From Solirubrobacterales bacterium (lineage in GTDB: Bacteria; Actinomycetota; Thermoleophilia; Solirubrobacterales; 70-9), in the NCBI GenBank assembly GCA_021154855.1, contig JAJKHV010000173.1, forward strand, positions 1 to 49,881: a stretch of DNA of 49,881 nucleotides. Direction: 5' to 3'. Positions 1 through 49,881 of the stretch are shown one piece after another. Position 1 is the stretch's first letter. Each line of letters starts with the position of its first letter. The translations under genes were made by a program, and so were the position numbers. The notes beneath the pieces were generated by a model. The model ran no database searches, had not been told where the DNA came from, and saw only the letters and a program-made list of their open reading frames with translations.

Positions 1-1939
1 ATCCCTTTGCCCCCTTCTTCTTCGTCTTGCGGTGACGGCGGGGCTTTTCGTGCGTCCCCTTCTTCAGGCAGATCCCCTTGTGCTTGTAGTAGCCCTTGCG
101 GCAGTACTTGCGGTAGGAGACGGGCGGGTTGCCCGCGCCTTTGGCCAGGGTGGCGAGCGATGGGTCGGGGGGAACCGCGGGCAGGACCTGGCAGGCATCG
201 CCTTCGCAGGGGATCTGCCGAGCGGGTTCTGGGAAGCCGCCCCCGACCTTTGCGTCATAGAGGTCCATCGAGCCGGGGTCGGTTCCCACCAGGCTCGCCT
301 CGGTGAGGAAGTAGGCATCGGTGCCGTCGGCCGATGCGGCGGCAAAGGAGGCGCCCTGGGGCAAAGCGCCGTTGGAGAGGATCGAGATGCAGCCGGCAGC
401 GGCTTTGCAGCTGCCTTCGCCCTGTGCCTCCCACTGATAGGCGTCGGGGACGCCTGTGCCGGTGGTCGGGTTTGAGTTTGAGTCGGCGGTGACCAGGGCG
501 TCTTGGCTTGTAAAGAAGACGCGCTTTGCGTTGGAGCTGAGCGCCCTTGGCTTGTAGGGGGCGTAGGAGATGCCGTTGGCGTAGGCGCCGGGGATGGTGG
601 AGGAGCCCTTGGGCTTCCTGGTCGCCACCGGGTTGCAGGAGGCGCAGCGAAGCGCGGGGGTGGCGGTCTCGTCGTACAGGAAGAGCTCTGTGTCGGGAAG
701 GCCTGTGACTTTGTCGGTGTTGTCGTAGCCGGTCAGTTTGGCTTTGGAGGTGAAGAGGAGTGCTTTGCCGTTGGAGGAAAGGCGCGAAACTCCTGTTGCC
801 GGTGGCCAGCTGGAGGGATCGGCAGCGGTTTCTCCCGCCGCGATCGTCGTCGTCGTTTCTTCTCGCCAGCGCTCGAGGCCGGCGGTGTCTTGGAAGTAGA
901 CGGTTGCGCCGTCTGGCGAGGCGGCCAAAATGCCTTTGACGCCGCTTGCGATCGCGCTTTGCGTTTCGCTGGCGGCACTGTAGCGGTGCAGGGCTCCGCC
1001 GACCGTGTAGTAGGCGTAGGCGCCATCGGTGGAGGCGGCCTCAAAGGAAGCTGCGCTGCCGGTGGTTTCTGGCAGGGCCTTTGGCGGCTGGCCCGGTTCG
1101 TAGAGGTAGAGCGGGCCGTCTTCCCGCTGGTAAGCGTAGATGCGGCTGGCGTCTTTGGAGATCACTCCGGGGCCTTGGGGGAGCTTTGAGCCGGGAGTGC
1201 CGATCAGGGTCAGGTTGCCGGTGGCCTTCTTCCAGAGGTAGAGGTTGGGCTCGGCGCCCCCGCAGCCGTCTGTCGCATCGTCTGTCAGCGCCGAGCAGCT
1301 GCCGAGCACGACCGCGCTTAGGTCAGGTGTTGCACCTTCGAGCCTTACTTCGAATGTCGCGGGATCGAGGCCCCGGCCGGCGATGTCGGCTTCGCCGATC
1401 AGCGCTTCGAAAGAGGCACCTTCGCGCAGGTAGTAGTCCTGGAAGCCGGCAGGGGCGTCGGTGCCTGGTAGCGGCGGGTTGGCCACCGGGCATTCCGTCG
1501 CTTCGCCGCGGCAGCGATCGCCGTTCAGCATCAGCGCCCTGGAGAGGTCTTGGGAGAAGATCCGGTAGGGCACCCCCTGGTCGGTGAAGTGAAAGGAGTC
1601 CGAGAAGACCGGGGTGGTGATGTTCTGGGCAAACCAGCCGCCGGGGGTGCGGGTGCCTATGTATTGGCTTGCGATCGGAGCTCCCGTGCCGCCAGCGAAG
1701 GAGGAGGCCGAGGAGTAGGTCACCGCTCCGCCTTGCGCCGCGGCCTGAAGCACGCCGCCTTTGGCGATCGTTTCCGGCGGGTCGACTCTGCCGCCGTTCT
1801 TCTCCACCGGCGAGACCATCTCCCAGCCCCTTGCGTCGGGCAGGGCGGCCTGGGCGGAGCTGGCCAAGGCCGCCGCCAAGAGCAGGGCGCAGGCGCCGCC
1901 GCCCATAAGGACGCGGCGGCGTCTATCGCGAATGCTCAT
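1..1939 (-). CDS. Secreted TolB/PD40-like beta-propeller repeat protein with Cys-containing polybasic C-terminal tail; 3' end runs off the window (about 646 codons visible)
   Basis: Absent from the ORF track because the frame stays open to the window edge, and no stop-bounded ORF is listed in this frame. Hand translation from ATG 1939 gives MSIRDRRRRVLMGGGACALLLAAALASSAQAALPDARGWEMVSPVE (signal peptide). Nt 2-330 give ...DLYDAKVGGGFPEPARQIPCEGDACQ...YRKYCRKGYYKHKGICLKKGTHEKPRRHRKTKKKGAKG. Both ends are collinear with the N- and C-termini of ORF 5455..9636. Confidence 0.7.
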   Translation of the reverse strand, partial: MSIRDRRRRVLMGGGACALLLAAALASSAQAALPDARGWEMVSPVEKNGGRVDPPETIAKGGVLQAAAQGGAVTYSSASSFAGGTGAPIASQYIGTRTPGGWFAQNITTPVFSDSFHFTDQGVPYRIFSQDLSRALMLNGDRCRGEATECPVANPPLPGTDAPAGFQDYYLREGASFEALIGEADIAGRGLDPATFEVRLEGATPDLSAVVLGSCSALTDDATDGCGGAEPNLYLWKKATGNLTLIGTPGSKLPQGPGVISKDASRIYAYQREDGPLYLYEPGQPPKALPETTGSAASFEAASTDGAYAYYTVGGALHRYSAASETQSAIASGVKGILAASPDGATVYFQDTAGLERWREETTTTIAAGETAADPSSWPPATGVSRLSSNGKALLFTSKAKLTGYDNTDKVTGLPDTELFLYDETATPALRCASCNPVATRKPKGSSTIPGAYANGISYAPYKPRALSSNAKRVFFTSQDALVTADSNSNPTTGTGVPDAYQWEAQGEGSCKAAAGCISILSNGALPQGASFAAASADGTDAYFLTEASLVGTDPGSMDLYDAKVGGGFPEPARQIPCEGDACQVLPAVPPDPSLATLAKGAGNPPVSYRKYCRKGYYKHKGICLKKGTHEKPRRHRKTKKKGAKG

Positions 1940-1963
1940 CCGGTCTTCTTGCCCTTGGGCTGT

Positions 1964-4900
1964 TTAGCCGTGGTGCCTCGCGTGGCCCTTGGCCTTGCGC
2001 GCGGAGCCCTTGCAGCGCGCCTGTAGGGGCGGGGTGGCTTCGAACGTGCGGCCGTTGTGGGCGGTGAGGGCGGCTGTGGCTTTGAAGGGCCGGGAGCAGA
2101 TGTCTCTGCTGTTTTGCAAGAGCCCCTTCTTGGCCCCCTTCATCTTCAGCACCACCCTGGTGATCGGGGCGTCGGGGACGAACTCGAATGTGGTGCGAAT
2201 GCCGCCTTTGACCGAGTCGACCCTTGCTGCTGCTTCGAGGTGGATCGGCAAGGAGGCCGGGCCCCTCAGGTCCATCACCAGGTCGGGCAGTTCGTGTTCG
2301 GAGGAGCGCAGGTAGACGTTGCCTGTAAGTGGGGAGTCAAGCAGCGGCGTTTGCGCTGTGACCTTGCCGTAGATCGATGCTTTCGGGCATTGGTCTGCGG
2401 CGAACTGGACCCTGGTGCAGACGGTGCCGATGTGGGACTGATCGAGGAACTCCGATTTGGGCAGGGCGACCTGCACGCTTTGGGTGTTGGCGTCGCCCGG
2501 GCGGGGGCGGAAGACCGCGGTCAGGGCCGGGTGATCGCCTCTTTGGGTTCCGCCTTTCAGCTTCAAGGCGAGCTTGGGTTTGTAGCCGAGCGCTGCGCAC
2601 TCGCCTACCTGGAAGCGATCGGAGACCGCAGCCGTTACGCCGCCGGTTCCTTCGATCAGGCCGTTTGCCGACTTCGGCTCACAGCTGGTCGGGTTGAGCG
2701 CAAAGCCCTGGCGGTCGAGGAGCACCCTGATGTCTCTGAGGTCCAAGGGGATGCCCGAGAGCGAGGTCGGGATCGGATCGGAGACCGCGTGGGCCCTTGC
2801 GGTGCGCTGATCCAAGCCCACCGGGACCCGGACCAAGACGTTGCCGAGGTCAAAGGGGCCGGCTACGGCGGGGGTCAGGACCGCGAGGCTGAGTGGGGCG
2901 CCTTTGTAGGGGCCTGCCAGGTAGGCCTTGCCTGTGCGCACGTAGAAGGGCGAGCCTGAGCCTGCTCCGGCTTGCACTGTGCCGATCTGGGAGTTGGCCG
3001 GACAGCTTGGGCTGGCGATCTGCGCCTGGCCGGTTCCCGGGCCGGTCGGCAGGGCGCCGAGGGCGGAGTCCGGGCAGGTGGCGACTCCCGCCAGCTGGGC
3101 GGAGAGGCCTTCGGGCAGGTCGACCGAGATCCGGGTCAGGTCCGGCGCCCCGGGGTCGTTGGTCACCTGCGTTGCGAAGGTGGCGAACGATCCCGCAAGC
3201 GCCGTCTCCGATCCGGCGTGGAAGCCCGGTGCGAAGGGCTTTTGGCCGCAGTTCTGATCGAGGGTGAATTCGCTGTGGCCCTTGACCGGTTCTGTGCCTG
3301 ACCAGGGGGTCAGTTCATAGCTGGTCGCGTAGGTGCCGCATTTGTCTGGGGTGGTGATCAGGCCCCTGTTGCCGCCCTTGAAGTGAAGTTCGAGGTCTTC
3401 GAAGGGCTGCTGGGGGTTGTCGTCGAAGGTGGCCGTGATCTGGCCGGTGTTGGGGTCGACGTCGATCTTCGCCGCGACCTTCAGTGTCACGCCCTGGCCG
3501 CTTGCGACCAGGTAGCCGGCGAACATCGAGTGAAACGGGTTGTCGTTTTGCTTGGCGAGGAAGACCCTGGCAGTCAGCGGGCCTTTCAGCACCGGGGTGT
3601 GGATTTCGCCGGTGGCGATCTTCGAGGAGTCCGGGCAGCGCGGTTCGGATTCGTCGAAGCGGATCGTGCCGCCCTCCTGCTCGGCCTGGGTGGCGACGCC
3701 TGAGCTCCCCTTCACCAGCTCTTCGATTTTGGCGTACGGTTTGTAGCCTTCGAGTTCCTGGCTGGTCGTGATCTCCGGCACGTCGTCTCCGGCGAACCCG
3801 CCTCCGAAGGCGATCCTGAAGACGGGCCGACCTTGGAAGTTGGCAAACCGCAACCCGCCGCTGACCTCGATATCGCCTGCGGCGATGCCCGGCAGGCTTT
3901 CCAGCGCCGCCTGGACTTCAGCAGCGTCTGCAGCAAGCGGAATCGGCGCGGTTTCTGAGCCTTCGAAGCCGAGCTTGTAGGTGCCGCCTTCCCCCAGAAC
4001 GGCGAGGCGCTGCAGCTCGCTCTGCGAGCCGCCGACCTGCGCAACGTCCGCTGCTCCGAGCGACCCGATGAACTGGACGTTCCAGGGCCCGCCCGCTCGC
4101 CCGCTCACGGAGACGTTGCCGACGCCGACGTTGGGCAGCCCTTCCAGTGCTACCTGCACTTCGGCAGCGCTTGCGTACTGGGGGAGCGGAGCGGTGCTCT
4201 TCCCTTCCAGGGAGAGCGCGACGGGCGCCCCGTGGCCGCCGATGTCGACCAGCTGCCGCTCGTTGCGGTGCAGCCCAATCTGTTCCTCGCTGCAGCTGCC
4301 GAGGCCGTCGGCCGAGGAGGCGTTCAGGGTGACACCCTGCGGCAGGGTAACAACCGCCTTCTTCAGGTCGGCGGTCGCTGCCCCTTCGGGGTCGCGGAGA
4401 CCATCCTGGGGAATCAACAGGTTGACGTCCAGGCCACTCGGGCTCGCGGGACTGCGAGTGGTGGGGTTCAGCGCCATCGTCGGTTCGAACGACACAGATT
4501 CGCAGTCGGTGATTTCGCCCATCGGGTCGATCGCGTAGTCGAAGGCGTTATAGCGCTGGTAGGTGTCCACCGCTTGCTCGAACTCAATCGGCCCGCAGCT
4601 GGTCGGGTTCGACATGAAGGCGGTCGGCGGCAGGCCGCTGGGGCGGGATATCGGTTCACAGTCCGGCAAATGCCCGCTGTGGCCGCACCGAATCAATTCG
4701 GTCCAGTCGTACCGTTCCAAATTGTGGCTGGGGTCGGTCGGCACGCCCCACAGTCGCGTAAAAGTTGCGGTCAACGGAATCAATGCAGGTGCGTTGACAA
4801 CCGTCGCGGTCAGGGCATTGTCGCGCATCGGGTCGACCTTGATGTCGATGAAGATCGGATAAAGGACCCCGACGAAGCCGAGGCGGGCAACGACGTGGCT

Positions 4901-5395
4901 GTCGCCTCCCGGCGCTTCGAGGTTGTAGACCGGCTCGTAGTATTCGCCCCCCGGGATTTCGAGGATCCCGGAGAGCCCCGGGCTCAGCAACCCGACCTGG
5001 GTATCGAGTTCGCAGGAGGGGGCGTTCGGATCCCCGAGCAGCCTGACTTGTTCGAGGAAGTCGGCTGTGCTGCAGGCGGGAAAGGCCGCGGGGTTGCCGA
5101 TCAACCCTGGTGGCAGCATCTGGCTGACGTCCCGCGCGCTCGCCCAAGGCTTGTTGCCACCGAAGCTTGGTTCGGTCGGGCTGCCTTCGAATGTGAACTT
5201 GGTTTCGAAATCGGCGTGCCGACCTGCCTGCAAGTTCACGAGCGACGCACTGGTTTCGAGGAAGCTGAAGTCCTCGGGGGCGGCCTGCACGGACACCGCC
5301 GCGGCGGCGGAGAGGGCGAGTATCGCCAGCGCCGCAACCGACGCGAGGAGGCCGCGACGGCGGCGCCTGCCCTGATTCTTGTTCCCCGACTGCAT
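1964..5395 (-). CDS. Very large secreted protein of unknown function (signal peptide, internal tandem repeats, basic C-terminal tail CKGSARKAKGHARHHG)
   Basis: The track ORF is 1964..5458. I prefer the internal ATG 5395 (MQSGNKNQGRRRRRGLLASVAALAILALSAAAAVSVQA) because AAGAGG lies 8 nt upstream in a lower-GC spacer. The alternative start 5458 would overlap the upstream stop as ATGA. I recognise no catalytic motif. Confidence 0.75.
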   Translation of the reverse strand: MQSGNKNQGRRRRRGLLASVAALAILALSAAAAVSVQAAPEDFSFLETSASLVNLQAGRHADFETKFTFEGSPTEPSFGGNKPWASARDVSQMLPPGLIGNPAAFPACSTADFLEQVRLLGDPNAPSCELDTQVGLLSPGLSGILEIPGGEYYEPVYNLEAPGGDSHVVARLGFVGVLYPIFIDIKVDPMRDNALTATVVNAPALIPLTATFTRLWGVPTDPSHNLERYDWTELIRCGHSGHLPDCEPISRPSGLPPTAFMSNPTSCGPIEFEQAVDTYQRYNAFDYAIDPMGEITDCESVSFEPTMALNPTTRSPASPSGLDVNLLIPQDGLRDPEGAATADLKKAVVTLPQGVTLNASSADGLGSCSEEQIGLHRNERQLVDIGGHGAPVALSLEGKSTAPLPQYASAAEVQVALEGLPNVGVGNVSVSGRAGGPWNVQFIGSLGAADVAQVGGSQSELQRLAVLGEGGTYKLGFEGSETAPIPLAADAAEVQAALESLPGIAAGDIEVSGGLRFANFQGRPVFRIAFGGGFAGDDVPEITTSQELEGYKPYAKIEELVKGSSGVATQAEQEGGTIRFDESEPRCPDSSKIATGEIHTPVLKGPLTARVFLAKQNDNPFHSMFAGYLVASGQGVTLKVAAKIDVDPNTGQITATFDDNPQQPFEDLELHFKGGNRGLITTPDKCGTYATSYELTPWSGTEPVKGHSEFTLDQNCGQKPFAPGFHAGSETALAGSFATFATQVTNDPGAPDLTRISVDLPEGLSAQLAGVATCPDSALGALPTGPGTGQAQIASPSCPANSQIGTVQAGAGSGSPFYVRTGKAYLAGPYKGAPLSLAVLTPAVAGPFDLGNVLVRVPVGLDQRTARAHAVSDPIPTSLSGIPLDLRDIRVLLDRQGFALNPTSCEPKSANGLIEGTGGVTAAVSDRFQVGECAALGYKPKLALKLKGGTQRGDHPALTAVFRPRPGDANTQSVQVALPKSEFLDQSHIGTVCTRVQFAADQCPKASIYGKVTAQTPLLDSPLTGNVYLRSSEHELPDLVMDLRGPASLPIHLEAAARVDSVKGGIRTTFEFVPDAPITRVVLKMKGAKKGLLQNSRDICSRPFKATAALTAHNGRTFEATPPLQARCKGSARKAKGHARHHG
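3764..4234 (-). repeat. Two tandem 70-75-aa coding repeats inside the 1964..5395 gene (motif TAP(L/I)P..A.AAEVQ.ALE.LP...G...VSG)
   Basis: Residues ~409-477 are HGAPVALSLEGKSTAPLPQYASAAEVQVALEGLPNVGVGNVSVSGRAGGPWNVQFIGSLGAADVAQVGG. Residues ~491-565 are GGTYKLGFEGSETAPIPLAADAAEVQAALESLPGIAAGDIEVSGG...FGGGFAGDDVPEITT (numbering from the 5458 start). Confidence 0.7.
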
Positions 5396-5454
5396 CTGAT
5401 TCGCCTCTTTTCTTCCGTTCTCGTCCCTCGAGGTTCGCTTGCCTGGCCGCCGCC

Positions 5455-8400
5455 TCATCGCGCCGCCCTCCGGTTGGCGCCGCCCCGCCGATGGTGGTGG
5501 CGCCGGCGCTTGACGCAGCGTTCCCTGCCGTGGCGCTCCTTGCCGTGGCGGACCACGCGGCGCCTGCCCTTGCCACAGTGGATCCGCGATTTGACGTTGC
5601 CGCCGCCGTTCAGCGAGGAGCTTGCGACCTGCGGTGGCGCCGGCGCTGCAGCCGGCGCCCCCTGGCAGACGTCGCCCGCGCAGGGCTCGGTGACCCTGCT
5701 CTCAGGCGGCGGGAAGCCGCCGTTCACGCGGGCGTCGTAGATGCGGATCGCGCTGCCGTTTTCGTCCTCCGGCAGCAGCTGCTCGCGGGTGGTGAAGAGG
5801 ACGTTGCTGCCGTCGCGCGAGGCGGCGAATAGCGAGCTTTCGGCACGGCCCTGGCCGGTCGAGATCAGGGCGACGCCTTTTCCGGCCTGCCACCTGTAGA
5901 CATCGCGCGCGTGGTTGACATCACGCGGGACCAGAGCTTCGGTCGACTCGAAGAAGACCGTGTTGCCGTCGTTGCTGAGGTTGTTAGGCGCAGTCCGGGT
6001 CATTGCTTCGTACCGCAGGAGCTGCGCTTCACCCGTTGCCGGGCCGCTGCCGGAGCCACAGGAGACGCACGTCAGCTGTTCGGTGTTGGCGTCGTAGCGG
6101 TAGGCCTCCTCGCAGAGTTCGAGTTCGCCGTCGTGCTCTTCGGTTTTCGTGCAGGTTTCCGGCGTCGCCTCGGTGTTGTCGAAGGAGCTGAGCTGCGTGG
6201 TCGCCTCGAACGTGAGGACGCTGCCGTCGGGGGTCGAGCGGGTGTGATTCATCCCGCGGCCATGACCGAGACCGAATTTGTATGGCCCGACCGCCCCCGT
6301 CCAGGTGATCAAGCCCGCTTCCCCGAGCCGGAAGCTCGTCGCGTCCTCGCCTGAGATTTCGGCGATCAGCGTGGTGCTGTCATCGGCGCGGTTCCAGACG
6401 TACAACTTTCCGCTCTTTTCACCCCCCGTTTCGAAGGTGCGGACGAAATAGACGTGGGAACCGTCCTGGGAGACGTTGACGAAGGCGGCGTCGCCCGTGT
6501 CCGTGATCGGTGTCGACTTACCGCTGTCTAGGTCGTAGGAGTAGAGGTCCGCTGGTAGTGCGTAGAACTGCTTAATGGGATCCGAGTACCTGTCCGCATA
6601 GAACAGGTGGCCGTTGTAGATGCCCGCATAGGTGAGGCTCTGCGCCGGCATCGAGGCCGAAGCCGAAGGCACGGCTCTGATGACGTAGTTCGCATGCGAG
6701 GATCCCCCGAGCGCCACCACCCCTCCGATAGCGTTCGTGGCGGTGAGGCGGCACTGCACCACCTTTGCGAGATCTTCTGTCGTGAGGGCGTAGCTGGAGT
6801 CGGTCGCGCCGGGGATTTCGGTCCCGTTTCGCAGCCACTGGTAGCTGAAGGTCGGGCGGCCGCTCCAGCTGCCTGCTTCACAGAAGAGGCTGCTGCCCAC
6901 CTGTGGGCTTCCCGAGACGCCTCCGCTGGAAAGCTGTTCGGGCGGTTCGGGTGCAAACGCAACAGCTGGGCCGTAGACCGAGACGTTGGCGCTGGCTTGT
7001 GCTGCGACGAAGACGTGCGTGTTGGAGCCCCTAATCGCGACGCCCCTGCCGTTCAGTTCGGTCGTCGAAACGCTACTCGCGCTTGCGGCGCCCGAGGCGT
7101 CAAACTCCGTGAGTTGGGATCCCGTGAGCGCGTAGACATGGCCGCTGGAGGGATCGACGGAGACGGTCCTGACCCCCGAGGAGATTGCGTATTTAATCGC
7201 GCCGGTTGAGCCGTCGAGCTTTGCGAGTTCGCCTTCTCCTCCACCGTAGGAGTCGACGAAGACGAAGCCGGCCGTAGGCCCTATGCCGGCGGCAAGAGTG
7301 CAGGCTTCGGGATAGCTGAAGTTGGCGCTGTTGTCTGCGGCGGTAGGCGGATTGGCGCTGGGCACGTACTTGTGCACGAAGCCGCCGCTGTCGCTGGCGT
7401 AGACGTCTCCGTTGGGGGCGACGGCGACGCCGCAGGCCCTTTCGGAGAAGTGAAGCAGCGATCCGTCGGCCCCAGCCCCTTCCTTGTATTCGTCGAGCTT
7501 GCCCAGGAAGGCGCCGCTGGAGGCGAAGATGTCGATGCGCGATTCTTCTTGGGTTCCCGTGGCTACGTAGATGTCCCCGTTGGTGGCCGTGCCCGAGTTG
7601 TCGACCGCAACCTGGACGGAGCTCCTGCGCCGTTCTTCCGCGCTCGGGAATCTGATCGCGCCTTCCGGCGTTTCGCTGATCACGTTCGTGCCAAGGGCCG
7701 AGAAGTTGTCTGGCGTGCCGTCGGGCTTAAAGCGGGAGATCGTGCCGGCTTCGGGGTCGACGACGAGCAGATCGCCGCTTGACTGGTCGACCGCAACGCT
7801 TGTCGCATAGGAGAAGCTCGGCTGTGCGGCGCTGCCGAAGGTTTCGAGGAAGGGGTGGGTTTGCGCCGTCAGTCCCGAGGAGAAGAACATGCGACTGGAG
7901 ATGGCTTGCGCGGCGCCGGCCGCGTTGGTGGCGTTGACGCGGCACTGCAGCGTCTTGCCTTCGTCTTCGGCGGCAACCGTGTATGTGTTCGCGGTTGCGC
8001 CAGCGATTTCCGCCCCGTCGCGCAGCCACTGGTAGACGAAGCTGGGGCTGCCACTCCAGGTGCCGCTGGAGCAGCTCAGTTCGTCCCCCGCTTCGAGTGC
8101 GTCGCCCGGATCGGTCGAGTTGGCGATCGCCGGACCGGAGGACGCCTGCGGGTATGGCAGCGTAATTGAAACGGAGTTGCTGTAGACGACGGCAGCCCCG
8201 TCGCCGTTGGAAACCGCTTTGCGGCATTGGAGCGAGTGGCCCACGTCGGCTTCGGGCGGGGTGTAGGTGTTGGCGCTCTGGCCGGCGATTTCGGTGCCAT
8301 CGCGGAACCATCGGAAGGCGTAGGTGGCGCCGGTGACGTGGAAGTCAGTGCCAATGCAGGTGAGTTGCGTACCCACCGCCGAGGCATTGCCCGACGGGCC

Positions 8401-9636
8401 TATAAGAGCTCCGTCGAGCTGACGGACTTCCGGCGTTTCGGTTTCCTGGTAGGGCTCGACCAAGCGAGTAATGCTTGTCTTGATGCTCTTGCCTTCGCCA
8501 TTGCTTGCGGTCACCTGGCACTGCACGACGGCTCCTGCGTCGCTCGCGGCCACCGTGTAGCCGGCGCTGGTCGCGCCGCCGATCGGCGAGCCGTCGCGCA
8601 GCCACTGGTACGAGATCGTCGCCGTCCCGGGTTCGCCTATGCAGGTCAGTTCTTTGCCGACGACGATGCCATCGATGCCATACGGCTGCACCGCTTCCTG
8701 AGTGTTTCCGTTGCGGCGGACGAAGATCGGGCTGCCGCCCCAGTCGGTCTGACCGGAGCCACCCAATTCAAACGCCACTTCGCTGCCGTCTTCGGTGGCG
8801 CCTAGCCAGCGCGCTTCTTCCGTCGACGGCTGGTTGCCGGGCAGGAGCGAGACGACCTTGGTGGGGCCGCCCGGGGTCCTGTCGTAGAGGGTGGCTCTAC
8901 CTTCTGGCGCTGCCAGCGGCTCGAGATGCTTCTTGGAGACGAAGAAAACGTGCGTAGCGTTTTCCGTGATCATCTTGCCGGCGTTGTATTCTTCAAGGCC
9001 GGGTTCGAAGCCTGGGTCGTCGCCAAGCGATCCTCGCGCCAGCGGTTCGAAGCCGCTTGGGGTGCGCAGCATCTCGACCTTGGATTGGCCGATCCAGGGC
9101 TGCCAGAGGCTCGGCGTAGGGCCTGCCGCCGCTGCAAAGAAGTAATCGTGGTCGGGCGAAGCCGCGCCGGGCCTGCTCACGTCGGCCACCTGATCGCCGC
9201 GCACCCCGACCAGCTCCGTTTCCCAGCCTTCAGCGGTCCGCTTGGCCCGATAACGGTCGATGTCCCCGGTCCCGGGGTAGCCGGTGAGCGAGCCGCTTTC
9301 AGTTTGGAACAGCACGTCAGCGTTGCTCGGGCTGATCAATTCGATGTCGCCCGGGCTCGGCATCTCGTTGATCGGCCCGTTGCTGAAGCCGATCGGAAGC
9401 CCCCCTGTGTAGCGGGGAGAGACGAGCTCGTAGGCACGGCAGTCCGGGAGTTTGGCCGAAGGCCCGGTACGGAAGACTTCGTTGGGGCAGGTGTCGACGG
9501 CGCTGGCGGGAGGCGCACCAATTCCCAGGAAAGCCACGAGCCCGAGCACGATGAGGCAAGCCAGGCCGAGGCGGGCCGGGCGACTATCGGCTGCCTGGAT
9601 CGGTGCCGCGGGTGATGCCTTCACGTGGCGTCTCAC
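5455..9636 (-). CDS. 1393-aa secreted multidomain protein: signal peptide, TolB/PD40-like regions, four Ig-like repeats, NHL-like six-blade region, CxGDxCQ and polybasic Cys tail
   Basis: GTG start at 9636 with AAGGAG 8 nt upstream. Signal peptide is LGLACLIVLGLVAFLGIGAPPASA. NHL-like blades include SGDLLVVD, NGDIYVA, NGDVYASD and SGHVYAL (aa ~600-890). The C-terminus is IYDARVNGGFPPPESRVTEPCAGDVCQG...CGKGRRRVVRHGKERHGRERCVKRRRHHHRRG. The stop overlaps the alternative ATG 5458 of the next ORF. Confidence 0.85.
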   Translation of the reverse strand: MRRHVKASPAAPIQAADSRPARLGLACLIVLGLVAFLGIGAPPASAVDTCPNEVFRTGPSAKLPDCRAYELVSPRYTGGLPIGFSNGPINEMPSPGDIELISPSNADVLFQTESGSLTGYPGTGDIDRYRAKRTAEGWETELVGVRGDQVADVSRPGAASPDHDYFFAAAAGPTPSLWQPWIGQSKVEMLRTPSGFEPLARGSLGDDPGFEPGLEEYNAGKMITENATHVFFVSKKHLEPLAAPEGRATLYDRTPGGPTKVVSLLPGNQPSTEEARWLGATEDGSEVAFELGGSGQTDWGGSPIFVRRNGNTQEAVQPYGIDGIVVGKELTCIGEPGTATISYQWLRDGSPIGGATSAGYTVAASDAGAVVQCQVTASNGEGKSIKTSITRLVEPYQETETPEVRQLDGALIGPSGNASAVGTQLTCIGTDFHVTGATYAFRWFRDGTEIAGQSANTYTPPEADVGHSLQCRKAVSNGDGAAVVYSNSVSITLPYPQASSGPAIANSTDPGDALEAGDELSCSSGTWSGSPSFVYQWLRDGAEIAGATANTYTVAAEDEGKTLQCRVNATNAAGAAQAISSRMFFSSGLTAQTHPFLETFGSAAQPSFSYATSVAVDQSSGDLLVVDPEAGTISRFKPDGTPDNFSALGTNVISETPEGAIRFPSAEERRRSSVQVAVDNSGTATNGDIYVATGTQEESRIDIFASSGAFLGKLDEYKEGAGADGSLLHFSERACGVAVAPNGDVYASDSGGFVHKYVPSANPPTAADNSANFSYPEACTLAAGIGPTAGFVFVDSYGGGEGELAKLDGSTGAIKYAISSGVRTVSVDPSSGHVYALTGSQLTEFDASGAASASSVSTTELNGRGVAIRGSNTHVFVAAQASANVSVYGPAVAFAPEPPEQLSSGGVSGSPQVGSSLFCEAGSWSGRPTFSYQWLRNGTEIPGATDSSYALTTEDLAKVVQCRLTATNAIGGVVALGGSSHANYVIRAVPSASASMPAQSLTYAGIYNGHLFYADRYSDPIKQFYALPADLYSYDLDSGKSTPITDTGDAAFVNVSQDGSHVYFVRTFETGGEKSGKLYVWNRADDSTTLIAEISGEDATSFRLGEAGLITWTGAVGPYKFGLGHGRGMNHTRSTPDGSVLTFEATTQLSSFDNTEATPETCTKTEEHDGELELCEEAYRYDANTEQLTCVSCGSGSGPATGEAQLLRYEAMTRTAPNNLSNDGNTVFFESTEALVPRDVNHARDVYRWQAGKGVALISTGQGRAESSLFAASRDGSNVLFTTREQLLPEDENGSAIRIYDARVNGGFPPPESRVTEPCAGDVCQGAPAAAPAPPQVASSSLNGGGNVKSRIHCGKGRRRVVRHGKERHGRERCVKRRRHHHRRGGANRRAAR
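6712..6915 (-). repeat. Fourth copy of the Ig-like repeat (SLFCEAGSWSGRPTFSYQWLRNGTEIPGATDSSYALTTEDLAKVVQCRLTATNAIG)
   Basis: It lies at aa ~908-975 of the 1393-aa protein. It shares the Cys/Trp/YQWLR.G/QC framework of the three upstream copies. Confidence 0.8.
7903..8661 (-). repeat. Three Ig-like coding repeats (C..G.W.G.P...YQWLRDG..I.GAT...Y.....D.G..LQC.V.A.N..G)
   Basis: The repeats lie at aa ~326-385, ~419-485 and ~512-578 of the 1393-aa protein. A 20-nt string ccgtcgcgcagccactggta is identical at 8591-8610 and 8015-8034 and encodes YQWLRDG. Confidence 0.8.
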
Positions 9637-9887
9637 GTAGGTCTCTCCTTGTCCCGTGAGCCCCTCTGCCCGCCGCTTCCCTTTGCGGCTTCCGCGAGGC
9701 TCGGTTATGTCCCTGTACTTGCCGTTCCCTGAATCGACTTGCGAGGTATGGCTAGTTCCGAGAAGTTGCTAGCTGTACCGGCAAGTTGCGCCAGTGAAGC
9801 ACCCCTCTGCAGGGTTGTCAAGGGAAGTTCCCAAAAGAAAATGGGCGTTCCCAGAGGCGTTCCCGAGAGGGATATGCGGGTACCGAA
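9637..9887. promoter_or_regulatory. Lower-GC leader/promoter region of the secreted-protein operon with direct GTTCC(C/G) repeats and GTACC motifs
   Basis: GTTCC(C/G) occurs at 9724, 9755, 9827, 9847 and 9859, all in the same orientation. The box GTTCCCAAAAGAAAATGGGC lies at 9827-9846. GTACC occurs at 9775 and GGTACC at 9879. An inverted repeat ACTTGCCG/CGGCAAGT flanks part of the region. Confidence 0.5.
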
Positions 9888-10547
9888 TTAGCCTGGCAGC
9901 GAACGGGCGAGGCGAGCCGCTTGCCCAGCCCCGAGGTAGGGCGCGAGGATGAACTCGGCGAAGTCGGGGAGGAGATCCTCGAGCTGCGCGGCTTCGCCGG
10001 CGGCGACCTTGCGCGAGGCGAGCATGACCAGGGCGCCGATTGTTGACTCCTCGGTGCTCGGCGGCAGCTCCCGGCCTCGCTCGCGCTCGCTTCGGCCCTG
10101 CTCTAGGAACGGGACTGCCTCGTGAACGGCCTCATGGAAGCGAGCGGCGACCGCGGGGCTGGCGCCCTGCGATTCGACCAGGCAGAGGCGGGCGAGCCCT
10201 GGCTCGGAGGCGAGGAACGCAAGCACCGCGCCGGAGGCGGCGATCGCCTGCCGCGGCCAATCGAAAACCGGCGCGATCGCCTCTGCCGCCAGCTCGCGGA
10301 TGTGACCGACGACGACCTCGAAGGCGGCCAGGAAGCACTCCTCCTTGCTCTCGAAATTCGCGTAGAAGACGCGGCGAGAGACCTTCGCCGCCTTGGTGAC
10401 GTGGGTGATCGTCACCGCCTGGTAGCCGTGCTCAGCGACCGCGGTGGCGAGGCCCGCGATCAAGCGCTCGCGCTGGTTGTGGGCGACCTGCTCGCGGCTG
10501 AAGCCGTGGCGGCCGGCGGGAAGGGGGCCGAGCTCTGCCTCTGCCAT
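9888..10547 (-). CDS. TetR/AcrR-family transcriptional regulator (array member 1)
   Basis: HTH region is ERLIAGLATAVAEHGYQAVTITHVTKAAKVSRRVFYANFESKEECFLAAF. Pre-HTH motif is PAGRHGFSRE. C-terminal motif is LLPDFAEFILAPYLG. Confidence 0.85.
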   Translation of the reverse strand: MAEAELGPLPAGRHGFSREQVAHNQRERLIAGLATAVAEHGYQAVTITHVTKAAKVSRRVFYANFESKEECFLAAFEVVVGHIRELAAEAIAPVFDWPRQAIAASGAVLAFLASEPGLARLCLVESQGASPAVAARFHEAVHEAVPFLEQGRSERERGRELPPSTEESTIGALVMLASRKVAAGEAAQLEDLLPDFAEFILAPYLGAGQAARLARSLPG

Positions 10548-10558
10548 GGGCTACCGGG

Positions 10559-11236
10559 TCAGGCCGACGCCGACTCGCGGCCGCCGGCCTCGCGCGCCGC
10601 CTCGTCCTCGCCGACGTAGGGACGCAGGAGGAACTCGAGGCTCTCCGGCAGCAAGGCCCGGAGCTTCGCCTCTTCCCCCGCGATCAGGCGCTGGTTGATC
10701 ACCCAGAGAACGCCGCCGGTCAGGGTGTCCTCGAGGCTGTCCGGCAGCTTGTCGCTGCGCGGGTTGAGCTCGCGGCCCGGACGCAGCAGCGGCGCAAAGC
10801 GCTTAAGCGCCGCCTCGTGACGCGCGGCCGCCTCCGGACCCGCGGTCGGCGCCTCGACCAGGCATGCCCTGGCAACGTCGGGGTGGGCGGCGACCTGTTC
10901 GAGCAGCGCCCCCAGGCCTGCCCCGACCTTGTCCGGCCAAGGCCCGTCTTCGCGGTCGTAGGCTTCCTCGACCACGTAGGCGGTGCGCTCGAGCGCCGCG
11001 TCGAGCAGGGCCAGGAAGGCCTCCTGCTTGTCGGCGTAGTGCTTGTAGAAGGTCGCGTAGCCAACTCGGGCACGGCGAATGATCTGCTCGATCGTCGTCT
11101 CGGCGAAGCCCTGCTCGGCGACCAAGCCCGCTGTTGCCTCGAGAATCCGGCGGCGCTGGTCGGCCGCCGACGCGGCGCGGCTGACCGGCTCGGGACCGGG
11201 CGGCTGCCGGGACGCCTTTCCAGGCAATGCGCGCAC
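10559..11236 (-). CDS. TetR/AcrR-family transcriptional regulator (array member 2)
   Basis: HTH region is QRRRILEATAGLVAEQGFAETTIEQIIRRARVGYATFYKHYADKQEAFLALL. C-terminal motif is LLPESLEFLLRPYVG. Confidence 0.85.
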   Translation of the reverse strand: MRALPGKASRQPPGPEPVSRAASAADQRRRILEATAGLVAEQGFAETTIEQIIRRARVGYATFYKHYADKQEAFLALLDAALERTAYVVEEAYDREDGPWPDKVGAGLGALLEQVAAHPDVARACLVEAPTAGPEAAARHEAALKRFAPLLRPGRELNPRSDKLPDSLEDTLTGGVLWVINQRLIAGEEAKLRALLPESLEFLLRPYVGEDEAAREAGGRESASA

Positions 11237-11322
11237 GGAGTTAGGATAGCGCGCGTTCCCATTGGTACGAAGGCAGTATATGAAGTGGTGCGAGTTCCCA
11301 AAAATGGGCTAAGGTACCCCGA
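11237..11322. promoter_or_regulatory. Divergent TetR promoter/operator region
   Basis: GTTCCCATTGGTAC lies at 11255-11268. GTTCCCAAAAATGGGC lies at 11294-11309. GGTACC lies at 11313-11318. The GTTCCCA-A-run-TGGGC box also occurs at 9827-9846. Confidence 0.5.
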
Positions 11323-12012
11323 GTGAAAGCGTCACCGACACTGCGAGCAGTGAGGTCATGGGATGAGGCCATCTCGCAGCGTGCGGCGGATGAGGGAGCG
11401 CTGGAAGCGATGCTGCTGAGCGTCGGCGCGAAGGGATACGACAAGGCGACGGTGCAGGAGGTGCTCGAGCGCAGCGGCATCTCCCGCGATCGCTTCCAGC
11501 GTGGCTTTGGCGGCAAGGAGGCCTGCTTCGCGCAGGCTTACGAGATGGCGGCAGATCGACTCTGCGCGGAAGTGCTCGAGGCGGGCCGCGAGGCCGAGAG
11601 CTGGCGGGCGGGCTTCCGCGCCGCCCTCGCCACGCTGCTGCGCACGGTCGCCGAGCAGCCGTTGCTGGCCAAGGCGCTGCTGATCGAGGTGCGCGCCGCC
11701 CGCGGGCAGGCCTGGGTCAAGCACCAGCAGCTGACCGAACGCTTCGCCCGCGCGGTCGACTCCGCTCGGCGCCAGCCAGGGGCGAGATTGACGACGACGA
11801 CGCTCACCGCCCAGTTCGTCGTCGGCGCGATCGAGGAATCGGTCGCAGCCGAGATCGGCGCCGGCCGTGCTGCAACGGTCGAGCGGCTGCTTCCGGACCT
11901 TGCCCACCTGGCCGCGCTCAACTACTTCGGCGAGGACGAGGCCTGGCTCGAGCTGCGCTCGCCGGACCTCGCCACGGCCGAGACCGTCGCGCCGGGCGAG
12001 CCGATCGAGTAA
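11323..12012 (+). CDS. TetR/AcrR-family transcriptional regulator (array member 3)
   Basis: GTG start. HTH region is LEAMLLSVGAKGYDKATVQEVLERSGISRDRFQRGFGGKEACFAQAY. C-terminal motif is LLPDLAHLAALNYFG. Confidence 0.8.
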   Translation: MKASPTLRAVRSWDEAISQRAADEGALEAMLLSVGAKGYDKATVQEVLERSGISRDRFQRGFGGKEACFAQAYEMAADRLCAEVLEAGREAESWRAGFRAALATLLRTVAEQPLLAKALLIEVRAARGQAWVKHQQLTERFARAVDSARRQPGARLTTTTLTAQFVVGAIEESVAAEIGAGRAATVERLLPDLAHLAALNYFGEDEAWLELRSPDLATAETVAPGEPIE

Positions 12013-12015
12013 GCG

Positions 12016-13380
12016 TCAGGCCGGCTCCTGGGCCAGCTTCGCCGCCTCGGCGCTGCCGACGTATGGAGTCAGCGTGAACTCGACCAGATCCGGCAGCAGC
12101 TCCTCGAGCTCTTCGGCTTTGCCGGCGATGATGCGGCGTGAGATCAGCGAGACCATGCCGCCGACGAGGGCCTCCTCGGTGGTCGGCGAAAGGCGGGCGA
12201 GAACCTCGGGTGGGCGACCCTCGCGGCCGCTCTGGAAGTAGGGGACGAAACTCTGGATCGCGGCGTCGTAGCGCTCGACCACAACCGGGCCGGCGACCAG
12301 CGCCTCGACCATGCAGAGGCGCGCGAGGTTCGGCTCGGCGGCGAGAAACTCGAGCATCGCGCCGATCCCGGCTTTGACCGCATGCGGCCAGTCCTCGGCG
12401 CCCTCGAAGGCGGCGGAGACGCGACCGCGCAGCTCCTCCATAACGGTGTCGTAGGCGGCGACGAAGCACTCGTCCTTGCTCGAGAAGTGCTCGTAGAAGG
12501 TGCGGCGCGAAACGGCCGCATGGCGGGTGATGTGGGCAATCGTCGTTCCCGAATAGCCGTTTTCGGCAATCGCCTCGGCGAGGCCGGCGATCAACCGCTC
12601 GCGCTGGTTGTGGACGACGAACTCGCGCGGCAGGCCGTGACGACCGGGCGGGAGGCGTGCCAGCTCGGGCGGGTAATCCTCGGCAGGGACGTTGGTCCCG
12701 CCGGATTTACCGGGGGAAGATTTTTTAGCCACATCCCGACGATATCGCGCTGGCGGGTCGAAGCCACGCGCCAGCTCGGCCAGTCCCGCCTCGATACCCA
12801 GGTAGGGCATCACCGCGGCCGATAGCAATTGGGGAACGAGGGCGGGCAGCTCGTCGGCCTCACCGCGTACCACCTTGGCGTAGACCTGGCCGTAGGCGGA
12901 GCCGGCCAGCGCCTCGGCGGTGGTGTGCGGAACCGACTCGGGGTCGTCCATCTCGTTGCGACCGGCATCGATCAGCGAGGCGATCACCCGCATCGTCATG
13001 TCGCGGCGGGCGCGGGCGGCGTCGCCGGCGGCCAGCACCTCGACCGCGAAGGAGGCCCGGCTGGGAGCGCTGCGCAAGTTCTCGACGATCTCGCAGGCGA
13101 CGGCACGCAGGCGGTCAGGCCATTCTTCCTGGCTGTTGAAGGCCTCGACCATCTCCCTCATGCAGCCCTCGTTGATCTCCTGCCAGGCGGTCAGGAAGCA
13201 GTCGTACTTGCTGCGGAAGTGACGATCGAAGGCGGGTCGGTCGAGGCCGGCCCGGTCCAGAATCAACTCGATCGTGGTCTCGGCATAGCCGCGCTCGGCC
13301 GCGATCTCGATCAGGGCCTCGACAATGCGCTCGCGCTCGGGACTGGCCGCGCGCTCGCGGGTCTCCAGGTCAAGGGGCAC
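12016..13380 (-). CDS. Tandem (double) TetR-family regulator: two complete TetR modules in one 454-aa chain (array members 4a and 4b)
   Basis: Module 1 (aa 1-~205) has ERIVEALIEIAAERGYAETTIELILDRAGLDRPAFDRHFRSKYDCFLTAW ... LVPQLLSAAVMPYLG. The linker is ~37 aa (FDPPARYRRDVAKKSSPGKSGGTNVPAEDYPPELA). Module 2 has LPPGRHGLPREFVVHNQRERLIAGLAEAIAENGYSGTTIAHITRHAAVSRRTFYEHFSSKDECFVAAY ... LLPDLVEFTLTPYVG. There is no stop between the modules. Confidence 0.8.
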   Translation of the reverse strand: MPLDLETRERAASPERERIVEALIEIAAERGYAETTIELILDRAGLDRPAFDRHFRSKYDCFLTAWQEINEGCMREMVEAFNSQEEWPDRLRAVACEIVENLRSAPSRASFAVEVLAAGDAARARRDMTMRVIASLIDAGRNEMDDPESVPHTTAEALAGSAYGQVYAKVVRGEADELPALVPQLLSAAVMPYLGIEAGLAELARGFDPPARYRRDVAKKSSPGKSGGTNVPAEDYPPELARLPPGRHGLPREFVVHNQRERLIAGLAEAIAENGYSGTTIAHITRHAAVSRRTFYEHFSSKDECFVAAYDTVMEELRGRVSAAFEGAEDWPHAVKAGIGAMLEFLAAEPNLARLCMVEALVAGPVVVERYDAAIQSFVPYFQSGREGRPPEVLARLSPTTEEALVGGMVSLISRRIIAGKAEELEELLPDLVEFTLTPYVGSAEAAKLAQEPA

Positions 13381-13413
13381 TAGGTCATGGGACCGCCGAT
13401 CCCTGCCCCTGGC

Positions 13414-14130
13414 TCAACCCGCAGTGGGTGTTGACGGTTGCTCGGCGGCGATCCGCTTGGCTGCCTCGGCGCCGAGGTAAGGAGTGAGGGAGAACTCGAC
13501 CAGCTCTGCCAGCAGGCTCTCGATCTGCTCCGCCTGTCCCATGATGATGCGCTGGTAAAGGATCCAGAAGATGCCGCCGACGATCGTCTCCTCGAGCGTC
13601 CCCGGCAGCTCCTCCCCCTTCGAAGAGACCTTGCGGCCCATGCGGAAGAGCGGCACGAAGGCCTGGATCGAGCGCTCGTAGCGGTCGACCGCGGCCGGAC
13701 CGGCCGAGAGCGCCTCGACGATGCAGGTACGGGCCAGCGCCGGCTCGGTGGCTACGTAGTGCAGGAAGGCCGCGAGGCCGGCGTTGACCCGGGCCGGCCA
13801 GGTATCGACCTTGCTGGCGGCGTCGACGACGCGGCGCAGCGCCTCCTTGACCGCGAACTCCGAGGCGGCGAGGAAGCAGTCCTCCTTGGAGGAGAAATTC
13901 TCGTAGAAGGTGTTGCGGGCGATGCCGGCGCGGCGGACGATGTCGGCAACCGTGACGGCCCGGTATCCCTTCTCGACCGTCTCCTCCGCAAGTGCCGCGA
14001 TGATGCGGGCTCGCTGGTGCTGAGCGATGAACTCGCGGGGCAGTGGATGGCGCCCCGGCGGCATTCTGGTCGCTTGGGGAGCACGGTCGGGCACGAACGC
14101 CAGAGTACCCCTATGGGTATCTGATTCCAA
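13414..14130 (-). CDS. TetR/AcrR-family transcriptional regulator (array member 5); start uncertain (TTG 14130 or ATG 14064)
   Basis: Sequence reads MPPGRHPLPREFIAQHQRARIIAALAEETVEKGYRAVTVADIVRRAGIARNTFYENFSSKEDCFLAAS ... LLAELVEFSLTPYLG. The sister genes start about 10-15 aa before the GRHG motif, which favours ATG 14064. Confidence 0.8.
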   Translation of the reverse strand: MESDTHRGTLAFVPDRAPQATRMPPGRHPLPREFIAQHQRARIIAALAEETVEKGYRAVTVADIVRRAGIARNTFYENFSSKEDCFLAASEFAVKEALRRVVDAASKVDTWPARVNAGLAAFLHYVATEPALARTCIVEALSAGPAAVDRYERSIQAFVPLFRMGRKVSSKGEELPGTLEETIVGGIFWILYQRIIMGQAEQIESLLAELVEFSLTPYLGAEAAKRIAAEQPSTPTAG

Positions 14131-14186
14131 GCTGGACGTATTGACCAGATACCGCTACAGTACCGGACTCCAGACAACCCGTTCCC
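14106..14186. promoter_or_regulatory. Operator-like palindromes in the divergent TetR5/TetR6 control region
   Basis: TACCC-CTAT-GGGTA lies at 14106-14119. The 8-bp inverted repeat GGTATCTG (14116-14123) / CAGATACC (14146-14153) follows. GTACC lies at 14160 and GTTCCC at 14181. GAGGAAAGG precedes ATG 14211. Confidence 0.45.
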
Positions 14187-14210
14187 TTGATCGAGTAGAG
14201 GAAAGGTCAG

Positions 14211-14903
14211 ATGGGAAAGCAGGCCGCACCCGAGGTCCAGGCAGGGGCTGAAGGGACCGCCGCAACGGGGAACGTTTCCCCACAAGCTCCCGCACTCAGA
14301 CTGGTGAGTTCTCCGAAGCGTCAGAAGATCCTCGAGGGAATGCTCGAGGTGGTCGGCACGAACGGCTATGACGCCGCATCCGTGCGTATGGTGCTCGATC
14401 TGACCGGCCTCTACCGGCAGGCCTTCTACGACGAGTTCGCCGACAAGGACGCCTGTTACCTGGAGGCTTTCGACTTCGGCGTGACGCGCCTGGAAGCCGT
14501 GGCGCGTGCGGCCGCGGCGGCTGAAGAGAGCTGGCAGGGTCAGCTTCGCGCTGGCCTGGCAGCCGTCCTGGCAGTGCTCGACGCTGAACCCGAGGTGGGC
14601 CGCGCCCTGATCGTCGAGGTGCACGCGGCGGGGCAGGAGGCGCTTCAAAGACGCTCCCAGGCGATGAAACGAATCACCGATTTCATCGATTCGGCCAGGC
14701 ATGCCTCCAATGGGGCCGGATCGCCACCGCCGATCGCCGCCGAGGGGATCGTTGCCGGTATGCATGCGGTGCTCCACGCCCGGCTGGCAACAGGCGAGGA
14801 AGGCGGCTTTCGGAAGCTCTTGCCGGAGTTCATGTACTTCGCCGTGCTGCCCTATTTCGGTGCCGGGATGGCCAGCGCCGAGATGCAAGCCGCCAAGGCC
14901 TGA
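14211..14903 (+). CDS. TetR/AcrR-family transcriptional regulator (array member 6)
   Basis: HTH region is SPKRQKILEGMLEVVGTNGYDAASVRMVLDLTGLYRQAFYDEFADKDACYLEAF. C-terminal motif is LLPEFMYFAVLPYFG. Confidence 0.85.
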   Translation: MGKQAAPEVQAGAEGTAATGNVSPQAPALRLVSSPKRQKILEGMLEVVGTNGYDAASVRMVLDLTGLYRQAFYDEFADKDACYLEAFDFGVTRLEAVARAAAAAEESWQGQLRAGLAAVLAVLDAEPEVGRALIVEVHAAGQEALQRRSQAMKRITDFIDSARHASNGAGSPPPIAAEGIVAGMHAVLHARLATGEEGGFRKLLPEFMYFAVLPYFGAGMASAEMQAAKA

Positions 14904-14944
14904 GCGGTTGGACAGGGCGCGGGTACTGCCCTACGCTGAGTTGC

Positions 14945-15625
14945 GTGGATTCGCCACCTACTTCGAATCCAGATCGAGCCCTCAGCGGGCGCCACGGCTT
15001 GCCGCGGGCCTACCTGGTCCGCTCCCAGCGGGAGCGGCTGCTGGAGGCGATGCTGCGAGTCGCCGCGGCAAAGGGCTACGAGGCAACCACGGTGACCGAT
15101 GTGATCGAGGTGGCAGGAGTCTCCCGGGAGGCCTTCGAGGAGATGTTCGGCGACAAGCCGACCTGCTTCCTCGAGGCCTACGACGCGGTCTTCGACGTAC
15201 TCGTCGCCCACGTCACCGCAGCCTTTGAGTCAGCGGCGAGCGAGCCCTGGCCGGAGCGGATCGCCGCCGGCCTGGATGCGCTGGTCGGATTGCTCGCCAC
15301 CGAGGCCGACATCGCCCGTCTCTCGATGGTCGAGGTCACCGCTGCAGGCGACGATGCCCGAGCGCGCTACCGCGCCGCGCTGGCGCGCTTCACGCCCTTT
15401 CTCGAGGAAGGCCGGGAGTACTCCAATCAGGGTGAGGAGCTGCCGGCGGATACCGCGCGCTTCGCGATCGGCGGCGCCACCTCGATGATCTTCGATGAGA
15501 TCCGTGCTGGTCGAGGCCCGGAACTGCAGCGGATCCTGCCCGACCTGGTCTTCGCCGTGCTGATGCCTTACCTCGGCCCCGAAGAGGCTGAGAGCGAGAT
15601 GCGCCGCGTCACCCGAGGTACATAG
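14945..15625 (+). CDS. TetR/AcrR-family transcriptional regulator (array member 7)
   Basis: GTG start. Sequence reads LSGRHGLPRAYLVRSQRERLLEAMLRVAAAKGYEATTVTDVIEVAGVSREAFEEMFGDKPTCFLEAY ... ILPDLVFAVLMPYLG. Confidence 0.85.
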   Translation: MDSPPTSNPDRALSGRHGLPRAYLVRSQRERLLEAMLRVAAAKGYEATTVTDVIEVAGVSREAFEEMFGDKPTCFLEAYDAVFDVLVAHVTAAFESAASEPWPERIAAGLDALVGLLATEADIARLSMVEVTAAGDDARARYRAALARFTPFLEEGREYSNQGEELPADTARFAIGGATSMIFDEIRAGRGPELQRILPDLVFAVLMPYLGPEEAESEMRRVTRGT

Positions 15626-15642
15626 AGCCGGGAGTCCGGCTC
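15625..15642. terminator. Compact hairpin between convergent genes (possible bidirectional terminator)
   Basis: GAGCCGG-GAGT-CCGGCTC is a 7-bp stem with a 4-nt loop. It touches both stop codons (TAG 15623-15625 and the minus-strand TGA 15641-15643). There is no U-tract. Confidence 0.35.
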
Positions 15643-16393
15643 AAACGCCTTTGCCGTGACGGCCGGCGCCATCAGCAAAAAGCTTTGCTCCTTCGACCGC
15701 TACGTGAAGAGTCTCGCGGCCGAGCTCGTGCTCCAGGGCGATGCCGTCGGCCAGGGGCAGGCCGAAGCCCTCGATCGCGGCGCGGCGGTCGGCGAGCATC
15801 GTCTCTTGCGGAAATGCAGCGATCCGCTCCGCCAATTCCAACGCCCGTTCCAGGTGCGTCCCGGGCTCGACGACCTCGTTGACGAGGCCGATCCGCAGCG
15901 CCTCCTCCGCCTCGACCGGGCGGCCGGTGAGGATCAGGTCAAGCGCCCGACCCATGCCGAGGATGCGGGGCAGGCGCTGGGTGCCACCGTCGACCAGCGG
16001 CACGCCCCAGCGACGCTCGAAAAGGCCAAAGGTCGACCCCGTGGTGGCAATCCGAAGGTCGCACCAGAGCGCCAGCTCGACGCCACCCGCCAGGCACCAG
16101 CCGTCGATCGCGGCGATTGCCGGCTTGCCCGGAGTCAGGCGGGTGGGCCCCATCGGACCGTGCGGGTGATCGACGTCGAGATCCATCGCCTTGAGGTCGG
16201 CGCCCGCGCAGAAGGCCTGACCGCCGGCGCCGGTGAGGACGAGCACGCGGGCGGCCTCGTCGGCTTCGAAGTCCTTCAACCCCTGCCGGAATGCCTCCGC
16301 GGCGGCGGCGTCGATCGCGTTGCGCCGCTCGGGCCGGTCGATCGTCAGCACACTCGCGGCGCCGACCCGCTCGTAGCGAAGCTCCCCGCTCAT
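15641..16393 (-). CDS. Enoyl-CoA hydratase/isomerase (crotonase) family protein
   Basis: Sequence reads MSGELRYERVGAASVLTIDRPERRNAIDAAAAEAFRQGLKDFEADEAARVLVLTGAGGQAFCAGADLKAM. I chose the internal ATG 16393, which has GAGGA 7 nt upstream. The track ORF extension to 16627 is Arg/Pro/Ala-rich and not crotonase-like. Confidence 0.85.
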   Translation of the reverse strand: MSGELRYERVGAASVLTIDRPERRNAIDAAAAEAFRQGLKDFEADEAARVLVLTGAGGQAFCAGADLKAMDLDVDHPHGPMGPTRLTPGKPAIAAIDGWCLAGGVELALWCDLRIATTGSTFGLFERRWGVPLVDGGTQRLPRILGMGRALDLILTGRPVEAEEALRIGLVNEVVEPGTHLERALELAERIAAFPQETMLADRRAAIEGFGLPLADGIALEHELGRETLHVAVEGAKLFADGAGRHGKGV

Positions 16394-16872
16394 CGTTCGA
16401 TCCTCGCACAGGCTGGCCGCAACATCGCTGGGAAGATGGGGAGCGGGCGGGCTAGTCGCGGCGGCCATCCGGGTCTCGCGGCGACGCCCAGCTCCCGGGT
16501 GCGCCCCGGCACGCGCGGCGGTCGAGGGCAGGTGCTCGACGGCCGGACGAGACGCTAGGCGCCTCCCCGGACGCCATGACGCTGACGTCATGTTTCGTCT
16601 CGCTATCCAAGACAAACGCGACGTCACCTTTTAGAGCACGAAAAAGCGACCGGTGGTGGGGCTCGGTTGCCTGCCGCGTGCGTAGCCTTCGCACACTGAA
16701 GCTCGTCGCGCCACCTCCGAGACGTGCTCCGCTTGGCTTCCGCGGACCGCGTCTCTCCCAGTCGCACGATCAACTTAGCGCGAGCGCCTTCGCGGTGGAA
16801 GGGGGGTGACGTAAACGTTCCCGCAAACTGCATGGTTTCCCGCCTCGCGCCTGGGGCGGCTAGATTGCCTTT

Positions 16873-17790
16873 GTGCGAATCGACCAGATCATCGCCTCCA
16901 AAGCACCGACCTTTTCGGTCGAGCTCTTCCCGCCGAAGACGGAGGAGGGGACCGAGGCGCTGTACGCGACGGCGCGCTCGCTGCGCGAGCTGGAGCCGGA
17001 CTTCGTCTCCGTCACCTACGGCGCCGGGGGGTCAACTCGGGAGGGGACAGTCGAGATCACCCGGGCGCTGAAGGACGACCTCGGCTTCGAGACGATGGCG
17101 CACCTGAGCTGCGTCGGCGAGAGCGCCGAGGGCATCGGCGCAACGCTGGATCGAATCGCCGCGGCCGGGATCGAGAACGTCTTTGCGCTGCGTGGTGACC
17201 CGCCGCGGGGGCAGGAGGACTTCGTCCAGCCTGAGGGGGGCCTCGGCAGTGCTGCCGAGCTCACCGCGTTCATCGCATCGAAATGGGACTTCACCGTCGG
17301 CGGCGCCTGCTTTCCCGAGGTCCACCCCGAGGCTCCCGACCTCGAGACCGATCTCGCCTATCTGAAGACCAAGGTCGACGCCGGCGCAACTTTCCTGATC
17401 ACGCAGCTCTTCTTCGACAATCAGGTGTACTTCGACTTCGTGGCCGCGGCGCGGGCGGCGGGTATCGACGTGCCGATCGTCGCCGGGGTGATCCCGGTTG
17501 CGACCTTCGCTCAGACGAAGCGGATCTGCAACCTCTGCGACGCCTCGATTCCGCCCCGCCTCGAAGCGGCGTTTGCGGCGGCCGGCGGCGACGAGCGGGC
17601 GGAGTTCGAGCTCGGTGTCGCCTATGCCGCCCAGCAATGTTCGGAGCTCCTCCTCGCCGGCGCTCCCGGCATCCACTTCTACGCGCTCAACCGGGCGCCG
17701 GCGACGCGTGCGGTGCTGGGCGCGCTGAAGGCGGCACGCCCGTGGGACCGGCGGCGCGACGACACGGGCGACCTGGCCAGGTCTCTCTGA
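16873..17790 (+). CDS. metF: 5,10-methylenetetrahydrofolate reductase
   Basis: Sequence reads FSVELFPPKTEEGTEALYATARSLRELEPDFVSVTYGAGGSTREGTVEITRALKDDLGFETMAHLSCVG ... LITQLFFD. GTG start. Confidence 0.9.
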   Translation: MRIDQIIASKAPTFSVELFPPKTEEGTEALYATARSLRELEPDFVSVTYGAGGSTREGTVEITRALKDDLGFETMAHLSCVGESAEGIGATLDRIAAAGIENVFALRGDPPRGQEDFVQPEGGLGSAAELTAFIASKWDFTVGGACFPEVHPEAPDLETDLAYLKTKVDAGATFLITQLFFDNQVYFDFVAAARAAGIDVPIVAGVIPVATFAQTKRICNLCDASIPPRLEAAFAAAGGDERAEFELGVAYAAQQCSELLLAGAPGIHFYALNRAPATRAVLGALKAARPWDRRRDDTGDLARSL

Positions 17791-17808
17791 GTAAAATGGC
17801 GCGGCCTC

Positions 17809-18591
17809 ATGGCTAACCGCAGGGACGAAGAGAGGGAGCGACTCCGCCAGGCCAGGCAGGAACGCGAGAAGAAACAGTCGGGTTCCGAGCGGCGGCGCTT
17901 GCTGATCGGCTACGGCGTGGCCGGTCTCGTCGGCCTTGCCGTGCTCGCCGGGATCGTCGCGATCGTCGTCTCCGCCGCCAACAAGAACGACAGCGGGGAA
18001 TCCCACATCAACCAATCCTCGGGCTCGACCAACGGCGTCCAACCCGACGAACGCTCCGGAACGACGCCGCCGTCGCCGAAGGTGACCAACCTCGACGAGG
18101 CGGCCAAGAAGGCGGGCTGCGACCTGCGCCTCAAGCTTCCCGAAGAGGGCCACAATCACATTCCGCCGACCGCGGCGACGCCCGAATACAAAACCAATCC
18201 GCCCACGTCCGGCAACCACGTCGAACCTCCCTACCAGCAGGCTGACGGCGCCTACAAGGAAATGCCTCAGGAAATCGACTTCGTTCACTCGATGGAGCAC
18301 GGCCGGCTGGAGATCCAATACAGCCCGGGCCTCTCCGAAAGCGCGCAGCTGGAACTGATCGGCCTCTACGACACGATGTACGGGGCCACCTTGCTCTTCC
18401 CGAACGAAAACATGCCTTATGAAGTGGCCGCCACCACCTGGCGCAACCTGATCGGCTGCAACGAATACAAGGGCGCGATCACCCTCGACGCGATCCGCGA
18501 CTTCGGCGCAAAGACCTGGGGCCACGGACGCGAGCCCGTCGCGGGCTTCGCCTTCACCGGCCCGACGCCGGAAGAACCGACGATCAAGTAG
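17809..18591 (+). CDS. Membrane-anchored DUF3105-like protein
   Basis: It has a basic N-terminus and one TM segment (LLIGYGVAGLVGLAVLAGIVAIVV). The stretch YKTNPPTSGNHVEPPYQQADGAYKEMPQEIDFVHSMEHGRLEIQYSP matches my recollection of the actinobacterial DUF3105 signature. This needs an HMM check. Confidence 0.6.
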   Translation: MANRRDEERERLRQARQEREKKQSGSERRRLLIGYGVAGLVGLAVLAGIVAIVVSAANKNDSGESHINQSSGSTNGVQPDERSGTTPPSPKVTNLDEAAKKAGCDLRLKLPEEGHNHIPPTAATPEYKTNPPTSGNHVEPPYQQADGAYKEMPQEIDFVHSMEHGRLEIQYSPGLSESAQLELIGLYDTMYGATLLFPNENMPYEVAATTWRNLIGCNEYKGAITLDAIRDFGAKTWGHGREPVAGFAFTGPTPEEPTIK

Positions 18592-19567
18592 CGCGGTAAG
18601 CGGGGAAGAAGCCGCCGGCCTCGCGGCCCCCGGCAAGACGCAAATACGCCTTTGTGTCGCAGACGATCTCCGAGGTGGACCAGGGCAGCTCGCGGTTGGC
18701 GAAGCCGCGCTTGAACTCCTCCAGCCGGTCACCGGCCGAGATCCCGCCGCCGAGATTGAGCGGCAAACCCTGCTCGGCGGAGAGCTCGACCAGGGAGGCA
18801 ACGACGTTCTTCATCGGCGAGTCGCGCAGATGGGAATCGATGCTGCCGCTCAGGTAGTAGTGGAGGTAGTCATCGCTGCGAACCGCGATCGAGGCCGCGG
18901 CGATCTCGCCGTTGGGAGCTTCGGCGAGGGCGAGCCACGCCTGGCTCGATTCGAGGATTCGATCGAAGTAGGCGGCCGAGAAGAAATAGCGCTCGCCGGC
19001 GCCGGTACGGCGCATCGTCTCCTCGTAGGCGGCGAGAAAGCCGCGGCGCTGGGCTGCGGTCGTCTCGGGGCCTGAAAGCAACTGCAGCTCATAGCCGCGG
19101 CGCAGGTTCTTATTGATCTGGTTGCGATCGCTGGAGCGGCTCTTGGACGGCAGCCTGGGGTCGGCGATCTGGACCACGTTGCGCTCGCTGGCGCCGCTGA
19201 GAGGAGGAGCGCTGAGGGTGTGGCGGATGAAGACGGTGACGAGCCCGGTCGGAGAAAAGTCGACGGCCGCCGGCTCGATTGAGGTCCCGCCAGGCGCTGC
19301 AACCCCCGGATACCCATAGGGCGAGATCGCGTCGAGCTCAGCCCCGGCCGTACGGAACGTGGGTTCGGAGTCGACATTTCCTCTCGTCGGGGAGGGAATT
19401 TCGCGGACGATCAGAGGCGCCAGCAGCTCCACGTCGTCGGTCGCTATGCGCAGGGTGTGGGTGACTCCTTCGGCATCGAAGAACGGGCGCGAGCGGAAGA
19501 ACTCGTCGCTGACCGCCGCTTCGCCGCGATCCTCGATCAACTCGGCCTTGGCGAGCGGCTTGCTCAC
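18584..19567 (-). CDS. FemAB-like / Acetyltransf_6 GNAT-fold protein (aminoacyl- or acyl-transferase of a glycan locus)
   Basis: Sequence reads SSDRNQINKNLRRGYELQLLSG...FLAAYEETMRRTGAGERYFFSAAYFDRI...LHYYLSGSIDSHLRDSPMKNVV...EEFKRGFAN. The family assignment is from memory of FemAB/BioF2-like proteins. Confidence 0.5.
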   Translation of the reverse strand: MSKPLAKAELIEDRGEAAVSDEFFRSRPFFDAEGVTHTLRIATDDVELLAPLIVREIPSPTRGNVDSEPTFRTAGAELDAISPYGYPGVAAPGGTSIEPAAVDFSPTGLVTVFIRHTLSAPPLSGASERNVVQIADPRLPSKSRSSDRNQINKNLRRGYELQLLSGPETTAAQRRGFLAAYEETMRRTGAGERYFFSAAYFDRILESSQAWLALAEAPNGEIAAASIAVRSDDYLHYYLSGSIDSHLRDSPMKNVVASLVELSAEQGLPLNLGGGISAGDRLEEFKRGFANRELPWSTSEIVCDTKAYLRLAGGREAGGFFPAYRAT

Positions 19568-20175
19568 GAGAGGAGGTCGGCGGCGGCGACGCGGAACTCC
19601 TCGGGAAGAACGCCCCAGACCTCGCAGTCGTCGGCCGGCGCGCCATCGCGACGCAGGTGAGCACGCATCGTCCCCTCGTGCTTCCAGCCGAGGCTGGTCA
19701 CGGTCTTCTTGGCTATCTCGTTGCGAGCGGGGATCCGCCCGTAGACCCGGTGGGCGCCGAACTCGTCGAAGGCCTTGGCGATCGTCAGCGCCTCAGCGCG
19801 GCGGCCGACGCCCTTGCCCCGCACGTCGTCGCCGATCAACGCTCCAAGCTCGGGCGCAGTCTGGCGAAAGAGCCCGTAGAGGGCGGTGAAGCCGACCGGC
19901 TCCGCATAGTCCTCGACCACGATCGCGTACTTACGGTCCTCGCCCGAATCGTCCATCGCCCGCCCGACCCAGGCCTCCGCTTCAGCAAGCGAGAACCCAT
20001 CCCGCTGCTCCATCAGCGAAGCGGTCGCGGCCGGGTTGTTGAACCAGCGGTGCACCGCGGCGGCATCGCCCGGCTCGAAGCTGCGCAGGCTTACGTGGGG
20101 AGGCCGATCGTTCACGGCGAAAACCCTACGGCCTCCGCTCTCCCCTTGGGCGTAACGCTTATCCGTGAATCCCAT
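19564..20175 (-). CDS. GNAT-family N-acetyltransferase (RimJ/RimL-like)
   Basis: Sequence reads FEPGDAAAVHRWFNNP...YAIVVEDYAEPVGFTALYGL...GALIGDDVRGKGVGRRAEALTIAKAFDEFGAHRVYGRIPARNEIAKKTVTSLGWKHEG. It overlaps the next gene by 4 bp. Confidence 0.8.
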   Translation of the reverse strand: MGFTDKRYAQGESGGRRVFAVNDRPPHVSLRSFEPGDAAAVHRWFNNPAATASLMEQRDGFSLAEAEAWVGRAMDDSGEDRKYAIVVEDYAEPVGFTALYGLFRQTAPELGALIGDDVRGKGVGRRAEALTIAKAFDEFGAHRVYGRIPARNEIAKKTVTSLGWKHEGTMRAHLRRDGAPADDCEVWGVLPEEFRVAAADLLS

Positions 20176-20252
20176 GAAGGGCGTTACGCCGGTGCCATTG
20201 ACCGGGCGTAACGCTTTATCCCCCTATTACGTGGACAACGCGTTGCACCCGG

Positions 20253-20816
20253 TCAGTCCGGGGCAAGACCGTGGCCCGTTATGAGCAGCCAAAGAGTTTT
20301 GAGCAGGATGCGGGCGTCGAGGGTGGTGCTGCGGTGCTCGACGTACCAGAGGTCGAGCTCGATCCGCTCCTCCCAGGGGATGCCGGCTCGACCTTGGACC
20401 TGCGCCCAGCCGGTGATCCCAGGGCGGACGTCATGACGGTGATGCTGGCGGGGCGTATAGGCGACGACCTGGGCCGGAATCGTCGGGCGGGGACCGACGA
20501 TCGCCATCTCGCCGCGAAGGACGTTGACCAGGTTGGGGATCTCGTCGAGCGAGGTTCGACGCAGGATGCGACCGGCGCGGGTGACACGGGGGTCGTCGCG
20601 GGTTACGACGGTGCCGACGCCGATGGGGTCGGAGCCGGGGGTCATCGTCCGCAACTTCAGCATCTCGAACTCCTCGCCGTCCCGACCGACTCGGCGCTGC
20701 CGGTAGAAGATTGGGCCGCGGCTCCCCAGCTTGATCGCGAGCATGCCCAGCGCCATGAAAGGAGATAGGACGATGAGCGCGAGCGCGGCGATCAGGATGT
20801 CGAAGGTTCGAGGCAT
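20253..20816 (-). CDS. Polyprenyl-phosphate sugar-1-phosphate transferase (bacterial sugar transferase, EpsL/WbaP C-terminal type), priming enzyme
   Basis: Sequence reads MPRTFDILIAALALIVLSPFMALGMLAIKLGSRGPIFYRQRRVGRDGEEFEMLKLRTM...DPRVTRAGRILRRTSLDEIPNLVNVLRGEMAIVGPRP. ATG 20816 is preferred over the track start 20921. Confidence 0.85.
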   Translation of the reverse strand: MPRTFDILIAALALIVLSPFMALGMLAIKLGSRGPIFYRQRRVGRDGEEFEMLKLRTMTPGSDPIGVGTVVTRDDPRVTRAGRILRRTSLDEIPNLVNVLRGEMAIVGPRPTIPAQVVAYTPRQHHRHDVRPGITGWAQVQGRAGIPWEERIELDLWYVEHRSTTLDARILLKTLWLLITGHGLAPD

Positions 20817-20924
20817 CAGCTCACTTCCGATGACCCGTGCGGCCAAGCAGATCAAGTGCGCAGGGAGCGTGGCGTGCTCTGCACGCGAGCGACCGAGGAC
20901 GCCGATATGCGCCGGCCACATGTG

Positions 20925-22049
20925 TCATCGGGTCCCTGGGGCCTTCTCCCAGGCCGCTGGAGGGCCGTGGCGGAAACGATCCCAGAGGCCGGCGGCGATC
21001 GAGAGTGTGGTCATCGCGTAGTAGCGGGCGACCCGCAAGAGGCCGAAGCTGAATTGGCCGCCGAGGATCGCCGCCGCGATCAGCGCCAGCTGAAGGCCAT
21101 AGGTCGCGACGTAGACGCCGCCATGGCCTAGCAGAGCGAGGTTTGCGACGAATGCGATCACGTGGAGGAAGGGGGTGAGGTAGCGCAGCAGGCGGTGTGA
21201 GAGAAGCTCGAAGGCGTAGAGGGGCGTGTAGCCGCGCGGGGAGATCATCCGTTCGCCGACGACGATGTCCCAGATGCCGACCATCATCCGCCGCTTGCGG
21301 GCGAACTCGCCCTGCAGGGTCGGCACCATCTTCTCCTCGGCGCAGGCGGCCGGGACGTAGAAGGAGCGCAGCTTGCGCTTGGCCAGGCGGAAGGGGAAGG
21401 AGAGGTCGTGGCTGCCCGAAGGAGCGAGGGGCAGATACGCGCCTGAGCGCACGGCGTAGATCGCGCCGTTGCCGGCCGTGACACCGGCGAGAGCGGACTC
21501 CATCTCGCGCAGCTTCATCTCGTAGCGCCAGTAGGCGCCCTCGAGGTTGTCGCCCTCGGCGTCGAGGAAACTGACCTGACCGCAGACGTAGGCGACTTGC
21601 CCGTCGGCGAAGGGCTCGACGAGGAGGCGCAGGGCCTCCGAGCGCCAGACGCTGTTGGCGTCGGAGAAGGCGAGGATGTCGCCGGAGGCACGCTCGGCGG
21701 CCGCGTTCTGGGCGGCGATCTTGCCGCCGCGGGGGAGCTCGAGCACGACGTCGGCGCCGGCTGCACGGGCGCGCTCGGCCGTTGCGTCGGCAGAGCCGTC
21801 AGAGGCGACGATCAGCTCTAGCCGCTCGCGCGGGTAGTCGAGCGCGAGCGCGTTGGCGACCTTGTCCGCGATCACCTCCTCCTCGTCATAGGCCGCGACG
21901 ATCAGAGAGACGCGCGGCAGGTCCTCGTGGGCGGTCCCGGCCTCTCTCGGGCGGCGGCGCAGGGCAAGCAGGAGGCGCAGGACAAGCGCATAGCCCAGGT
22001 GCGTATAGACGATCAGCGCGGCGCAGATCCAGAAGATCACGGCAAGCAT
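20925..22049 (-). CDS. Membrane-associated family-2 glycosyltransferase
   Basis: Sequence reads PRVSLIVAAYDEEEVIADKV...LELIVASDGSADAT...ILAFSDANS. It has N- and C-terminal TM segments. Confidence 0.85.
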   Translation of the reverse strand: MLAVIFWICAALIVYTHLGYALVLRLLLALRRRPREAGTAHEDLPRVSLIVAAYDEEEVIADKVANALALDYPRERLELIVASDGSADATAERARAAGADVVLELPRGGKIAAQNAAAERASGDILAFSDANSVWRSEALRLLVEPFADGQVAYVCGQVSFLDAEGDNLEGAYWRYEMKLREMESALAGVTAGNGAIYAVRSGAYLPLAPSGSHDLSFPFRLAKRKLRSFYVPAACAEEKMVPTLQGEFARKRRMMVGIWDIVVGERMISPRGYTPLYAFELLSHRLLRYLTPFLHVIAFVANLALLGHGGVYVATYGLQLALIAAAILGGQFSFGLLRVARYYAMTTLSIAAGLWDRFRHGPPAAWEKAPGTR

Positions 22050-22099
22050 CGGGCGATTATCGGCTTCCGTTGCGCTTTATGCCCGCATGGGGTCGCTGA

Positions 22100-22119
22100 G
22101 CCGCACGGGAACGTGCGGC
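22100..22119 (-). terminator. Intercistronic hairpin (8-bp stem, tetraloop) just after the GT4 stop
   Basis: Plus-strand sequence is GCCGCACG-GGAA-CGTGCGGC. It lies 7 nt downstream of the minus-strand stop at 22126. There is no U-tract, so it may act as an mRNA stabiliser rather than a terminator. Confidence 0.3.
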
Positions 22120-22125
22120 AGACCG

Positions 22126-23232
22126 TCAGTCAGCCAACTCCTCGTAAAGAGCGAGGGTTTGGGTAGCGATTGCGTCCCAGGAGTAAGGACCCGCCGCGGC
22201 CTCCGCCGCTGCGGAACCGAGCCGCGCCCGCGCTGCCGGATCGGCGACCAGCTCAGCCAGCGCCTCCGCCAGTGCACCGGCGTCCTCGGGCGCGACCAGG
22301 CGGGCGGCGCCTGTCGCGGCCACCTCGGGGAAGCCGCCGACCGAGCTGAGCACAAGTGGCTTGCCGAAAGCGAGGCCGGTATAGAGGACGCCGGACTGCT
22401 CGGCGTCCCGGTAGGGAAGGACGACCAGATCGGCGCGGCGGAAGATCGCCGGCACCTCGGCGTCTGCGATGAAACGGGTGACGAAGCGGACTCGACCCGG
22501 CGCCCCGGTCGCGAGTTGACGCAACGGCTCGATGTCCATACGGGGATTGCCGACGATCCACAGCTCGGCGCCCTCAAGCTCGCGGAAGGCCTTCAGCAAG
22601 GTGTCGAGCCCCTTATAAGGGCGCAGCAGCCCGAAGAAGAGGATCACCGGTCCCTCGGCGCCCTCCAGCTCGGCCGGCAGGGGGCTCTCCTTGGGCTGGT
22701 CGGCGAGGTAGTCAAAGGCGCCGTGCGGAATCACGCGGACTTGGGCAGGGTCGAGGCCGAGCTCGTCGCGGAGCCTCGCGGCGCCGTGCTCGGAGTGCAC
22801 GACGACGGCATCCATGCTGCCGAAGAGCCGGCGCGCACTCGACAGCTGGCGGCGGCTGGGCTGCGGTGGCAGGACATAGTGCGCCGTCATCACCCGGGGG
22901 CGCCGCGATGGCAGCAGCCGCGCATCGACGGCCGGCATCGTCAGCCATTGGTAGTGGACGACGTCGGCGTCGAGCTGGCGGCGCAGTCGCAGCATGTCGG
23001 GCAGGTGCTCTGCGGCCTTGAAGAGCCGGCGCCCTGAGGCGTCGAGGCCGCGCTTGGCGCTGCGGCGGTAGAAGAGCTCGCGTACTCGATAGCCCTGCGG
23101 CTCGGGCACCGGGCCGTAGAGGAAACGGCTGGTCAGCAGCTCGACCTCAGCGCCGCCGCGGGCGAGCGCCGCGGCGAGCGCGCGGTCATATGGTGGCGTG
23201 AACGCCGAGGGGTCGACGAGCTGAACCTTCAT
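22126..23232 (-). CDS. Family-4 (GT-B, Glycos_transf_1) glycosyltransferase
   Basis: Sequence reads ILFFGLLRPYKGLDTLLKAF...RVRFVTRFIADAEVPAIFRRADLVVLPYRDAEQSGVLYTGLAFGKPLVLSSVGGFPEV. Confidence 0.85.
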   Translation of the reverse strand: MKVQLVDPSAFTPPYDRALAAALARGGAEVELLTSRFLYGPVPEPQGYRVRELFYRRSAKRGLDASGRRLFKAAEHLPDMLRLRRQLDADVVHYQWLTMPAVDARLLPSRRPRVMTAHYVLPPQPSRRQLSSARRLFGSMDAVVVHSEHGAARLRDELGLDPAQVRVIPHGAFDYLADQPKESPLPAELEGAEGPVILFFGLLRPYKGLDTLLKAFRELEGAELWIVGNPRMDIEPLRQLATGAPGRVRFVTRFIADAEVPAIFRRADLVVLPYRDAEQSGVLYTGLAFGKPLVLSSVGGFPEVAATGAARLVAPEDAGALAEALAELVADPAARARLGSAAAEAAAGPYSWDAIATQTLALYEELAD

Positions 23233-23255
23233 CTGGCGCGTGGCCCCCTAACCGC

Positions 23256-24236
23256 GTGCGTCATCCAGGTGTCCGGGGGTTCGGGGGTCATGCGCCGACG
23301 ATTATCGTGACCCCGGTGGCGCCCACACTCTCCTACTGCGTCGTGAACACGAATGGCCGCGAGTACCTGCTCGCCTGCCTCGCCGCAATTGAGCGCACCC
23401 ACCCGGCTGGGATCGAGCGGGAGATCCTCGTCCTCGACAACGCCTCGACCGATGGCTCCGCCGAGGCGGTGCGCGAGCTCGGCGGCGAGATTCGCCTGAT
23501 CGCACTCGAGCGCCGGACCGGCAAGGCGGAGAACGACTCGACCCTGATGCGCGAGGCGACCGGTCGTTACTGCCTGCTGCTCAACGAGGATTCGGAGTTG
23601 CGGCCGGGCGCTGCGGAGGCGCTGGTCGAGGCGCTCGACACCGACCCCAAGGCCGCCGCGGCGACGCCTCAGCTGCTCGATTCCAGCGGCGCTCCCGTGG
23701 CCTGTGCCTGGCGCTTCCCCGGCGTCGGCACCGCCCTGGCGGGCGCGCTCTTCCTGCACCGCTGGCTGACCGTGCAGAGCAAGGGGCCGATCACCCGGCG
23801 GGTCGACTGGGGGCAGTCGAGCGCCCTCCTGGTCCGCCGCCAGGCCGCCGCCGAAGTCGGCTACATGGACCCCGAATTCTTCGTCTACTACGACGAGTGC
23901 GACTTCGCCAAGCGCCTCGCCAAGGTCGGCTGGAACAGCCTCTTCGTCCCGGCGGCTGAGGCGATCCACCACGACCAGCTCTCCACCGACCTGGCCAAGG
24001 GCCTGCCTCGGATCGTCGAATTCCACCGCAATCGAGATCTCTACATGCGCAAGCACCATCGGTGGGCGGCTGGGCTAGCGGTGCGCGTCCTCACCTCCTG
24101 GTCTTACGCGGCGCGGGCGCTCGCAGCGACGGTCCTGCCCCACCAACCGGCGAGCGTCCACTGGGCACACGCTCGTCAAGCGCTTTCCCCAGGACATGGC
24201 GAAAGCCTTCGTGAACGTGCCTCCTCAGAGGCGTGA
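23256..24236 (+). CDS. Family-2 glycosyltransferase (soluble, rhamnosyl/galactofuranosyl-transferase-like)
   Basis: Sequence reads LSYCVVNTNGREYLLACLAAIERT...EILVLDNASTDGSAEAV...YCLLLNEDSEL. The start is uncertain, with an in-frame GTG at 23307. Only 23 bp separate the track start from the divergent GT4 gene. Confidence 0.8.
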   Translation: MRHPGVRGFGGHAPTIIVTPVAPTLSYCVVNTNGREYLLACLAAIERTHPAGIEREILVLDNASTDGSAEAVRELGGEIRLIALERRTGKAENDSTLMREATGRYCLLLNEDSELRPGAAEALVEALDTDPKAAAATPQLLDSSGAPVACAWRFPGVGTALAGALFLHRWLTVQSKGPITRRVDWGQSSALLVRRQAAAEVGYMDPEFFVYYDECDFAKRLAKVGWNSLFVPAAEAIHHDQLSTDLAKGLPRIVEFHRNRDLYMRKHHRWAAGLAVRVLTSWSYAARALAATVLPHQPASVHWAHARQALSPGHGESLRERASSEA

Positions 24237-25766
24237 GTCCTCGTCCATCTGCTCTGCCTCGTAGGTCTCGGAGACACTTCCGTCGACGCCGGCCGCCGCC
24301 GGGCGCAGCGAGCGCAGCTGGGCGGTCAGGACGCCCGGCGTGCGCAGGGTCGCGAGCCAGCGGCGCTCGCCGGACGTGAAGAAGCCAGTTGCGAGCAGGG
24401 CGAGTGGATAGCTGAGCCACAGAGCCGTACGGGCGAGCAGACCGGAGAAGCCCTCGGTAGGTAGAAGAAGCTCCCCCAGGCCGACGATCCCCGCGGTAAC
24501 CGCGACTACGCGGGCTAGGCGCGCCCATTCGTAGGGCACTGGGAAGAGGCGCTGGGTGAAGCCGTACATCAGCACCAGCACAACGAGGTAGGAGGCGACG
24601 AGGGCGATGCCGGCGCCGACGATTCCGAGCGGCGGGACGAGCGCGAGGTTGAGGGCGATGTTGGCGGCGAGGGCGGCGAGGGTCGCTGGGAAGTTGAACT
24701 CGGTGCGGCCCGTTCTGCCGAGGATCACGACGAGGACCATGTATAGGGCGTAGAGAGTGACCGCGGTGGCGATCAGGCCGATCACCTCATAGGAGCCGTA
24801 GAAGTCGGGAGCGGCAAGGGCGCGGACGAGCCAGCGTGAAAGCAGCCACATGCCGGCGACGACGAAGGAGCAGCCGGCGACGAACAGGGTGACGACGCCG
24901 GCGTAGACGCCGCGCGCCTCGTCGTCGTCGCGAATCGAGTAGGCGAGCGGCGGCCAGGCGAGCTGGAAGCCACGGACGAGCACGTTGACGCCCTGGGCGA
25001 ACTTGACGCCGAGCGAGTAGAGGCCCGCCGCTGGTGGGCCAGCCGTGTGGATGATGATGAGTCGATCGACGAAGTTGAGTCCGTAGAGCGAGAGCTCCGC
25101 CGGCATCGTCGGCAGGCCGAAGCGCATCAGCCGGCGCAGCAGGGGCAGTTCGAAGCGCAGCGAGAGACGCTTGCGGTGGACCCAGATCAGGCCGAGGACG
25201 AAGGCAGCGCCGCTGATGTAGCTGCCGAGCAGCAGGCCGCGAGCGCCCTCCCCCGCGCCAACGACGAGGACGACAGTCAGCGCGATCGCCGAGAGCACGC
25301 TGAGCATCGTGGTGACGAAAAAAGCGCGGGCGCGCTCCTCGAGCCGGAAGAGGGTGAGCAGGTACTCGAACATCGTCGAGACCCAGAGGCCGCCGATCGC
25401 GATCCGGCCCAGGTCGGCGGCTGGTTCGGTGAGCAGCAGCTCGGAGATCGGCTCGGCGAAAGGCAGGGCAACCAGCGCTGCCATCGTGGCAAGCCAGAAG
25501 AGCGTCGCAAAGGAGGTCGCGACAACCCGGGCGGGATCCTCACCGTCCTTGTAGTAGAAGCGCAGCAGCGCCTCGATCAGGCCGAGACGGACAACGATGC
25601 TGGCCGTGACGATGCCGGCGAAGATCACCTCGGCCTGGCCGTAGTCGGTGGTTGTCAGGTACCGCGTGTAAAGCGGCAGCAGCGCGACCGCGATCAGCTT
25701 CGAGACGATGCTCGCCGCCGTGTAGGCGGCGCCGGTCGTCGCTAGGCGGCGGAGGTATCCCGACAC
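24225..25766 (-). CDS. wzx: Wzx-type polysaccharide/oligosaccharide flippase (MOP superfamily)
   Basis: It is a 513-aa polytopic membrane protein with about 12-14 hydrophobic segments. The N-terminus GAAYTAASIVSKLIAVALLPLYTRYLTTTDYG is typical of Polysacc_synt proteins. Confidence 0.75.
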   Translation of the reverse strand: MSGYLRRLATTGAAYTAASIVSKLIAVALLPLYTRYLTTTDYGQAEVIFAGIVTASIVVRLGLIEALLRFYYKDGEDPARVVATSFATLFWLATMAALVALPFAEPISELLLTEPAADLGRIAIGGLWVSTMFEYLLTLFRLEERARAFFVTTMLSVLSAIALTVVLVVGAGEGARGLLLGSYISGAAFVLGLIWVHRKRLSLRFELPLLRRLMRFGLPTMPAELSLYGLNFVDRLIIIHTAGPPAAGLYSLGVKFAQGVNVLVRGFQLAWPPLAYSIRDDDEARGVYAGVVTLFVAGCSFVVAGMWLLSRWLVRALAAPDFYGSYEVIGLIATAVTLYALYMVLVVILGRTGRTEFNFPATLAALAANIALNLALVPPLGIVGAGIALVASYLVVLVLMYGFTQRLFPVPYEWARLARVVAVTAGIVGLGELLLPTEGFSGLLARTALWLSYPLALLATGFFTSGERRWLATLRTPGVLTAQLRSLRPAAAGVDGSVSETYEAEQMDEDSRL

Positions 25767-25775
25767 GCGCTGACC

Positions 25776-27338
25776 CTAGCCCGGCCGATCGGCGGCCGCG
25801 AGCGAAGCGCCTGCGGCAAGCAGGAACCAGGTGATTGGGTCCTCGAAGAAGCCGGCGTAAGCCATCGTGTGGACGATCAGGGCTCCGAAGGTTGCAAGAA
25901 CTGCCGCACGGCCGATGGATAGGGCGGCGGGCCCTGTCGCGGAATCCGCTCGGCCGAGCAGCGAGCTTCGGAGCCCACCGGCCATCGTCCACAGGGCTGT
26001 CAGGACGAGAGCTAGGTAGGCGGCTATGCCGAGGATGCCCTGCTCGGCAGCGATCGTTATTGGCTCAGTGTGCGAGACCGAGACCGGGGCTTTGTGCGTC
26101 TCTACGTGCTCGCGATAGGCCTTTGGGAAGCTTCCCGATCCGTAGCCGTAGATCGGCCGCTGCGCGAAGAGGTGGATACCGCCGGAGACGAGGTTTGCCC
26201 GGCCGCTGGTGTCGATGTTGATGCGATCGAGACTGGCCCTCCCGCCGGTGAGGAGGACCACGAGCACACCAAGGACGACGAACGCCCCAACGGCTGCGAG
26301 CGTCCAGCGCAAGCTCCACTTCAGAGCCGCAAGCACCGCCAGCCCTGCGAGAAGCGCAGCAAAGCTCGATTGCGAGAAGGTTGGAAACAGGCCGAGCCAG
26401 AGCACGAAGACAAGCGCCGTGAGCAGCACCAGAGTCTTCCGTTCGCGTGCCCAAAGTAGGGCGCTCATCGCCACGACCGCCACCAGGGCCAAATATCGCC
26501 CGTAGACGTTCGGGTCCCAGAACACCGAGTTGACCCGGAAGTAAGTGTGGAATTCATTCGACCGGATCACCTGGTCGTTCCAGAACAAGCTGCGGCTGAA
26601 GTGCTCGACCGAGCCGACTACGACAAATACAGCCGCCTCGATCGCAACCACCCAGAGGATCGAGGTCAGAAGCTTCTTGTCCCAGCTGACACCTCGCAAC
26701 AACCCGTACACCAGGGAAAACGGCACGAAGAAGAAACACACGTTCTGCAACCCCTTCGAGAAATCGGGCGAGTAAAGCACTTGCAACGCATAGAGCAGAA
26801 CGAATCCGGCGAGGACATACCGCAGCAGCGTGGGGGGGTCGATCTGCGTGCGGCGTCCTGTTTTTCGCACAGCCCCTTCAGCGAGAGACGATCGCCGCCC
26901 GGCGAAAAACCCAGCGCCCAGATCGACCCCCCCGCGCTGCTGCCACTCGCCAAACGCAGCGGAGAGAACCCCCCCAGCGATCACCAGGTAAAGCGGCACC
27001 AGGAGGTTTGCCGTGTCACCCCCTGCGTGCAGGGGCACCCGGAAAGGCAGCGCCGCAACGATCGCCAGCGGCAGCAGGATCGGCCAGCGCCTGAAGACAT
27101 ACGCCAGAACCACCGCCGCCGCGACTCCAAGCAGCGCGAGCGCCGCCAGCCGCGACGTGTGATCACGCAGATCGACAATTTGGTGGGAGTGCCACTGGTC
27201 GCCGAGTATCAGCGCCGGGAAGAGGGCGAGCGCCGCCAACATCGCGCTCGATCGCATCCGACCCGCCGGGAGCAGAATCGTTGCGGCCGAGGCGACGGCG
27301 GCCAGGAGGACCCCTGTCCCTGCCAGGAGGTCGCTCAC
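25776..27338 (-). CDS. Wzy / O-antigen-ligase-like polytopic membrane protein (polymerase or ligase)
   Basis: It is a 520-aa polytopic membrane protein. The large loop RPIYGYGSGSFPKAYREHVETHKAPVSVSHTEPITIAAEQGILG is typical of the Wzy_C/O-antigen ligase domain. Its GTG start overlaps the upstream stop as GTGA. Confidence 0.7.
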   Translation of the reverse strand: MSDLLAGTGVLLAAVASAATILLPAGRMRSSAMLAALALFPALILGDQWHSHQIVDLRDHTSRLAALALLGVAAAVVLAYVFRRWPILLPLAIVAALPFRVPLHAGGDTANLLVPLYLVIAGGVLSAAFGEWQQRGGVDLGAGFFAGRRSSLAEGAVRKTGRRTQIDPPTLLRYVLAGFVLLYALQVLYSPDFSKGLQNVCFFFVPFSLVYGLLRGVSWDKKLLTSILWVVAIEAAVFVVVGSVEHFSRSLFWNDQVIRSNEFHTYFRVNSVFWDPNVYGRYLALVAVVAMSALLWARERKTLVLLTALVFVLWLGLFPTFSQSSFAALLAGLAVLAALKWSLRWTLAAVGAFVVLGVLVVLLTGGRASLDRINIDTSGRANLVSGGIHLFAQRPIYGYGSGSFPKAYREHVETHKAPVSVSHTEPITIAAEQGILGIAAYLALVLTALWTMAGGLRSSLLGRADSATGPAALSIGRAAVLATFGALIVHTMAYAGFFEDPITWFLLAAGASLAAADRPG

Positions 27339-27865
27339 CGCGCACCTTCCTTGCCGGTGAGTGTCAGGCAGAGGTCGCGTGTTTCCAGCGGGTTCCTCTG
27401 CGCACGGTGCAATTTGATCGTCCCCGGTGGCACGAGGGTCCGTCCCTGCCCGAGCAGTTTCACCCGCAGCTTGTAGCGGCCGGGAGGAGCGATGCCGTCG
27501 TTGCGCATATGCCCGTCCCAGTAGAAGGTGTGGAAGTGGTAGCGCTTGAGGTAGGTGTCGCGAGCGAGGGTGACGATCAGCTTGCCGCCCGGCTTCACCA
27601 CCTGGACGGTGCCGCGGTCGGACTGGGTCGTGCGGAAGCGGATTCGCTCGCGGTCGAACCGACAGTCGCGGTTGGGAGTGAAGGCAGCGGCGGTTACGGG
27701 CTTTGCGCCTGGCCGCGGCGGCTGCCAGCGTGAAACGAAGGTGACCCGGTCGAGGACTAGGGGGTCGCGCTTGAGCCGCTGCGACCAGGCGAAAGCGGCG
27801 ACTGTGGCGAAGACCAGGAGGGCGAAGACCAGGGCGGCCCAGGCCTCACCCCGAGGTCTGGGCAT
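27335..27865 (-). CDS. Membrane-anchored protein of unknown function with an Ig-like (FlgD-Ig-like) beta-sandwich signature
   Basis: The N-terminal anchor is AWAALVFALLVFATVAAFAW. The stretch GTVQVVKPGGKLIVTLARDTYLKRYHFHTFYWDGHMRNDGIAPPGRYKLRVKLLG resembles FlgD-Ig-type domains, which is an inference. The gene is translationally coupled to wzy. Confidence 0.55.
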   Translation of the reverse strand: MPRPRGEAWAALVFALLVFATVAAFAWSQRLKRDPLVLDRVTFVSRWQPPRPGAKPVTAAAFTPNRDCRFDRERIRFRTTQSDRGTVQVVKPGGKLIVTLARDTYLKRYHFHTFYWDGHMRNDGIAPPGRYKLRVKLLGQGRTLVPPGTIKLHRAQRNPLETRDLCLTLTGKEGAR

Positions 27866-28616
27866 TGTCCTCGCCGACGATCACCGCGACGGGCGCAGCG
27901 CCGGAGACCGAGGCGATGTCGGCGCTCATCAGCCGCACGTCCGAGATCCCCAGCACGGAGGCGACGCGGCGAGCCTCGGGCGCGTTGCCGCGCCGGAACA
28001 TGACGACGCTGCCGGTGAAGCTCCTTGCGCTGTTGGTCACCGCGCCGAGCTGAAAGCCCTTGCGCTCGACCTTGTCGCCGTAGGTGCCCGCGAGGCCCGT
28101 AACCGCGGTCCCGTTCAAGACCGAGACTTCGATTTCGCTCGGCTTCAGCGTCGCCGCCGACTTGCCCCGACCGTCCTTGCCGTCGGCGTTGTCAGAGCCC
28201 TGAGTGGCGATGTAGATCGCGCCTCCCGCGACGAGCACGACGACGACGAAGATGGCAATCAGGTAGCGCGGCTCGGCAAGGCGCGAGCCGAAGCTGGAGA
28301 AGGCCTCGCGCAGACGCTCACCCCTGGTCAGCTCCGGCAGGCCTGCCTCGCGGCGCCGACGCCGCTCCTCACGCTGGTCGAGCGCGTCGCGCTCAGCCGT
28401 CCGTGACTCCTCGAGCTCGCGCAGCTCTTCAGCGCGCTTCGCCGCGACTACCGAGGTCGACTCCTTGCGCTCGGCGTCGCGCTCGGGCGCCGAGCCGGCC
28501 CACTCGCGCAGGCGACGAATGTCGCGCGCCTGCGAGAAGGCAAGCATGGCAAGCAGGGCAAGGCCGATGAAGGCAGCCAGGCCTGCAAAGGCGCCGATTT
28601 GTTCGAGCAGCTGCAC
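27846..28616 (-). CDS. Two-TM protein with a charged coiled-coil segment and a C-terminal LytR_C domain
   Basis: TM1 is AFAGLAAFIGLALLAMLAF. A Glu/Arg-rich segment of ~100 aa follows. TM2 is YLIAIFVVVVLVAGGAIYIA. The LytR_C-like part reads EIEVSVLNGTAVTGLAGTYGDKVERKGFQLGAVTNSARSFTGSVVMFRRGNAPEARRVASVLG. Confidence 0.7.
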   Translation of the reverse strand: MQLLEQIGAFAGLAAFIGLALLAMLAFSQARDIRRLREWAGSAPERDAERKESTSVVAAKRAEELRELEESRTAERDALDQREERRRRREAGLPELTRGERLREAFSSFGSRLAEPRYLIAIFVVVVLVAGGAIYIATQGSDNADGKDGRGKSAATLKPSEIEVSVLNGTAVTGLAGTYGDKVERKGFQLGAVTNSARSFTGSVVMFRRGNAPEARRVASVLGISDVRLMSADIASVSGAAPVAVIVGEDNAQTSG

Positions 28617-28634
28617 GGAGGGGGCTGCGAGAGG

Positions 28635-30524
28635 CTACTCGTCGTAGAGGACTGCCGCCGCGTCGCCCCCCGGGGCGGTAATCATCTCAACCACGCGCTG
28701 GGCCAAGTTGGCCTCATCGCCGGCAAGGACGAGATGCTCGAGCGAATTCAGCGTCGCCTCGATCCACTCCGGGTCGAGCGGCGTCTCGCGCACGGCGCGG
28801 AGAATCCGTCTGGCCGCCGTCGGCTGCTGGCTCTCGGCCAGCCCGAAGAGCTCCTCGTGCAGCTTCTCCCCCGCCCGCGGTTTGGTGAACTCGATCGCGA
28901 TGTCGGTTTCCGGCTCATAGCCGGCGAGCCGAATCATGTTGTGGGCGAGGTCGACGATCCGCACCGGCTCACCCATGTCGAGCACAAAGACCTCGCCCTT
29001 GCCGGCGCCGATGTCGCCGGCTCGGATCACCATCTGCACCGCCTCGGGGATCGTCATGAAGTAGCGCGTCATCTCAGGATGGGTGACCGTGACCGGACCG
29101 CCGCGCTCGATCTGGTTGCGGAAGATCGGCACGACGCTGCCCGAGGAGGCGAGCACGTTGCCGAAGCGAACGCTGGCGAAACGCGTTCCCGGATGTTTGT
29201 TGCCCGCCGCCTCGACGATCCACTCGGCCATCGCCTTCGACGCGCCCATCACAGTTTTCGGATTGACCGCCTTGTCGGTGGAGATCAGAACAAAGCGCTC
29301 AACCTCGGAGGCGGCGGCGGCCTCGGCAGTGATCCGGGTCGCGATCGCGTTGTTGCGAACCGCCTCCAGCGGATTGGCCTCCATCAATGGCACGTGCTTG
29401 TAGGCAGCGGCATGGAAGACGACGCTGGGCTTGAAGCGCTGCATCACCTCGAGCATCCGGCTCGGCTCCTTGCAATCGGCGAGCACCGCCTCGACGTTGG
29501 TGAAATGGCGCTCCTCGACCATTTCGCGGTCGATCTGGAAGAGGTTGTCCTCGGCGTGGTCGAGCATCACCAGCAGCCGCGGTTTGACCTGGGCGATCTG
29601 GCGGCAGAGCTCGGAGCCGATCGAGCCGCCGGCCCCTGTGACGAGGACTATGCGGTCGCGCAGGTAGGCACCGACCCGATCGAGCTCGCGGACGATCGGG
29701 TCGCGACCGAGGACGTCCTCGACCCGCACCTCACGCAGCTGCTTGTTGAGCTGGACGCCCCCGCGCAGCAGCTCGAACACCGTCGGCAGGGTGCGGACGC
29801 GAATCTCCCGCTCACGACAGGCGGCGACGACCTTGGCCCGCAGCGTGCCCGGCGCTGAGGGGATCGCGATCACGACCTCGTCGGGATGCGTCTCGTCGAG
29901 GATTTTGGCGATCTGGTTGGTCGAGCCGAGCACCTTGAGGCCGCCCGACATACGCATCCCCCGCTTGCGCGGGTCGTCGTCGACGAAGCCGATCGCGGTG
30001 GCGTCGAGGCCGGGATTGAGCTGCAGCTCGCGGACGACCATCTGACCGCCCGAGCCGGCGCCGATCACCAGCACCTCGTGCTTGGGGAGCCGGCCCGAGC
30101 GCGAGGGCCGCTCGACGATCAACCGCACCGCGAGGCGGGCGCCGGCGATCAGCATCAGGGTGAGGATGAAGTCCATCACGGCAACCGAGCGCGGCAGGTT
30201 GTGGGCAAAGGGCCGCAATACCGTGAATGCGACAACAAGGATCGCGCTGGAGGCGGTGACGGCGCGGACGATCAACAGGAAGTCGCGGCCGCTGACGTAG
30301 CGCCACCACTTCTGGTAGAGCCCGAAGGCCGAAAAGACGACCAGCTTGCCGACGACGACAAGGCCGACCGACTGCGCGAAGAGGATCCAGTAGCGGTGCG
30401 GCAGGCCACTCTGGTCGAGGAAACGCAGCCGGAACGCCAGATAGAAGGAAAGCCCGACGAGCATGCCGTCGGCGGCCATCTGGAGGACCCGGTTGCGATA
30501 GACGGGATGGTTCAACCGGTGCAT
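28635..30524 (-). CDS. CapD/WbpM/PglF-like membrane-bound NDP-sugar 4,6-dehydratase/epimerase
   Basis: From ATG 30524 the sequence reads MHRLNHPVYRNRVLQMAADGMLVGLSFYLAF, followed by four TM segments. Rossmann motifs are VLVIGAGSGGQM and VTGAGGSIGSELCRQI. STDKAVNP is also present. The track extension to 31328 overlaps dedA on the other strand and is rejected. Confidence 0.85.
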   Translation of the reverse strand: MHRLNHPVYRNRVLQMAADGMLVGLSFYLAFRLRFLDQSGLPHRYWILFAQSVGLVVVGKLVVFSAFGLYQKWWRYVSGRDFLLIVRAVTASSAILVVAFTVLRPFAHNLPRSVAVMDFILTLMLIAGARLAVRLIVERPSRSGRLPKHEVLVIGAGSGGQMVVRELQLNPGLDATAIGFVDDDPRKRGMRMSGGLKVLGSTNQIAKILDETHPDEVVIAIPSAPGTLRAKVVAACREREIRVRTLPTVFELLRGGVQLNKQLREVRVEDVLGRDPIVRELDRVGAYLRDRIVLVTGAGGSIGSELCRQIAQVKPRLLVMLDHAEDNLFQIDREMVEERHFTNVEAVLADCKEPSRMLEVMQRFKPSVVFHAAAYKHVPLMEANPLEAVRNNAIATRITAEAAAASEVERFVLISTDKAVNPKTVMGASKAMAEWIVEAAGNKHPGTRFASVRFGNVLASSGSVVPIFRNQIERGGPVTVTHPEMTRYFMTIPEAVQMVIRAGDIGAGKGEVFVLDMGEPVRIVDLAHNMIRLAGYEPETDIAIEFTKPRAGEKLHEELFGLAESQQPTAARRILRAVRETPLDPEWIEATLNSLEHLVLAGDEANLAQRVVEMITAPGGDAAAVLYDE

Positions 30525-30611
30525 GGGAGGCTGGGCGAGTTTAGTCGGTGAGCGGTTGAAAGTCGCATCTCGAGGGGCCTTTGAACTCCTATACCCGGCT
30601 CTACCCCTACG

Positions 30612-31298
30612 ATGTGCGCGCCGATGCCGCTCGCCCTGCTCTACGCCGACCTGACCGGCCCGATCGTCGATTTCTGCGTCAACGTGATCAACGACACGGG
30701 GCTGGCCGGTGTCTTCCTGTTGATGGCCGCCGGCAGCGCCTGCATCCCGATCCCGAGCGAGGCCGTGATGCTGTTTGCCGGCTTCAACGTCTCCAGCGGC
30801 GATCAGACGCTGATCGGGGTCGTGCTGGCCGGGCTGGCCGGGAACATGGTCGGCTCCTGGCTGACCTACGCGATCGGCTACTACGGCCGTATCGACCTGT
30901 TGGAGCGCAACAAGCTGATCCACGTCAGCCCGGCACGGCTGGCCTGGGTCGACGGCTGGTTCAAGCGCCACGGCGATGCAACCGTCTTCTTCGCCCGCCT
31001 GCTGCCGCTCGTGCGCGCCTTCATCTCGCTGCCGGCCGGGCTCGCCAAGATGCCGTTCTGGCGCTTCACCTGGCTGACCGCGCTCGGCTCGCTTCCCTGG
31101 GTAGTCGGCTTCGCGCTGATCGGCCGCGCTGTCGGCGACAACTGGGAGCAATGGCGCCACCACCTCCAGGTTCTCGATTATCTGGTGGTCGCCGCGATCA
31201 TCGGCCTTGTCGCCTACGCGATCGTCAAGCGGCGCCGCGGTGGGGGCTCGGGAGACGAGAACGCAGCCGTCGAGCCGGCCGGCTCCAGCGGAGCTTGA
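30612..31298 (+). CDS. dedA: DedA-family (SNARE-associated/VTT domain) membrane protein
   Basis: Sequence reads GVFLLMAAGSACIPIPSEAVMLFAGF...GNMVGSWLTYAIGYYGR...WFKRHGDATVFFARLLPLVRAFISLPAG. Confidence 0.85.
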   Translation: MCAPMPLALLYADLTGPIVDFCVNVINDTGLAGVFLLMAAGSACIPIPSEAVMLFAGFNVSSGDQTLIGVVLAGLAGNMVGSWLTYAIGYYGRIDLLERNKLIHVSPARLAWVDGWFKRHGDATVFFARLLPLVRAFISLPAGLAKMPFWRFTWLTALGSLPWVVGFALIGRAVGDNWEQWRHHLQVLDYLVVAAIIGLVAYAIVKRRRGGGSGDENAAVEPAGSSGA

Positions 31299-32107
31299 GC
31301 CCAGCGGCTGAAGCCGGCATTGCGGCAAAGCGGGCGATCGTGCTCGGCATGGTGCAAGGGCCGGCGGAGCTGCTGCCCGTATCGAGTTCCGCCCATATCG
31401 TCCTCGTTCCCTGGCTGGCCGGCTGGGACTGGGAGGCGATCGACCCTGAGGTCCGCAAGAGCTTCGAGGTCGCCCTGCACGCCGGCGCGGCGGCGGCGCT
31501 GGTCGTCGGCCAACGCAAGCTGATCATCGAAGAGCTGCAGGCCTTCGATGCCCGCGGCGGGGTCGTGCTGGCCCTTTCCTTCCTGCCGGCCGCGATCGTC
31601 GGGTACAAGTTCGAGCGGGCAATCGAGCGGCGCCTAGGTGGCCCGCGAGCGACCGCCTACGGCCTGCTCGCCGGCGCGGCCGCGATGCTCGCTGGCGATA
31701 CCCGGCCCCAGCTGCGCGGCCGCGGCGAGGCGCGGGCCGTGGATGGGCTGGCGCTCGGGGTCGCGCAGGCGGCAGCGCTCGCTCCGGGTGTCTCGCGCAA
31801 CGGAATCACCCTTGCGGCGGCGCGCTGGCGGCGCTTCTCCCGCGACCAGGCAAACCTGCTCTCGCGCACGATCGCACTGCCGATCATCGTCGGGGCGACC
31901 GCGCTGAAGGGCGTACGTCTCGGCCGACGCGGCGCTTCCTCGGAGCTGCGCCGTTCGATGGCGATCGGCGTAGGGGCGTCGTTCTTCTCCACTCTTGCCT
32001 CGCAACGTCTGATCGGTCTGGTCGAGCGCGATCGGGCTCTCTGGCCCTACGCGGCATACCGCGTCGCCCTTGCGGCCGTGGTGATTGCGAAACTGCAGGG
32101 ACGATGA
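31295..32107 (+). CDS. uppP: Undecaprenyl-diphosphate phosphatase (BacA/UppP)
   Basis: Sequence reads AIVLGMVQGPAELLPVSSSAHIVLVPWLAGW...ALHAGAAAALVV...GVSRNGITLAAA. The start is uncertain. I chose TTG 31295, which overlaps the dedA stop as TTGA. Alternatives are GTG 31340 and ATG 31349. The track ORF upstream part (30581-31294) is an out-of-frame shadow of dedA. Confidence 0.8.
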   Translation: MSPAAEAGIAAKRAIVLGMVQGPAELLPVSSSAHIVLVPWLAGWDWEAIDPEVRKSFEVALHAGAAAALVVGQRKLIIEELQAFDARGGVVLALSFLPAAIVGYKFERAIERRLGGPRATAYGLLAGAAAMLAGDTRPQLRGRGEARAVDGLALGVAQAAALAPGVSRNGITLAAARWRRFSRDQANLLSRTIALPIIVGATALKGVRLGRRGASSELRRSMAIGVGASFFSTLASQRLIGLVERDRALWPYAAYRVALAAVVIAKLQGR

Positions 32108-33114
32108 GTGGTGACACGTACGCAAAGGCAGGTGTCGACCAGGGTGCGGCGGATTCCGCAGTTGCGGGCCTGGTCAAAGCTCTGAGTGCAATTCAGCTCG
32201 GCCGGCCGTCGCGGCAGGTGCCCTTGCCGGGCCACTACGCGAGCGTGGTCAAGCTCGACGAGCGGACCGGCATCGCGCTCTCCACCGACGGGGTCGGGAC
32301 GAAGCTGCTGGTCGCCGAGCAGCTCGGCCGCTACGACAGCATCGGCATCGACTGCGTGGCGATGAACGTCAACGACGTGATCTGCGTCGGCGCCGAGCCC
32401 CTGGCGATGCTGGACTACATCGCGATCGACCGGGCAGACCCGGCGGTTTGCGCGGAAGTCGGCGTCGGGCTCGCGCGCGGGGCCGAGCTGGCCGCGATCG
32501 AGATTCCCGGCGGCGAGCTGGCCCAGCTCGGCGAGATGGTCCGCGGTGTCGACGTCTCCGGCGCCTGCTTCGGCACCGTCACCCTTGACGAGATCATCGA
32601 CGGCTCGAGCGTGCAAGCCGGCGACGTCGTAATCGGACTCCCCTCCTCTGGCCTGCACTCCAACGGCTACACACTGGCCCGTTCGGCGCTCGACGGACTG
32701 CCGATCGACGAAGACCCCGACGGCCGCCTCGGCCGCCGCCTCGGCGACGAGCTGCTCGAGCCGACCGCGATCTACGTCAAGCCGATCCTCGAGCTGCTGC
32801 GCTCGGAGATCGAGGTCCGTGGCCTCGCCCACATCACCTCCGGCGGCCTCGGCAACCTGCTTCGACTTGCCGCCGACGTCGGCTATGAGATCGACGATCC
32901 GCTCCCCGTGCCGCCGATCTTCGGTCTGATCCAGGAGCGCTCCAGCGCCTCAGACGACGAGATGCATGAGGTCTTCAACATGGGCTGCGGTTTCTGCTGC
33001 GTGGTGCCCGCGACCGACGAGGGTGCGGCGCTCGAGCTGCTCCGTCGCCACTACGGCGCGGCAAAGCGAGTCGGCGCCGCGGTCGAGGGCCTGCACGAAG
33101 TCCACCGCAGCTGA
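32104..33114 (+). CDS. purM: Phosphoribosylformylglycinamidine cyclo-ligase (AIR synthetase)
   Basis: Sequence reads YAKAGVDQGAADSAV...STDGVGTKLLVAEQLGRYDSIGIDCVAMNVNDVICVGAEPLAMLDYIA...HITSGG. The start overlaps the uppP stop as ATGA. Confidence 0.9.
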   Translation: MSGDTYAKAGVDQGAADSAVAGLVKALSAIQLGRPSRQVPLPGHYASVVKLDERTGIALSTDGVGTKLLVAEQLGRYDSIGIDCVAMNVNDVICVGAEPLAMLDYIAIDRADPAVCAEVGVGLARGAELAAIEIPGGELAQLGEMVRGVDVSGACFGTVTLDEIIDGSSVQAGDVVIGLPSSGLHSNGYTLARSALDGLPIDEDPDGRLGRRLGDELLEPTAIYVKPILELLRSEIEVRGLAHITSGGLGNLLRLAADVGYEIDDPLPVPPIFGLIQERSSASDDEMHEVFNMGCGFCCVVPATDEGAALELLRRHYGAAKRVGAAVEGLHEVHRS

Positions 33115-33126
33115 GCGGGAGACCGC

Positions 33127-33154
33127 GGTTCGATAGAGAACCTCTATCGAGACC
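33127..33154. promoter_or_regulatory. AT-rich palindrome between purM and the kinase gene (operator or terminator hairpin)
   Basis: TCGATAGAG-AAC-CTCTATCGA is a perfect 9-bp arm pair at 33130-33150. It extends to GGT.../...GACC with one bulge. It lies 13 nt after the purM stop and 25 nt before ATG 33179. Confidence 0.4.
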
Positions 33155-33178
33155 GTGCCCGACAATATGAGCAGTTAG

Positions 33179-34693
33179 ATGGAAGCCCGCTCGAGCAGCG
33201 CAATGATCGGCACGGTTCTCTCCGGCCGCTACCGGCTGGAGGCAAAGCTGGGCAGCGGCGGCATGTCGACCGTCTACTTGGCGCGCGATCAGACGCTCGA
33301 CCGGCCCGTCGCCGTCAAGGTGATGCACCGAGAGATGTCCGAGCAGGCCGACCAGCTCGAGCGCTTCCGCCAGGAGGCGCGCTCGGTGGCCAAGTTCTCC
33401 CACCCCAACGTGGTCTCGGTGATCGACGCCGGCGAGGACGGCGGCCACCCCTACATCGTCTTCGAGTACGTCGAGGGGGAAACGCTCAAGCAGCGGATCA
33501 GCCGCAACGGCGCGCTCGACCCGCAGGAGGCGATTGCCTACGCGATTGAGATCGCCCGCGGCCTCTCCGTTGCCCATGCCCGCCAGATGGTTCACCGCGA
33601 CATCAAGCCGCAGAACATCCTGATCGACGCCGAGGGCCGCGCCAAGCTGACTGACTTCGGCATCTCTCGCCAGCTCGAGCAGGACGGGATGACCGCGACC
33701 GGGCGCGTGCTCGGCACGACGGACTACGTCGCGCCCGAGCAGGCGATGGGGCGCAAAGTCGACCCGCGCACCGACATCTACTCGCTCGGTGTCGTCCTCT
33801 ACGAGATGCTGGTCGGCCAGGTCCCCTTCGCCGCCGACAGCCAGGTCGGCGTGGCGATGAAGCACGTCAACGAGGAGCTGCCCGACGTGCAGCGCCGGCG
33901 TCCGGACGTCTCGGCCGCAGTGGCGCTGGTGGTCGAGCGATCCACCGCCAAGGACCCCGGCGAGCGCTACCAGGAGGTCGGCGAGATGATCGACGACCTC
34001 TCGACCGCACTCGAGGTCGAGGCCGCGAGGGCGGGCTCGACCACCGGCGAGGCGACCAGCGTGCTCGACGCGGTGCCGCCGCCGAAGCGCGAGCTCTCCA
34101 GCCGAGCTCGCTGGAGCTGGGCGGCGATCCTCGCCTTGCTCCTGGTCGCCGGCGCGATCTTGCTTGCCGTGCAGCTGATCTCGAACGGCAACCTAGGTGG
34201 TGGTGGCGCCAACAAGGGCAAGGGCAGCCCGGTTTCGGTCAGCTCGGCGACCGACTACGACCCGCAGGGCGACGGCGAAGAGGTGGGCAACAAGGTTGAA
34301 CTCGCGGTCGACGGCGACCCAACCGGGACCGCCTGGGAAACCGAGCACTACGAATCCGACACCTTCGCCGGCACAAAGACCGGCCCGGACCCCGGGGTCG
34401 GCATCTACGTGAAGGCGGCTTCACCGGCCAAGCCGGAGAAGATGATCGTGCGCACGCCGACGAGCGGCTGGGACGCCGAGGTCTTCGCGGCCGCCTCGGG
34501 CCCGCCGGAAGAGCTTTCCGAATGGGGAGAACCGGTCGCCACTGTCGTCGACGCCTCCTCCAGCGAGGAAATCGACCTGAGCGTCGAGGAACCCGCCACC
34601 TACTTCCTGCTCTGGTTCAACAAGGCCTCAGAAGCCCACGACCAGTTCGGCGGCTACCAGGTCGAGGTCAGCGACATCAACCTGCTGCGCTAA
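33179..34693 (+). CDS. Transmembrane Ser/Thr protein kinase with an extracellular galactose-binding/discoidin-like domain
   Basis: Hanks kinase motifs are LGSGGMSTVY, VAVKV, HRDIKPQNIL, DFGIS and APEQ. The TM segment is WAAILALLLVAGAILLAVQLI. The ectodomain reads ATDYDPQGDGEEVGNKVELAVDGDPTGTAWETEHY...YFLLWF. Confidence 0.85.
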   Translation: MEARSSSAMIGTVLSGRYRLEAKLGSGGMSTVYLARDQTLDRPVAVKVMHREMSEQADQLERFRQEARSVAKFSHPNVVSVIDAGEDGGHPYIVFEYVEGETLKQRISRNGALDPQEAIAYAIEIARGLSVAHARQMVHRDIKPQNILIDAEGRAKLTDFGISRQLEQDGMTATGRVLGTTDYVAPEQAMGRKVDPRTDIYSLGVVLYEMLVGQVPFAADSQVGVAMKHVNEELPDVQRRRPDVSAAVALVVERSTAKDPGERYQEVGEMIDDLSTALEVEAARAGSTTGEATSVLDAVPPPKRELSSRARWSWAAILALLLVAGAILLAVQLISNGNLGGGGANKGKGSPVSVSSATDYDPQGDGEEVGNKVELAVDGDPTGTAWETEHYESDTFAGTKTGPDPGVGIYVKAASPAKPEKMIVRTPTSGWDAEVFAAASGPPEELSEWGEPVATVVDASSSEEIDLSVEEPATYFLLWFNKASEAHDQFGGYQVEVSDINLLR

Positions 34694-34778
34694 CCGCCGC
34701 GGACGCGGGAGGGTTGGCACCGTGATCGCCGGTGGTCATGTGCGCGCGCCCGGGAGCGGAGGAGGCGGCGCCTGATCC

Positions 34779-35744
34779 TCAGAACTCGTAAGAGCGGCTG
34801 CGCTGGTGGCGATCGACCGCGAATGCGACCAGCCGGTCGCAGAGCGTTGGATAGTCGAGGCCAGTGGCTGCCCAGAGCTTTGCGTAGACGCTCGTCTCGG
34901 TGAAGCCGGGCATGGTGTTGATCTCGTTGACCAGGACGGCGCCGTCGGGCTCGACGAAGAAGTCACAGCGGGCGAGGCCGGAGCAGCCACCGAGCTCGAA
35001 GGCGGTGACGGCGAGCTCGCGCACTACGGCGAGCTGCTCGTCGGGAAGCGGGGCCGGCACGACCAGCTCCATGCCGCCCTCGCGGTACTTCGTCTCGTAG
35101 TCGTACCACTCGCCGTCGGCGACGACCTCGCCGGGCTGGGAGGCCTCGACCTCCTCGTTGCCGAGCAGCGAGCACTCGACCTCGCGGCCTGAGGCGGAGG
35201 CCTCGACGATCACCCGAGGGTCGTAGCGACGGGCAAGTTCGACGGCCTGGTCCAGCTCGCCGGCCGCCTCGACTTTGCTGATGCCGACGCTCGAGCCGAG
35301 GCGCGAGGGCTTGACCCAGAGCGGCAGGCCGATCGCCTCGCAGCGCTCGCGCCAGCCGCTCTCTCCAGCCGCGACGAAGTCGACCTGGGCGATCCCGGCC
35401 TGGGCGAAGAGTCGCTTTAGCGTCAGCTTGTCCATACAGAGAGCCGAGGAGAGCACGTCTGAGCCAACGTAGGGAAGATCGAGCCACTCGAGCACGCCCT
35501 GCACGCTGCCGTCCTCTCCGAAGGGACCGTGCAGGGCGGGGAAGGCAACATCGGAGTCGAGCAGGCCGGCCGCGGGCGCGAGCTCAACCGGCGCTCCTTC
35601 CCAGCTCCAGGCGCCGGCGCGGGAAATCTTCACCCGCAGGGCCTCGTGCCCTGCCTCTTCCAGACCGCGCGCCACCGCCTCCCCCGAGCGCAGCGAGACG
35701 TCGCGCTCAGATGAGCGGCCGCCGCTGAGCACCGCGATCCTCAT
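34779..35744 (-). CDS. ddl: D-alanine--D-alanine ligase
   Basis: Sequence reads MRIAVLSGGRSSERDVSLRSG...FPALHGPFGEDGSVQGVLEWLDLPYVGS...LVNEINTMPGFTETSVY. The ATG overlaps the pknB stop as ATGA. Confidence 0.9.
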   Translation of the reverse strand: MRIAVLSGGRSSERDVSLRSGEAVARGLEEAGHEALRVKISRAGAWSWEGAPVELAPAAGLLDSDVAFPALHGPFGEDGSVQGVLEWLDLPYVGSDVLSSALCMDKLTLKRLFAQAGIAQVDFVAAGESGWRERCEAIGLPLWVKPSRLGSSVGISKVEAAGELDQAVELARRYDPRVIVEASASGREVECSLLGNEEVEASQPGEVVADGEWYDYETKYREGGMELVVPAPLPDEQLAVVRELAVTAFELGGCSGLARCDFFVEPDGAVLVNEINTMPGFTETSVYAKLWAATGLDYPTLCDRLVAFAVDRHQRSRSYEF

Positions 35745-37612
35745 TCTTCTGTTCCGGTTTCCGGTTCGGTCGAGCCGCTCGCCTGCTTGCCGACGACGAC
35801 CGTGACCACAGAGCCCGGCTTCAGCTCCGACCCCGGCGGCGGGAACTGGTCGGTGACGCGGCCGACCTGGGAGGGCACTTCGGTTTCGGATTCGTTCACC
35901 GTCGGCTTCAGGCCTTCGGCGCGCAGGGCTTCCACTGCGTCGGCGCGCAGCTTGCCGATCACGTTCGGCACGGTCGCCTTCGTTTCTCCTTTGGAGACGA
36001 CGATCAAGACCGTTGATCCGGCGGGGAGCTGCGAGCCCGCGTTTGGCTGCTGGCGGATCACCTCGCCGACCGGCTTGGCGCTCTCTTCTTCTTCGACGCT
36101 GGGCGTGAAGCCGCGGCCGCGGATCTGCTGGACGGCAACCGAGCGCTGGGTCCCGGCGAGCACCGGGACCGTCGCCAACTTCGGGCCACTGGAGACCGTC
36201 AGGACGACGCCGGTGCCCCGTGTCGCGGTTTCACCGCCGCTGGGCTTCGAGCGGATGACCAGCCCTTCTTCGACGGCTTCGGAATGCACCCGTTCGACCT
36301 CGGCCTTGAAGCCGGCTTTTTCGAGCTCTTCTTCAGCTTCGGCGACCGTCAGGCCCGCCGTCGAGGGAACCTTGGCGCTGCCGGGACCGGCGCTGACCGT
36401 CAGCATCACCTTCGGCTTCGAGCAGAAGAAGGTGAGGAAGGCGCAGTCGAGCGACGCTTCGTTGGCCGGTGGGGAGGCGGCCGGGTCCTGCTCGAGCACG
36501 GTGTTCTCCGGCGCTTCACGCTCGACTCGCTTTACTTCGCCGACGTCGAAGCCGTCCTGCTGCAGGCGGGCGAAGGCGAGGTTGAGAGATTCGCCGGTGA
36601 CCTTGGGGACCTCCGTGGTGGTGTCGCGGGTCAGCGCAAATCCGACCAGCAGCCCGATCAGCACCGCGGCCGCGACGAGCAGCCAGATCAGCCGGCGGGA
36701 GCTCTCCTCCTCGCCTTCCTCGACCGGCTCCACCGGGGTGGCGACGATTGGCGGCAGCACCGCGAAGGCTGCGGTGCCACCCCCTCCACCCGGATCCTTC
36801 AGCGCCGCGTCGAGGGCGGCGATGAAAGCGTCGGCGCTCTGGAAGCGCTGCCCGGGCTCCTTTTCAAGCGCCCGCATCACCACGGCGTCGAGCGCCGGCG
36901 AGATCTGTGGGTTGATCGAGCTCGGCCGCTGCGGGGCCTGGGAGACCTGTTTCATCGCGACGGCCACGGCCGAGTCCCCCTCGAACGGCACCCGCCCGGT
37001 CAATGCCTCGTAGAGCATCACCCCGATCGAGTAGAGGTCGGAGACCGCCGTCACGTCGAAGCCCTGGGCCTGCTCAGGCGAGAGGTAATGCGGCGTGCCC
37101 ATCACCGAGCCGGCCTGGGTGATCTCCGAGACGCCGGCGCGGGCTATGCCGAAGTCGGTCACGGTCGCCTTGCCGTCGCCGTCGCCGATCACGTTCTGGG
37201 GCTTGAGGTCACGGTGAACGACGCCGTGGCGATGGGCGAAGCGAGCGCCCTCGAGCACCTGACGGATCAGGGCGACCGCCTGCTCCGGCGTCAGGCCCGT
37301 GTCGATCAGCTGCTTCAGCGTGCGGCCCTCGAGGTATTGCATCGCGATGTAGTAGGTGCCATCGACGTCGCCGCGGTCGAAGACGGCGACGACGTTGGGG
37401 TGCTGCAGGCCGGCGGCTGCCTCGGCCTCGCGGCGGAAGCGCTCGACGAACTCACCGTCCTGGGCAAAGCGCGCATGCAGGACCTTGAGCGCAACCCGAC
37501 GCTGCAGGTGCGTGTCGTCGGCAAGCCAGACGTCGGCCATCCCGCCGGACCCGATCCGCTGCAACACCGTGTAGCGCCCGTCGACCACGGACCCCTGCCC
37601 CACCTCAGCCAT
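35741..37612 (-). CDS. pknB: PASTA-domain Ser/Thr protein kinase
   Basis: Kinase motifs are IGSGGMADVW, HRDLKPQNVI, DFGIA and SPEQA. The TM segment is LIWLLVAAAVLIGLLVGFAL. Four PASTA-like repeats follow (VPKVTGESL..., VPSTAGLTVAEAEEELEKAGF..., VPVLAGTQRSVAVQQIRGRGF..., VPNVIGKLRADAVEALRAEGL...). Confidence 0.9.
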   Translation of the reverse strand: MAEVGQGSVVDGRYTVLQRIGSGGMADVWLADDTHLQRRVALKVLHARFAQDGEFVERFRREAEAAAGLQHPNVVAVFDRGDVDGTYYIAMQYLEGRTLKQLIDTGLTPEQAVALIRQVLEGARFAHRHGVVHRDLKPQNVIGDGDGKATVTDFGIARAGVSEITQAGSVMGTPHYLSPEQAQGFDVTAVSDLYSIGVMLYEALTGRVPFEGDSAVAVAMKQVSQAPQRPSSINPQISPALDAVVMRALEKEPGQRFQSADAFIAALDAALKDPGGGGGTAAFAVLPPIVATPVEPVEEGEEESSRRLIWLLVAAAVLIGLLVGFALTRDTTTEVPKVTGESLNLAFARLQQDGFDVGEVKRVEREAPENTVLEQDPAASPPANEASLDCAFLTFFCSKPKVMLTVSAGPGSAKVPSTAGLTVAEAEEELEKAGFKAEVERVHSEAVEEGLVIRSKPSGGETATRGTGVVLTVSSGPKLATVPVLAGTQRSVAVQQIRGRGFTPSVEEEESAKPVGEVIRQQPNAGSQLPAGSTVLIVVSKGETKATVPNVIGKLRADAVEALRAEGLKPTVNESETEVPSQVGRVTDQFPPPGSELKPGSVVTVVVGKQASGSTEPETGTEE

Positions 37613-37686
37613 GCGCCACCTTGGGATCGACGGGCCGACAACATGACCCTGGCTCTTGTGTGAGGCCCATCGGCGGCTGTTCTATC

Positions 37687-39144
37687 TCATTCACCGTTGA
37701 GGATCGTTTCGGCTACGTCGCGGAAGATCGGCGCGGCAACGTCGTTGCCGAATTCTTCTGTGCACTCGACCGTCGCCGCAATCGCGATTTTCGGGTCGTC
37801 GGCGGGCGCAAAGCCGATGAACCACGCCTGGTTCTCTTCTTCTCCGCCGCCGCAGGCTTCGTTGCCGGGCGTTTCCGCGGTGCCGGTCTTGCCGGCCACG
37901 GGGACGCCGGGAATCTCCGCGTTGGTGCCGGTCCCTTCGCTGACCACCCCTTCCATCGCGGTGGTCAGCTCTTCGGCTGTCTGAGCGCTGATCGGCTGAC
38001 TGTACTGGGAGGGATCGAGGCGTTTGGTCACCCGGCCGTCCGGATCTACCACGCGGCTCCAGATCTGTGGCTTCATCTGCTTGCCCTTGTTGGCGATCGC
38101 GGCGGCGACCTCGGCCATCTGCAGCGGCGTCACCGCCAGTCGCTCCTGCCCGATCGCCACTCGCGCCAGGTCGACCGGATCATTGGCGCCGAGCAGTTCT
38201 TCTTCGTCGAAGACCCCGCTCTTGGAAACCTCGTCGGCGGGTAGGTCGATCGCCGGGGTGGAGTTGAAGCCAAAACGTTCCATGTATTCGAACAGGGTGT
38301 CGTTGCCGAGGCGCTGGCCGAGCTGGCCGAACCAGGTGTTGACCGAGTGGGTCAGCGCCGTGTCCAGGGTCGCGCCGGGGAAGCTCTCGCCGAAGTCGTT
38401 TTCGAGTGGAGTCCCTTCGACTTCAAGGGACCCCGGCGCGTCGATCGGCGTTTCCGGCGTGATCGTGCCGCTTTCCAGCCCTGCCGCGGCAGTTACGACC
38501 TTGAAGGTCGAGCCCGGTGGGTACTGCCCCTGGGTGGCCCGGTCGAAGAGCGGCCTTTCGAGTTCGTTCGTGTTCAGCTTCGAGAGTTCGTAGGGAACGC
38601 GGTTCGGGTCGTAGGGGGGGTTCGAGGCCATCACCCGCACGCGGCCGCTCTGCGGCTCGATCGCGACCACGGCGCCAAAGCCGGCTTCGCGCAGGTCTTC
38701 GAGCGCGGTCGTCTGGGCAGCCGGATCGAGGTTGGTGACGACGTCGCTGCCCTCCTGGTTGGCGCCGCGCAGCTGGTCGAGGATCGAGCCGAATTCCGAT
38801 TCGTTGCCGACCAGCTCGTCGTTGTGGAACTGCTCGAACTCGCTATCACCCTGCTGGACGAAGCTGTAGCCGATCGGATGGCCGTAGAGCGAGCCTTCGG
38901 GATAGCGCCGCACATAGCGCAGGCCGGCGCCGTGCCCCTTCGGCACCGAACGGGCGATTACGGTGCCGTCAGCGGCAAGGATGCGGCCGCGCTTGATCTG
39001 CTGCTGCTCGAGCAGCGGGCGCTTGTTGGCGTCCTTCTGCTTCAGCGCCGAGGCGTCGAAGACGGACCAGTAGGAGGTGAAGCCGATCAGCAGCGCGAAG
39101 AGCGCTACGACCAGGCCGAAGAGCTTGATGATTTGGCGGTTCAC
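37687..39144 (-). CDS. pbpA: Class B penicillin-binding protein (PbpA-type transpeptidase)
   Basis: Transpeptidase motifs are STFK (GSTFKVVTAAAG), SVN (HSVNTWF) and KTGT (AGKTGTAE). It has an N-terminal membrane anchor. Confidence 0.9.
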   Translation of the reverse strand: MNRQIIKLFGLVVALFALLIGFTSYWSVFDASALKQKDANKRPLLEQQQIKRGRILAADGTVIARSVPKGHGAGLRYVRRYPEGSLYGHPIGYSFVQQGDSEFEQFHNDELVGNESEFGSILDQLRGANQEGSDVVTNLDPAAQTTALEDLREAGFGAVVAIEPQSGRVRVMASNPPYDPNRVPYELSKLNTNELERPLFDRATQGQYPPGSTFKVVTAAAGLESGTITPETPIDAPGSLEVEGTPLENDFGESFPGATLDTALTHSVNTWFGQLGQRLGNDTLFEYMERFGFNSTPAIDLPADEVSKSGVFDEEELLGANDPVDLARVAIGQERLAVTPLQMAEVAAAIANKGKQMKPQIWSRVVDPDGRVTKRLDPSQYSQPISAQTAEELTTAMEGVVSEGTGTNAEIPGVPVAGKTGTAETPGNEACGGGEEENQAWFIGFAPADDPKIAIAATVECTEEFGNDVAAPIFRDVAETILNGE

Positions 39145-39145
39145 C

Positions 39146-40480
39146 CTAAGCCCGCCCGAGAGCGAAGTCGCCAGAGCGCTCGCCCGCCCCGATCTCGCGA
39201 CGGGCGCGATCGGAGACGAGCAGGAGCAGGGCCAGCAGGACGAAGTTGGCGACGATCGAGCTGCCGCCGTAGCTGATGAACGGCAGGGTGACGCCGGTCA
39301 GTGGAATTACCCTGGTAACGCCGCCGATGATCACGAAGGCCTGGATCGAGAAGACCGCGGTGAGGCCGGTCGCAAGCAGCTTCGAGAAGCCGTCGGCGGC
39401 AAGCAGGGCGATCTTGAAGCCGCGGGCCGCGATCAGGAGGTAGATCAGGATCACCGCAGAGGCGCCGAAGAGGCCGAGCTCATTGACGATCAGTGAGTAG
39501 ATCGTGTCGGTCTGGGCCGCCGGGAGCAGCGGCGCGTGTGTCCCGGGAACCGTGACCAGCGCCTGCCCGAAGCCCTTGCCGAAGAGACCGCCGTCGGCCT
39601 CGGCAAAGATCGATTGGAGGATCTGGTAGCCGCTGGTCTGCGGGTGGGCGTAGGGGTCGAGCCAGACATCGACACGGTCGTGGACGTGGGGCACCGTCGC
39701 GGCGAAGAACCAGGCGCCGACGAGGAACATCGCCATCCCGATCGCGACGAAGGAGAAGCGGCCGGTTGCCACGTAGAGCAGCGCCAGAAAGGCGGCGAAG
39801 AACATCAAGGAGCTGCCGAGGTCGCGGATGAAGACGAGCATGAACATCGAGGCGCCCCAGACGACCAACATCGGCCCGAAGTGCTTGAGCGGCGGCAGCG
39901 TCACGCCCAGCACCCGGCGGGCGCCGACGATCAGCACCTCGCGATGCTCTCGCAGGTAGCTGGCGAGGAAGACGACCAGGCAGATCTTCGAGAACTCGGC
40001 CGGCTGGAAGGCGAGGGGCCCCGCCTTGACCCCCAGGTAGGCCCCGTTGACCTGCTGGCCGATTCCTGGCAGGCGGGGCGCCAACAGCAAGAGCAGCCCG
40101 ACGACGGCGATCGTGTACCGGTAGCGCTCGAGCACGTCGTAGTCGCGCAGGAACTGGATCGTCAGGGCGAAGAGCACGAGGCCGAGCACGAACCAGTTGG
40201 CCTGGTCGCGGGCGAGGCTGGCGTCGATCCGATAGATCATCACCAGGCCGAAGGCCATCAGCAGGGCCGCCAGCGGGAACAGATAGGGATCCGCGAAAGG
40301 AAGGCGGATGCGCAGGTAGATGTGGGTGGCGAGGCAGACGGCGAAGAAGTAGGCGCCGTAGATCAAGCTGAGGTTGTCGAGCTGGGAGCTCTCCTGGGCA
40401 AAGACCGCGGTGAAGCCGGCGGTGAGCAGCAGGGCGACCGGAACGAGGGCGAACAGCTCCCTATTCCGAGCCGACATCAA
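39146..40480 (-). CDS. rodA: FtsW/RodA/SpoVE (SEDS) family peptidoglycan glycosyltransferase
   Basis: It is a polytopic membrane protein ending in GVTLPFISYGGSSIVANFVLLALLL. It sits in the canonical position between pstP and pbpA. Confidence 0.9.
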   Translation of the reverse strand: MMSARNRELFALVPVALLLTAGFTAVFAQESSQLDNLSLIYGAYFFAVCLATHIYLRIRLPFADPYLFPLAALLMAFGLVMIYRIDASLARDQANWFVLGLVLFALTIQFLRDYDVLERYRYTIAVVGLLLLLAPRLPGIGQQVNGAYLGVKAGPLAFQPAEFSKICLVVFLASYLREHREVLIVGARRVLGVTLPPLKHFGPMLVVWGASMFMLVFIRDLGSSLMFFAAFLALLYVATGRFSFVAIGMAMFLVGAWFFAATVPHVHDRVDVWLDPYAHPQTSGYQILQSIFAEADGGLFGKGFGQALVTVPGTHAPLLPAAQTDTIYSLIVNELGLFGASAVILIYLLIAARGFKIALLAADGFSKLLATGLTAVFSIQAFVIIGGVTRVIPLTGVTLPFISYGGSSIVANFVLLALLLLVSDRARREIGAGERSGDFALGRA

Positions 40481-41652
40481 AGGCCCGCGGCACGTTCGAT
40501 GTCTTCGACCAGCGAGACGGCGTCGTCGCGCGAGCGCAGGTCGTGTCCGGTGGTCGCCTCGCGGCGCCGGGTCGGCAGGGACTCGGTCTGAATCGGGCTG
40601 GCGTAGCGCTCTTCGTAGAGGTTGACGCCGAAGGGCAGCTCGTAGGGCAGGCCGCGGTAGAGGGCGACGCGGCCGCTTTCGTCAGTGCCGAGGAACCAAA
40701 CCTGTCGGTTGCCGTACCAAGCGCCAAAGGCCAGCGCCGCGAGCACGACGAGGACCGCGAGGGCCATGGCCGCCCGCCGCAAGCCCCGGCGCGGTTGCCT
40801 GGCGGCGTGCTGCTCACGCCGTTCGCGCGCCGCTGCGGCGGCGGCGCGGCGGCGCACCTCGGTAGCTGTCAACCCCGCCTCGGCAGCGGTGCTGCCGATC
40901 AGCGTCGCGTCCTCGTGGCTCTGCTTCGGCGCCGCCGCGTCTTCCAGCCGGAAGGCGAGCGCGGTGATGTTGTCGCGACCCCCGGCCCGGTTGGCTTCGT
41001 CGACCAGCGCCCGTACCGCGGCGCCCATCGAGGTGGCGCCCGCGAGAAGCTTTGCGATCTGCTCCTCGCCGAGCATCGTCGTCAGCCCGTCGGAGCAGAT
41101 CAGGAAGACGTCGCCCGGCGCCGCGGGCACCGTCTGCACGTCCGGCTCGACCTCGGGTTCGGGACCGAGCGCGCGGGTGATGATCGAGCGCTGTGGGTGG
41201 TCCTCGGCCTGGGCGTCGGTGAGCTGTCCCTTGCGCCGCATCTCCTCGACCAGCGAGTGATCGCGGGTGAGCTGTTCGAGGTTGCCGGCACGCAGGCGGT
41301 AGGCGCGGCTGTCGCCGACGTGACCGATCGCGCCCTCTTCGGCCTGCGCGTTGACGATCGCCGCGGTCAGGGTCGTCCCCATCCCGGCGCGGGAGGGATC
41401 GTTGCGGGCCAGTTCGTGGATGTCGCGGTTCGCGGTGACGATCGTCTCGCGCAGGACCCGCTCCGGGGAGCCGTCGGGGAGGTCGATGTCGAAGGCATCG
41501 GCGGCGGCTTTCGAGGCGACCTCGCCGGCCTGGGCGCCGCCCATCCCGTCGGCGACGACGAAGATCGGCGCGCGCACGAAGAAGGAGTCCTCGTTGGCGT
41601 TGCGCTGGCGCCCCGTGTCGGAGCGGAAGGCCTGGTCGTCGATCCTCAGCAC
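40477..41652 (-). CDS. pstP: PP2C-family Ser/Thr phosphatase with C-terminal TM segment and extracellular tail
   Basis: Sequence reads RSDTGRQRNANEDSFFV...VADGMGGAQAGEVAS...ICSDGLT...GGRDNITA. The TM segment is AMALAVLVVLAALAFGAW. GTG start. Confidence 0.9.
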   Translation of the reverse strand: MLRIDDQAFRSDTGRQRNANEDSFFVRAPIFVVADGMGGAQAGEVASKAAADAFDIDLPDGSPERVLRETIVTANRDIHELARNDPSRAGMGTTLTAAIVNAQAEEGAIGHVGDSRAYRLRAGNLEQLTRDHSLVEEMRRKGQLTDAQAEDHPQRSIITRALGPEPEVEPDVQTVPAAPGDVFLICSDGLTTMLGEEQIAKLLAGATSMGAAVRALVDEANRAGGRDNITALAFRLEDAAAPKQSHEDATLIGSTAAEAGLTATEVRRRAAAAAARERREQHAARQPRRGLRRAAMALAVLVVLAALAFGAWYGNRQVWFLGTDESGRVALYRGLPYELPFGVNLYEERYASPIQTESLPTRRREATTGHDLRSRDDAVSLVEDIERAAGL

Positions 41653-42123
41653 TTAGGTCGCCTCGTACCTGAACTCCGTGTCGCCGATCCGCACCACGTC
41701 CCCGTCGATCAGCTCAGCCTCGCCGCTCAGGGTGGCGTCGTTGAGCAGGGTGCCGTTGGTCGAGTTCATGTCCTCCACGTAGGTGTGGCCATCGCGGCTG
41801 AAGATCCTGGCGTGCACGCCGGAGGCATAGCGGTCGTCGATCCGCACGTCGGCTTCTGAGGAGCGACCGATCGAGAGGCCGCCGATCAGGTCGAAGCGCT
41901 CGCCAGCGTTGAGGCCGCCACCGCGCTCTGCCACCAGCCAGGCATCGGCGGCCCCCGGCGAAGGGGCGAACCCAGGGGCTTGGTGAAAGCCGGTCGCGTC
42001 CGGTGCCGGCGAAGCCGTGCGGCGCAGGTCCTTGAGCGCGCTGCGGGCGATCCACAGCAAGAAGAGGTAGAGGACCACCAGAAAGCCGAACTTCAGAGCG
42101 ACCGAGATCGGGGCATAGTCCAT
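41653..42123 (-). CDS. fhaB: Small membrane-anchored FHA-domain protein (FhaB/FipA-like)
   Basis: From ATG 42123 the sequence reads MDYAPISVALKFGFLVVLYLFLLWIA (TM segment). The C-terminal FHA part reads LSIGRSSEADVRIDDRYASGVHARIFSRDGHTYVEDMNSTNGTLLND. The track extension to 42210 overlaps fhaA. Confidence 0.85.
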   Translation of the reverse strand: MDYAPISVALKFGFLVVLYLFLLWIARSALKDLRRTASPAPDATGFHQAPGFAPSPGAADAWLVAERGGGLNAGERFDLIGGLSIGRSSEADVRIDDRYASGVHARIFSRDGHTYVEDMNSTNGTLLNDATLSGEAELIDGDVVRIGDTEFRYEAT

Positions 42124-42130
42124 GGGCGGC

Positions 42131-42904
42131 CTACTGCTCGATGTCGAACAGGAAGGTCGTGGTCCCGACGGTGACCTGATCGCCCGGGCTGAGCCGGGTG
42201 GAGGAGACACGCCGGCCGTTCACCTTGATGCCGTTGGTCGAGCCGAGGTCGGCGATCGTCCAGTCGCCCGTTTGCGAGCGGCGCAGCTCGGCGTGGCGGC
42301 GGGAGACATTGGGGTCGGCAAGCACGCACTCGGCCTGCTTGGAGCGCCCGATCGTCGCCCGGGGCCCCTCGAGCACGTAGCGGCGATCGTCGAGCGAGAC
42401 CACCGCCCGGGTCACGACCATTGCTTCCGCGCGCTGTTCAGGATTCGCCGGCGCGGGCGGCTTCTCTTTCACCGCCGAGTAGACCATCGTGTGCCCCTCC
42501 TCGCCCTGCCGCGGCGCCTCACCCTCGCGAACCGGCGGCTTGACCAGGCGCGTCTGGATCCCAAACTCGCCGAGGCGCAGTCGCTGATCGGTCTTGAACT
42601 CGACCGCGGGCCGGGTCAGCAGGTCGTAGCTGCGGCGCCGCGCGTGCTCGAGCAGGTACCCGGAGAGCTCTTGCTCGAGCGAGCGCTCGTAGCCCTCGAG
42701 TTTGGCGCGGTCCTTGCTGGAGAGAAAGACCGTGTACTCGTTGGGGACGTAGACGCGAGCGACGCCCGCCGTCTTATGGGCGTCCATCTCCTTGGCCAGC
42801 TTGCGGGCGAGCTCGACCGGCTGCACCTCGGAGCTGAAGGCGCGGCTGAAGACCCCCTCGACGAGGCCTTCGATGCGACTCTCGAGGTTGCGTAGGACGC
42901 TGAT
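42131..42904 (-). CDS. fhaA: FhaA-like protein (DUF3662-type N-terminal domain plus C-terminal FHA domain); proposed ATC start
   Basis: The FHA part reads ATIGRSKQAECVLADPNVSRRHAELRRSQTGDWTIADLGSTNGIKVNG. The N-terminal domain continues in frame upstream of the track GTG (42826) as ISVLRNLESRIEGLVEGVFSRAFSSEVQPVELA. No ATG, GTG or TTG occurs in that stretch. AAGGAG (42911-42916) lies 6 nt before ATC (42902-42904). Confidence 0.75.
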   Translation of the reverse strand: MSVLRNLESRIEGLVEGVFSRAFSSEVQPVELARKLAKEMDAHKTAGVARVYVPNEYTVFLSSKDRAKLEGYERSLEQELSGYLLEHARRRSYDLLTRPAVEFKTDQRLRLGEFGIQTRLVKPPVREGEAPRQGEEGHTMVYSAVKEKPPAPANPEQRAEAMVVTRAVVSLDDRRYVLEGPRATIGRSKQAECVLADPNVSRRHAELRRSQTGDWTIADLGSTNGIKVNGRRVSSTRLSPGDQVTVGTTTFLFDIEQ

Positions 42905-42966
42905 CGTTGGCTCCTTTTCGCGAGCGAGGCAAGCACTCGGGGTGGCGGTGAACCGGCTGGAATCCT

Positions 42967-43131
42967 AGATGGTGCAACCCCGGAGGACGTGCGACCGGGG
43001 GCGAGCGTAACCAAGCAGGTGAAGGACGCGGGGAGGCAAGATGGTTTTTGCCATTTGGCCGACTGAGGACGCAGAGATGCGCAGTGTTACGCCCGTCATC
43101 CGGGTGCGCGGCCTCCGGGGTTGCACCATCT
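42967..43131. repeat. 165-bp element bounded by 20-bp perfect inverted repeats; its core (43009-43082) is repeated in the gyrB-gyrA spacer
   Basis: The left arm AGATGGTGCAACCCCGGAGG (42967-42986) is the exact reverse complement of 43112-43131. An inner imperfect pairing joins GCGTAAC (43004-43010) and GTTACGC (43086-43092). The core boxes AACCAAGCAGGT, GGA(C/T)GCGGGGAGG and GGCCGACNGANGACNCNGAGATGCGC are shared with 49086-49180. Confidence 0.6.
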
Positions 43132-44126
43132 CAAGGCAGCAGGACGCCGTGACCGGCCGCGAGCCAGGCGCCGAGCACCGCGGCGGCGGCAACCGCGCCG
43201 AGGCGCAGGCGCAGCGAGCGATCGGCGCGGGGAGGATCCTCGGCGAGGCTGTCGAGCGAGCTTTCGATCGCGCCGCCGAGCTCCTCCAGCGGCGGGCGCC
43301 GATCCGGTCGGGTCTGCATGCAGGCATCCACCGCATCGGTGAGCTCGCGGGGAAGATCAGGGCGCAGCCGGCGGAGGGACCGCTGGCGGCCTCCAATCGC
43401 CCGCGCGGTCGCGGCCGGCGTCGAGCGGCGGGTCGGGTGCTCGCCGCTCCAGCACTCGTAGAGCATCAGCGCCAGCGAATAGATGTCGGCCTCGGGGCCG
43501 ACGGTCCGGCCCTCGGCCTGCTCGGGCGCCATGTAGGCGAGGGTGCCGACGACGTCGCCAGGGGCGGTCAGCGCAGCGGCGTCGGTGAGGCGGGCGACGC
43601 CGAAGTCCATCAGCTTGGCGCGCGGCTCGCCATCCTCGAGCACGAGGACGTTCTGAGGCTTGATGTCGCGATGCACGACGGAGCGGCAATGCGCATGGTC
43701 GAGCGCCTCACAGAGATCGGCGCCGATCTCGCCGATCTCGCGGTCGCTGAGCGCGCAGTCGCGATTCAGCCCGGCAAGCGTCTCGCCGTCGACGAGCTCG
43801 GTGACGAGCAGGGCGTTGCCATCCTCCTCGCCCATCTCGTAGAGGGTGACGATGCCAGGGTGATTCAGCCGGGCCGCAGCCTGCGCCTCTCGCATGACCC
43901 GACCTGAACCGTCGTCCCGACCGGATTCGATCGCCTTGACCGCGACCGGGCGCTCGAGCCGCCCATCCCAGGCCTCGTAGACCGTGCCGAAGCCGCCGCT
44001 GCCGATGCGACGCTCGATCAAGAAGCGGTTGAGGACCAGGGAACCGACCACGGCACTTCTCGACTTCGCCGCGAATCCGCTTCCTCCTGCGACATACTCC
44101 CTGCTTCTTGGAGCATTCTTCCGCAA
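43131..44126 (-). CDS. Ser/Thr protein kinase, tail-anchored (TM segment at the extreme C-terminus, no ectodomain)
   Basis: Kinase motifs are IGSGGFGTVY, VAVKAI, HRDIKPQNVLV, DFGVA and APEQA. The C-terminus is LGAVAAAAVLGAWLAAGHGVLLP followed by the stop. The start is uncertain, with an in-frame GTG at 44051. The track start overlaps the divergent gene by 19 nt. Confidence 0.8.
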   Translation of the reverse strand: MRKNAPRSREYVAGGSGFAAKSRSAVVGSLVLNRFLIERRIGSGGFGTVYEAWDGRLERPVAVKAIESGRDDGSGRVMREAQAAARLNHPGIVTLYEMGEEDGNALLVTELVDGETLAGLNRDCALSDREIGEIGADLCEALDHAHCRSVVHRDIKPQNVLVLEDGEPRAKLMDFGVARLTDAAALTAPGDVVGTLAYMAPEQAEGRTVGPEADIYSLALMLYECWSGEHPTRRSTPAATARAIGGRQRSLRRLRPDLPRELTDAVDACMQTRPDRRPPLEELGGAIESSLDSLAEDPPRADRSLRLRLGAVAAAAVLGAWLAAGHGVLLP

Positions 44127-45148
44127 ACCGGCCGGGACGCCGGGCCCGGCCTCGCCGCCGCCCTGAACGCCAGCAGATCCTGCTGCGCCGTGGGCTTGCG
44201 CTCGTCGCCGGGCTGCTGGTCCTGATCCTCGTCGTGCTTGGGATCAAGGGCTGCCTCGACGCGCGCAAGGACAGGGCGTTGAGCGATTACGCCCGCAACG
44301 TCAGTCAGATCGTCGAAGAGACCGGACAGACCAGCAAAGCGCTCTTCGCCAGGCTCTCCGAACCGGGCGACCTCTCGGTGACCGAATTCGTCAACCAGGT
44401 CAGCGCCGACCGCAGTGCGATGGACGGCTACGCCAGCCGCATCGACGGCCTCAGCGCGCCCGGCGACATGAGCCACGCCCAGAACGCTCTCGAGCTCGTC
44501 TACGAGCTGCGCAGCAGCGCGATGGACGACATCGCCGATCAAGCGAGCACCGCGCTTGGCGACGTCGGCTCCGAGAAGGCGACGGCAAGCATCGCCATTC
44601 AGATGCAGAAGCTGCTCGCCGCCGACGTGCTCTATGGATCGGTGGTTCGGCCGGAGATCAACGGTGTGCTCGAATCGAATGGGATCGAGGGCGACGACGT
44701 CCCGGAGAGCATCTTCCTGCCGGAAGGGACTAAATGGCTAGAAGAGAGCGCGGTCAGCACCGCCCTCGAATCCGTCAACGGCGCAACTGGGGCGACGTCG
44801 GGTGGCGTCCACGGCCTCGGCCTGATCGGCACCAGCGTCAACGGAGCCGAACTGACCGCCGAATCGACCACTTCGGTGGGCAGCGAAGGCACGGTGGAAG
44901 TCGAAGTGCAGGTGCAAAACCAGGGCGATTCGACCGAGAATGGCGTCTCCGTTTCCGTAACGGTCAGCGGCGGCGGCACGCTGAGCGGCACGATCAGCAG
45001 CATCGCCGCGGGTGAAACGGAAACCGCCCTGATCCCGCTGACGCCGGCGCCATCGGGAGAAGTGACGCTGGAAGTCGACGTCGCCACCGTGCCTGGCGAG
45101 CAGGTCTCAGAAAACAACAAGGCCAGCTACAACGTCGCCTTCGAATAG
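44108..45148 (+). CDS. Membrane-anchored protein with a C-terminal CARDB-like beta-sandwich domain
   Basis: TTG start. The basic N-terminus is followed by the TM segment LALVAGLLVLILVVLGI. The C-terminal part VEVEVQVQNQGDSTENGVSVSVTVSGGGTLSGTISSIAAGETETALIPLT...VTLEVDVATVPGEQVSENNKASYNVAF resembles CARDB domains, which is an inference. Confidence 0.6.
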   Translation: MEHSSANRPGRRARPRRRPERQQILLRRGLALVAGLLVLILVVLGIKGCLDARKDRALSDYARNVSQIVEETGQTSKALFARLSEPGDLSVTEFVNQVSADRSAMDGYASRIDGLSAPGDMSHAQNALELVYELRSSAMDDIADQASTALGDVGSEKATASIAIQMQKLLAADVLYGSVVRPEINGVLESNGIEGDDVPESIFLPEGTKWLEESAVSTALESVNGATGATSGGVHGLGLIGTSVNGAELTAESTTSVGSEGTVEVEVQVQNQGDSTENGVSVSVTVSGGGTLSGTISSIAAGETETALIPLTPAPSGEVTLEVDVATVPGEQVSENNKASYNVAFE

Positions 45149-45159
45149 GGGCTGGCGCG

Positions 45160-45996
45160 GTGCGGATCGCCTACCTGGGACCGGCTGGGACCTTCACCGA
45201 GGACGCTCTGCGCGAGGCGGTCGAGCCCGGCGTCGAGTTCGAGCGGTTGCGGACGGCGACCATCCACGAGGCGATCCTCGCGGTTGAGCGCGGCGAGGCC
45301 GAGCGGGCGCTGGTGCCGTTCGAGAACTCGATCGAGGGATCGGTGCGCATCACGCTCGACACCCTTGCCTTCGATGCGGAGAAGGTGACGATCGTCGGCG
45401 AGCACGACTTCGCCGTGCGGGCGATGCTGCTCGCGCGGGAGCCAGGCGAGCTGAAGCAGATCGCGGTGGTCCTCTCCCACCCCCAGCCGCTCGCCCAGTG
45501 TGCCCGCTTTCTGCGCGAAAGCCTGCCGGGGGCGGAGCTGCGCTCGGTCAGCAGCACAGCTGAGGCCGTACGCCTCGTCAGCGAATCCGAGCAGCCATGG
45601 GCGGCGATCGGCGCACATTCCGCCGCCGAGCTCTATGGCTGCGCGGTTCTGCGCAAAGGGATCGAGGACGAGGCCAACAACGTCACTCGCTTCGTCTGGA
45701 TCGCCCCGGCCGGCACGGGGCCGGCGGGCGGGGACGCCTGGAAGACCTCCCTTGTCTTCTCTGAGCTGGGCGAAGACCATCCCGGCGCCCTGGTCAACGC
45801 GCTGCGCGAGTTCTCTTCTCGCGCAGTCAATCTGACCCGCATCGAGTCGCGGCCACTGCGCCTGGGACTGGGGCGTTACATGTTCTTCTGCGACCTCGAA
45901 GGGGCGTCGACCGACCAACCCGTCTCCGAGGCCATCGAAGCGCTGCGAACCAAGGCGGATTCGGTTCGAGTATTGGGCTCCTACCCAACTGCGTAG
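45160..45996 (+). CDS. pheA: Prephenate dehydratase (PDT plus ACT domains)
   Basis: Sequence reads RIAYLGPAGTFTEDAL...VPFENSIEGSV...TRFVWIA...LVFSELGEDHPGALVNALREFSSRAVNLTRIESRP...YMFFCDLEG. GTG start. Confidence 0.9.
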   Translation: MRIAYLGPAGTFTEDALREAVEPGVEFERLRTATIHEAILAVERGEAERALVPFENSIEGSVRITLDTLAFDAEKVTIVGEHDFAVRAMLLAREPGELKQIAVVLSHPQPLAQCARFLRESLPGAELRSVSSTAEAVRLVSESEQPWAAIGAHSAAELYGCAVLRKGIEDEANNVTRFVWIAPAGTGPAGGDAWKTSLVFSELGEDHPGALVNALREFSSRAVNLTRIESRPLRLGLGRYMFFCDLEGASTDQPVSEAIEALRTKADSVRVLGSYPTA

Positions 45997-46010
45997 AATT
46001 CCCGGGCAAC

Positions 46011-46517
46011 ATGGCACGTGTGCTCGTACTCAACGCAACGTATGAGCCGATCAACGTCTGCACGTTGAGGAGGGCCGCTGTGCTCTTGCTGAAGGAAAAG
46101 GCCGAGCTGCTCGAGCGCCGCGAGGGGGCAATCCACTCCGAGCACATGACGATGGAGCGCCCCGACGTGATTCGCCTGGTCAGCTACGTGCGGATCCCGC
46201 GCGAAGCCCATCGCCGCAAGATCACCCGTCGGGCAGTCCTTGCCCGCGACTCGTGGACCTGCCAATACTGTGGCTCCCGCAAATCCGGCCTCACGGTCGA
46301 TCACGTGATCCCCCGCAGCCGCGGCGGCAAGTCAGTCTGGGAGAACATCGTTGCCGCCTGCGCATCGTGCAACCGACGCAAGGGCAACCGCCTTCCCCGC
46401 GAGATCCACATGCATCCCCAGAGCACCCCCAAGGCGCCCGGTCCAACGGTCTTCATTCAAGTGGCAAGCCCGAAGATCCCCCAGAACTGGCAGCAGTACC
46501 TTCCGGCGGCTGCGTAG
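46011..46517 (+). CDS. HNH endonuclease family protein
   Basis: Sequence reads RDSWTCQYCGSRKSGLTVDHVIPRSRGGKSVWENIVAACASCNRRKGN, giving Cys4/His-Asn-His motifs. Confidence 0.85.
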   Translation: MARVLVLNATYEPINVCTLRRAAVLLLKEKAELLERREGAIHSEHMTMERPDVIRLVSYVRIPREAHRRKITRRAVLARDSWTCQYCGSRKSGLTVDHVIPRSRGGKSVWENIVAACASCNRRKGNRLPREIHMHPQSTPKAPGPTVFIQVASPKIPQNWQQYLPAAA

Positions 46518-46548
46518 AGCAGGACAGCGGGGAGGTCTCCCTCCTCGA

Positions 46549-49056
46549 CTATCCCTCCGCCAGCTGCTCCTGCCCATCCGGCTCGTCGTTCGAGTCTTCG
46601 TCGATGATCAGGGCGACGGCGCTTACGCAGTCGTCGTCCTTCATGTTCATCACTTTGACACCCTGGGTCGAGCGGCCCATTTGCGAGATTCCACCCGCTT
46701 GGGTTCTCTGCACCATGCCGCTCTGGGAGATGAAGAGCAGGTCCTGGTGCTCGCGAACGATCAGGGCGCCGGCGAGGCCGCCCTTCTTCGTCGTCAGTTT
46801 TGCGGTCAGCACGCCCTTGGTCCCCCGACCCTTGACCGGGTACTCGGCGACCGACGTGCGCTTGCCGTAGCCGTTCTCGGTGACGACGAAAAGCTCGGAG
46901 TCGTCGCGAGCGATGTCCATCGCCAGCACGCGGTTTGGCTGGCCGTTGACCTTGGCCGAGACGTTCATGCCCTTGACGCCGCTGGTGTCGCGGCCCATCG
47001 GCCTCACGACTTCCTCGGAAAAGCGCGAGGCGTGGCCAGACTTGGAGACGAGCAGGATGTCGTCCTCCCCCGAGGTGAGGCGCACCTGGACCAGCTCGTC
47101 GCTGTCGCGGATCTTGATCGCGATGATCCCGTCAGCGCGGATCGGCGTGTTGTAGGCCTTGAACTCGGTCTTCTTGACCAGGCCCTGGGCGGTGGCGAAG
47201 ACCAGGTACCTGTTCTCGCCGAAGTCCCGGGTCGGGATCACTGCGGTGACCTTCTCGCCGTCGCGCAGCGGCAGCACGTTGACCAGGGCTCGGCCTTTCG
47301 AGGTGCGTGATCCCTCGGGCAGCTCATAGACCTTGAGCCTGTAGACCTTGCCGCGGTTGGTGAAGAAGAGCAGGAAGTCGTGGGTCGAGCAGACGTGAAG
47401 GTGCTCGATGTAGTCGTCCTCCTTCATGTCCATCCCCATCACGCCGCGCCCTCCGCGGTGCTGCTGGCGATAGGTCGCCAAGGGCAGTCGCTTGGCGTAG
47501 CCCGAATGGGTGATCGAGATCACCATCTGCTGGTCGGCGATCATGTCCTCGATGTTCATGTCGCCCTCGAAGTGGGTGACTTCGGTGCGCCGCTCGTCGC
47601 CGTAGCGCTTGTCGACCTCGTCAAGCTCCTCGACGATCACGGCGTCGATCCTGGCCGGGTCGCCGAGGATCGAGCGCAGCTCGGCGATCCGCTTGGCCAG
47701 CTCTTCGTGCTCCTCGCGCAGCTTGTCGGACTCCAGCGCGGTGAGGCGGGCGAGGCGCATGTCGAGGATCGCCTGCGCCTGCTCATCGGAGAGCTCGAAG
47801 CGCTCGATCAGACCGGCCTTGGCCGCCTCTGTATCGGCCGAGCCGCGGATCAGCGCGATCACCGCGTCGAGGTTGTCGAGCGCGATCAGCAGTCCCTCGA
47901 GGATGTGGGCGCGGGCCTCGGCCCGGCGCAGCTCGTACTGAGTGCGGCGGATGACGACCTCGCGCTGATGGTTGACGTAGTGCTCGATCAGCTCCTTGAG
48001 GCTGAGCGTCTTCGGCACGCCGTCGACGAGGGCGACCATGTTGACCCCGAAGGTGTTCTGCATCGCGGTCCGCTTGTAGAGCTGATTGAGCACGACCTCG
48101 GGCGGATCGCCGCCTCGCTTGGTCTCGATCACGAGACGCATGCCGGAGCGATCGGACTCGTCGCGCAGGTCGGAGATGCCGGTGATCTTCTTGTCGCGAA
48201 CGAGGTCGGCGATCTTCGTGATCAGGCCGCCTTCGCCGCCCTTCTTGACCATGAACGGCAGCTCGGTGACGATGATCGCGTCGCGGCCGCCCTTGAGCGG
48301 CTCGACGTGAGCGCGGGCGCGGATCCGCACCGAGGCGCGGCCGGAGGCATAGGCGTCGCGAATCCCTTCGGCGCTCATGATGCCGCCGCCGGGGAAATCG
48401 GGGCCCTTGACGTGCTCCATCAGGCCTTCGAGGTCGATGCCGGGGTTGGCGATGTAGGCCTTGACCGCCCCGATCGACTCGCTGAGGTTGTGCGGCGGGA
48501 TGTTGGTCGCCATCCCGACCGCGATCCCGGAAGAGCCGTTGACGAGGAGGCTGGGGAAGCGCGCCGGCAATACCACCGGTTCGCGGGCTTCCTCGTCGTA
48601 ATTGGGGCCCCACTCGACCGTATCCGCCTCGATGTCGCGTAGGAGCTCGGTCGAGAGGTATGCCAGTCGCGCCTCCGTATAACGCATCGCAGCGGGCGGG
48701 TCGTCGTCGATCGAGCCGAAGTTGCCTTGGCCGTCGACGAGCGGATAGCGCAGCGAGAAGTCCTGCGCCATGCGCGCCAGCGTGTCGTAGATCGCGCTGT
48801 CGCCGTGAGGGTGGTACTTGCCCATCACCTCGCCGACGATGAAGGCGGACTTGCGGTAGGACCGGTTCGGCTGCAGCCCCAGGTCGTGCATCGCGTAGAG
48901 CACGCGGCGGTGGACCGGCTTCAGCCCGTCGCGAACGTCGGGCAGCGCCCGGCCGACGATCACGCTCATCGCGTAGTCGAGATACGACGAGCGCATCTCG
49001 GTGGTCAGCTCGCGCTCCTCGATCCGCCCGCCGGTAAGTGCTTCTGCCCCCTCCAT
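46549..49056 (-). CDS. gyrA: DNA gyrase subunit A
   Basis: Sequence reads [33 protein letters not shown]...[34 protein letters not shown]...[10 protein letters not shown] (active-site Tyr). C-terminal beta-pinwheel repeats are present. Confidence 0.95.
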
Positions 49057-49085
49057 CTAAATCACGTCCCTCAAACGGGCGCGGA

Positions 49086-49180
49086 AACCAAGCAGGTCGG
49101 GGGATGCGGGGAGGGTGGCGAGGGGAGCGCACCTGCTGGTGCGTGACCCGAGGAGGCCGACCGAAGACCCCGAGATGCGC
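49086..49180. repeat. Second copy of the conserved core element, inside the 142-nt gyrB-gyrA spacer
   Basis: Box 1 at 49086-49097 matches 43009-43020 at 12/12. Box 2 at 49102-49114 matches 43024-43036 at 12/13. Box 3 at 49155-49180 matches 43057-43082 at 22/26. A local stem joins CCA-GCAGGT (49088-49097) and ACCTGCTGG (49131-49139). An outer pairing joins GCGCGGA...AAACC and GGTTTCCGCGC. Confidence 0.6.
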
Positions 49181-49198
49181 CGGTTTGCAGCGTCCGCG

Positions 49199-49881
49199 CT
49201 AGACATCGAGAAACCTGACCTCCTTCGCGTGCCGTTCGATGAAGGCCTTGCGCGGCTCCACCCTGTCGCCCATCAGGTCGGTGAAAATCTTCTCCGCCAT
49301 CGCCGCGTCATCGATTTGGACCCGCTCCAGGGTGCGGCTTGCCGGGTCCATCGTCGTCTTGCGAAGCTGCTCGGGGTTCATCTCGCCCAGGCCCTTGAAG
49401 CGCTGCATCTTGACCCCGTGGCGGGCCAGGTCCATCACCATCCGGCGCAGCTCGGCGAACGACTCCGCCGTCTTCTCTTTTTGCTCGAGCGAGATCCTGA
49501 AGGGCGGGCGGCCGACCTGGCTCAGCAGCTCTTTGTGCGACTCGACCAGGCGGCGGTAGTCATGCGATTCGAAGAGGCCGGCAGAGAGCTCAAAGGCCTT
49601 GGCCAGCCCGTCTCGGCGGTGCACGGCGCGGACGAGGATCTGGTCGCCGGATTCGGAGACGATCTCGGCGTCGAAGGGCTCCGCCTCGCCGGCATCGCCG
49701 TTGAGCACGTCCTTCACCGCGGCGAGCGAAGTCACGCCGCGGTCGAGGATTTCCGACTCGCCGAGGAAGCGAACCAGCTCGTGACCGAAGTCGGCCTGCA
49801 GTGAGTCCGCCCAGCCCTCGTGCTCCTTCAGGCGGCGGTTGAAACGCTGCCAACGAGTCGCGGTCAGCTTGTGCGTCTCAG
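49199..49881 (-). CDS. gyrB: DNA gyrase subunit B, C-terminal part (5' end outside the window)
   Basis: The frame is open to the window edge. The C-terminus reads [69 protein letters not shown]. The track lists only the part from an internal GTG (49735). Confidence 0.9.

Follow-up and report, generated by a model that had tools for sequence, protein, structure and literature searches.

The polybasic C-terminal tail of g1 and g3, here called tail type A, is to judge from its sequence an undescribed module that defines a large, lineage-restricted family. Tentatively, and with a chance that we put just short of even, we read the tails as electrostatic anchors that need no enzyme and that, through a flexible linker, would display a two-protein surface complex. 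The genes lie at the left end of the window (the whole 49,881-nucleotide stretch that was analysed), and this region would be the promoter-proximal part of a longer, lineage-specific operon (Thermoleophilia, mainly Solirubrobacterales) for Sec-exported, disulfide-bonded surface proteins.

As the initial annotation had it, g1, g2 and g3 are three consecutive, co-directional ORFs on the minus strand (Table 1), closely spaced or overlapping: g2 and g1 are 24 nt apart, and g3 and g2 share 4 nt, or are separated by 59 nt with an alternative g2 start. The ATG of the 1164-aa g2 frame overlaps the g3 stop as ATGA, and the alternative ATG at 5395 has a purine-rich stretch upstream. g1 runs off the left window edge, leaving its stop codon and last few residues outside the window; its orthologues are 638-650 aa long and stop 0-3 residues further on, for example at ...KKKGAKK or ...KKGGKR. 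The N-termini of all three proteins, previously described as signal peptides, look Sec-type by inspection, with an Arg-rich n-region, a hydrophobic core and an AxA site. The RRH(V/K)..AS N-terminus of g3 is also found in its orthologues in L001 and L002, which occupy the same operon position. Cys counts in the mature proteins are even (12, 18 and 20 in g1, g2 and g3). From these features we infer Sec export and disulfide pairing of the three proteins.

Table 1. Coordinates of g1, g2, g3 and their terminal elements in the window.
Feature	Position	Strand	Description
g1	2..1939	-	646+ aa; predicted exported PD40/TolB-like beta-propeller with tail type A
g1 signal peptide	1847..1939	-	aa 1-31, AQA↓A; by inspection
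g1 tail type A module	68..265	-	DLYDAKVGGGFPEP, CEGDACQ (188-208), conserved linker LPAVPPDPSLATLAKGAGNPPVSYRKY (104-187), Cys-x10-Cys hairpin CRKGYYKHKGIC (68-103)
g1 polybasic run	2..67	-	LKKGTHEKPRRHRKTKKKGAKG, cut by window edge
g2	1964..5458	-	ORF; 1164 aa (1143 aa if start is 5395); predicted exported all-beta multi-sandwich protein
g2 signal peptide	5282..5395	-	From internal ATG, MQSGNKNQGRRRRRGLLASV...VQA↓A; by inspection; orthologues likewise arranged
g2 terminal element (tail type B)	2012..2176	-	PDAPITRVVLKMKGAKKGLLQNSRDIC...C; two invariant Cys (C1121, C1149); conserved across homologues
g2 short polybasic run	1967..2011	-	KGSARKAKGHARHHG; begins directly behind last Cys
g3	5455..9636	-	ORF; 1393 aa, predicted exported; GTG start
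g3 signal peptide	9499..9636	-	aa 1-46, cleavage after ASA (ASA↓V); read from translation
g3 tail type A module	5515..5745	-	RIYDARVNGGFPPP, CAGDVCQ (5662-5682), Pro/Ala linker to GGGN, Cys-x19-Cys loop (5515-5577)
g3 polybasic run	5458..5514	-	VKRRRHHHRRGGANRRAAR, closes with family terminal motif N-R-R-A-A-R

The description of these genes as an operon of three proved too narrow. In related contigs the cluster goes on for at least four more genes beyond g1, which encode another g2-like protein, a polybasic-tailed NHL protein, a conserved basic protein of 260 aa and a lipoprotein. The gene following a tail-A gene belongs to the g2 family in 94 of 100 cases, at a median gap of -4 nt and usually with an ATGA overlap. 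Cassettes are tandemly duplicated, and many end with G6, a well-conserved small protein that is basic (pI ~10). In the neighbourhoods examined, the cassettes have no conserved processing enzyme beside them, sortase-like or otherwise; the flanks hold housekeeping genes.

Propeller, Ig, fn3, NHL and beta-sandwich modules, which are typical of surface proteins, are the only building blocks in the bodies of the cassette proteins, and no catalytic domain is recognisable in the exported proteins of the region. g3 begins with the propeller start RAYELVSP and continues through three to four Ig-like repeats and an NHL-like region to a C-terminal PD40-like propeller and tail type A (Pfam matches: Ig_2 at 7e-16, NHL weak). 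It is homologous to g1 across the last ~340 aa, tail included (BLASTP 1e-20), and the N-terminal motif noted earlier as common to the two does follow the signal peptide in both (RGWEMVSP in g1, 1808-1831). g1, with 725 homologues, falls below Pfam thresholds; some of the homologues match Pfam PD40. Its AF2 model is a propeller (pLDDT 80.6) with Foldseek matches to tricorn, TolB and S9-peptidase propellers. On these predicted structural matches the g1 body and the C-terminal region of g3 resemble PD40/TolB-like propellers, but they lack the TolB N-terminal domain, a peptidase domain and Tol-Pal context. g2 shows no relation to g1 or g3 in sequence comparison; it has 701 homologues and an all-beta AF2 model (pLDDT 90.6) whose only Foldseek matches are generic Ig-like arrays.

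All three proteins end in Cys-containing basic C-termini that read exactly as first quoted. The CxGDxCQ motif, at first ascribed to all three, is carried by g1 and g3 only. The consensus of tail type A comprises YDARVGGGFP, CxG(D/E)xCQ and a Pro-rich linker of ~30 residues containing the conserved DPT...GxGN, usually followed by a predicted cationic beta-hairpin (Cys-x10-19-Cys) and then by a K/R/H/G run of ~18 residues ending in R-(R/G)-(A/G)-x-(R/K)-COOH. AF2 models the g1 linker as disordered and places a short beta-hairpin, closed by the Cys pair, at residues 617-626 (pLDDT ~71). The g3 tail aligns with family profile A1, in which G43, G45 and N46 of the linker are invariant, and its NRRAAR is the most frequent final hexamer among tail-A representatives. 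The Cys count in the last 110 aa of tail-A proteins is always even, at two or four; the two Cys of the second pair come and go together, and in some proteins this pair is duplicated. It is absent from ~44% of tail-A proteins, and the hairpin is therefore not essential. The polybasic runs vary in length (7-56 aa) and in sequence and contain 12% His, and the final residue is K or R in 128 of 143 representatives against 45% expected (p = 8e-29). By their conservation, the linker motif DPT...GxGN and the terminal R-(R/G)-(A/G)-x-(R/K) evidently carry position-specific information beyond composition.

Tail type B, almost always joined to the g2 body, has a different end domain, predicted to be closed by a disulfide, which is the last beta-sandwich in the AF2 model, and a shorter basic run (median 15.5 aa and net charge +7 past the last Cys in the g2 family). 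Three unrelated families in the same cassettes end in polybasic segments, namely the tail-A propellers, the g2 family and the NHL proteins, and the latter two have charge, not motif, in common with tail A. Such tails are absent from ~90 other signal-peptide-bearing proteins in the flanks.

Whether the tail defines a family had been left as a check by the initial annotation. Searching 1.84 billion representatives with the tail HMM (E<=1e-3; clusters at 50% identity) gave 5080 matches/clusters, with the tail conserved in orthologues and paralogues and at least 432 genomic loci confirmed for tail A. In this very large family tail A is strictly C-terminal. The clusters come almost entirely from Solirubrobacterales/Thermoleophilia MAGs, nearly all members being uncultured and from soil metagenomes or MAGs, and the same tail occurs on many paralogues per genome. 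Tail A is almost always joined to the same PD40-like propeller; it is not portable onto unrelated proteins, which weakens the analogy with general sorting signals. The tail had been said to match no characterised sorting signal and to lack LPXTG, a hydrophobic helix and a lipobox, and both statements hold: Pfam and NCBIfam searches with the tails alone returned nothing even at E<=10, nor did PDB sequences, and a hydrophobic run or LPxTG occurs in the last 70 aa of 0 of 104 tail-A and 0 of 114 tail-B proteins, a lipobox being likewise absent.

Lys makes up 1.9% of the bodies and 23% of the last 40 aa in a genome of ~67% GC. Because of this rise, and because hundreds of orthologues retain the tail, the tails are not due to chance; their composition is, on these figures, under selection. 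The tails have a net charge of about +16 and the bodies of about -35, with an ectodomain pI of ~4.6. We propose as core unit a translationally coupled pair of a propeller with tail A (g3, g1) and a beta-sandwich rod (g2). Once the proteins are exported and their disulfides formed, the cationic tails would bind anionic envelope components with no enzyme needed, candidate targets being wall-linked acidic polymers, lipoglycans and the membrane's outer leaflet. On their flexible linker the acidic ectodomains would then project from the surface, and the paired proteins would be displayed jointly as an adhesin-like or fibre-like complex. Both surface retention by charge and complex formation are what we infer here. 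There is established precedent in other Actinomycetota proteins, namely HBHA (PMC3293801) and PE_PGRS3 (PMC8007152), for a polybasic C-terminal domain binding polyanions or anionic lipids. A non-covalent charge anchor is also more economical than a tag for a processing system or metal/nucleic-acid binding, which had been suggested earlier.

A pure charge anchor does not require position-specific motifs in the linker and terminus, which could thus mark recognition by a partner or enzyme, and a tail tied to one propeller family could equally serve a function within the complex. By analogy with sortase, exosortase and MYXO-CTERM systems, a dedicated Thermoleophilia enzyme or export-assembly machine might read the linker motif and/or the R-(R/G)-(A/G)-x-(R/K) end and then cleave the protein or attach it covalently. 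The invariant residues of the "disordered" linker, the position-by-position conservation of the extreme C-terminus, the restricted taxonomic range and the many same-tailed paralogues per genome, the usual signature of a sorting signal, all speak for this. We nevertheless consider it unlikely, as no transmembrane segment would hold the substrate at the membrane, no candidate enzyme was found conserved in or beside the cassettes, tail A does not sit on unrelated cargo, and the g2 and NHL tails share no motif with it. A rather unlikely variant is that the tails serve assembly, each binding the acidic body of a partner or neighbour in a lattice, fibre or S-layer-like array and not the envelope. 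Acidic bodies with basic tails, obligately coupled gene pairs, tandem cassettes and the closing partner G6 would suit it; runs so variable in length and sequence point to non-specific binding by charge more than to a defined interface between proteins, and G6 is itself basic.

The tails could also bind polyanions outside the cell, such as clay or humic surfaces, extracellular DNA, acidic exopolysaccharide or polyphosphate, with the proteins acting as released adhesins or matrix organisers. The soil origin of the members and the non-catalytic, adhesin-like architecture are in keeping with this, and the His-rich runs could make binding pH-dependent. We hold it to be quite unlikely, since an adhesin stuck by its C-terminal tail would leave large ectodomains with no evident role, and wall-proximal anchors usually consist of a linker and, after it, a terminal basic segment. 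If the polybasic run were neutral low-complexity drift in a GC-rich genome, with only the Cys motifs mattering for folding of the last domain, its poor conservation in length and sequence would be expected. This reading is already disfavoured by composition and seems to us highly improbable: Lys is 12-fold enriched even though its codons are AT-rich and the genome has 67% GC, practically every member of three families has the run, and its terminal residue is conserved.

The proposed electrostatic anchor has partial counterparts among known systems. The LPXTG sortase sorting signal is a C-terminal element on Gram-positive surface proteins (PMC5817068). Like the tails here, it is C-terminal on Sec-exported surface proteins, with a Pro-rich linker of wall-spanning type ahead of it and a positively charged end. 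In contrast, the tails have Cys pairs and lack an LPXTG-like pentapeptide and a hydrophobic segment, their basic run is 15-25 residues against ~5, and no sortase was seen in the cassette neighbourhoods examined. The MYXO-CTERM/GC_trans_RRR, exosortase, archaeosortase and rhombosortase CTERM signals carry a transmembrane helix between motif and basic cluster. These are likewise lineage-restricted C-terminal tags with many paralogues, a conserved Cys and/or Gly motif and an Arg cluster at the end, but the tails here have no such helix, and the corresponding NCBIfam models do not match our proteins.

Firmicutes have non-covalent cationic wall anchors, among them the lipoteichoic acid-binding GW modules of Listeria InlB and the basic regions by which Lactobacillus S-layer proteins are anchored; these are folded repeat domains of at least 80 residues, each with its own Pfam family. 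The proposed electrostatic, enzyme-independent C-terminal retention on anionic wall polymers would be analogous, whereas the tail here combines a disulfide hairpin of ~12 residues with an unstructured run and matches no Pfam or NCBIfam model. Thanatin, arenicin and tachyplesin represent the disulfide-stapled cationic beta-hairpin, a fold class known to bind both anionic lipids and glycolipids. A similar short, cationic, partly amphipathic beta-hairpin with one disulfide is predicted for the CxKGxVKRKGxC unit, but this unit has no sequence homology to those peptides, is appended to a 600-1800-aa protein, and may be repeated or absent. Mycobacterial HBHA with its Lys-rich repeats (PMC3293801) and PE_PGRS3 with its Arg-rich C-terminal domain (PMC8007152) share with the tails a K/R-rich low-complexity C-terminal segment on an Actinomycetota surface protein and an action by charge on polyanions or anionic lipids, which for the tails is proposed. 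They are unrelated in sequence to the tails, lack CxG(D/E)xCQ, the Cys hairpin and a classical signal peptide, and bind host ligands, whereas the family described here is far larger, paired, and from soil organisms.

Three large genes, g3, g2 and g1 in order of transcription, occupy the left end of the window. g2 and g1 are 24 nt apart, and GC3 is ~0.80 in all three (positions 1-9636), as high as in real genes. Because orthologues of g1 are 638-650 aa long, the truncated g1 is missing at most a few residues. No terminator-like sites were found on the minus strand of 1-10600, which is a weak indication only. Many g2 orthologues (P0121-P0160) carry an N-terminal extension that ends in SKE(N/R)A(E/Q)M directly before the signal peptide. 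We suspect that this stretch is a translated ribosome-binding site and therefore that the real start of g2 would be the internal Met (M22), an ATG at 5395 that is preceded by a purine-rich stretch and gives a protein of 1143 aa.

Genes of the cassette in the window
Gene	Position	Strand	Length (aa)	Start or end
g3	5455..9636	-	1393	GTG start
g2	1964..5458	-	1164	ATG start overlaps g3 stop as ATGA
g1	2..1939	-	646	no stop codon, open at left window edge

The initial annotation read Arg-bearing signal peptides on all three proteins. This agrees with our reading of the sequences, in which each N-terminus combines an Arg-containing n-region, a hydrophobic core and an AxA site (predicted cleavage at AQA/A, VQA/A and ASA/V). 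The mature parts of g1, g2 and g3 contain 12, 18 and 20 Cys residues, all even numbers. Since AxA-type signal peptides occur together with even Cys counts, the three would be expected to be Sec-exported, disulfide-bonded proteins. In a check for the Tat motif S/T-R-R-x-F-L-K, which stands before a weakly hydrophobic core, RR pairs were seen ahead of the h-region in g1 (RRRRVLM) and g2 (RRRRRGLL); the pair is not conserved, and many orthologues have no RR at all (e.g., MHFRIALALAV). None of the signal models in NCBIfam matched g1, g2 or g3.

Homology between g1 and g3 (BLASTP 1e-20) covers the C-terminal ~340 residues, tail included, and the two share the proposed N-terminal motif after the signal peptide (RGWEMVSP and RAYELVSP). 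In pairwise comparison, g2 is unrelated to both. A cysteine-containing polybasic tail is indeed present in all three proteins, but the CxGDxCQ motif once assigned to all of them is confined to g1 and g3, and g2 has no CxG(D/E)xC. We call the C-terminal module of g1 and g3 tail A. The end of g2 (tail B) has a conserved ...PDAPITRVVLKMKGAKKGLLQNSRDIC...(27 aa)...C followed by KGSARKAKGHARHHG, unlike the tail of g1 and g3.

Tail A defines a family. Among the scored candidates there were 725 homologues of g1, all annotated as "hypothetical", and where an organism is named, which is rare, it is a Solirubrobacterales MAG. The tails of these homologues can be aligned position by position, and a 70-position profile (A1) was built that includes YDARVGGGFP, CxGDxCQ, LP..P.DPTL.TLL.G.GNP.V.Y and CxKGxVKRKGxCVKK. 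When 1.84 billion representative proteins were searched with A1, 5080 passed E<=1e-3 and 482 passed E<=1e-10. With few exceptions, the 150 top-ranking proteins are 600-1800 aa long and extend 15-30 residues beyond the end of the match; the general form in this set is CxG(D/E)xCQ ... P.DPTP.S..F.G.GN ... CxKGKVRRKGRCVKK, with a polybasic run after it. At least 432 tail-A loci were confirmed when each GTDB species was scanned through one genome, nearly all in Solirubrobacterales, Conexibacteraceae or Thermoleophilia MAGs. One locus lies in a bin labelled Candidatus Dormiibacterota and one in a Gaiellaceae bin (L051, DATCPU010000283.1; L067, JBASRJ010000378.1), which may point to either a broader distribution or mis-binning. 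The cluster of the 1774-aa tail-A protein P0269 also contains two 50-aa NCBI entries attributed to Peribacillus (P0391, P0392; one of the two flagged UNVERIFIED_ORG), which are probably contamination in those assemblies.

As the initial annotation had it, the tails correspond to no known sorting signal: with isolated tails as queries, Pfam-A and NCBIfam returned no match at a cut-off as loose as E<=10, and neither the tail nor the g2 profiles matched PDB sequences. Full-text literature searches turned up no account of the family or its tail, and a look-up of cluster names returned "hypothetical protein" only. The proposal that the tail is an undescribed anchoring or sorting module is supported in part: the tail is conserved, lineage-specific and absent from domain libraries, but it is bound to one family, and no machinery is evident. 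A portable module carried by unrelated proteins was ruled out, as 95 of the 107 tail-A proteins in the loci carry the g1-type propeller body by profile match. The g2-type end is found with a g2 body in 115 of 115 proteins.

The two families are also paired as genes. A g2-family gene directly follows a tail-A gene on the same strand in 94 of 100 scorable cases (81 loci, namely L001-L080 and the window), with a median gap of -4 nt that corresponds to an ATGA overlap (e.g., 5455-5458 in the window). The pair is often duplicated in tandem. A typical cassette reads tail A, tail B, tail A, tail B, an NHL propeller with a polybasic tail, a 260-aa basic secreted protein (G6) and a lipoprotein, and g3-g2-g1 is the first part of this order. 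The operon of three genes proposed initially was therefore too narrow: in two loci (L001:11950-18767 and L002:11854-17958) that are syntenic with the DNA adjoining window position 1 on the left, the cassette runs on past g1. There, g1 is followed by (i) a ~1070-aa protein with an fn3-like N-terminus, a g2-type end and a polybasic run, (ii) a 440-480-aa NHL propeller with a Cys-free polybasic tail and (iii) one or two G6 genes and then a 235-245-aa lipoprotein (LAGCGGG).

The G6 proteins (e.g., L001:16496-17278; homologues P0394-P0513) have a pI of ~10, are all annotated as "hypothetical", have no Pfam match and end in ...SAGCP.PKG...(~35 aa)...C.AR(H/G). At similar rank, identity is ~65% for G6, ~52% for g1 homologues and ~45% for g2 homologues, so that by sequence G6 looks better conserved than the large proteins. 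An hhalign comparison of G6 with the g2 repeat units gave a weak profile similarity (E = 0.008, probability 5%).

Of ~103 further signal-peptide-like proteins encoded in these loci, only 13 have polybasic ends, and most of these 13 lie inside cassettes and resemble the NHL-type protein after the g2-type gene. A general trait of the secretome was thus ruled out by the ~90 other signal-peptide proteins without such ends, and the tail is therefore a property of the cassette system. The flanks of the cassettes differ and contain housekeeping genes (e.g., fpg, nadA, transketolase and ftsEX). Directly upstream of g3, the window has five TetR-like genes on both strands (9888-14154), of which the one at 12016-13380 encodes 454 aa with two TetR_N domains; the cassette in L001 likewise has several TetR genes upstream. 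Further on (18584-27338) lies a Wzx/Wzy-type surface polysaccharide cluster with two GNAT acetyltransferases, a Bac_transf initiating sugar transferase, GT2, GT4 and GT2 glycosyltransferases, a Polysacc_synt flippase and a Wzy_C/O-antigen-ligase-like protein. This cluster could be a source of envelope polymer; it does not adjoin the cassette in L001 or L002.

An AlphaFold2 model of g1 built with 60 homologues (pLDDT 80.6) has a body that is a PD40/TolB-type propeller, all-beta with repeated 4-strand blades. Foldseek matched it to tricorn, TolB and S9-peptidase propellers at E values of 5e-10 or weaker; TM was low, as the resemblance is a generic one. PF07676 is recorded on the g1 homologues P0060, P0064 and P0075 and is found below threshold (17-25 bits) in P0263, P0267 and P0279. 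With Pfam-A, the full-length proteins matched no family for g1 and g2 and only Ig_2 and NHL for g3. The g2 model is a chain of beta-sandwich domains (pLDDT 90.6). Its best Foldseek matches in PDB and BFVD were complement/alpha-2-macroglobulin MG domains, integrin legs, mastigoneme and DUF11 (TM ~0.1), together with local matches to mycobacteriophage minor tail proteins (TM ~0.1-0.3), so that on this model g2 would amount to a generic rod of Ig-like domains. The minor-tail-protein matches suggested a phage origin of g2. This was not supported, because a search of 2.9 million IMG/VR contigs turned up no relatives of g2 or of tail A, and signal peptides are present. Fold searches with the g1 and g2 models yielded no specific functional analogue.

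Three near-identical Ig-like repeats with one Cys pair each are seen in g3 (residues ~320-390, ~510-580 and ~905-970), with the core (S/V)YQWLR(D/N)G..I.GAT...Y......(D/L).(G/A)K..QC.(V/L).A(S/T)N. A fourth, more divergent copy lies near residue 440 (FRWFRDGTEIAG). A sub-threshold NCBIfam match of g3 to ZirU stems from the Ig-like repeats. Other tail-A proteins carry extra N-terminal fn3, Ig, PKD and NHL modules, and no catalytic domain was seen with Pfam in the family proteins.

By our own gene calls on 81 loci, made with a crude GC3-based caller that often over-extends start codons, the run that follows the tail-A module is 7-56 aa long (median 18 aa) and is composed of 23% R, 21% K, 14% G and 12.5% H. 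The acidic bodies have a median net charge of -35 and a pI of 4.56, and the tails carry about +16. The last 110 residues contain two Cys in 40 proteins, four in 51 and never an odd number. The second tail-A pair is mostly C-x10-C and less often spaced by x14 or x19 (x19 in g3). Because Cys counts are even and the second pair is gained or lost as a unit and can be duplicated or triplicated, the sequences support two local disulfides, which would close a CxGDxC loop and staple a hairpin. In the g1 model, residues 575-609 after the propeller form a linker of low confidence, and residues 617-626, which lie between C613 and C624, form a beta-hairpin (pLDDT ~71). The hairpin, C.KG.VKRKG.CVKK, is present in 2-3 tandem copies in P0043, P0047, P0048, P0052, P0055-P0057, P0334 and P0372. 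It is missing from ~44% of tail-A proteins, in which the polybasic run comes directly after the linker.

The function of the tail is wholly inferred. The proteins would be laid out as an acidic multi-domain ectodomain, a ~30-residue Pro-rich flexible linker, a small disulfide-stapled cationic hairpin and, at the extreme C-terminus, an unstructured K/R/H run. Because this layout recurs on three unrelated cassette families with no membrane-spanning element and no associated enzyme seen nearby, the reading we lean towards, with somewhat less than even confidence, is a non-covalent electrostatic anchor to anionic envelope material. The cationic C-terminal tail would hold the exported protein on the envelope without an enzyme, and a stoichiometric two-protein complex would thereby be displayed on the cell surface. 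Anchoring by charge is used by GW modules and by Lactobacillus S-layer anchors. Charge binding by polybasic C-termini is described for the Lys-rich domain of HBHA (PMC3293801) and the Arg-rich domain of PE_PGRS3 (PMC8007152). The sequence module of the tail is new, and the proposed anchoring principle is already known.

There are several other possibilities for the tail. In the gene calls described above, Lys makes up 23% of the last 40 residues versus 1.9% of the bodies, an enrichment that needs selection in a ~67% GC genome. The last residue is K or R in 128 of 143 representatives versus 45% expected (p = 8e-29), R/G and A/G occupy positions -4 and -3 from the C-terminus, and NRRAAR (also the end of g3) and NRRAGR are the most frequent ends; the extreme C-terminus is constrained beyond composition. 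Neutral low-complexity drift is a very improbable origin of the tail. A pure charge anchor needs neither the conserved motif of the linker nor the R-(R/G)-(A/G)-x-(R/K) end. These two features leave room for a tail that is read in a dedicated recognition or sorting step and for one that serves subunit assembly, both of which we consider unlikely. No conserved sortase, peptidase or other candidate processing enzyme was seen in the cassette neighbourhoods examined. It is doubtful, too, that tail A and the polybasic ends of its partners form a new Thermoleophilia class of C-terminal surface-attachment signal without a transmembrane segment, read by a machine or a specific envelope receptor; for that role, G6 would be a candidate. 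The tail might instead bind external polyanions in soil or biofilm, for which we see quite a low probability.

Solirubrobacterales are among the commonest soil Actinomycetota. To our knowledge, hardly any have been cultured, and next to nothing is known of their cell surface. The cassette is a large, fast-diversifying, multi-copy family (one tail type alone makes up more than 5000 clusters at 50% identity) of exported protein pairs without annotation in any library searched, a paired surface-protein system that was previously unrecognised. If the tails are charge anchors, they would provide a simple enzyme-free display principle for a whole class and a practical handle, both as a surface-display tag and as a marker of the surface proteome in MAGs. 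If dedicated machinery reads them instead, Gram-positive bacteria would have a further, new pathway of protein sorting, and if they are attachment signals, the cassette would encode a previously unrecognised two-component surface structure widespread in soil Actinomycetota. The HMMs from this analysis make the question of anchor versus sorting testable.

Known anchors and export signals differ from these tails in several respects. The lack of an LPXTG motif, a hydrophobic C-terminal helix and a lipobox, noted initially for g1, g2 and g3, was confirmed there and, for the first two features, extends to the families: LPxT[GAS] was found in the last 70 aa of 0/104 tail-A and 0/114 tail-B proteins, and a hydrophobic run of >=12 residues in 0/218. 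The signal peptides of g1-g3 have no lipobox Cys (L-x-x-C), unlike the 245-aa downstream operon gene with its lipobox-type LAGCGGG in L001 and L002. No Pfam match to LysM, SLH, CWB1/2, GW/SH3b, WxL or PG_binding was found in g1-g3 or in isolated tails. Exosortase, archaeosortase, rhombosortase and MYXO-CTERM signals need a transmembrane helix and then a basic cluster after the motif, whereas the tails have none, and NCBIfam CTERM models matched neither full proteins (E<=0.1) nor isolated tails (E<=10). For the type IX secretion CTD (Por_Secre_tail), there was no Pfam or NCBIfam model match, and its hosts are Bacteroidota, whereas the hosts here are Thermoleophilia. No sortase Pfam family was found among the neighbours in L001 and L002. 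The LPXTG sorting signal and tail A have a basic C-terminal tail in common, but that of tail A is far longer (median 18 aa).

Follow-up and report, generated by a model that had tools for sequence, protein, structure and literature searches.

The stretch of DNA analyzed here, a window of 49.9 kb, raises the question of why a dense block of TetR-type regulator genes lies beside an operon for large secreted proteins, and what such a block may control. In the classical TetR layout, one regulator and the only target it controls are divergently oriented (PMC3511530, PMC4482099), whereas positions 9888-15625 of this window contain seven TetR/AcrR genes (T1 to T7) and no other genes. Since T4 encodes a double protein, the array comprises eight modules, and TetR coding sequence occupies ~95% of its 5.7 kb (Table 1). 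The first-pass annotation had described this content, which was confirmed by the open reading frames and by Pfam TetR_N matches in all seven genes, with two matches in T4 and a score in T3 (23.6 bits) marginally below the 24-bit cut-off. Its gene coordinates also stood except for the start of T5, which is probably the GTG at 14094 and not the TTG at 14130; the latter is probably the -35 element of the T5 promoter.

Table 1. Coordinates of the array genes, their control regions, and neighboring features in the window.
Feature	Position	Strand	Description
Secreted-protein operon	1-9636	-	three large secreted proteins; candidate target
S0	1-1939	-	truncated by window edge
S1	1964-5458	-	second operon gene
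S2	5455-9636	-	signal peptide, Ig-like and NHL repeats
Operon control cassette	9637-9887	-	conserved; promoter and structured leader of ~150 nt
Cassette box	9887-9879	-	TTCGGTACC
Cassette direct repeats	9864-9859, 9852-9847, 9832-9827	-	three GGGAAC
Cassette promoter	9821-9816, 9801-9793	-	TTGACA, 17 nt, TGCTTCACT
Cassette leader (~150 nt)	9774-9751, 9729-9724, 9650-9642		covarying hairpin; GGGAAC; ribosome-binding site
T1	9888-10547	-	single module, arm type (LPAGRHGFSRE)
T2	10559-11236	-	single module, degenerate arm
T3/T2 divergent control region	11237-11322		86 bp; conserved in alignment of 66 loci
Proposed T2 promoter	11271-11266, 11248-11243		TTCGTA, 17 nt, TATCCT, 6 nt, GTG
Proposed T3 -10	11310-11315		TAAGGT, 7 nt, GTG
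GGGAAC boxes	11255-11260, 11294-11299	-	within T2 and T3 promoter spacers
T3	11323-12012	+	single module, armless type
T4	12016-13380	-	double TetR protein, 454 aa: T4N armless, residues 1-~212; disordered linker 213-247; T4C arm type, ~248-454
T5	13414-14130 as called	-	single module, arm type
T6/T5 divergent control region	14095-14210		~80-116 bp; back-to-back promoters; alignment of 79 loci
Proposed T5 promoter	14130-14125, 14107-14102		TTGGAA, 17 nt, TACTCT, 7 nt, GTG
Proposed T6 promoter	14133-14138, 14156-14161		TGGACG, 17 nt, TACAGT
GGGAAC box	14181-14186	-	within T6 leader
T6 leader	14199-14206		ribosome-binding site
T6	14211-14903	+	single module, armless type
T7	14945-15625	+	single module, arm type (SGRHGLPRA)
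Enoyl-CoA hydratase gene	15641-16393	-	convergent with T7; ORF call extends to 16627, true start ATG 16393
GGGAAC box	16817-16822		long region upstream of hydratase gene

All eight modules can be aligned end to end, and significant similarity was found in 28 of 28 module pairs (BLASTP E 1e-13 to 1e-75; 25-51% identity over 171-218 residues). Since this homology far exceeds the common helix-turn-helix, the earlier proposal of a single subfamily stands, and the phylogeny resolves every module as a separate orthogroup (bootstrap support, 100%). A profile built from the eight modules found no further subfamily member in the whole window. Regarding the three motifs on which the proposal had been based, the C-terminal LLPDL...PY.G is present in all eight modules and K..CF in most of them, while the GRHG arm, previously counted in five, is clear in four (T1, T4C, T5, and T7), with a degenerate version in T2. 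The modules comprise five of the arm type and three of the armless type (T3, T4N, and T6). The basic stretch P.GRHGLPRE before the helix-turn-helix of these four to five modules recalls SimR-type TetR proteins, the flexible N-terminal arm of which touches the minor groove (PMC3241653); although its sequence is unrelated to that of SimR, the module arms may similarly contact DNA. In the AlphaFold2 model of T4 (two modules, pLDDT 86.8, pTM 0.82), the arm mostly lies in the linker at 213-247 (pLDDT <50), directly before a helix starting at residue 252.

A comparison of synteny in relatives showed that the array, with its eight paralogous TetR/AcrR modules in seven genes, is ancient and maintained as a cluster by selection, and that it is characteristic of an uncultured soil clade of Solirubrobacterales with genomes of ~2.4-3.0 Mb and dozens of species. 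All modules were found in unchanged order and orientation in 66 of 80 related loci, exactly eight of them intact in 58 of the 66, at a synonymous divergence from the window of 0.3-0.9 (four pairs measured) and dN/dS across modules of 0.03-0.30. The most conserved module is T5 (84-99% identity across loci; dN/dS 0.03-0.07), while T4 is present in 80 of 80 loci with 78-97% identity and T1 has orthologues in 66 of 80 with 69-88% identity (dN/dS 0.19-0.24). Values of dN/dS were 0.07-0.25 for T2 and 0.10-0.15 for T7, and the two fastest-evolving modules are T3 (0.18-0.27) and T6 (0.20-0.30; 59-91% identity). Helix-turn-helix segments are 83-99% conserved inside orthogroups and differ between them (seven orthogroups examined). 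Nine loci have T4-T7 but neither T1-T3 nor the secreted genes, and, therefore, this core has a role of its own.

The four transcription units in both orientations that had been described (T2-T1, T3, T5-T4, and T6-T7) match the gene orientations and gaps of 11-41 nt; four is a minimum number, and some relatives have other genes inside T2-T1 or T6-T7. T2, which looks leaderless from its GTG start, precedes T1 by 11 nt, and the two are probably cotranscribed; T7 begins 41 nt downstream of T6, with a gene of ~1.35 kb between the two in 16 relatives. Insertions of toxin-antitoxin, ATPase, transposase, and sugar-dehydrogenase genes are tolerated at three junctions, and the divergent control regions T3/T2 and T6/T5 are uninterrupted in every relative. 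The shortness of these two regions (86 and ~80-116 bp) fits control of the divergent neighbor as in classical TetR systems; however, both divergent neighbors here are TetR genes, and the block of seven contiguous genes is conserved in dozens of species.

A three-gene unit, in which two co-oriented arm-type genes face one armless gene, was probably duplicated as the array grew. T1-T2/T3 would be the counterpart of T4C-T5/T6; the armless T4N would next have been fused onto T4C to give a double repressor with an Mce3R-like architecture, and T7 would have been added. Bootstrap values were 91% for T1 with T4C (its closest paralogue, 51% identity) and 89.5% for T3 with T6 (likewise its closest paralogue), and gene order and orientation agree; the T2-T5 pairing, which the model also predicts, received only 22.5%.

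The best full-length fold match of the T4 model was Mce3R of Mycobacterium tuberculosis (Rv1963c; PDB 9b7y), with a Foldseek E of 1.8e-7, 456 aligned columns, and TM of 0.52/0.59. Similar to this double TFR, T4 combines, in one polypeptide, two complete TetR modules that belong to different sub-clades and have a flexible linker between them, a likeness that, at an rmsd of 10 Å, need not extend to the packing of the halves. T4 is not an Mce3R orthologue because the two share 15% identity with a profile match confined to the N-terminal 90 residues, and, unlike Mce3R, T4 is embedded among six single paralogues. Double TFRs are widespread in actinomycetes, with 204 predicted in 2013 (PMC11667970; PMC3711444). 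Concerning single modules, the top sequence-profile and fold matches were FadR of Bacillus (5gp9, 3whb; PMC5397183) and FasR of M. tuberculosis (6o6n-p), with TM of 0.74-0.80 for FadR of B. halodurans (0.80), FadR of B. subtilis, and FasR. This resemblance, which is structural at 15-24% identity, hints that the ligands may be acyl-CoA-like lipids; FadR and FasR are encoded singly, whereas the modules here are arrayed.

GGGAAC outnumbers every other hexamer across the three control regions (453 nt in total), and its 7 copies are on the same strand; GGGAAC(G) occurs in both divergent regions of the array and upstream of the secreted-protein operon. Eight of the 28 copies in the window fall in ~660 nt of array-associated intergenic DNA, for which simulations gave P of ~0.003-0.02, a value to be read for a short motif searched once it had already been noticed. 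The boxes are invariant or almost so over 34 species, and the T6/T5 box is retained in loci without T1-T3. Judging from sequence, they appear to be the best operator candidates, and the protein that reads them could be unrelated to the array. TetR homodimers do not usually have direct repeats as their operators. The promoters assigned to the array and the operon are weak matches taken from alignments, with none called by a generic scan, and the operon "-10" is without the canonical A at position 2.

The cassette in front of the secreted-protein operon is present in a single copy per locus and lies downstream of T1 at all positions examined (46 loci). It was found in 62 of the 66 loci carrying T1-T3, and followed T1 in 52 of 54 such loci with at least 3 kb of flank, so that the array stays linked to the secreted genes, while none of nine loci without T1-T3 had it. 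A more distant relative, L083, has large NHL-repeat proteins on either side of a rearranged array, and L086 has three subfamily members beside an NHL ORF. The cassette is much more conserved than the genes downstream of it; the first gene behind the same leader differs between species, and the secreted proteins are fast-evolving, with merely 27-64% identity across relatives. T3, T2, T1, and the cassette adjoin one another, so that a single deletion may account for the loss of all four, and their co-occurrence may reflect only physical contiguity and a few deletion events.

Based on these results, we tentatively regard the maintained cluster as a set of distinct TetR sensors that regulate themselves and each other and also act on the secreted-protein cassette, a reading to which we assign slightly less than an even chance. 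The regulatory hub proposed in the first-pass annotation is thus partly supported; the array looks like an unusually dense one, in which regulators of a familiar kind are arranged in a new way. Each module would read DNA through a conserved helix of its own and presumably have a separate ligand pocket, so that the products would be distinct small-molecule sensors. They would bind both uninterrupted divergent regions, through which the cluster would regulate itself and its members one another, and one or more of them would also act on the cassette driving the secreted NHL/Ig proteins. The boxes in the T2 and T3 promoter spacers and the T6 leader would be at repressing positions, and the direct repeats upstream of the operon TTGACA are placed in a manner that would suit activation or repression. 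Because the T6/T5 box survives without T1-T3, its reader would most likely be among T4-T7, and the asymmetric double T4 would be a natural candidate reader of a non-palindromic site.

Heterodimerization of the modules is plausible by analogy; however, we consider it unlikely that a heteromeric code underlies the array, in which armless modules pair with arm-type modules (T6 with T7, T3 with either T2 or T1, and T4N and T4C as partners already fused) instead of forming independent homodimers, yielding asymmetric dimers, non-palindromic operators, and combinatorial control. T4 is a natural fusion of the armless and arm clades, an order repeated by T6-T7 at 41 nt. The subfamily is rich in fusions: of its 150 top-scoring representatives in the library, most are doubles of ~440 aa and several are triples of ~660 aa, a hint in the style of the Rosetta stone. 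Doubles with an arm in one half only carry it in the C-terminal half in 26 cases versus 4, the candidate boxes are direct repeats and not palindromes, Mce3R, a solved double TetR, forms an asymmetric unit on a non-palindromic site (PMC11667970), and interfaces could be compatible because LLPDL..PY.G is common to all eight modules. On the other hand, five arm-type and three armless modules make one-to-one pairing impossible, and unrelated genes split T6/T7 and T2/T1 in some relatives. Mirror-tree partial r was 0.23 for T6-T7 and -0.20 for T2-T1, neither above the fused control T4N-T4C (0.27), and no natural TetR heterodimer from separate genes was found in the literature searched.

It is similarly improbable that the array is a historical accident, namely, tandem-duplicated independent sensors with single distant targets, clustered through shared descent only. 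TetR genes readily duplicate, the subfamily is a large one, with 3260 clusters at E<=1e-30 and some single members in other genomes, recognition helices vary between modules, and each gene tolerates inserted genes that separate it from its neighbors. However, order and orientation have remained constant in 66 loci despite divergence and repeated insertions, and both divergent partners are TetR genes with intergenic regions of <120 bp, a context in which TetR regulation of the neighbor is expected (PMC3511530). Conserved boxes common to several control regions also argue against an accident, as do the same-subfamily arrays found again next to NHL proteins in lineages farther away (L083 and L086). 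In describing TetR genes as normally single, the first-pass annotation overstated the case for this subfamily, which forms clusters of 3-8 members in three of six distinct outside contexts sampled.

The least probable reading, in which T4-T7 are FadR/FasR-like acyl-CoA sensors of the enoyl-CoA hydratase and other fatty-acid genes with the secreted neighbors incidental, draws on the fold matches to FadR and FasR, on the NCBIfam models, among which FasR ranked first for five of the seven genes, on the hydratase gene that adjoins T7 in all loci with a GGGAAC box upstream, on the retention of T4-T7 where secreted genes are missing, and on one outside subfamily cluster that adjoins an mce lipid-uptake operon, but the hydratase gene is convergent and not divergent relative to T7, the stretch upstream of the hydratase gene resembles a structured RNA leader, suggesting different control, none of the seven genes approached an NCBIfam equivalog cut-off (e.g., 76 vs. 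330 bits), and the fold likeness is generic among TetR proteins. Under the preferred reading of a self- and cross-regulating set of sensors, the hydratase gene is a possible further target of the array.

TetR regulators are the commonest one-component sensors in actinobacteria, and the usual object of study is an isolated repressor-target pair. The array of seven TetR genes (T1 to T7, with T4N and T4C as the two halves of the double gene T4) is a new arrangement of this known kind of regulator. The seven open reading frames were present at exactly the coordinates of the first-pass annotation, and every T gene matched TetR_N (PF00440), with two matches in T4 (454 residues). Seven of the eight modules scored above the curated Pfam cut-off of 24 bits, and T3, at 23.6 bits slightly below it, was homologous to the other modules over its full length (E 1e-13 to 1e-31). 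The proposal that all modules belong to a single TetR subfamily was borne out by pairwise alignments: after T4 was split at its linker, the eight modules could be aligned end to end, and homology was significant in all 28 pairs over 171-218 residues (E 1e-13 to 1e-75, 25-51% identity). Since similarity between unrelated TetR proteins is limited to the first ~50 residues, homology extending so far beyond them argues for one subfamily. Among the motifs proposed as its signature, K..CF after the helix-turn-helix was found in most modules and LLPDL...PY.G near the C-terminus in all eight; the GRHG arm before the helix-turn-helix, previously assigned to five modules, was clear in four (T1, T4C, T5, and T7), the T2 copy being degenerate. 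A search of the 49.9-kb window with an eight-module profile recovered the eight array modules and no further member. No Pfam C-terminal domain model matched any T protein, no NCBIfam model came near its own cut-off, and the best equivalog scores, for FasR (76 against a cut-off of 330 bits) and FadR (48 against 200), do not assign the proteins to either family.

Positions of the array, its control elements, and neighboring features
Feature	Position	Strand	Remark
TetR array T1-T7	9888-15625		seven genes
Cassette upstream of secreted-protein operon	9637-9887		251 bp
Operon leader	9637-9790	-	~150 nt
Leader hairpin	9774-9751		
Proposed T5 start	14094		GTG
Called start	14130		TTG
ORF call over hydratase	15641-16627		too long by ~78 codons
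Hydratase start	16393	-	
Conserved block upstream of hydratase	~16400-16560	-	non-coding
Second conserved block	~16650-16800	-	~150 nt
Box ahead of second block	16817		TTTGCGGGAACGT, conserved
DUF3105 membrane protein	17809-18591		Pfam
Two GNAT/FemAB-like acetyltransferases, sugar transferase, family-2 glycosyltransferase	18584-22049		Pfam
Glycosyltransferase-like and flippase-like genes, apparent	up to 25766		sequence features only
Apparent cell-division/signaling cluster	33179-49056		ORF order and N-terminal sequence only
Putative gyrA	46549-49056		ORF order and N-terminal sequence only
Five subfamily members in locus L084	7771-13889		other actinobacterial contig
L084 member with degenerate helix-turn-helix	8432-9055		no Pfam match

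The double protein T4 consists of two complete TFR modules in one polypeptide, each recovered as a full-length match by the module profile. An AlphaFold2 model built from close orthologues and ~120 other doubles of the subfamily (pLDDT 86.8, pTM 0.82) contained two all-helical halves; the linker between them (residues 213-247) is disordered and takes in most of the C-terminal module's arm. Both halves, with pLDDT mostly above 90, showed the all-helical two-domain TFR fold of ~200 residues and superposed on solved TFRs with TM values of up to 0.80; the same fold follows for the other modules from their homology. The pTM value suggests that the two halves would take up a defined mutual arrangement. 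T4N and T4C are 33% identical, T4N clustering with T3 and T6 and T4C with T1, and so represent different TFR subgroups, brought together by a fusion of distinct genes and not by a recent internal duplication. The best full-length match among solved structures was Mce3R (9b7y; E 1.8e-7, TM 0.52/0.59 but rmsd 10 Å, 15% identity), and this match, together with the two-module model, suggests an Mce3R-type architecture for T4, the halves of which may pack as an intramolecular asymmetric pseudo-dimer. Mce3R of M. tuberculosis is the only solved double TFR; it folds as an asymmetric unit and recognizes a non-palindromic operator (PMC11667970). By architecture, T4 resembles it as a putative double repressor but is not its orthologue, given the 15% identity in the structural alignment and a profile that covers only Mce3R residues 13-102. 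Single halves of T4 matched FadR of B. halodurans (TM 0.80), FadR of B. subtilis, and FasR, in agreement with the sequence profile; the resemblance of the T modules to these acyl-CoA-sensing regulators is one of fold only (TM 0.74-0.80).

In 2013, 204 double TFRs were predicted in actinomycetes (PMC3711444). Multi-module architectures appear to be common in the subfamily of T4. In our profile search, the subfamily comprised 3260 clusters at 50% identity (E<=1e-30), and the 150 best matches were mostly doubles of ~440 residues, with several triples of ~660. When the halves of ~135 double and triple representatives were assigned by best match, most fell to T4C or T5, which evolve slowly. The proteins P0124, P0125, P0159, P0201, and P0202 include several triple full-length TetR fusions of ~660-780 aa, and P0132 (597 aa) is composed of six tandem segments of arm and helix-turn-helix with no ligand-binding domains.

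Purifying selection has preserved the array. At 88% identity or higher, T4 is represented by more than 120 database clusters, and those with names come from metagenome-assembled genomes of Solirubrobacterales; a look-up of its exact sequence returned no database record. A scan with T4, limited to one genome per species, gave 181 related stretches, the best 80 of which were used for comparison by mapping the window proteins onto them and searching them with the module profile. Almost all belonged to uncultured Solirubrobacterales, and several were assemblies labelled as chromosomes of 2.4-3.0 Mb. The order and orientation T7-T6-T5-T4-T3-T2-T1 were retained in 66 of the 80 loci. Exactly eight intact modules were present in 58 of these 66, the other eight being split by frameshifts or cut by contig ends; nine further loci contained T7-T6-T5-T4 only, with unrelated genes, in many cases including an MFS transporter, over the next 3 kb or more, and five were truncated at contig ends. 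Across loci, identity to the window was highest for T5 (84-99%) and T4 (78-97%), followed by T2 (71-95%), T1 (69-88%), T7 (61-95%), T6 (59-91%), and T3 (58-89%). Each module formed a separate orthogroup with 100% bootstrap support, dN/dS against four relatives was 0.03-0.30 in all eight, with the minimum in T5 and T4C, and helix-turn-helix segments were 83-99% conserved inside each of the seven orthogroups examined and differed between them. Taken together, these results indicate that the duplications are older than the radiation of the clade and that every copy has been retained for a function of its own. Insertions were tolerated at three junctions, namely T4/T3 (L003, L023, L034, L050, L052, L053, and L060), T2/T1 (L039, L060, L070, and L076), and T7/T6 (L012, L067, and L076), and involved PIN/antitoxin (toxin-antitoxin) pairs, AAA ATPases, a transposase-like gene, and a nucleotide-sugar dehydrogenase. 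The divergent regions between T6 and T5 (T6|T5) and between T3 and T2 (T3|T2) were not interrupted in any relative.

Regarding the origin of the array, the layout T1(-) T2(-) | T3(+) is mirrored by T4(-) T5(-) | T6(+). A three-gene unit may have been duplicated, after which T4N would have been fused onto T4C and T7 added. This model fits because gene order and orientation repeat, and in a neighbor-joining tree T1 paired with T4C (91% support) and T3 with T6 (89.5%), while the armless group, lacking the GRHG stretch (T3, T6, and T4N), was separated from the arm-type group (T1, T2, T4C, T5, and T7) with 73% support. It is supported only in part because the expected pairing of T2 with T5 was not recovered (22.5%). 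Seven places outside the clade were also sampled and represent six distinct contexts, L081 and L082 being the same locus. In L083, a more distant relative with a T4 orthologue of 70% identity, the array is rearranged into eight TetR genes and one fragment, with large NHL-repeat proteins on both flanks. Three subfamily members lie in a row in L086 beside a small NHL ORF, five occupy 6 kb in L084 adjoining an mce (MlaD-type) lipid-uptake operon, and L081/L082, L085, and L087 contain singletons.

The control regions of the array are conserved and have boxes in common. Promoter elements were read from alignments of orthologous intergenic regions on the basis of conservation and spacing, and the conserved blocks would fit compact actinobacterial promoters: TTCGTA, 17 nt, TATCCT, 6 nt, and GTG for T2; TAAGGT, 7 nt, and GTG for T3; TTGGAA, 17 nt, TACTCT, 7 nt, and GTG for T5; and TGGACG, 17 nt, and TACAGT, followed by a leader with a ribosome-binding site, for T6. 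The T5 assignment implies that the called TTG start belongs to the -35 element. A generic promoter and terminator scan called none of these four proposed promoters. One hexamer, GGGAAC, in most cases with a G after it, recurs in these regions, with one copy in each of the two proposed promoter spacers of T3|T2, one in the T6 leader, four ahead of the secreted-protein operon, and one between the genes for hydratase (an enoyl-CoA hydratase, convergent with T7) and MTHFR. Thus, 8 of the 28 copies in the window fall within ~660 nt, all on the minus strand. Over the three array-linked regions (453 nt in all), GGGAAC was the most frequent hexamer, and its enrichment in first-order Markov simulations had a P value of 0.024 by count and 0.003 when presence in all three regions was required. 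The boxes were invariant or nearly so in the alignments, and that in T6|T5 was kept in loci without T1-T3.

These candidate operators are direct repeats and not palindromes. GlnR/PhoP-type direct-repeat boxes do not fit in half-sites or spacing. GGGAAC as the -35 element for an ECF sigma factor was rejected, as the boxes are not followed at 16-18 nt by a consistent CGT or GTT element, and the conserved T2 start would be lost in one reading of this kind. GGTACC was also considered as a shared box and discarded, as its copy in T3|T2 overlaps with the -10 element of T3 and is not conserved as such. The only stretch common to the T2 promoter and the operon cassette is TTCG(G)TACC, at chance level for an 8-mer.

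The region between T1 and the first secreted gene is far more conserved than the proteins that follow it (27-64% identity). This cassette consists of a TTCGGTACC box, three direct GGGAAC repeats 12 and 20 bp apart, an invariant CTTGACAA, an atypical -10 element (TGCTTCACT) 17 nt past CTTGACAA, and a leader conserved across at least 34 species. An ACCCC-N5-GGGGT palindrome in the operon promoter spacer is present and partly compensated in many species and lost in others. The leader hairpin showed compensatory changes at all five predicted stem pairs, in 2-12 of 34 sequences, with a conserved loop (CA.CTTCTRGGAA), and Rfam had no match for the leader, which may be a new cis-regulatory RNA. It also contains an inner GCCGC/GCGGC hairpin and an invariant long-range GAGCC/GGCTC pairing. 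The first gene after the leader varies by species, starting with MRRHVK... in the window and many loci and with MFSTL... or others elsewhere, and the cassette looks like a conserved expression unit with exchangeable, fast-evolving cargo; exchanged first genes were seen, for example, in L001, L020, L026, and L049 relative to the window. A cassette profile found exactly one copy per positive locus, positioned downstream of T1 in the 46 loci examined. Array and cassette are linked both physically and phylogenetically: of 54 loci with T1-T3 and a flank of 3 kb or more, 52 contain the cassette, and the nine loci with T4-T7 only all lack it. This co-occurrence is supportive and not proof; a single deletion could explain the joint loss because T3, T2, T1, and the cassette are contiguous.

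The earlier interpretation of the array as a regulatory hub is upheld in its observable part, namely paralogy, conservation, shared boxes, and linkage to the cassette; for binding and regulation, we infer that the T proteins would bind the control regions, with the GGGAAC boxes as candidate operators, and that the cluster would control both its own genes and the secreted-protein operon. The reader of these boxes would be among T4-T7, with the asymmetric T4 as a natural candidate, and the ligands of the T proteins may be lipid-like. A bolder scheme is a heteromeric TetR code, in which pairs of armless and arm-type modules, as T4-like fusions or as separate chains such as T6/T7, would read the direct repeats and integrate several ligand inputs on the cassette, behind which secreted NHL/Ig proteins are exchanged from species to species. 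This idea draws on the T4 fusion, the matching order of T6 and T7, and how commonly modules are fused in the subfamily, and we regard it as unlikely. A mirror-tree comparison between modules cannot rank partners because the fused control T4N-T4C (partial r 0.27) was not distinguishable. If true, the code would be the first natural network of heterodimerizing TetR proteins and would serve as a dedicated hub controlling a hypervariable repertoire of surface or secreted proteins in abundant uncultured soil actinobacteria; our literature searches yielded no description of an array of this kind and no natural TetR heterodimer encoded by separate genes. The array is unusual in combining eight paralogous modules in an order frozen across dozens of small-genome species, TetR genes opposite TetR genes over short conserved control regions, one natural two-module fusion, and an adjoining conserved cassette for fast-evolving secreted proteins. 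It therefore bears on the division of labor among duplicated regulators, heteromers of TetR paralogues, and asymmetric DNA reading by double TetRs. Members of the clade abound in soil metagenomes but none is in culture; synthesis of the seven genes and three DNA regions would make in vitro tests feasible.

In the neighborhood of the array, the 480-bp intergenic region upstream of the hydratase gene contains two conserved blocks, and Rfam had no match for either, for the first even at E<=10. The block next to the gene has a covarying stem (GTCGCCGCG/CGCCGCGAC in the window, GTTGTCGG/CCGACAAC in L002, and GTTGTTGG/CCAACAAC in L037 and L055) and is a candidate riboswitch or leader. The second starts near GCGCTAAGTT, ends in GGTCGC and a T run, and is suggestive of a small RNA and its terminator. 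Farther away, the apparent cell-division/signaling cluster, of a type conserved in actinobacteria, would comprise two Ser/Thr kinases, a penicillin-binding protein, a RodA/FtsW-like protein, a PP2C phosphatase, and FHA-domain proteins; if this cluster and gyrA are correctly assigned, the array probably lies within a few tens of kb of the replication origin. Closer by, the acetyltransferase, glycosyltransferase-like, and flippase-like genes between 18584 and 25766 would form a cell-envelope polysaccharide cluster only a few kb from the array.

Follow-up and report, generated by a model that had tools for sequence, protein, structure and literature searches.

What is the 165-nt stem-loop that separates a Ser/Thr kinase gene from the fhaA operon in a Solirubrobacterales genome? 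An initial annotation, made from the letters alone, had offered as candidates a structured non-coding RNA, a dispersed MITE- or REP-like repeat, and a cruciform or protein-binding site. Comparisons within the window, by which is meant the whole 49,881-nt stretch of DNA that was analysed, and among related genomes identify the stem-loop as a member of a previously undescribed Solirubrobacterales stem-loop repeat family, and not as a gene in its own right. A literature search, including a query by the core sequence itself, returned no description of the family. Rfam gave no match in the whole window at gathering score and none for positions 42850–43250 at E ≤ 10, a result that speaks against assignment of the element to a known RNA family; for positions 49000–49260, the E ≤ 10 scan returned only a spurious low-complexity lncRNA match (E = 2.9).

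Architecture of the element at the kinase–fhaA site

The element at this site, copy 1, is closed by a perfect 20-bp inverted repeat. Direct reading of the sequence and a repeat finder both place the left arm, AGATGGTGCAACCCCGGAGG, at 42967–42986 and its exact reverse complement at 43112–43131, confirming the 165-nt hairpin (42967–43131) originally described. Complementarity of the arms reaches 32 nt at 88% (42967–42998 with 43100–43131), with all four mismatches confined to the inner 12 nt. Also present as first annotated are the nested GCGTAAC/GTTACGC stem (43002–43011 with 43086–43095) and the ATGG-TTTTTG-CCAT hairpin, which forms the apex. The + strand folds at −102.6 kcal/mol (z = −10), a value matched by none of 200 shuffles, versus −85.8 kcal/mol for the − strand. 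Covariance model R1 recognizes copy 1 with 63.6 bits (E = 9e-17) over 42989–43107. The parts of the element and its junctions with the kinase gene are listed below.

42967–43131, + strand (G-rich, best-folding strand; antisense to the kinase gene and fhaA): copy 1, whole 165-nt stem-loop
42965–42967, − strand: TAG, the kinase stop in element-free relatives, at the distal end of the element and within a conserved CTAGGAT motif
42967–42986, + strand: outer left arm, perfect 20 nt (repeat finder and subfamily comparison)
42987–43010, + strand: inner left arm, ACGTGCGACCGGGGGCGAGCGTAA..., kept among subfamily members at non-orthologous sites
43011–43036, + strand: conserved 5′ core block, CCAAGCAGGTGAAGGACGCGGGGAGG, nearly invariant in 63 short-class copies
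43039–43056, + strand: apical hairpin, AGATGG TTTTTG CCATTT, of free sequence family-wide
43057–43082, + strand: conserved 3′ core block, GGCCGACTGAGGACGCAGAGATGCGC, with which genomes were scanned
43083–43111, + strand: inner right arm, AGTGTTACGCCCGTCATCCGGGTGCGCGG, kept within the subfamily
43112–43131, + strand: outer right arm, exact reverse complement of 42967–42986
43131–43133, − strand: kinase TGA stop in use, at the proximal junction of the element and missing from empty orthologous sites

The first bases of the outer left arm, (T)AGATG, constitute the subfamily terminus and the next ~13 nt are specific to this copy; a TAGATG start and a CATCT end are common to copy 1 and the copies at loci L072, L080 and L179. 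The inner left arm is identical to that of L072 at 12 of 14 positions and related to those of L080 and L179. The apical hairpin has been swapped outright in several copies, and L072, L080 and copy 1 carry unrelated hairpins at this point.

The kinase gene (Pfam Pkinase) ends in a TGA at 43133–43131 of the minus strand, which overlaps the right arm by one base, the final base of the arm being the first base of the reverse-complemented stop; the abutment reported in the initial annotation is therefore accurate. At empty orthologous sites the sequence is ...CTGCTGCC G TAG GATTCC, against ...CTGCTGCC T TGA GATGG...CCATC TAG GATTCC in the window, such that the added DNA corresponds to 42968–43133, or ~166 nt. 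Judged from these junctions, the element appears to provide the kinase with its present TGA stop, the native TAG now lying at the far end. In the mRNA, copy 1 would form a very stable hairpin (about −86 kcal/mol) that separates the kinase gene from the conserved TAGGAT box and the fhaA 5′ region.

Other kinds of content were considered for the element and rejected. Consistent with the earlier statement that it lacks coding capacity, a 29-codon minus-strand ORF in copy 1 is not kept as a reading frame across copies, nor is a + strand SD-ATG within the conserved GAGATGCGC; hairpin swaps and indels break both frames. Comparison by hand with self-cleaving ribozymes and riboswitches (hammerhead CUGANGA, twister, ydaO) revealed no consistent match, and most copies read CCGAGGA, not CUGAGGA. 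ARAGORN finds no tRNA or tmRNA gene in the window, in agreement with the initial reading of the element as devoid of tRNA features.

Further copies in the window

Covariance models find exactly three copies in the window, copy 1 and the two that follow.

49069–49202, + strand: copy 2, long size class, in the gyrB–gyrA spacer (38.7 bits, E = 3e-9)
20821–20936 (element proper ~20832–20925), + strand: copy 3, short size class (114.9 bits, E = 3e-32)

The stem of copy 2 extends from the gyrB stop (TAG; + strand CTA at 49199–49201) to just upstream of the gyrA ribosome-binding site, and the copy aligns with 37 other long-class copies. A 74-nt core had been described as repeated in this spacer. What stands of that claim is a pair of matching blocks, 39 nt at 82% and 26 nt at 85% identity; the apex that they flank is non-homologous and differs in length between copies 1 and 2. 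At the orthologous spacer, L073 carries an element and L112 does not. Copy 3 lies between the stop of a minus-strand upstream gene (20925–20927) and the ATG of a sugar-transferase-like gene (20816), and it is lacking at the orthologous site of L032. One of the listed ORFs crosses copy 3. This third and better-scoring copy was missed in the initial annotation. The local density, three copies in 50 kb, compares with about five additional, unselected copies in roughly 700 kb of DNA flanking copies elsewhere.

A family with an invariant core and copy-specific stems

A genome scan with the 3′ core block as the pattern matched at least 120 stretches, nearly all from MAGs of Solirubrobacterales/Thermoleophilia. 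Among the matches listed, 107 copies contain both core blocks, with a median ungapped arm of 16 bp, and alignments were built from 63 short-class and 38 long-class copies. Copies appear to number in the tens per genome, with differing stems. The core is near-invariant, asymmetric and non-palindromic, spans 68–92 nt and falls into at least three subfamilies. Its two halves have no mutual complementarity, and the conserved unit contains no 20–40-nt palindrome with a 5′ GTAG of the REP type. Around this core, the family shares a layout of sequence-free apical hairpin, subfamily-conserved inner stem and copy-specific outer stem. The outer stem varies from copy to copy yet stays complementary, usually base-pairing the stop codon of the adjacent gene. 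Termini and inner arms are common to subfamily members at non-orthologous sites. Of the terminal bases, only 6–7 (TAGATG/CATCTA) are shared within one subfamily, and the short class has a weak CTGAGG...CCTCAG consensus.

Conservation of the core is high, with 87% identity at orthologous sites versus 83% for the coding flanks, and copies drawn at random from different genomes are as similar in the core as orthologous ones. Selfish repeats are seldom conserved to this degree across an order, and a host function or concerted evolution would agree better with the observation.

Covariation and strand specificity

A covariation analysis of homologous copies, proposed in the initial annotation as a check, gives a strong signal that is specific to the G-rich strand. 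Every pair of P1 has 11–28 sequences in which both sides have changed. Of the long-class cells, 94.6% are paired versus 85.2% in shuffles (reached in 0 of 500), with 25–49% paired when the partner is slid, and 17 pairs have changed on both sides versus 10.0 ± 1.3; none of five covariation measures is reached by any of 500 shuffles. Inside the core, G-U pairs are conserved, with 64–82 a G-U pair in 37 of 38 long-class copies, and other pairs covary (40–105, C-G/U-A in 26/11; 36–109, G-C/U-G in 19/10). Compensatory change of this kind indicates a structure, and the same signal would also arise from folded single-stranded DNA as from RNA.

The identity of the folding strand emerges from several comparisons. 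In the arms, G-U outnumbers A-C by 59 to 21 (p = 2.5e-5), a sign that is constant across all gene contexts. The + strand is the more stable in 95 of the 107 copies (z of −5.6 versus −3.7, p = 3e-15), and consensus fold energies for the two strands are −31.6 versus −13.5 and −39.3 versus −23.8. As read from these substitution patterns, the folding constraint proves specific to the G-rich strand regardless of the orientation of the flanking genes. Mutation bias (transcription- or replication-linked deamination, or G-T-specific repair) was considered as a source of the G-U excess and rejected because the sign flip with gene orientation that it predicts does not occur.

The strand specificity bears directly on the proposal that the element is an origin-enriched duplex or cruciform DNA site bound by a protein of chromosome organisation or replication. 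Sequence-specific conservation of the core and the local density of copies in the window are both compatible with such a site. A cruciform or duplex would, however, penalise both mismatch types equally, whereas G-U is tolerated on one strand only, and the copies lie beside many unrelated genes along chromosomes, at scattered contig positions and with a placement tied to stop codons. The origin-region site put forward in the initial annotation is accordingly very unlikely.

Placement relative to genes and transcripts

Copies are found almost exclusively at gene 3′ ends, often right at the stop codon. With gene orientation assigned by a codon model (validated in 84 of 84 cases), the contexts among the matches listed are (−,−) for 45 copies, convergent for 36, (+,+) for 13 and divergent for 4, that is, 58 co-directional placements. 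In 60 of 81 copies the stem pairs two or more of the three bases of the stop codon; the triplet opposite matches the identity of the stop, and stop-codon usage equals the background. A single rule covers most contexts: in 84 of 107 copies, a gene on the opposite strand has its 3′ end turned towards the 3′ side of the folded strand. Of the 58 co-directional copies, 45 have a folded strand that runs antisense to the gene upstream. The genes upstream share no functional theme, and those flanking the copies are core housekeeping genes (gyrB, SecA, YchF-like and others).

A GC-rich hairpin straight after a stop codon, in a family enriched between convergent genes and nearly missing between divergent ones, is what an ordinary intrinsic terminator would look like. 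A U-tract (at least five T in the 10 nt after the stem) nevertheless follows none of the 107 copies on the + strand and only six on the − strand, a terminator scan of 42700–43400 is empty, and a 68–92-nt core recurring in more than 100 copies is both beyond chance and unneeded for termination. A terminator or chance palindrome is already refuted as a sufficient explanation, and next to no probability attaches to it at the kinase end. The initial annotation had named two outcomes that would refute it, a chance palindrome with no additional copies and an Rfam hit; neither was observed, and none of 200 shuffles reaches the observed fold.

A stand-alone small RNA gene, 6S-like or otherwise regulatory, would account for the long closing stem with internal loops, the strong fold z-scores and the covariation. 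It would not account for elements present in apparently tens of copies per genome, with different stems, at stop codons and freely lost, nor for the lack of an Rfam match at E ≤ 10 and of any conserved promoter or terminator; no consensus promoter was found. Many soil metatranscriptome assemblies contain the core, only inside longer contigs at 2–3× depth, and these runs are unstranded Logan contigs in which DNA carry-over is possible. The 6S-like RNA of the initial annotation is thus extremely improbable for an element that is multi-copy, abuts stop codons and occurs only inside longer low-depth transcripts.

Gain and loss across relatives

The kinase–fhaA site could be scored at 71 orthologous loci. 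A full element is present at one of them (L179, 67.7 bits) and remnants at about seven; 34 loci are clean empty, and at least 62 lack the element. The spacer is short in orthologues, about 60 nt in the closest relatives. The empty allele also occurs in metagenome run X4, and no public run contig spans 42953–43122. A suggestion that the element had replaced a tRNA gene at this position finds no support in these comparisons: the 71 loci have only a short spacer, and ARAGORN finds no tRNA gene in the 29 orthologous fhaA loci scanned. Because most relatives do without it, the element is dispensable at kinase–fhaA. States encountered at one site range from full through arms-only and footprint to empty, and protein C-termini are unchanged in filled/empty orthologous pairs.

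A recent insertion at this site was initially considered on the basis of empty relatives that are 97% identical. This scenario is contradicted by the full copy in L179 (FhaA identity 83%) and the roughly seven remnant loci; occupancy of the site is therefore old and patchy. The window and L179 elements measure 165 and 164 nt, and their outer arms differ while each set remains self-complementary; the L179 element folds at −115.6 against −84.5 kcal/mol. From this pair, it appears that compensatory evolution has occurred and has kept up the element in place.

Two routes by which the stems may arise were considered. Insertion of the core into a pre-existing terminator hairpin is suggested by a single case (L021 versus L008), and copying of the outer arm from the local flank by another (the distal arm in the window versus the L170 and L141 spacers). 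Both cases are equally well explained otherwise, because deletion remnants or subfamily-conserved termini suffice.

The history of the site is pertinent to the idea that the family is a host-selected structured RNA module, the core serving as a platform for a lineage-specific RNA-binding protein or RNase and dispersal being secondary. Such a module might act as a 3′-end or intercistronic processing or stabilising signal in transcripts or, by way of its G-rich strand, might halt or cut transcripts that enter the adjoining gene in antisense from the stop-codon side. In-place compensatory evolution at the window/L179 pair, a core more constrained than neighbouring coding sequence and equally conserved order-wide, true covariation with conserved G-U pairs inside that core, the unifying orientation rule and the presence of the core in metatranscriptomes all accord with this idea. 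Single copies are dispensable, however, as at kinase–fhaA and in the empty gyrB–gyrA spacer of L112; the upstream genes have no common theme; the element has no promoter of its own, and within operons its folded strand is antisense, so that a transcript is not expected; and the metatranscriptome signal has the low depth and possible DNA origin noted above. An RNA module of this kind is rather unlikely.

Relation to known repeat families

A close resemblance is to REP/REPIN/BIME sequences. Like these, the copies are small, extragenic, multi-copy palindromic repeats that follow genes at their 3′ ends, concentrated in convergent spacers and seldom found in divergent ones, transcribed with their neighbours and found in mosaic or nested variants. 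A REP is a conserved imperfect palindrome of 20–40 nt with a 5′ GTAG, known from Proteobacteria, and is recognised by RAYT as a folded single strand of one polarity. In the present family the conserved part is instead a 68–92-nt non-palindromic centre with palindromic arms that vary, the host lineage is Thermoleophilia, and copies apparently number in the tens rather than the hundreds typical of REP.

MITEs, among them the Correia/NEMIS elements of Neisseria and those of the IS630/Tc1 type, offer a second parallel: non-coding units of 100–170 bp with terminal inverted repeats, dispersed, polymorphic for presence or absence, supplying stop codons or signals to neighbours and occurring as internal-deletion variants. 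The TAGATG...CATCT(A) termini of the copy 1 subfamily, together with the CTAG found on both sides of L072 alone, recall the IS630 target, which is CTAG/TA. The MITE- or REP-like character first proposed holds insofar as more than 100 dispersed copies exist with presence/absence differences between genomes. It fails for a MITE in the strict sense, in which the terminal inverted repeats are conserved; here the centre is conserved, the arms mostly vary and no consistent target-site duplication emerges from filled/empty comparisons (L019/L074, L066/L050, L113/L029, L115/L079 and the window versus L121–L134). The initial annotation had likewise seen no duplication, and none that is clear was found. 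Among the 8-kb loci around copies, no parent IS with matching ends was seen, and none has the two core blocks split by an ORF.

Other systems share individual features. ERIC/IRU elements, ~127 bp long and enterobacterial, are imperfect palindromes in transcribed intergenic regions, conserved across genera, with indel size variants at fixed points. They belong to another phylum, show no sequence relationship and are conserved over the whole palindrome; stop-codon embedding and a variable closing stem are features of the present family and not of ERIC. Integron attC sites can be likened to the family in mode of operation only, being structured, directly 3′ of ORFs, dependent on the fold of one specific DNA strand (the recombinogenic strand is antisense to the upstream ORF) and equipped with sequence-free complementary arms. 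In attC, however, the outer R′′/R′ boxes (RYYYAAC / GTTRRRY) are conserved and the centre is variable, the reverse of the situation here. The GCGTAAC/GTTACGC stem of copy 1 does not fit these boxes and is not found in other copies, and no integrase or cassette array accompanies the elements, which are flanked by core housekeeping genes. MIRUs, finally, are actinobacterial intercistronic repeats whose ends overlap flanking stop and start codons within operons, but they are 40–100-bp direct tandem repeats with short ORFs and not single long hairpins with a conserved core.

A probable REP/MITE-like element

Taken as a whole, the family is probably a non-autonomous, REP/MITE-like dispersed element whose action depends on the folding of one particular strand in single-stranded form. 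The conserved core would be recognised in trans, and the element would spread, or be kept, as a folded strand of a single polarity, either ssDNA, by analogy with REP-RAYT, IS200/IS605 ends and integron attC, or RNA. Copies would persist only where they are harmless, i.e. behind stop codons, and within operons the orientation that places the weaker-folding strand in the mRNA would be preferred. Active mobility is inferred solely from patchy occupancy; no gene for a transposase or other mobilising enzyme was identified, and no two sites were seen to share a recent identical copy, both of which count against mobility. If genes are co-oriented with replication, the folded strand is also not the lagging-strand template, contrary to what the IS200/IS605 paradigm predicts.

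A possible though less favoured alternative is that the family, far from being selfish DNA in decay, is an order-wide functional folded-strand module of a new type, in which the core is read by a dedicated Solirubrobacterales factor and the stem is rebuilt at each site to pair the stop codon. Such a module would act on the strand antisense to the preceding gene, perhaps guarding against antisense or convergent read-through, or providing a site for strand-specific recombination or priming of DNA. A related possibility is a new mobility mechanism that makes the two arms identical upon insertion or later, through templated synthesis or conversion of one arm by the other, which would explain why middle-arm segments are wholly different between copies and perfectly complementary within them (window, L072).

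Implications for Solirubrobacterales

The Solirubrobacterales are abundant soil Actinomycetota that, to our knowledge, are almost unstudied at the molecular level. The family described here amounts to a REP/ERIC-like system of inverted design, in which the centre is conserved and the stem, specific to each site, incorporates the stop codon. Its polarity is clear: in most cases the strand required to fold runs antisense to the host genes. Stop codons are created or displaced by the elements, as for the kinase here, and cistrons are kept apart by very stable hairpins. The elements also break short-read assemblies and mislead ORF callers, and they may be useful as markers for strain typing. Should the core prove to have a protein partner of its own, the family would provide a new, tractable system for the study of single-strand recognition guided by structure.

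The element between the kinase and fhaA

Genes and copies referred to here are as follows.

20253-20921, minus strand: sugar-transferase-like ORF, which the mechanical ORF list runs through copy 3
20821-20936: copy 3
42967-43131: copy 1
43133-43131, minus strand: TGA stop codon of the kinase, overlapping the copy 1 arm by one base
43131-44126, minus strand: Ser/Thr kinase (Pfam)
49069-49202: copy 2, in the gyrB-gyrA spacer

The left arm of copy 1, AGATGGTGCAACCCCGGAGG at 42967-42986, has its exact reverse complement at 43112-43131, so the 20-bp perfect terminal inverted repeat of the initial annotation is confirmed by sequence reading and a repeat finder. Arm complementarity extends to 32 nt at 88%, and all four mismatches fall in the inner part, which is conserved in the subfamily. 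The GCGTAAC/GTTACGC stem and ATGG-TTTTTG-CCAT hairpin reported inside the element are recovered by the repeat finder and in the fold. The G-rich plus strand forms a single 165-nt rod at -102.6 kcal/mol (z = -10, 0/200 shuffles as stable), compared with -85.8 kcal/mol for the minus strand. The stop codon at the arm edge is as first described, and so are the flanking genes by Pfam matches, with the minus-strand order gyrB, gyrA, intervening genes, Ser/Thr kinase, copy 1, fhaA, fhaB, PP2C phosphatase, and RodA. Two further Ser/Thr-kinase paralogues, at 33185-33820 (plus) and 36995-37594 (minus), are 40-44% identical to the kinase at 43131-44126 by tblastn, and at least three STPKs lie around the fhaA-pstP-rodA cluster.

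A dispersed family

Within the window, BLAST shows that the core does recur in the gyrB-gyrA spacer, in the form of two conserved blocks with a different apex between them, and returns two further weak colinear matches near 20.85 kb, where reading of the region and mismatch-tolerant pattern searches identified a compact third copy. All three copies share one orientation, occupy intercistronic gaps of minus-strand genes, and begin at the stop codon of the upstream gene. The sugar-transferase-like gene beside copy 3 probably starts at ATG 20816-20814, behind GGAAGTGAG.

When 185,579 species genomes were scanned with GACNGARGACNCNGAKATGCGC, the 3' block, as pattern, at least 120 stretches matched, and nearly all listed matches come from MAGs labelled Solirubrobacterales, Solirubrobacteraceae, Conexibacteraceae, or Thermoleophilia. 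Both core blocks are present in 107 copies among the matches listed, bearing out the proposal of a MITE- or REP-like dispersed element as far as dispersal is concerned. Haloarchaeal, Phenylobacterium, and Chitinophaga matches were rejected because the 5' block is missing and the sequence resembles coding DNA; haloarchaeal loci L004, L014, L026, L063, L068, and L108, and likewise L053, L055, and L069, carry the 22-nt pattern alone in an apparent conserved coding region. A covariance model trained on 63 short-class copies recognizes the three window copies and no others, at 114.9, 63.6, and 38.7 bits (next match, E = 0.03). In roughly 700 kb of flanking DNA the same model picks up about five additional unselected copies, from which tens of copies per genome are expected. 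The Rfam scan that had been suggested gave no match to the element at gathering score or at E <= 10, and the family was not found in the literature, even with the core sequence itself as query.

On the G-rich strand, members consist of a copy-specific arm, (R)CC, AAGCAGRTCAAGGACGCAGGGAGCG, an apical hairpin, GCGACCGAGGACGCCGAKATGCGCC, GG(Y), and the complementary arm; the ungapped arm has a median of 16 bp (107 copies among the matches listed). Cores fall into a short class of 66-70 nt, which includes window copies 1 and 3, and a long class of 87-92 nt, which includes copy 2 and additionally carries a GGGGAGCGCAC-loop-GUGCGUGACCC arm plus an inner stem specific to this class, GAAAACC...GGUUUGCAG. 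The two halves of the core lack mutual complementarity and so do not represent a degenerate palindrome. For the apical hairpin, hairpin shape suffices. It covaries (C-G 48, U-A 12), and L072, L080, and window copy 1 carry a different hairpin altogether. Some copies (L012, L112, L079, L057, L092) bear small GC-rich hairpin modules in or beside the apical loop, such as GGCCGAAACGGGGA...TCTCCCGGCTTCGG, which suggests more repeat families and preferred insertion into loops. A third subfamily, comprising window copy 1, L179, L072, L080, and L082, has a conserved inner arm of ~30 nt and common termini, TAGATG...CATCT(A), separated by a ~13-nt segment wholly different from copy to copy and perfectly self-complementary in window copy 1 and L072. 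The 20-bp perfect repeat is therefore the terminus plus this copy-specific segment.

Structural constraint on one strand

Each P1 pair of the short class shows two-sided change in 11-28 sequences. Pairing in the long class reaches 94.6% of cells, versus 85.2% in column shuffles (0/500) and only 25-49% when partners are slid, and 17 pairs have changed on both sides versus 10.0 +/- 1.3. Covariation is seen even within the conserved long-class core (40-105, C-G 26 / U-A 11; 36-109, G-C 19 / U-G 10), where pair 64-82 is G-U in 37/38.

These constraints are polar. There are 59 G-U against 21 A-C combinations in the arms (p = 2.5e-5), and wobble pairs available to the plus strand only exceed those of the minus strand only by 72:27 and 85:9 in two alignments. 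The G-rich strand is more stable in 95/107 copies among the matches listed, with fold z of -5.6 versus -3.7 for the opposite strand (p = 3e-15); consensus folds of reverse-complemented versus G-rich alignments score -13.5 versus -31.6 and -23.8 versus -39.3. Structure is thus selected on one strand, the G-rich strand. The cruciform or protein site considered in the initial annotation finds no support in these data, as double-stranded DNA would treat the two mismatch types alike. The asymmetry keeps its sign across gene contexts, (-,-) 24:10, (+,+) 9:1, and convergent 21:8, so it is a property of the element and not of transcription- or replication-linked mutation bias.

Placement behind stop codons

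Gene orientation was assigned with a codon model trained on Pfam-confirmed window genes and validated on 84/84 test segments. Among the matches listed, copies lie between co-directional genes in 58 cases, convergent genes in 36, and divergent genes in 4; at co-directional sites, 45 copies have the G-rich strand antisense to the genes and 13 have it in sense (p = 3e-5). An opposite-strand gene ends in or at the right arm in 84/107 copies among the matches listed, with its reverse-complemented stop separated from the core by 3-5 or 12-20 nt. At least two of the three stop-codon bases pair with the other arm in 60/81 copies, and the partner triplet tracks stop identity (TGA-TGA 26, TAG-TAG 8, TAA-TAA 3). 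Stop usage equals background (63/28/9% vs 61/29/10%). At recurrent sites the gene upstream is a housekeeping gene, unrelated from site to site; by inspection of C-termini we take these genes to be SecA, a YchF-type GTPase, homoserine dehydrogenase, cytochrome oxidase III, a universal stress protein, and gyrB. A U-tract follows the hairpin in 0/107 copies on the plus strand and 6/107 on the minus, and simple scans found neither promoter nor terminator at the kinase-fhaA locus.

The core, nearly invariant in sequence, turns up in numerous metatranscriptome assemblies from soil, rhizosphere, and sediment. In four runs it has word depth 2-3, in strandless contigs of 97-323 nt entering different flanks, which shows the core carried on longer RNAs, or DNA carry-over; these runs give no sign of an abundant discrete element RNA.

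Gain and loss at orthologous sites

Among the loci compared, numerous orthologous sites hold a copy in one genome and none in the other (L019/L074, L066/L050, L113/L029, L115/L079, and L021, L084, and L106 versus L008), with no direct duplication in these pairs and the protein C-terminus unaltered. Intergenic positions 18534-18645 of the window are the empty counterpart, near 18.55 kb, of a copy present in L032, which is syntenic with the window over ~18-21 kb but lacks copy 3. The gyrB-gyrA copy is common to the window and L073 and absent from L112. At orthologous filled sites, identity is 87% in the core, 83% in coding flanks, and 67-71% in the arms; random non-orthologous cores are also 87% identical, placing the core at its constraint ceiling. 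Size class differs at one site in 10/31 orthologous pairs.

The kinase-fhaA site was compared in 80 orthologous fhaA loci from metagenomes (FhaA 81-97% identical; kinase end also present in 71). The gap is 227 nt in the window versus 60-62 nt in the closest relatives. Junctions are exact and read ...CTG CTG CCG TAG GATTCC in relatives and ...CTG CTG CCT TGA GATGGTG...CACCATC TAG GATTCC in the window, so that ~166 nt (42968-43133) are extra and the window kinase ends at a TGA on the near side of the element, the relatives' TAG lying at its far end. The empty allele has depth 12.8 in one soil metagenome run, and no public contig spans window copy 1 itself. A simple new insertion is rejected by L179 (83% FhaA identity), which holds a full 164-nt element in the same orientation (67.7 bits), and by remnants elsewhere: L188 and L132 retain a hairpin of the arms alone, and in L170, L141, L145, L127, and L139 all that is left, between a TGA and the TAG, is ~20 nt with homology to the distal arm of the window copy. 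A further 34 loci are clean empty. It follows that the element is old here and was repeatedly lost, or else that it spread by recombination. L179 and the window share termini TGAGATG...CATCTAG and homologous inner arms; their outer arms are unlike at most positions, yet self-complementary within each copy. For L179 the fold energies are -115.6 kcal/mol (G-rich strand) and -84.5 kcal/mol (opposite strand). The initial annotation set the element where mycobacteria would carry a tRNA gene, near fhaA, and saw a replacement; no tRNA occurs in the region in 29 relatives scanned (0/29), so nothing has been replaced here, and ARAGORN finds no tRNA in the window.

Directly upstream of fhaA lies TAGGAT in gene sense (42962-42967, plus-strand ATCCTA), kept in 72/78 orthologous loci. 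The element abuts this motif, whose TAG doubles as the kinase stop in element-free close relatives. Its sequence conforms to the actinobacterial -10 form TANNNT; a sigma-70 consensus scan did not call it. The fhaA gene has no canonical start: ATC at 42902-42904 (minus) stands 6 nt past a perfect AAGGAG; a TAG lies upstream in frame, and ATG, GTG, and TTG are all absent from the interval. Read this way, the protein has its Pfam FhaA_N match from residue 4 on. Among relatives (L121-L200) the same codon behind the SD is ATC in 27, ATT in 3, and ATA in 1; 33 further loci have the layout TAGGAT-N6-ATC, which looks like a leaderless mRNA starting with AUC. Variant members of 36-42 bits with a reduced 5' P2 block occupy the fhaA-fhaB spacer in sense orientation in L185 (2288-2393), L200 (2291-2388), and L123 (971-1087), and the corresponding window spacer holds no member.

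Nature of the family

The family is dispersed, structured, individually dispensable, sited at stop codons, and constrained in fold on its G-rich strand. REP/BIME, ERIC, and Correia-type elements show the same genomic behaviour but are unlike it in design: the family lacks the conserved arms that define MITEs and REPs, and the copies compared have no consistent TSD. Membership among terminators, Rfam families, tRNAs, or attC sites fails in each case on the features tested. The nearest functional analogies are attC and REP-RAYT, in which a one-strand, fold-dependent site lies directly 3' of ORFs.

A host-selected RNA module is a serious rival, though a less likely one. It is retained because several observations sit awkwardly with a purely selfish element: extraordinary core conservation across the whole order, compensatory evolution in place, no identified transposase, and a folded strand that differs from the mRNA strand and, should genes be co-oriented with replication, from the lagging-strand template as well. 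Most likely, however, the family is a non-autonomous mobile element of the same sort as REPs, MITEs, and ERIC elements. The conserved core of such an element would be read in trans, and to be propagated or maintained it would need one strand to fold, either as ssDNA or as RNA; copies would survive solely behind stop codons and, in operons, mainly in the orientation that gives the mRNA the weaker-folding strand.
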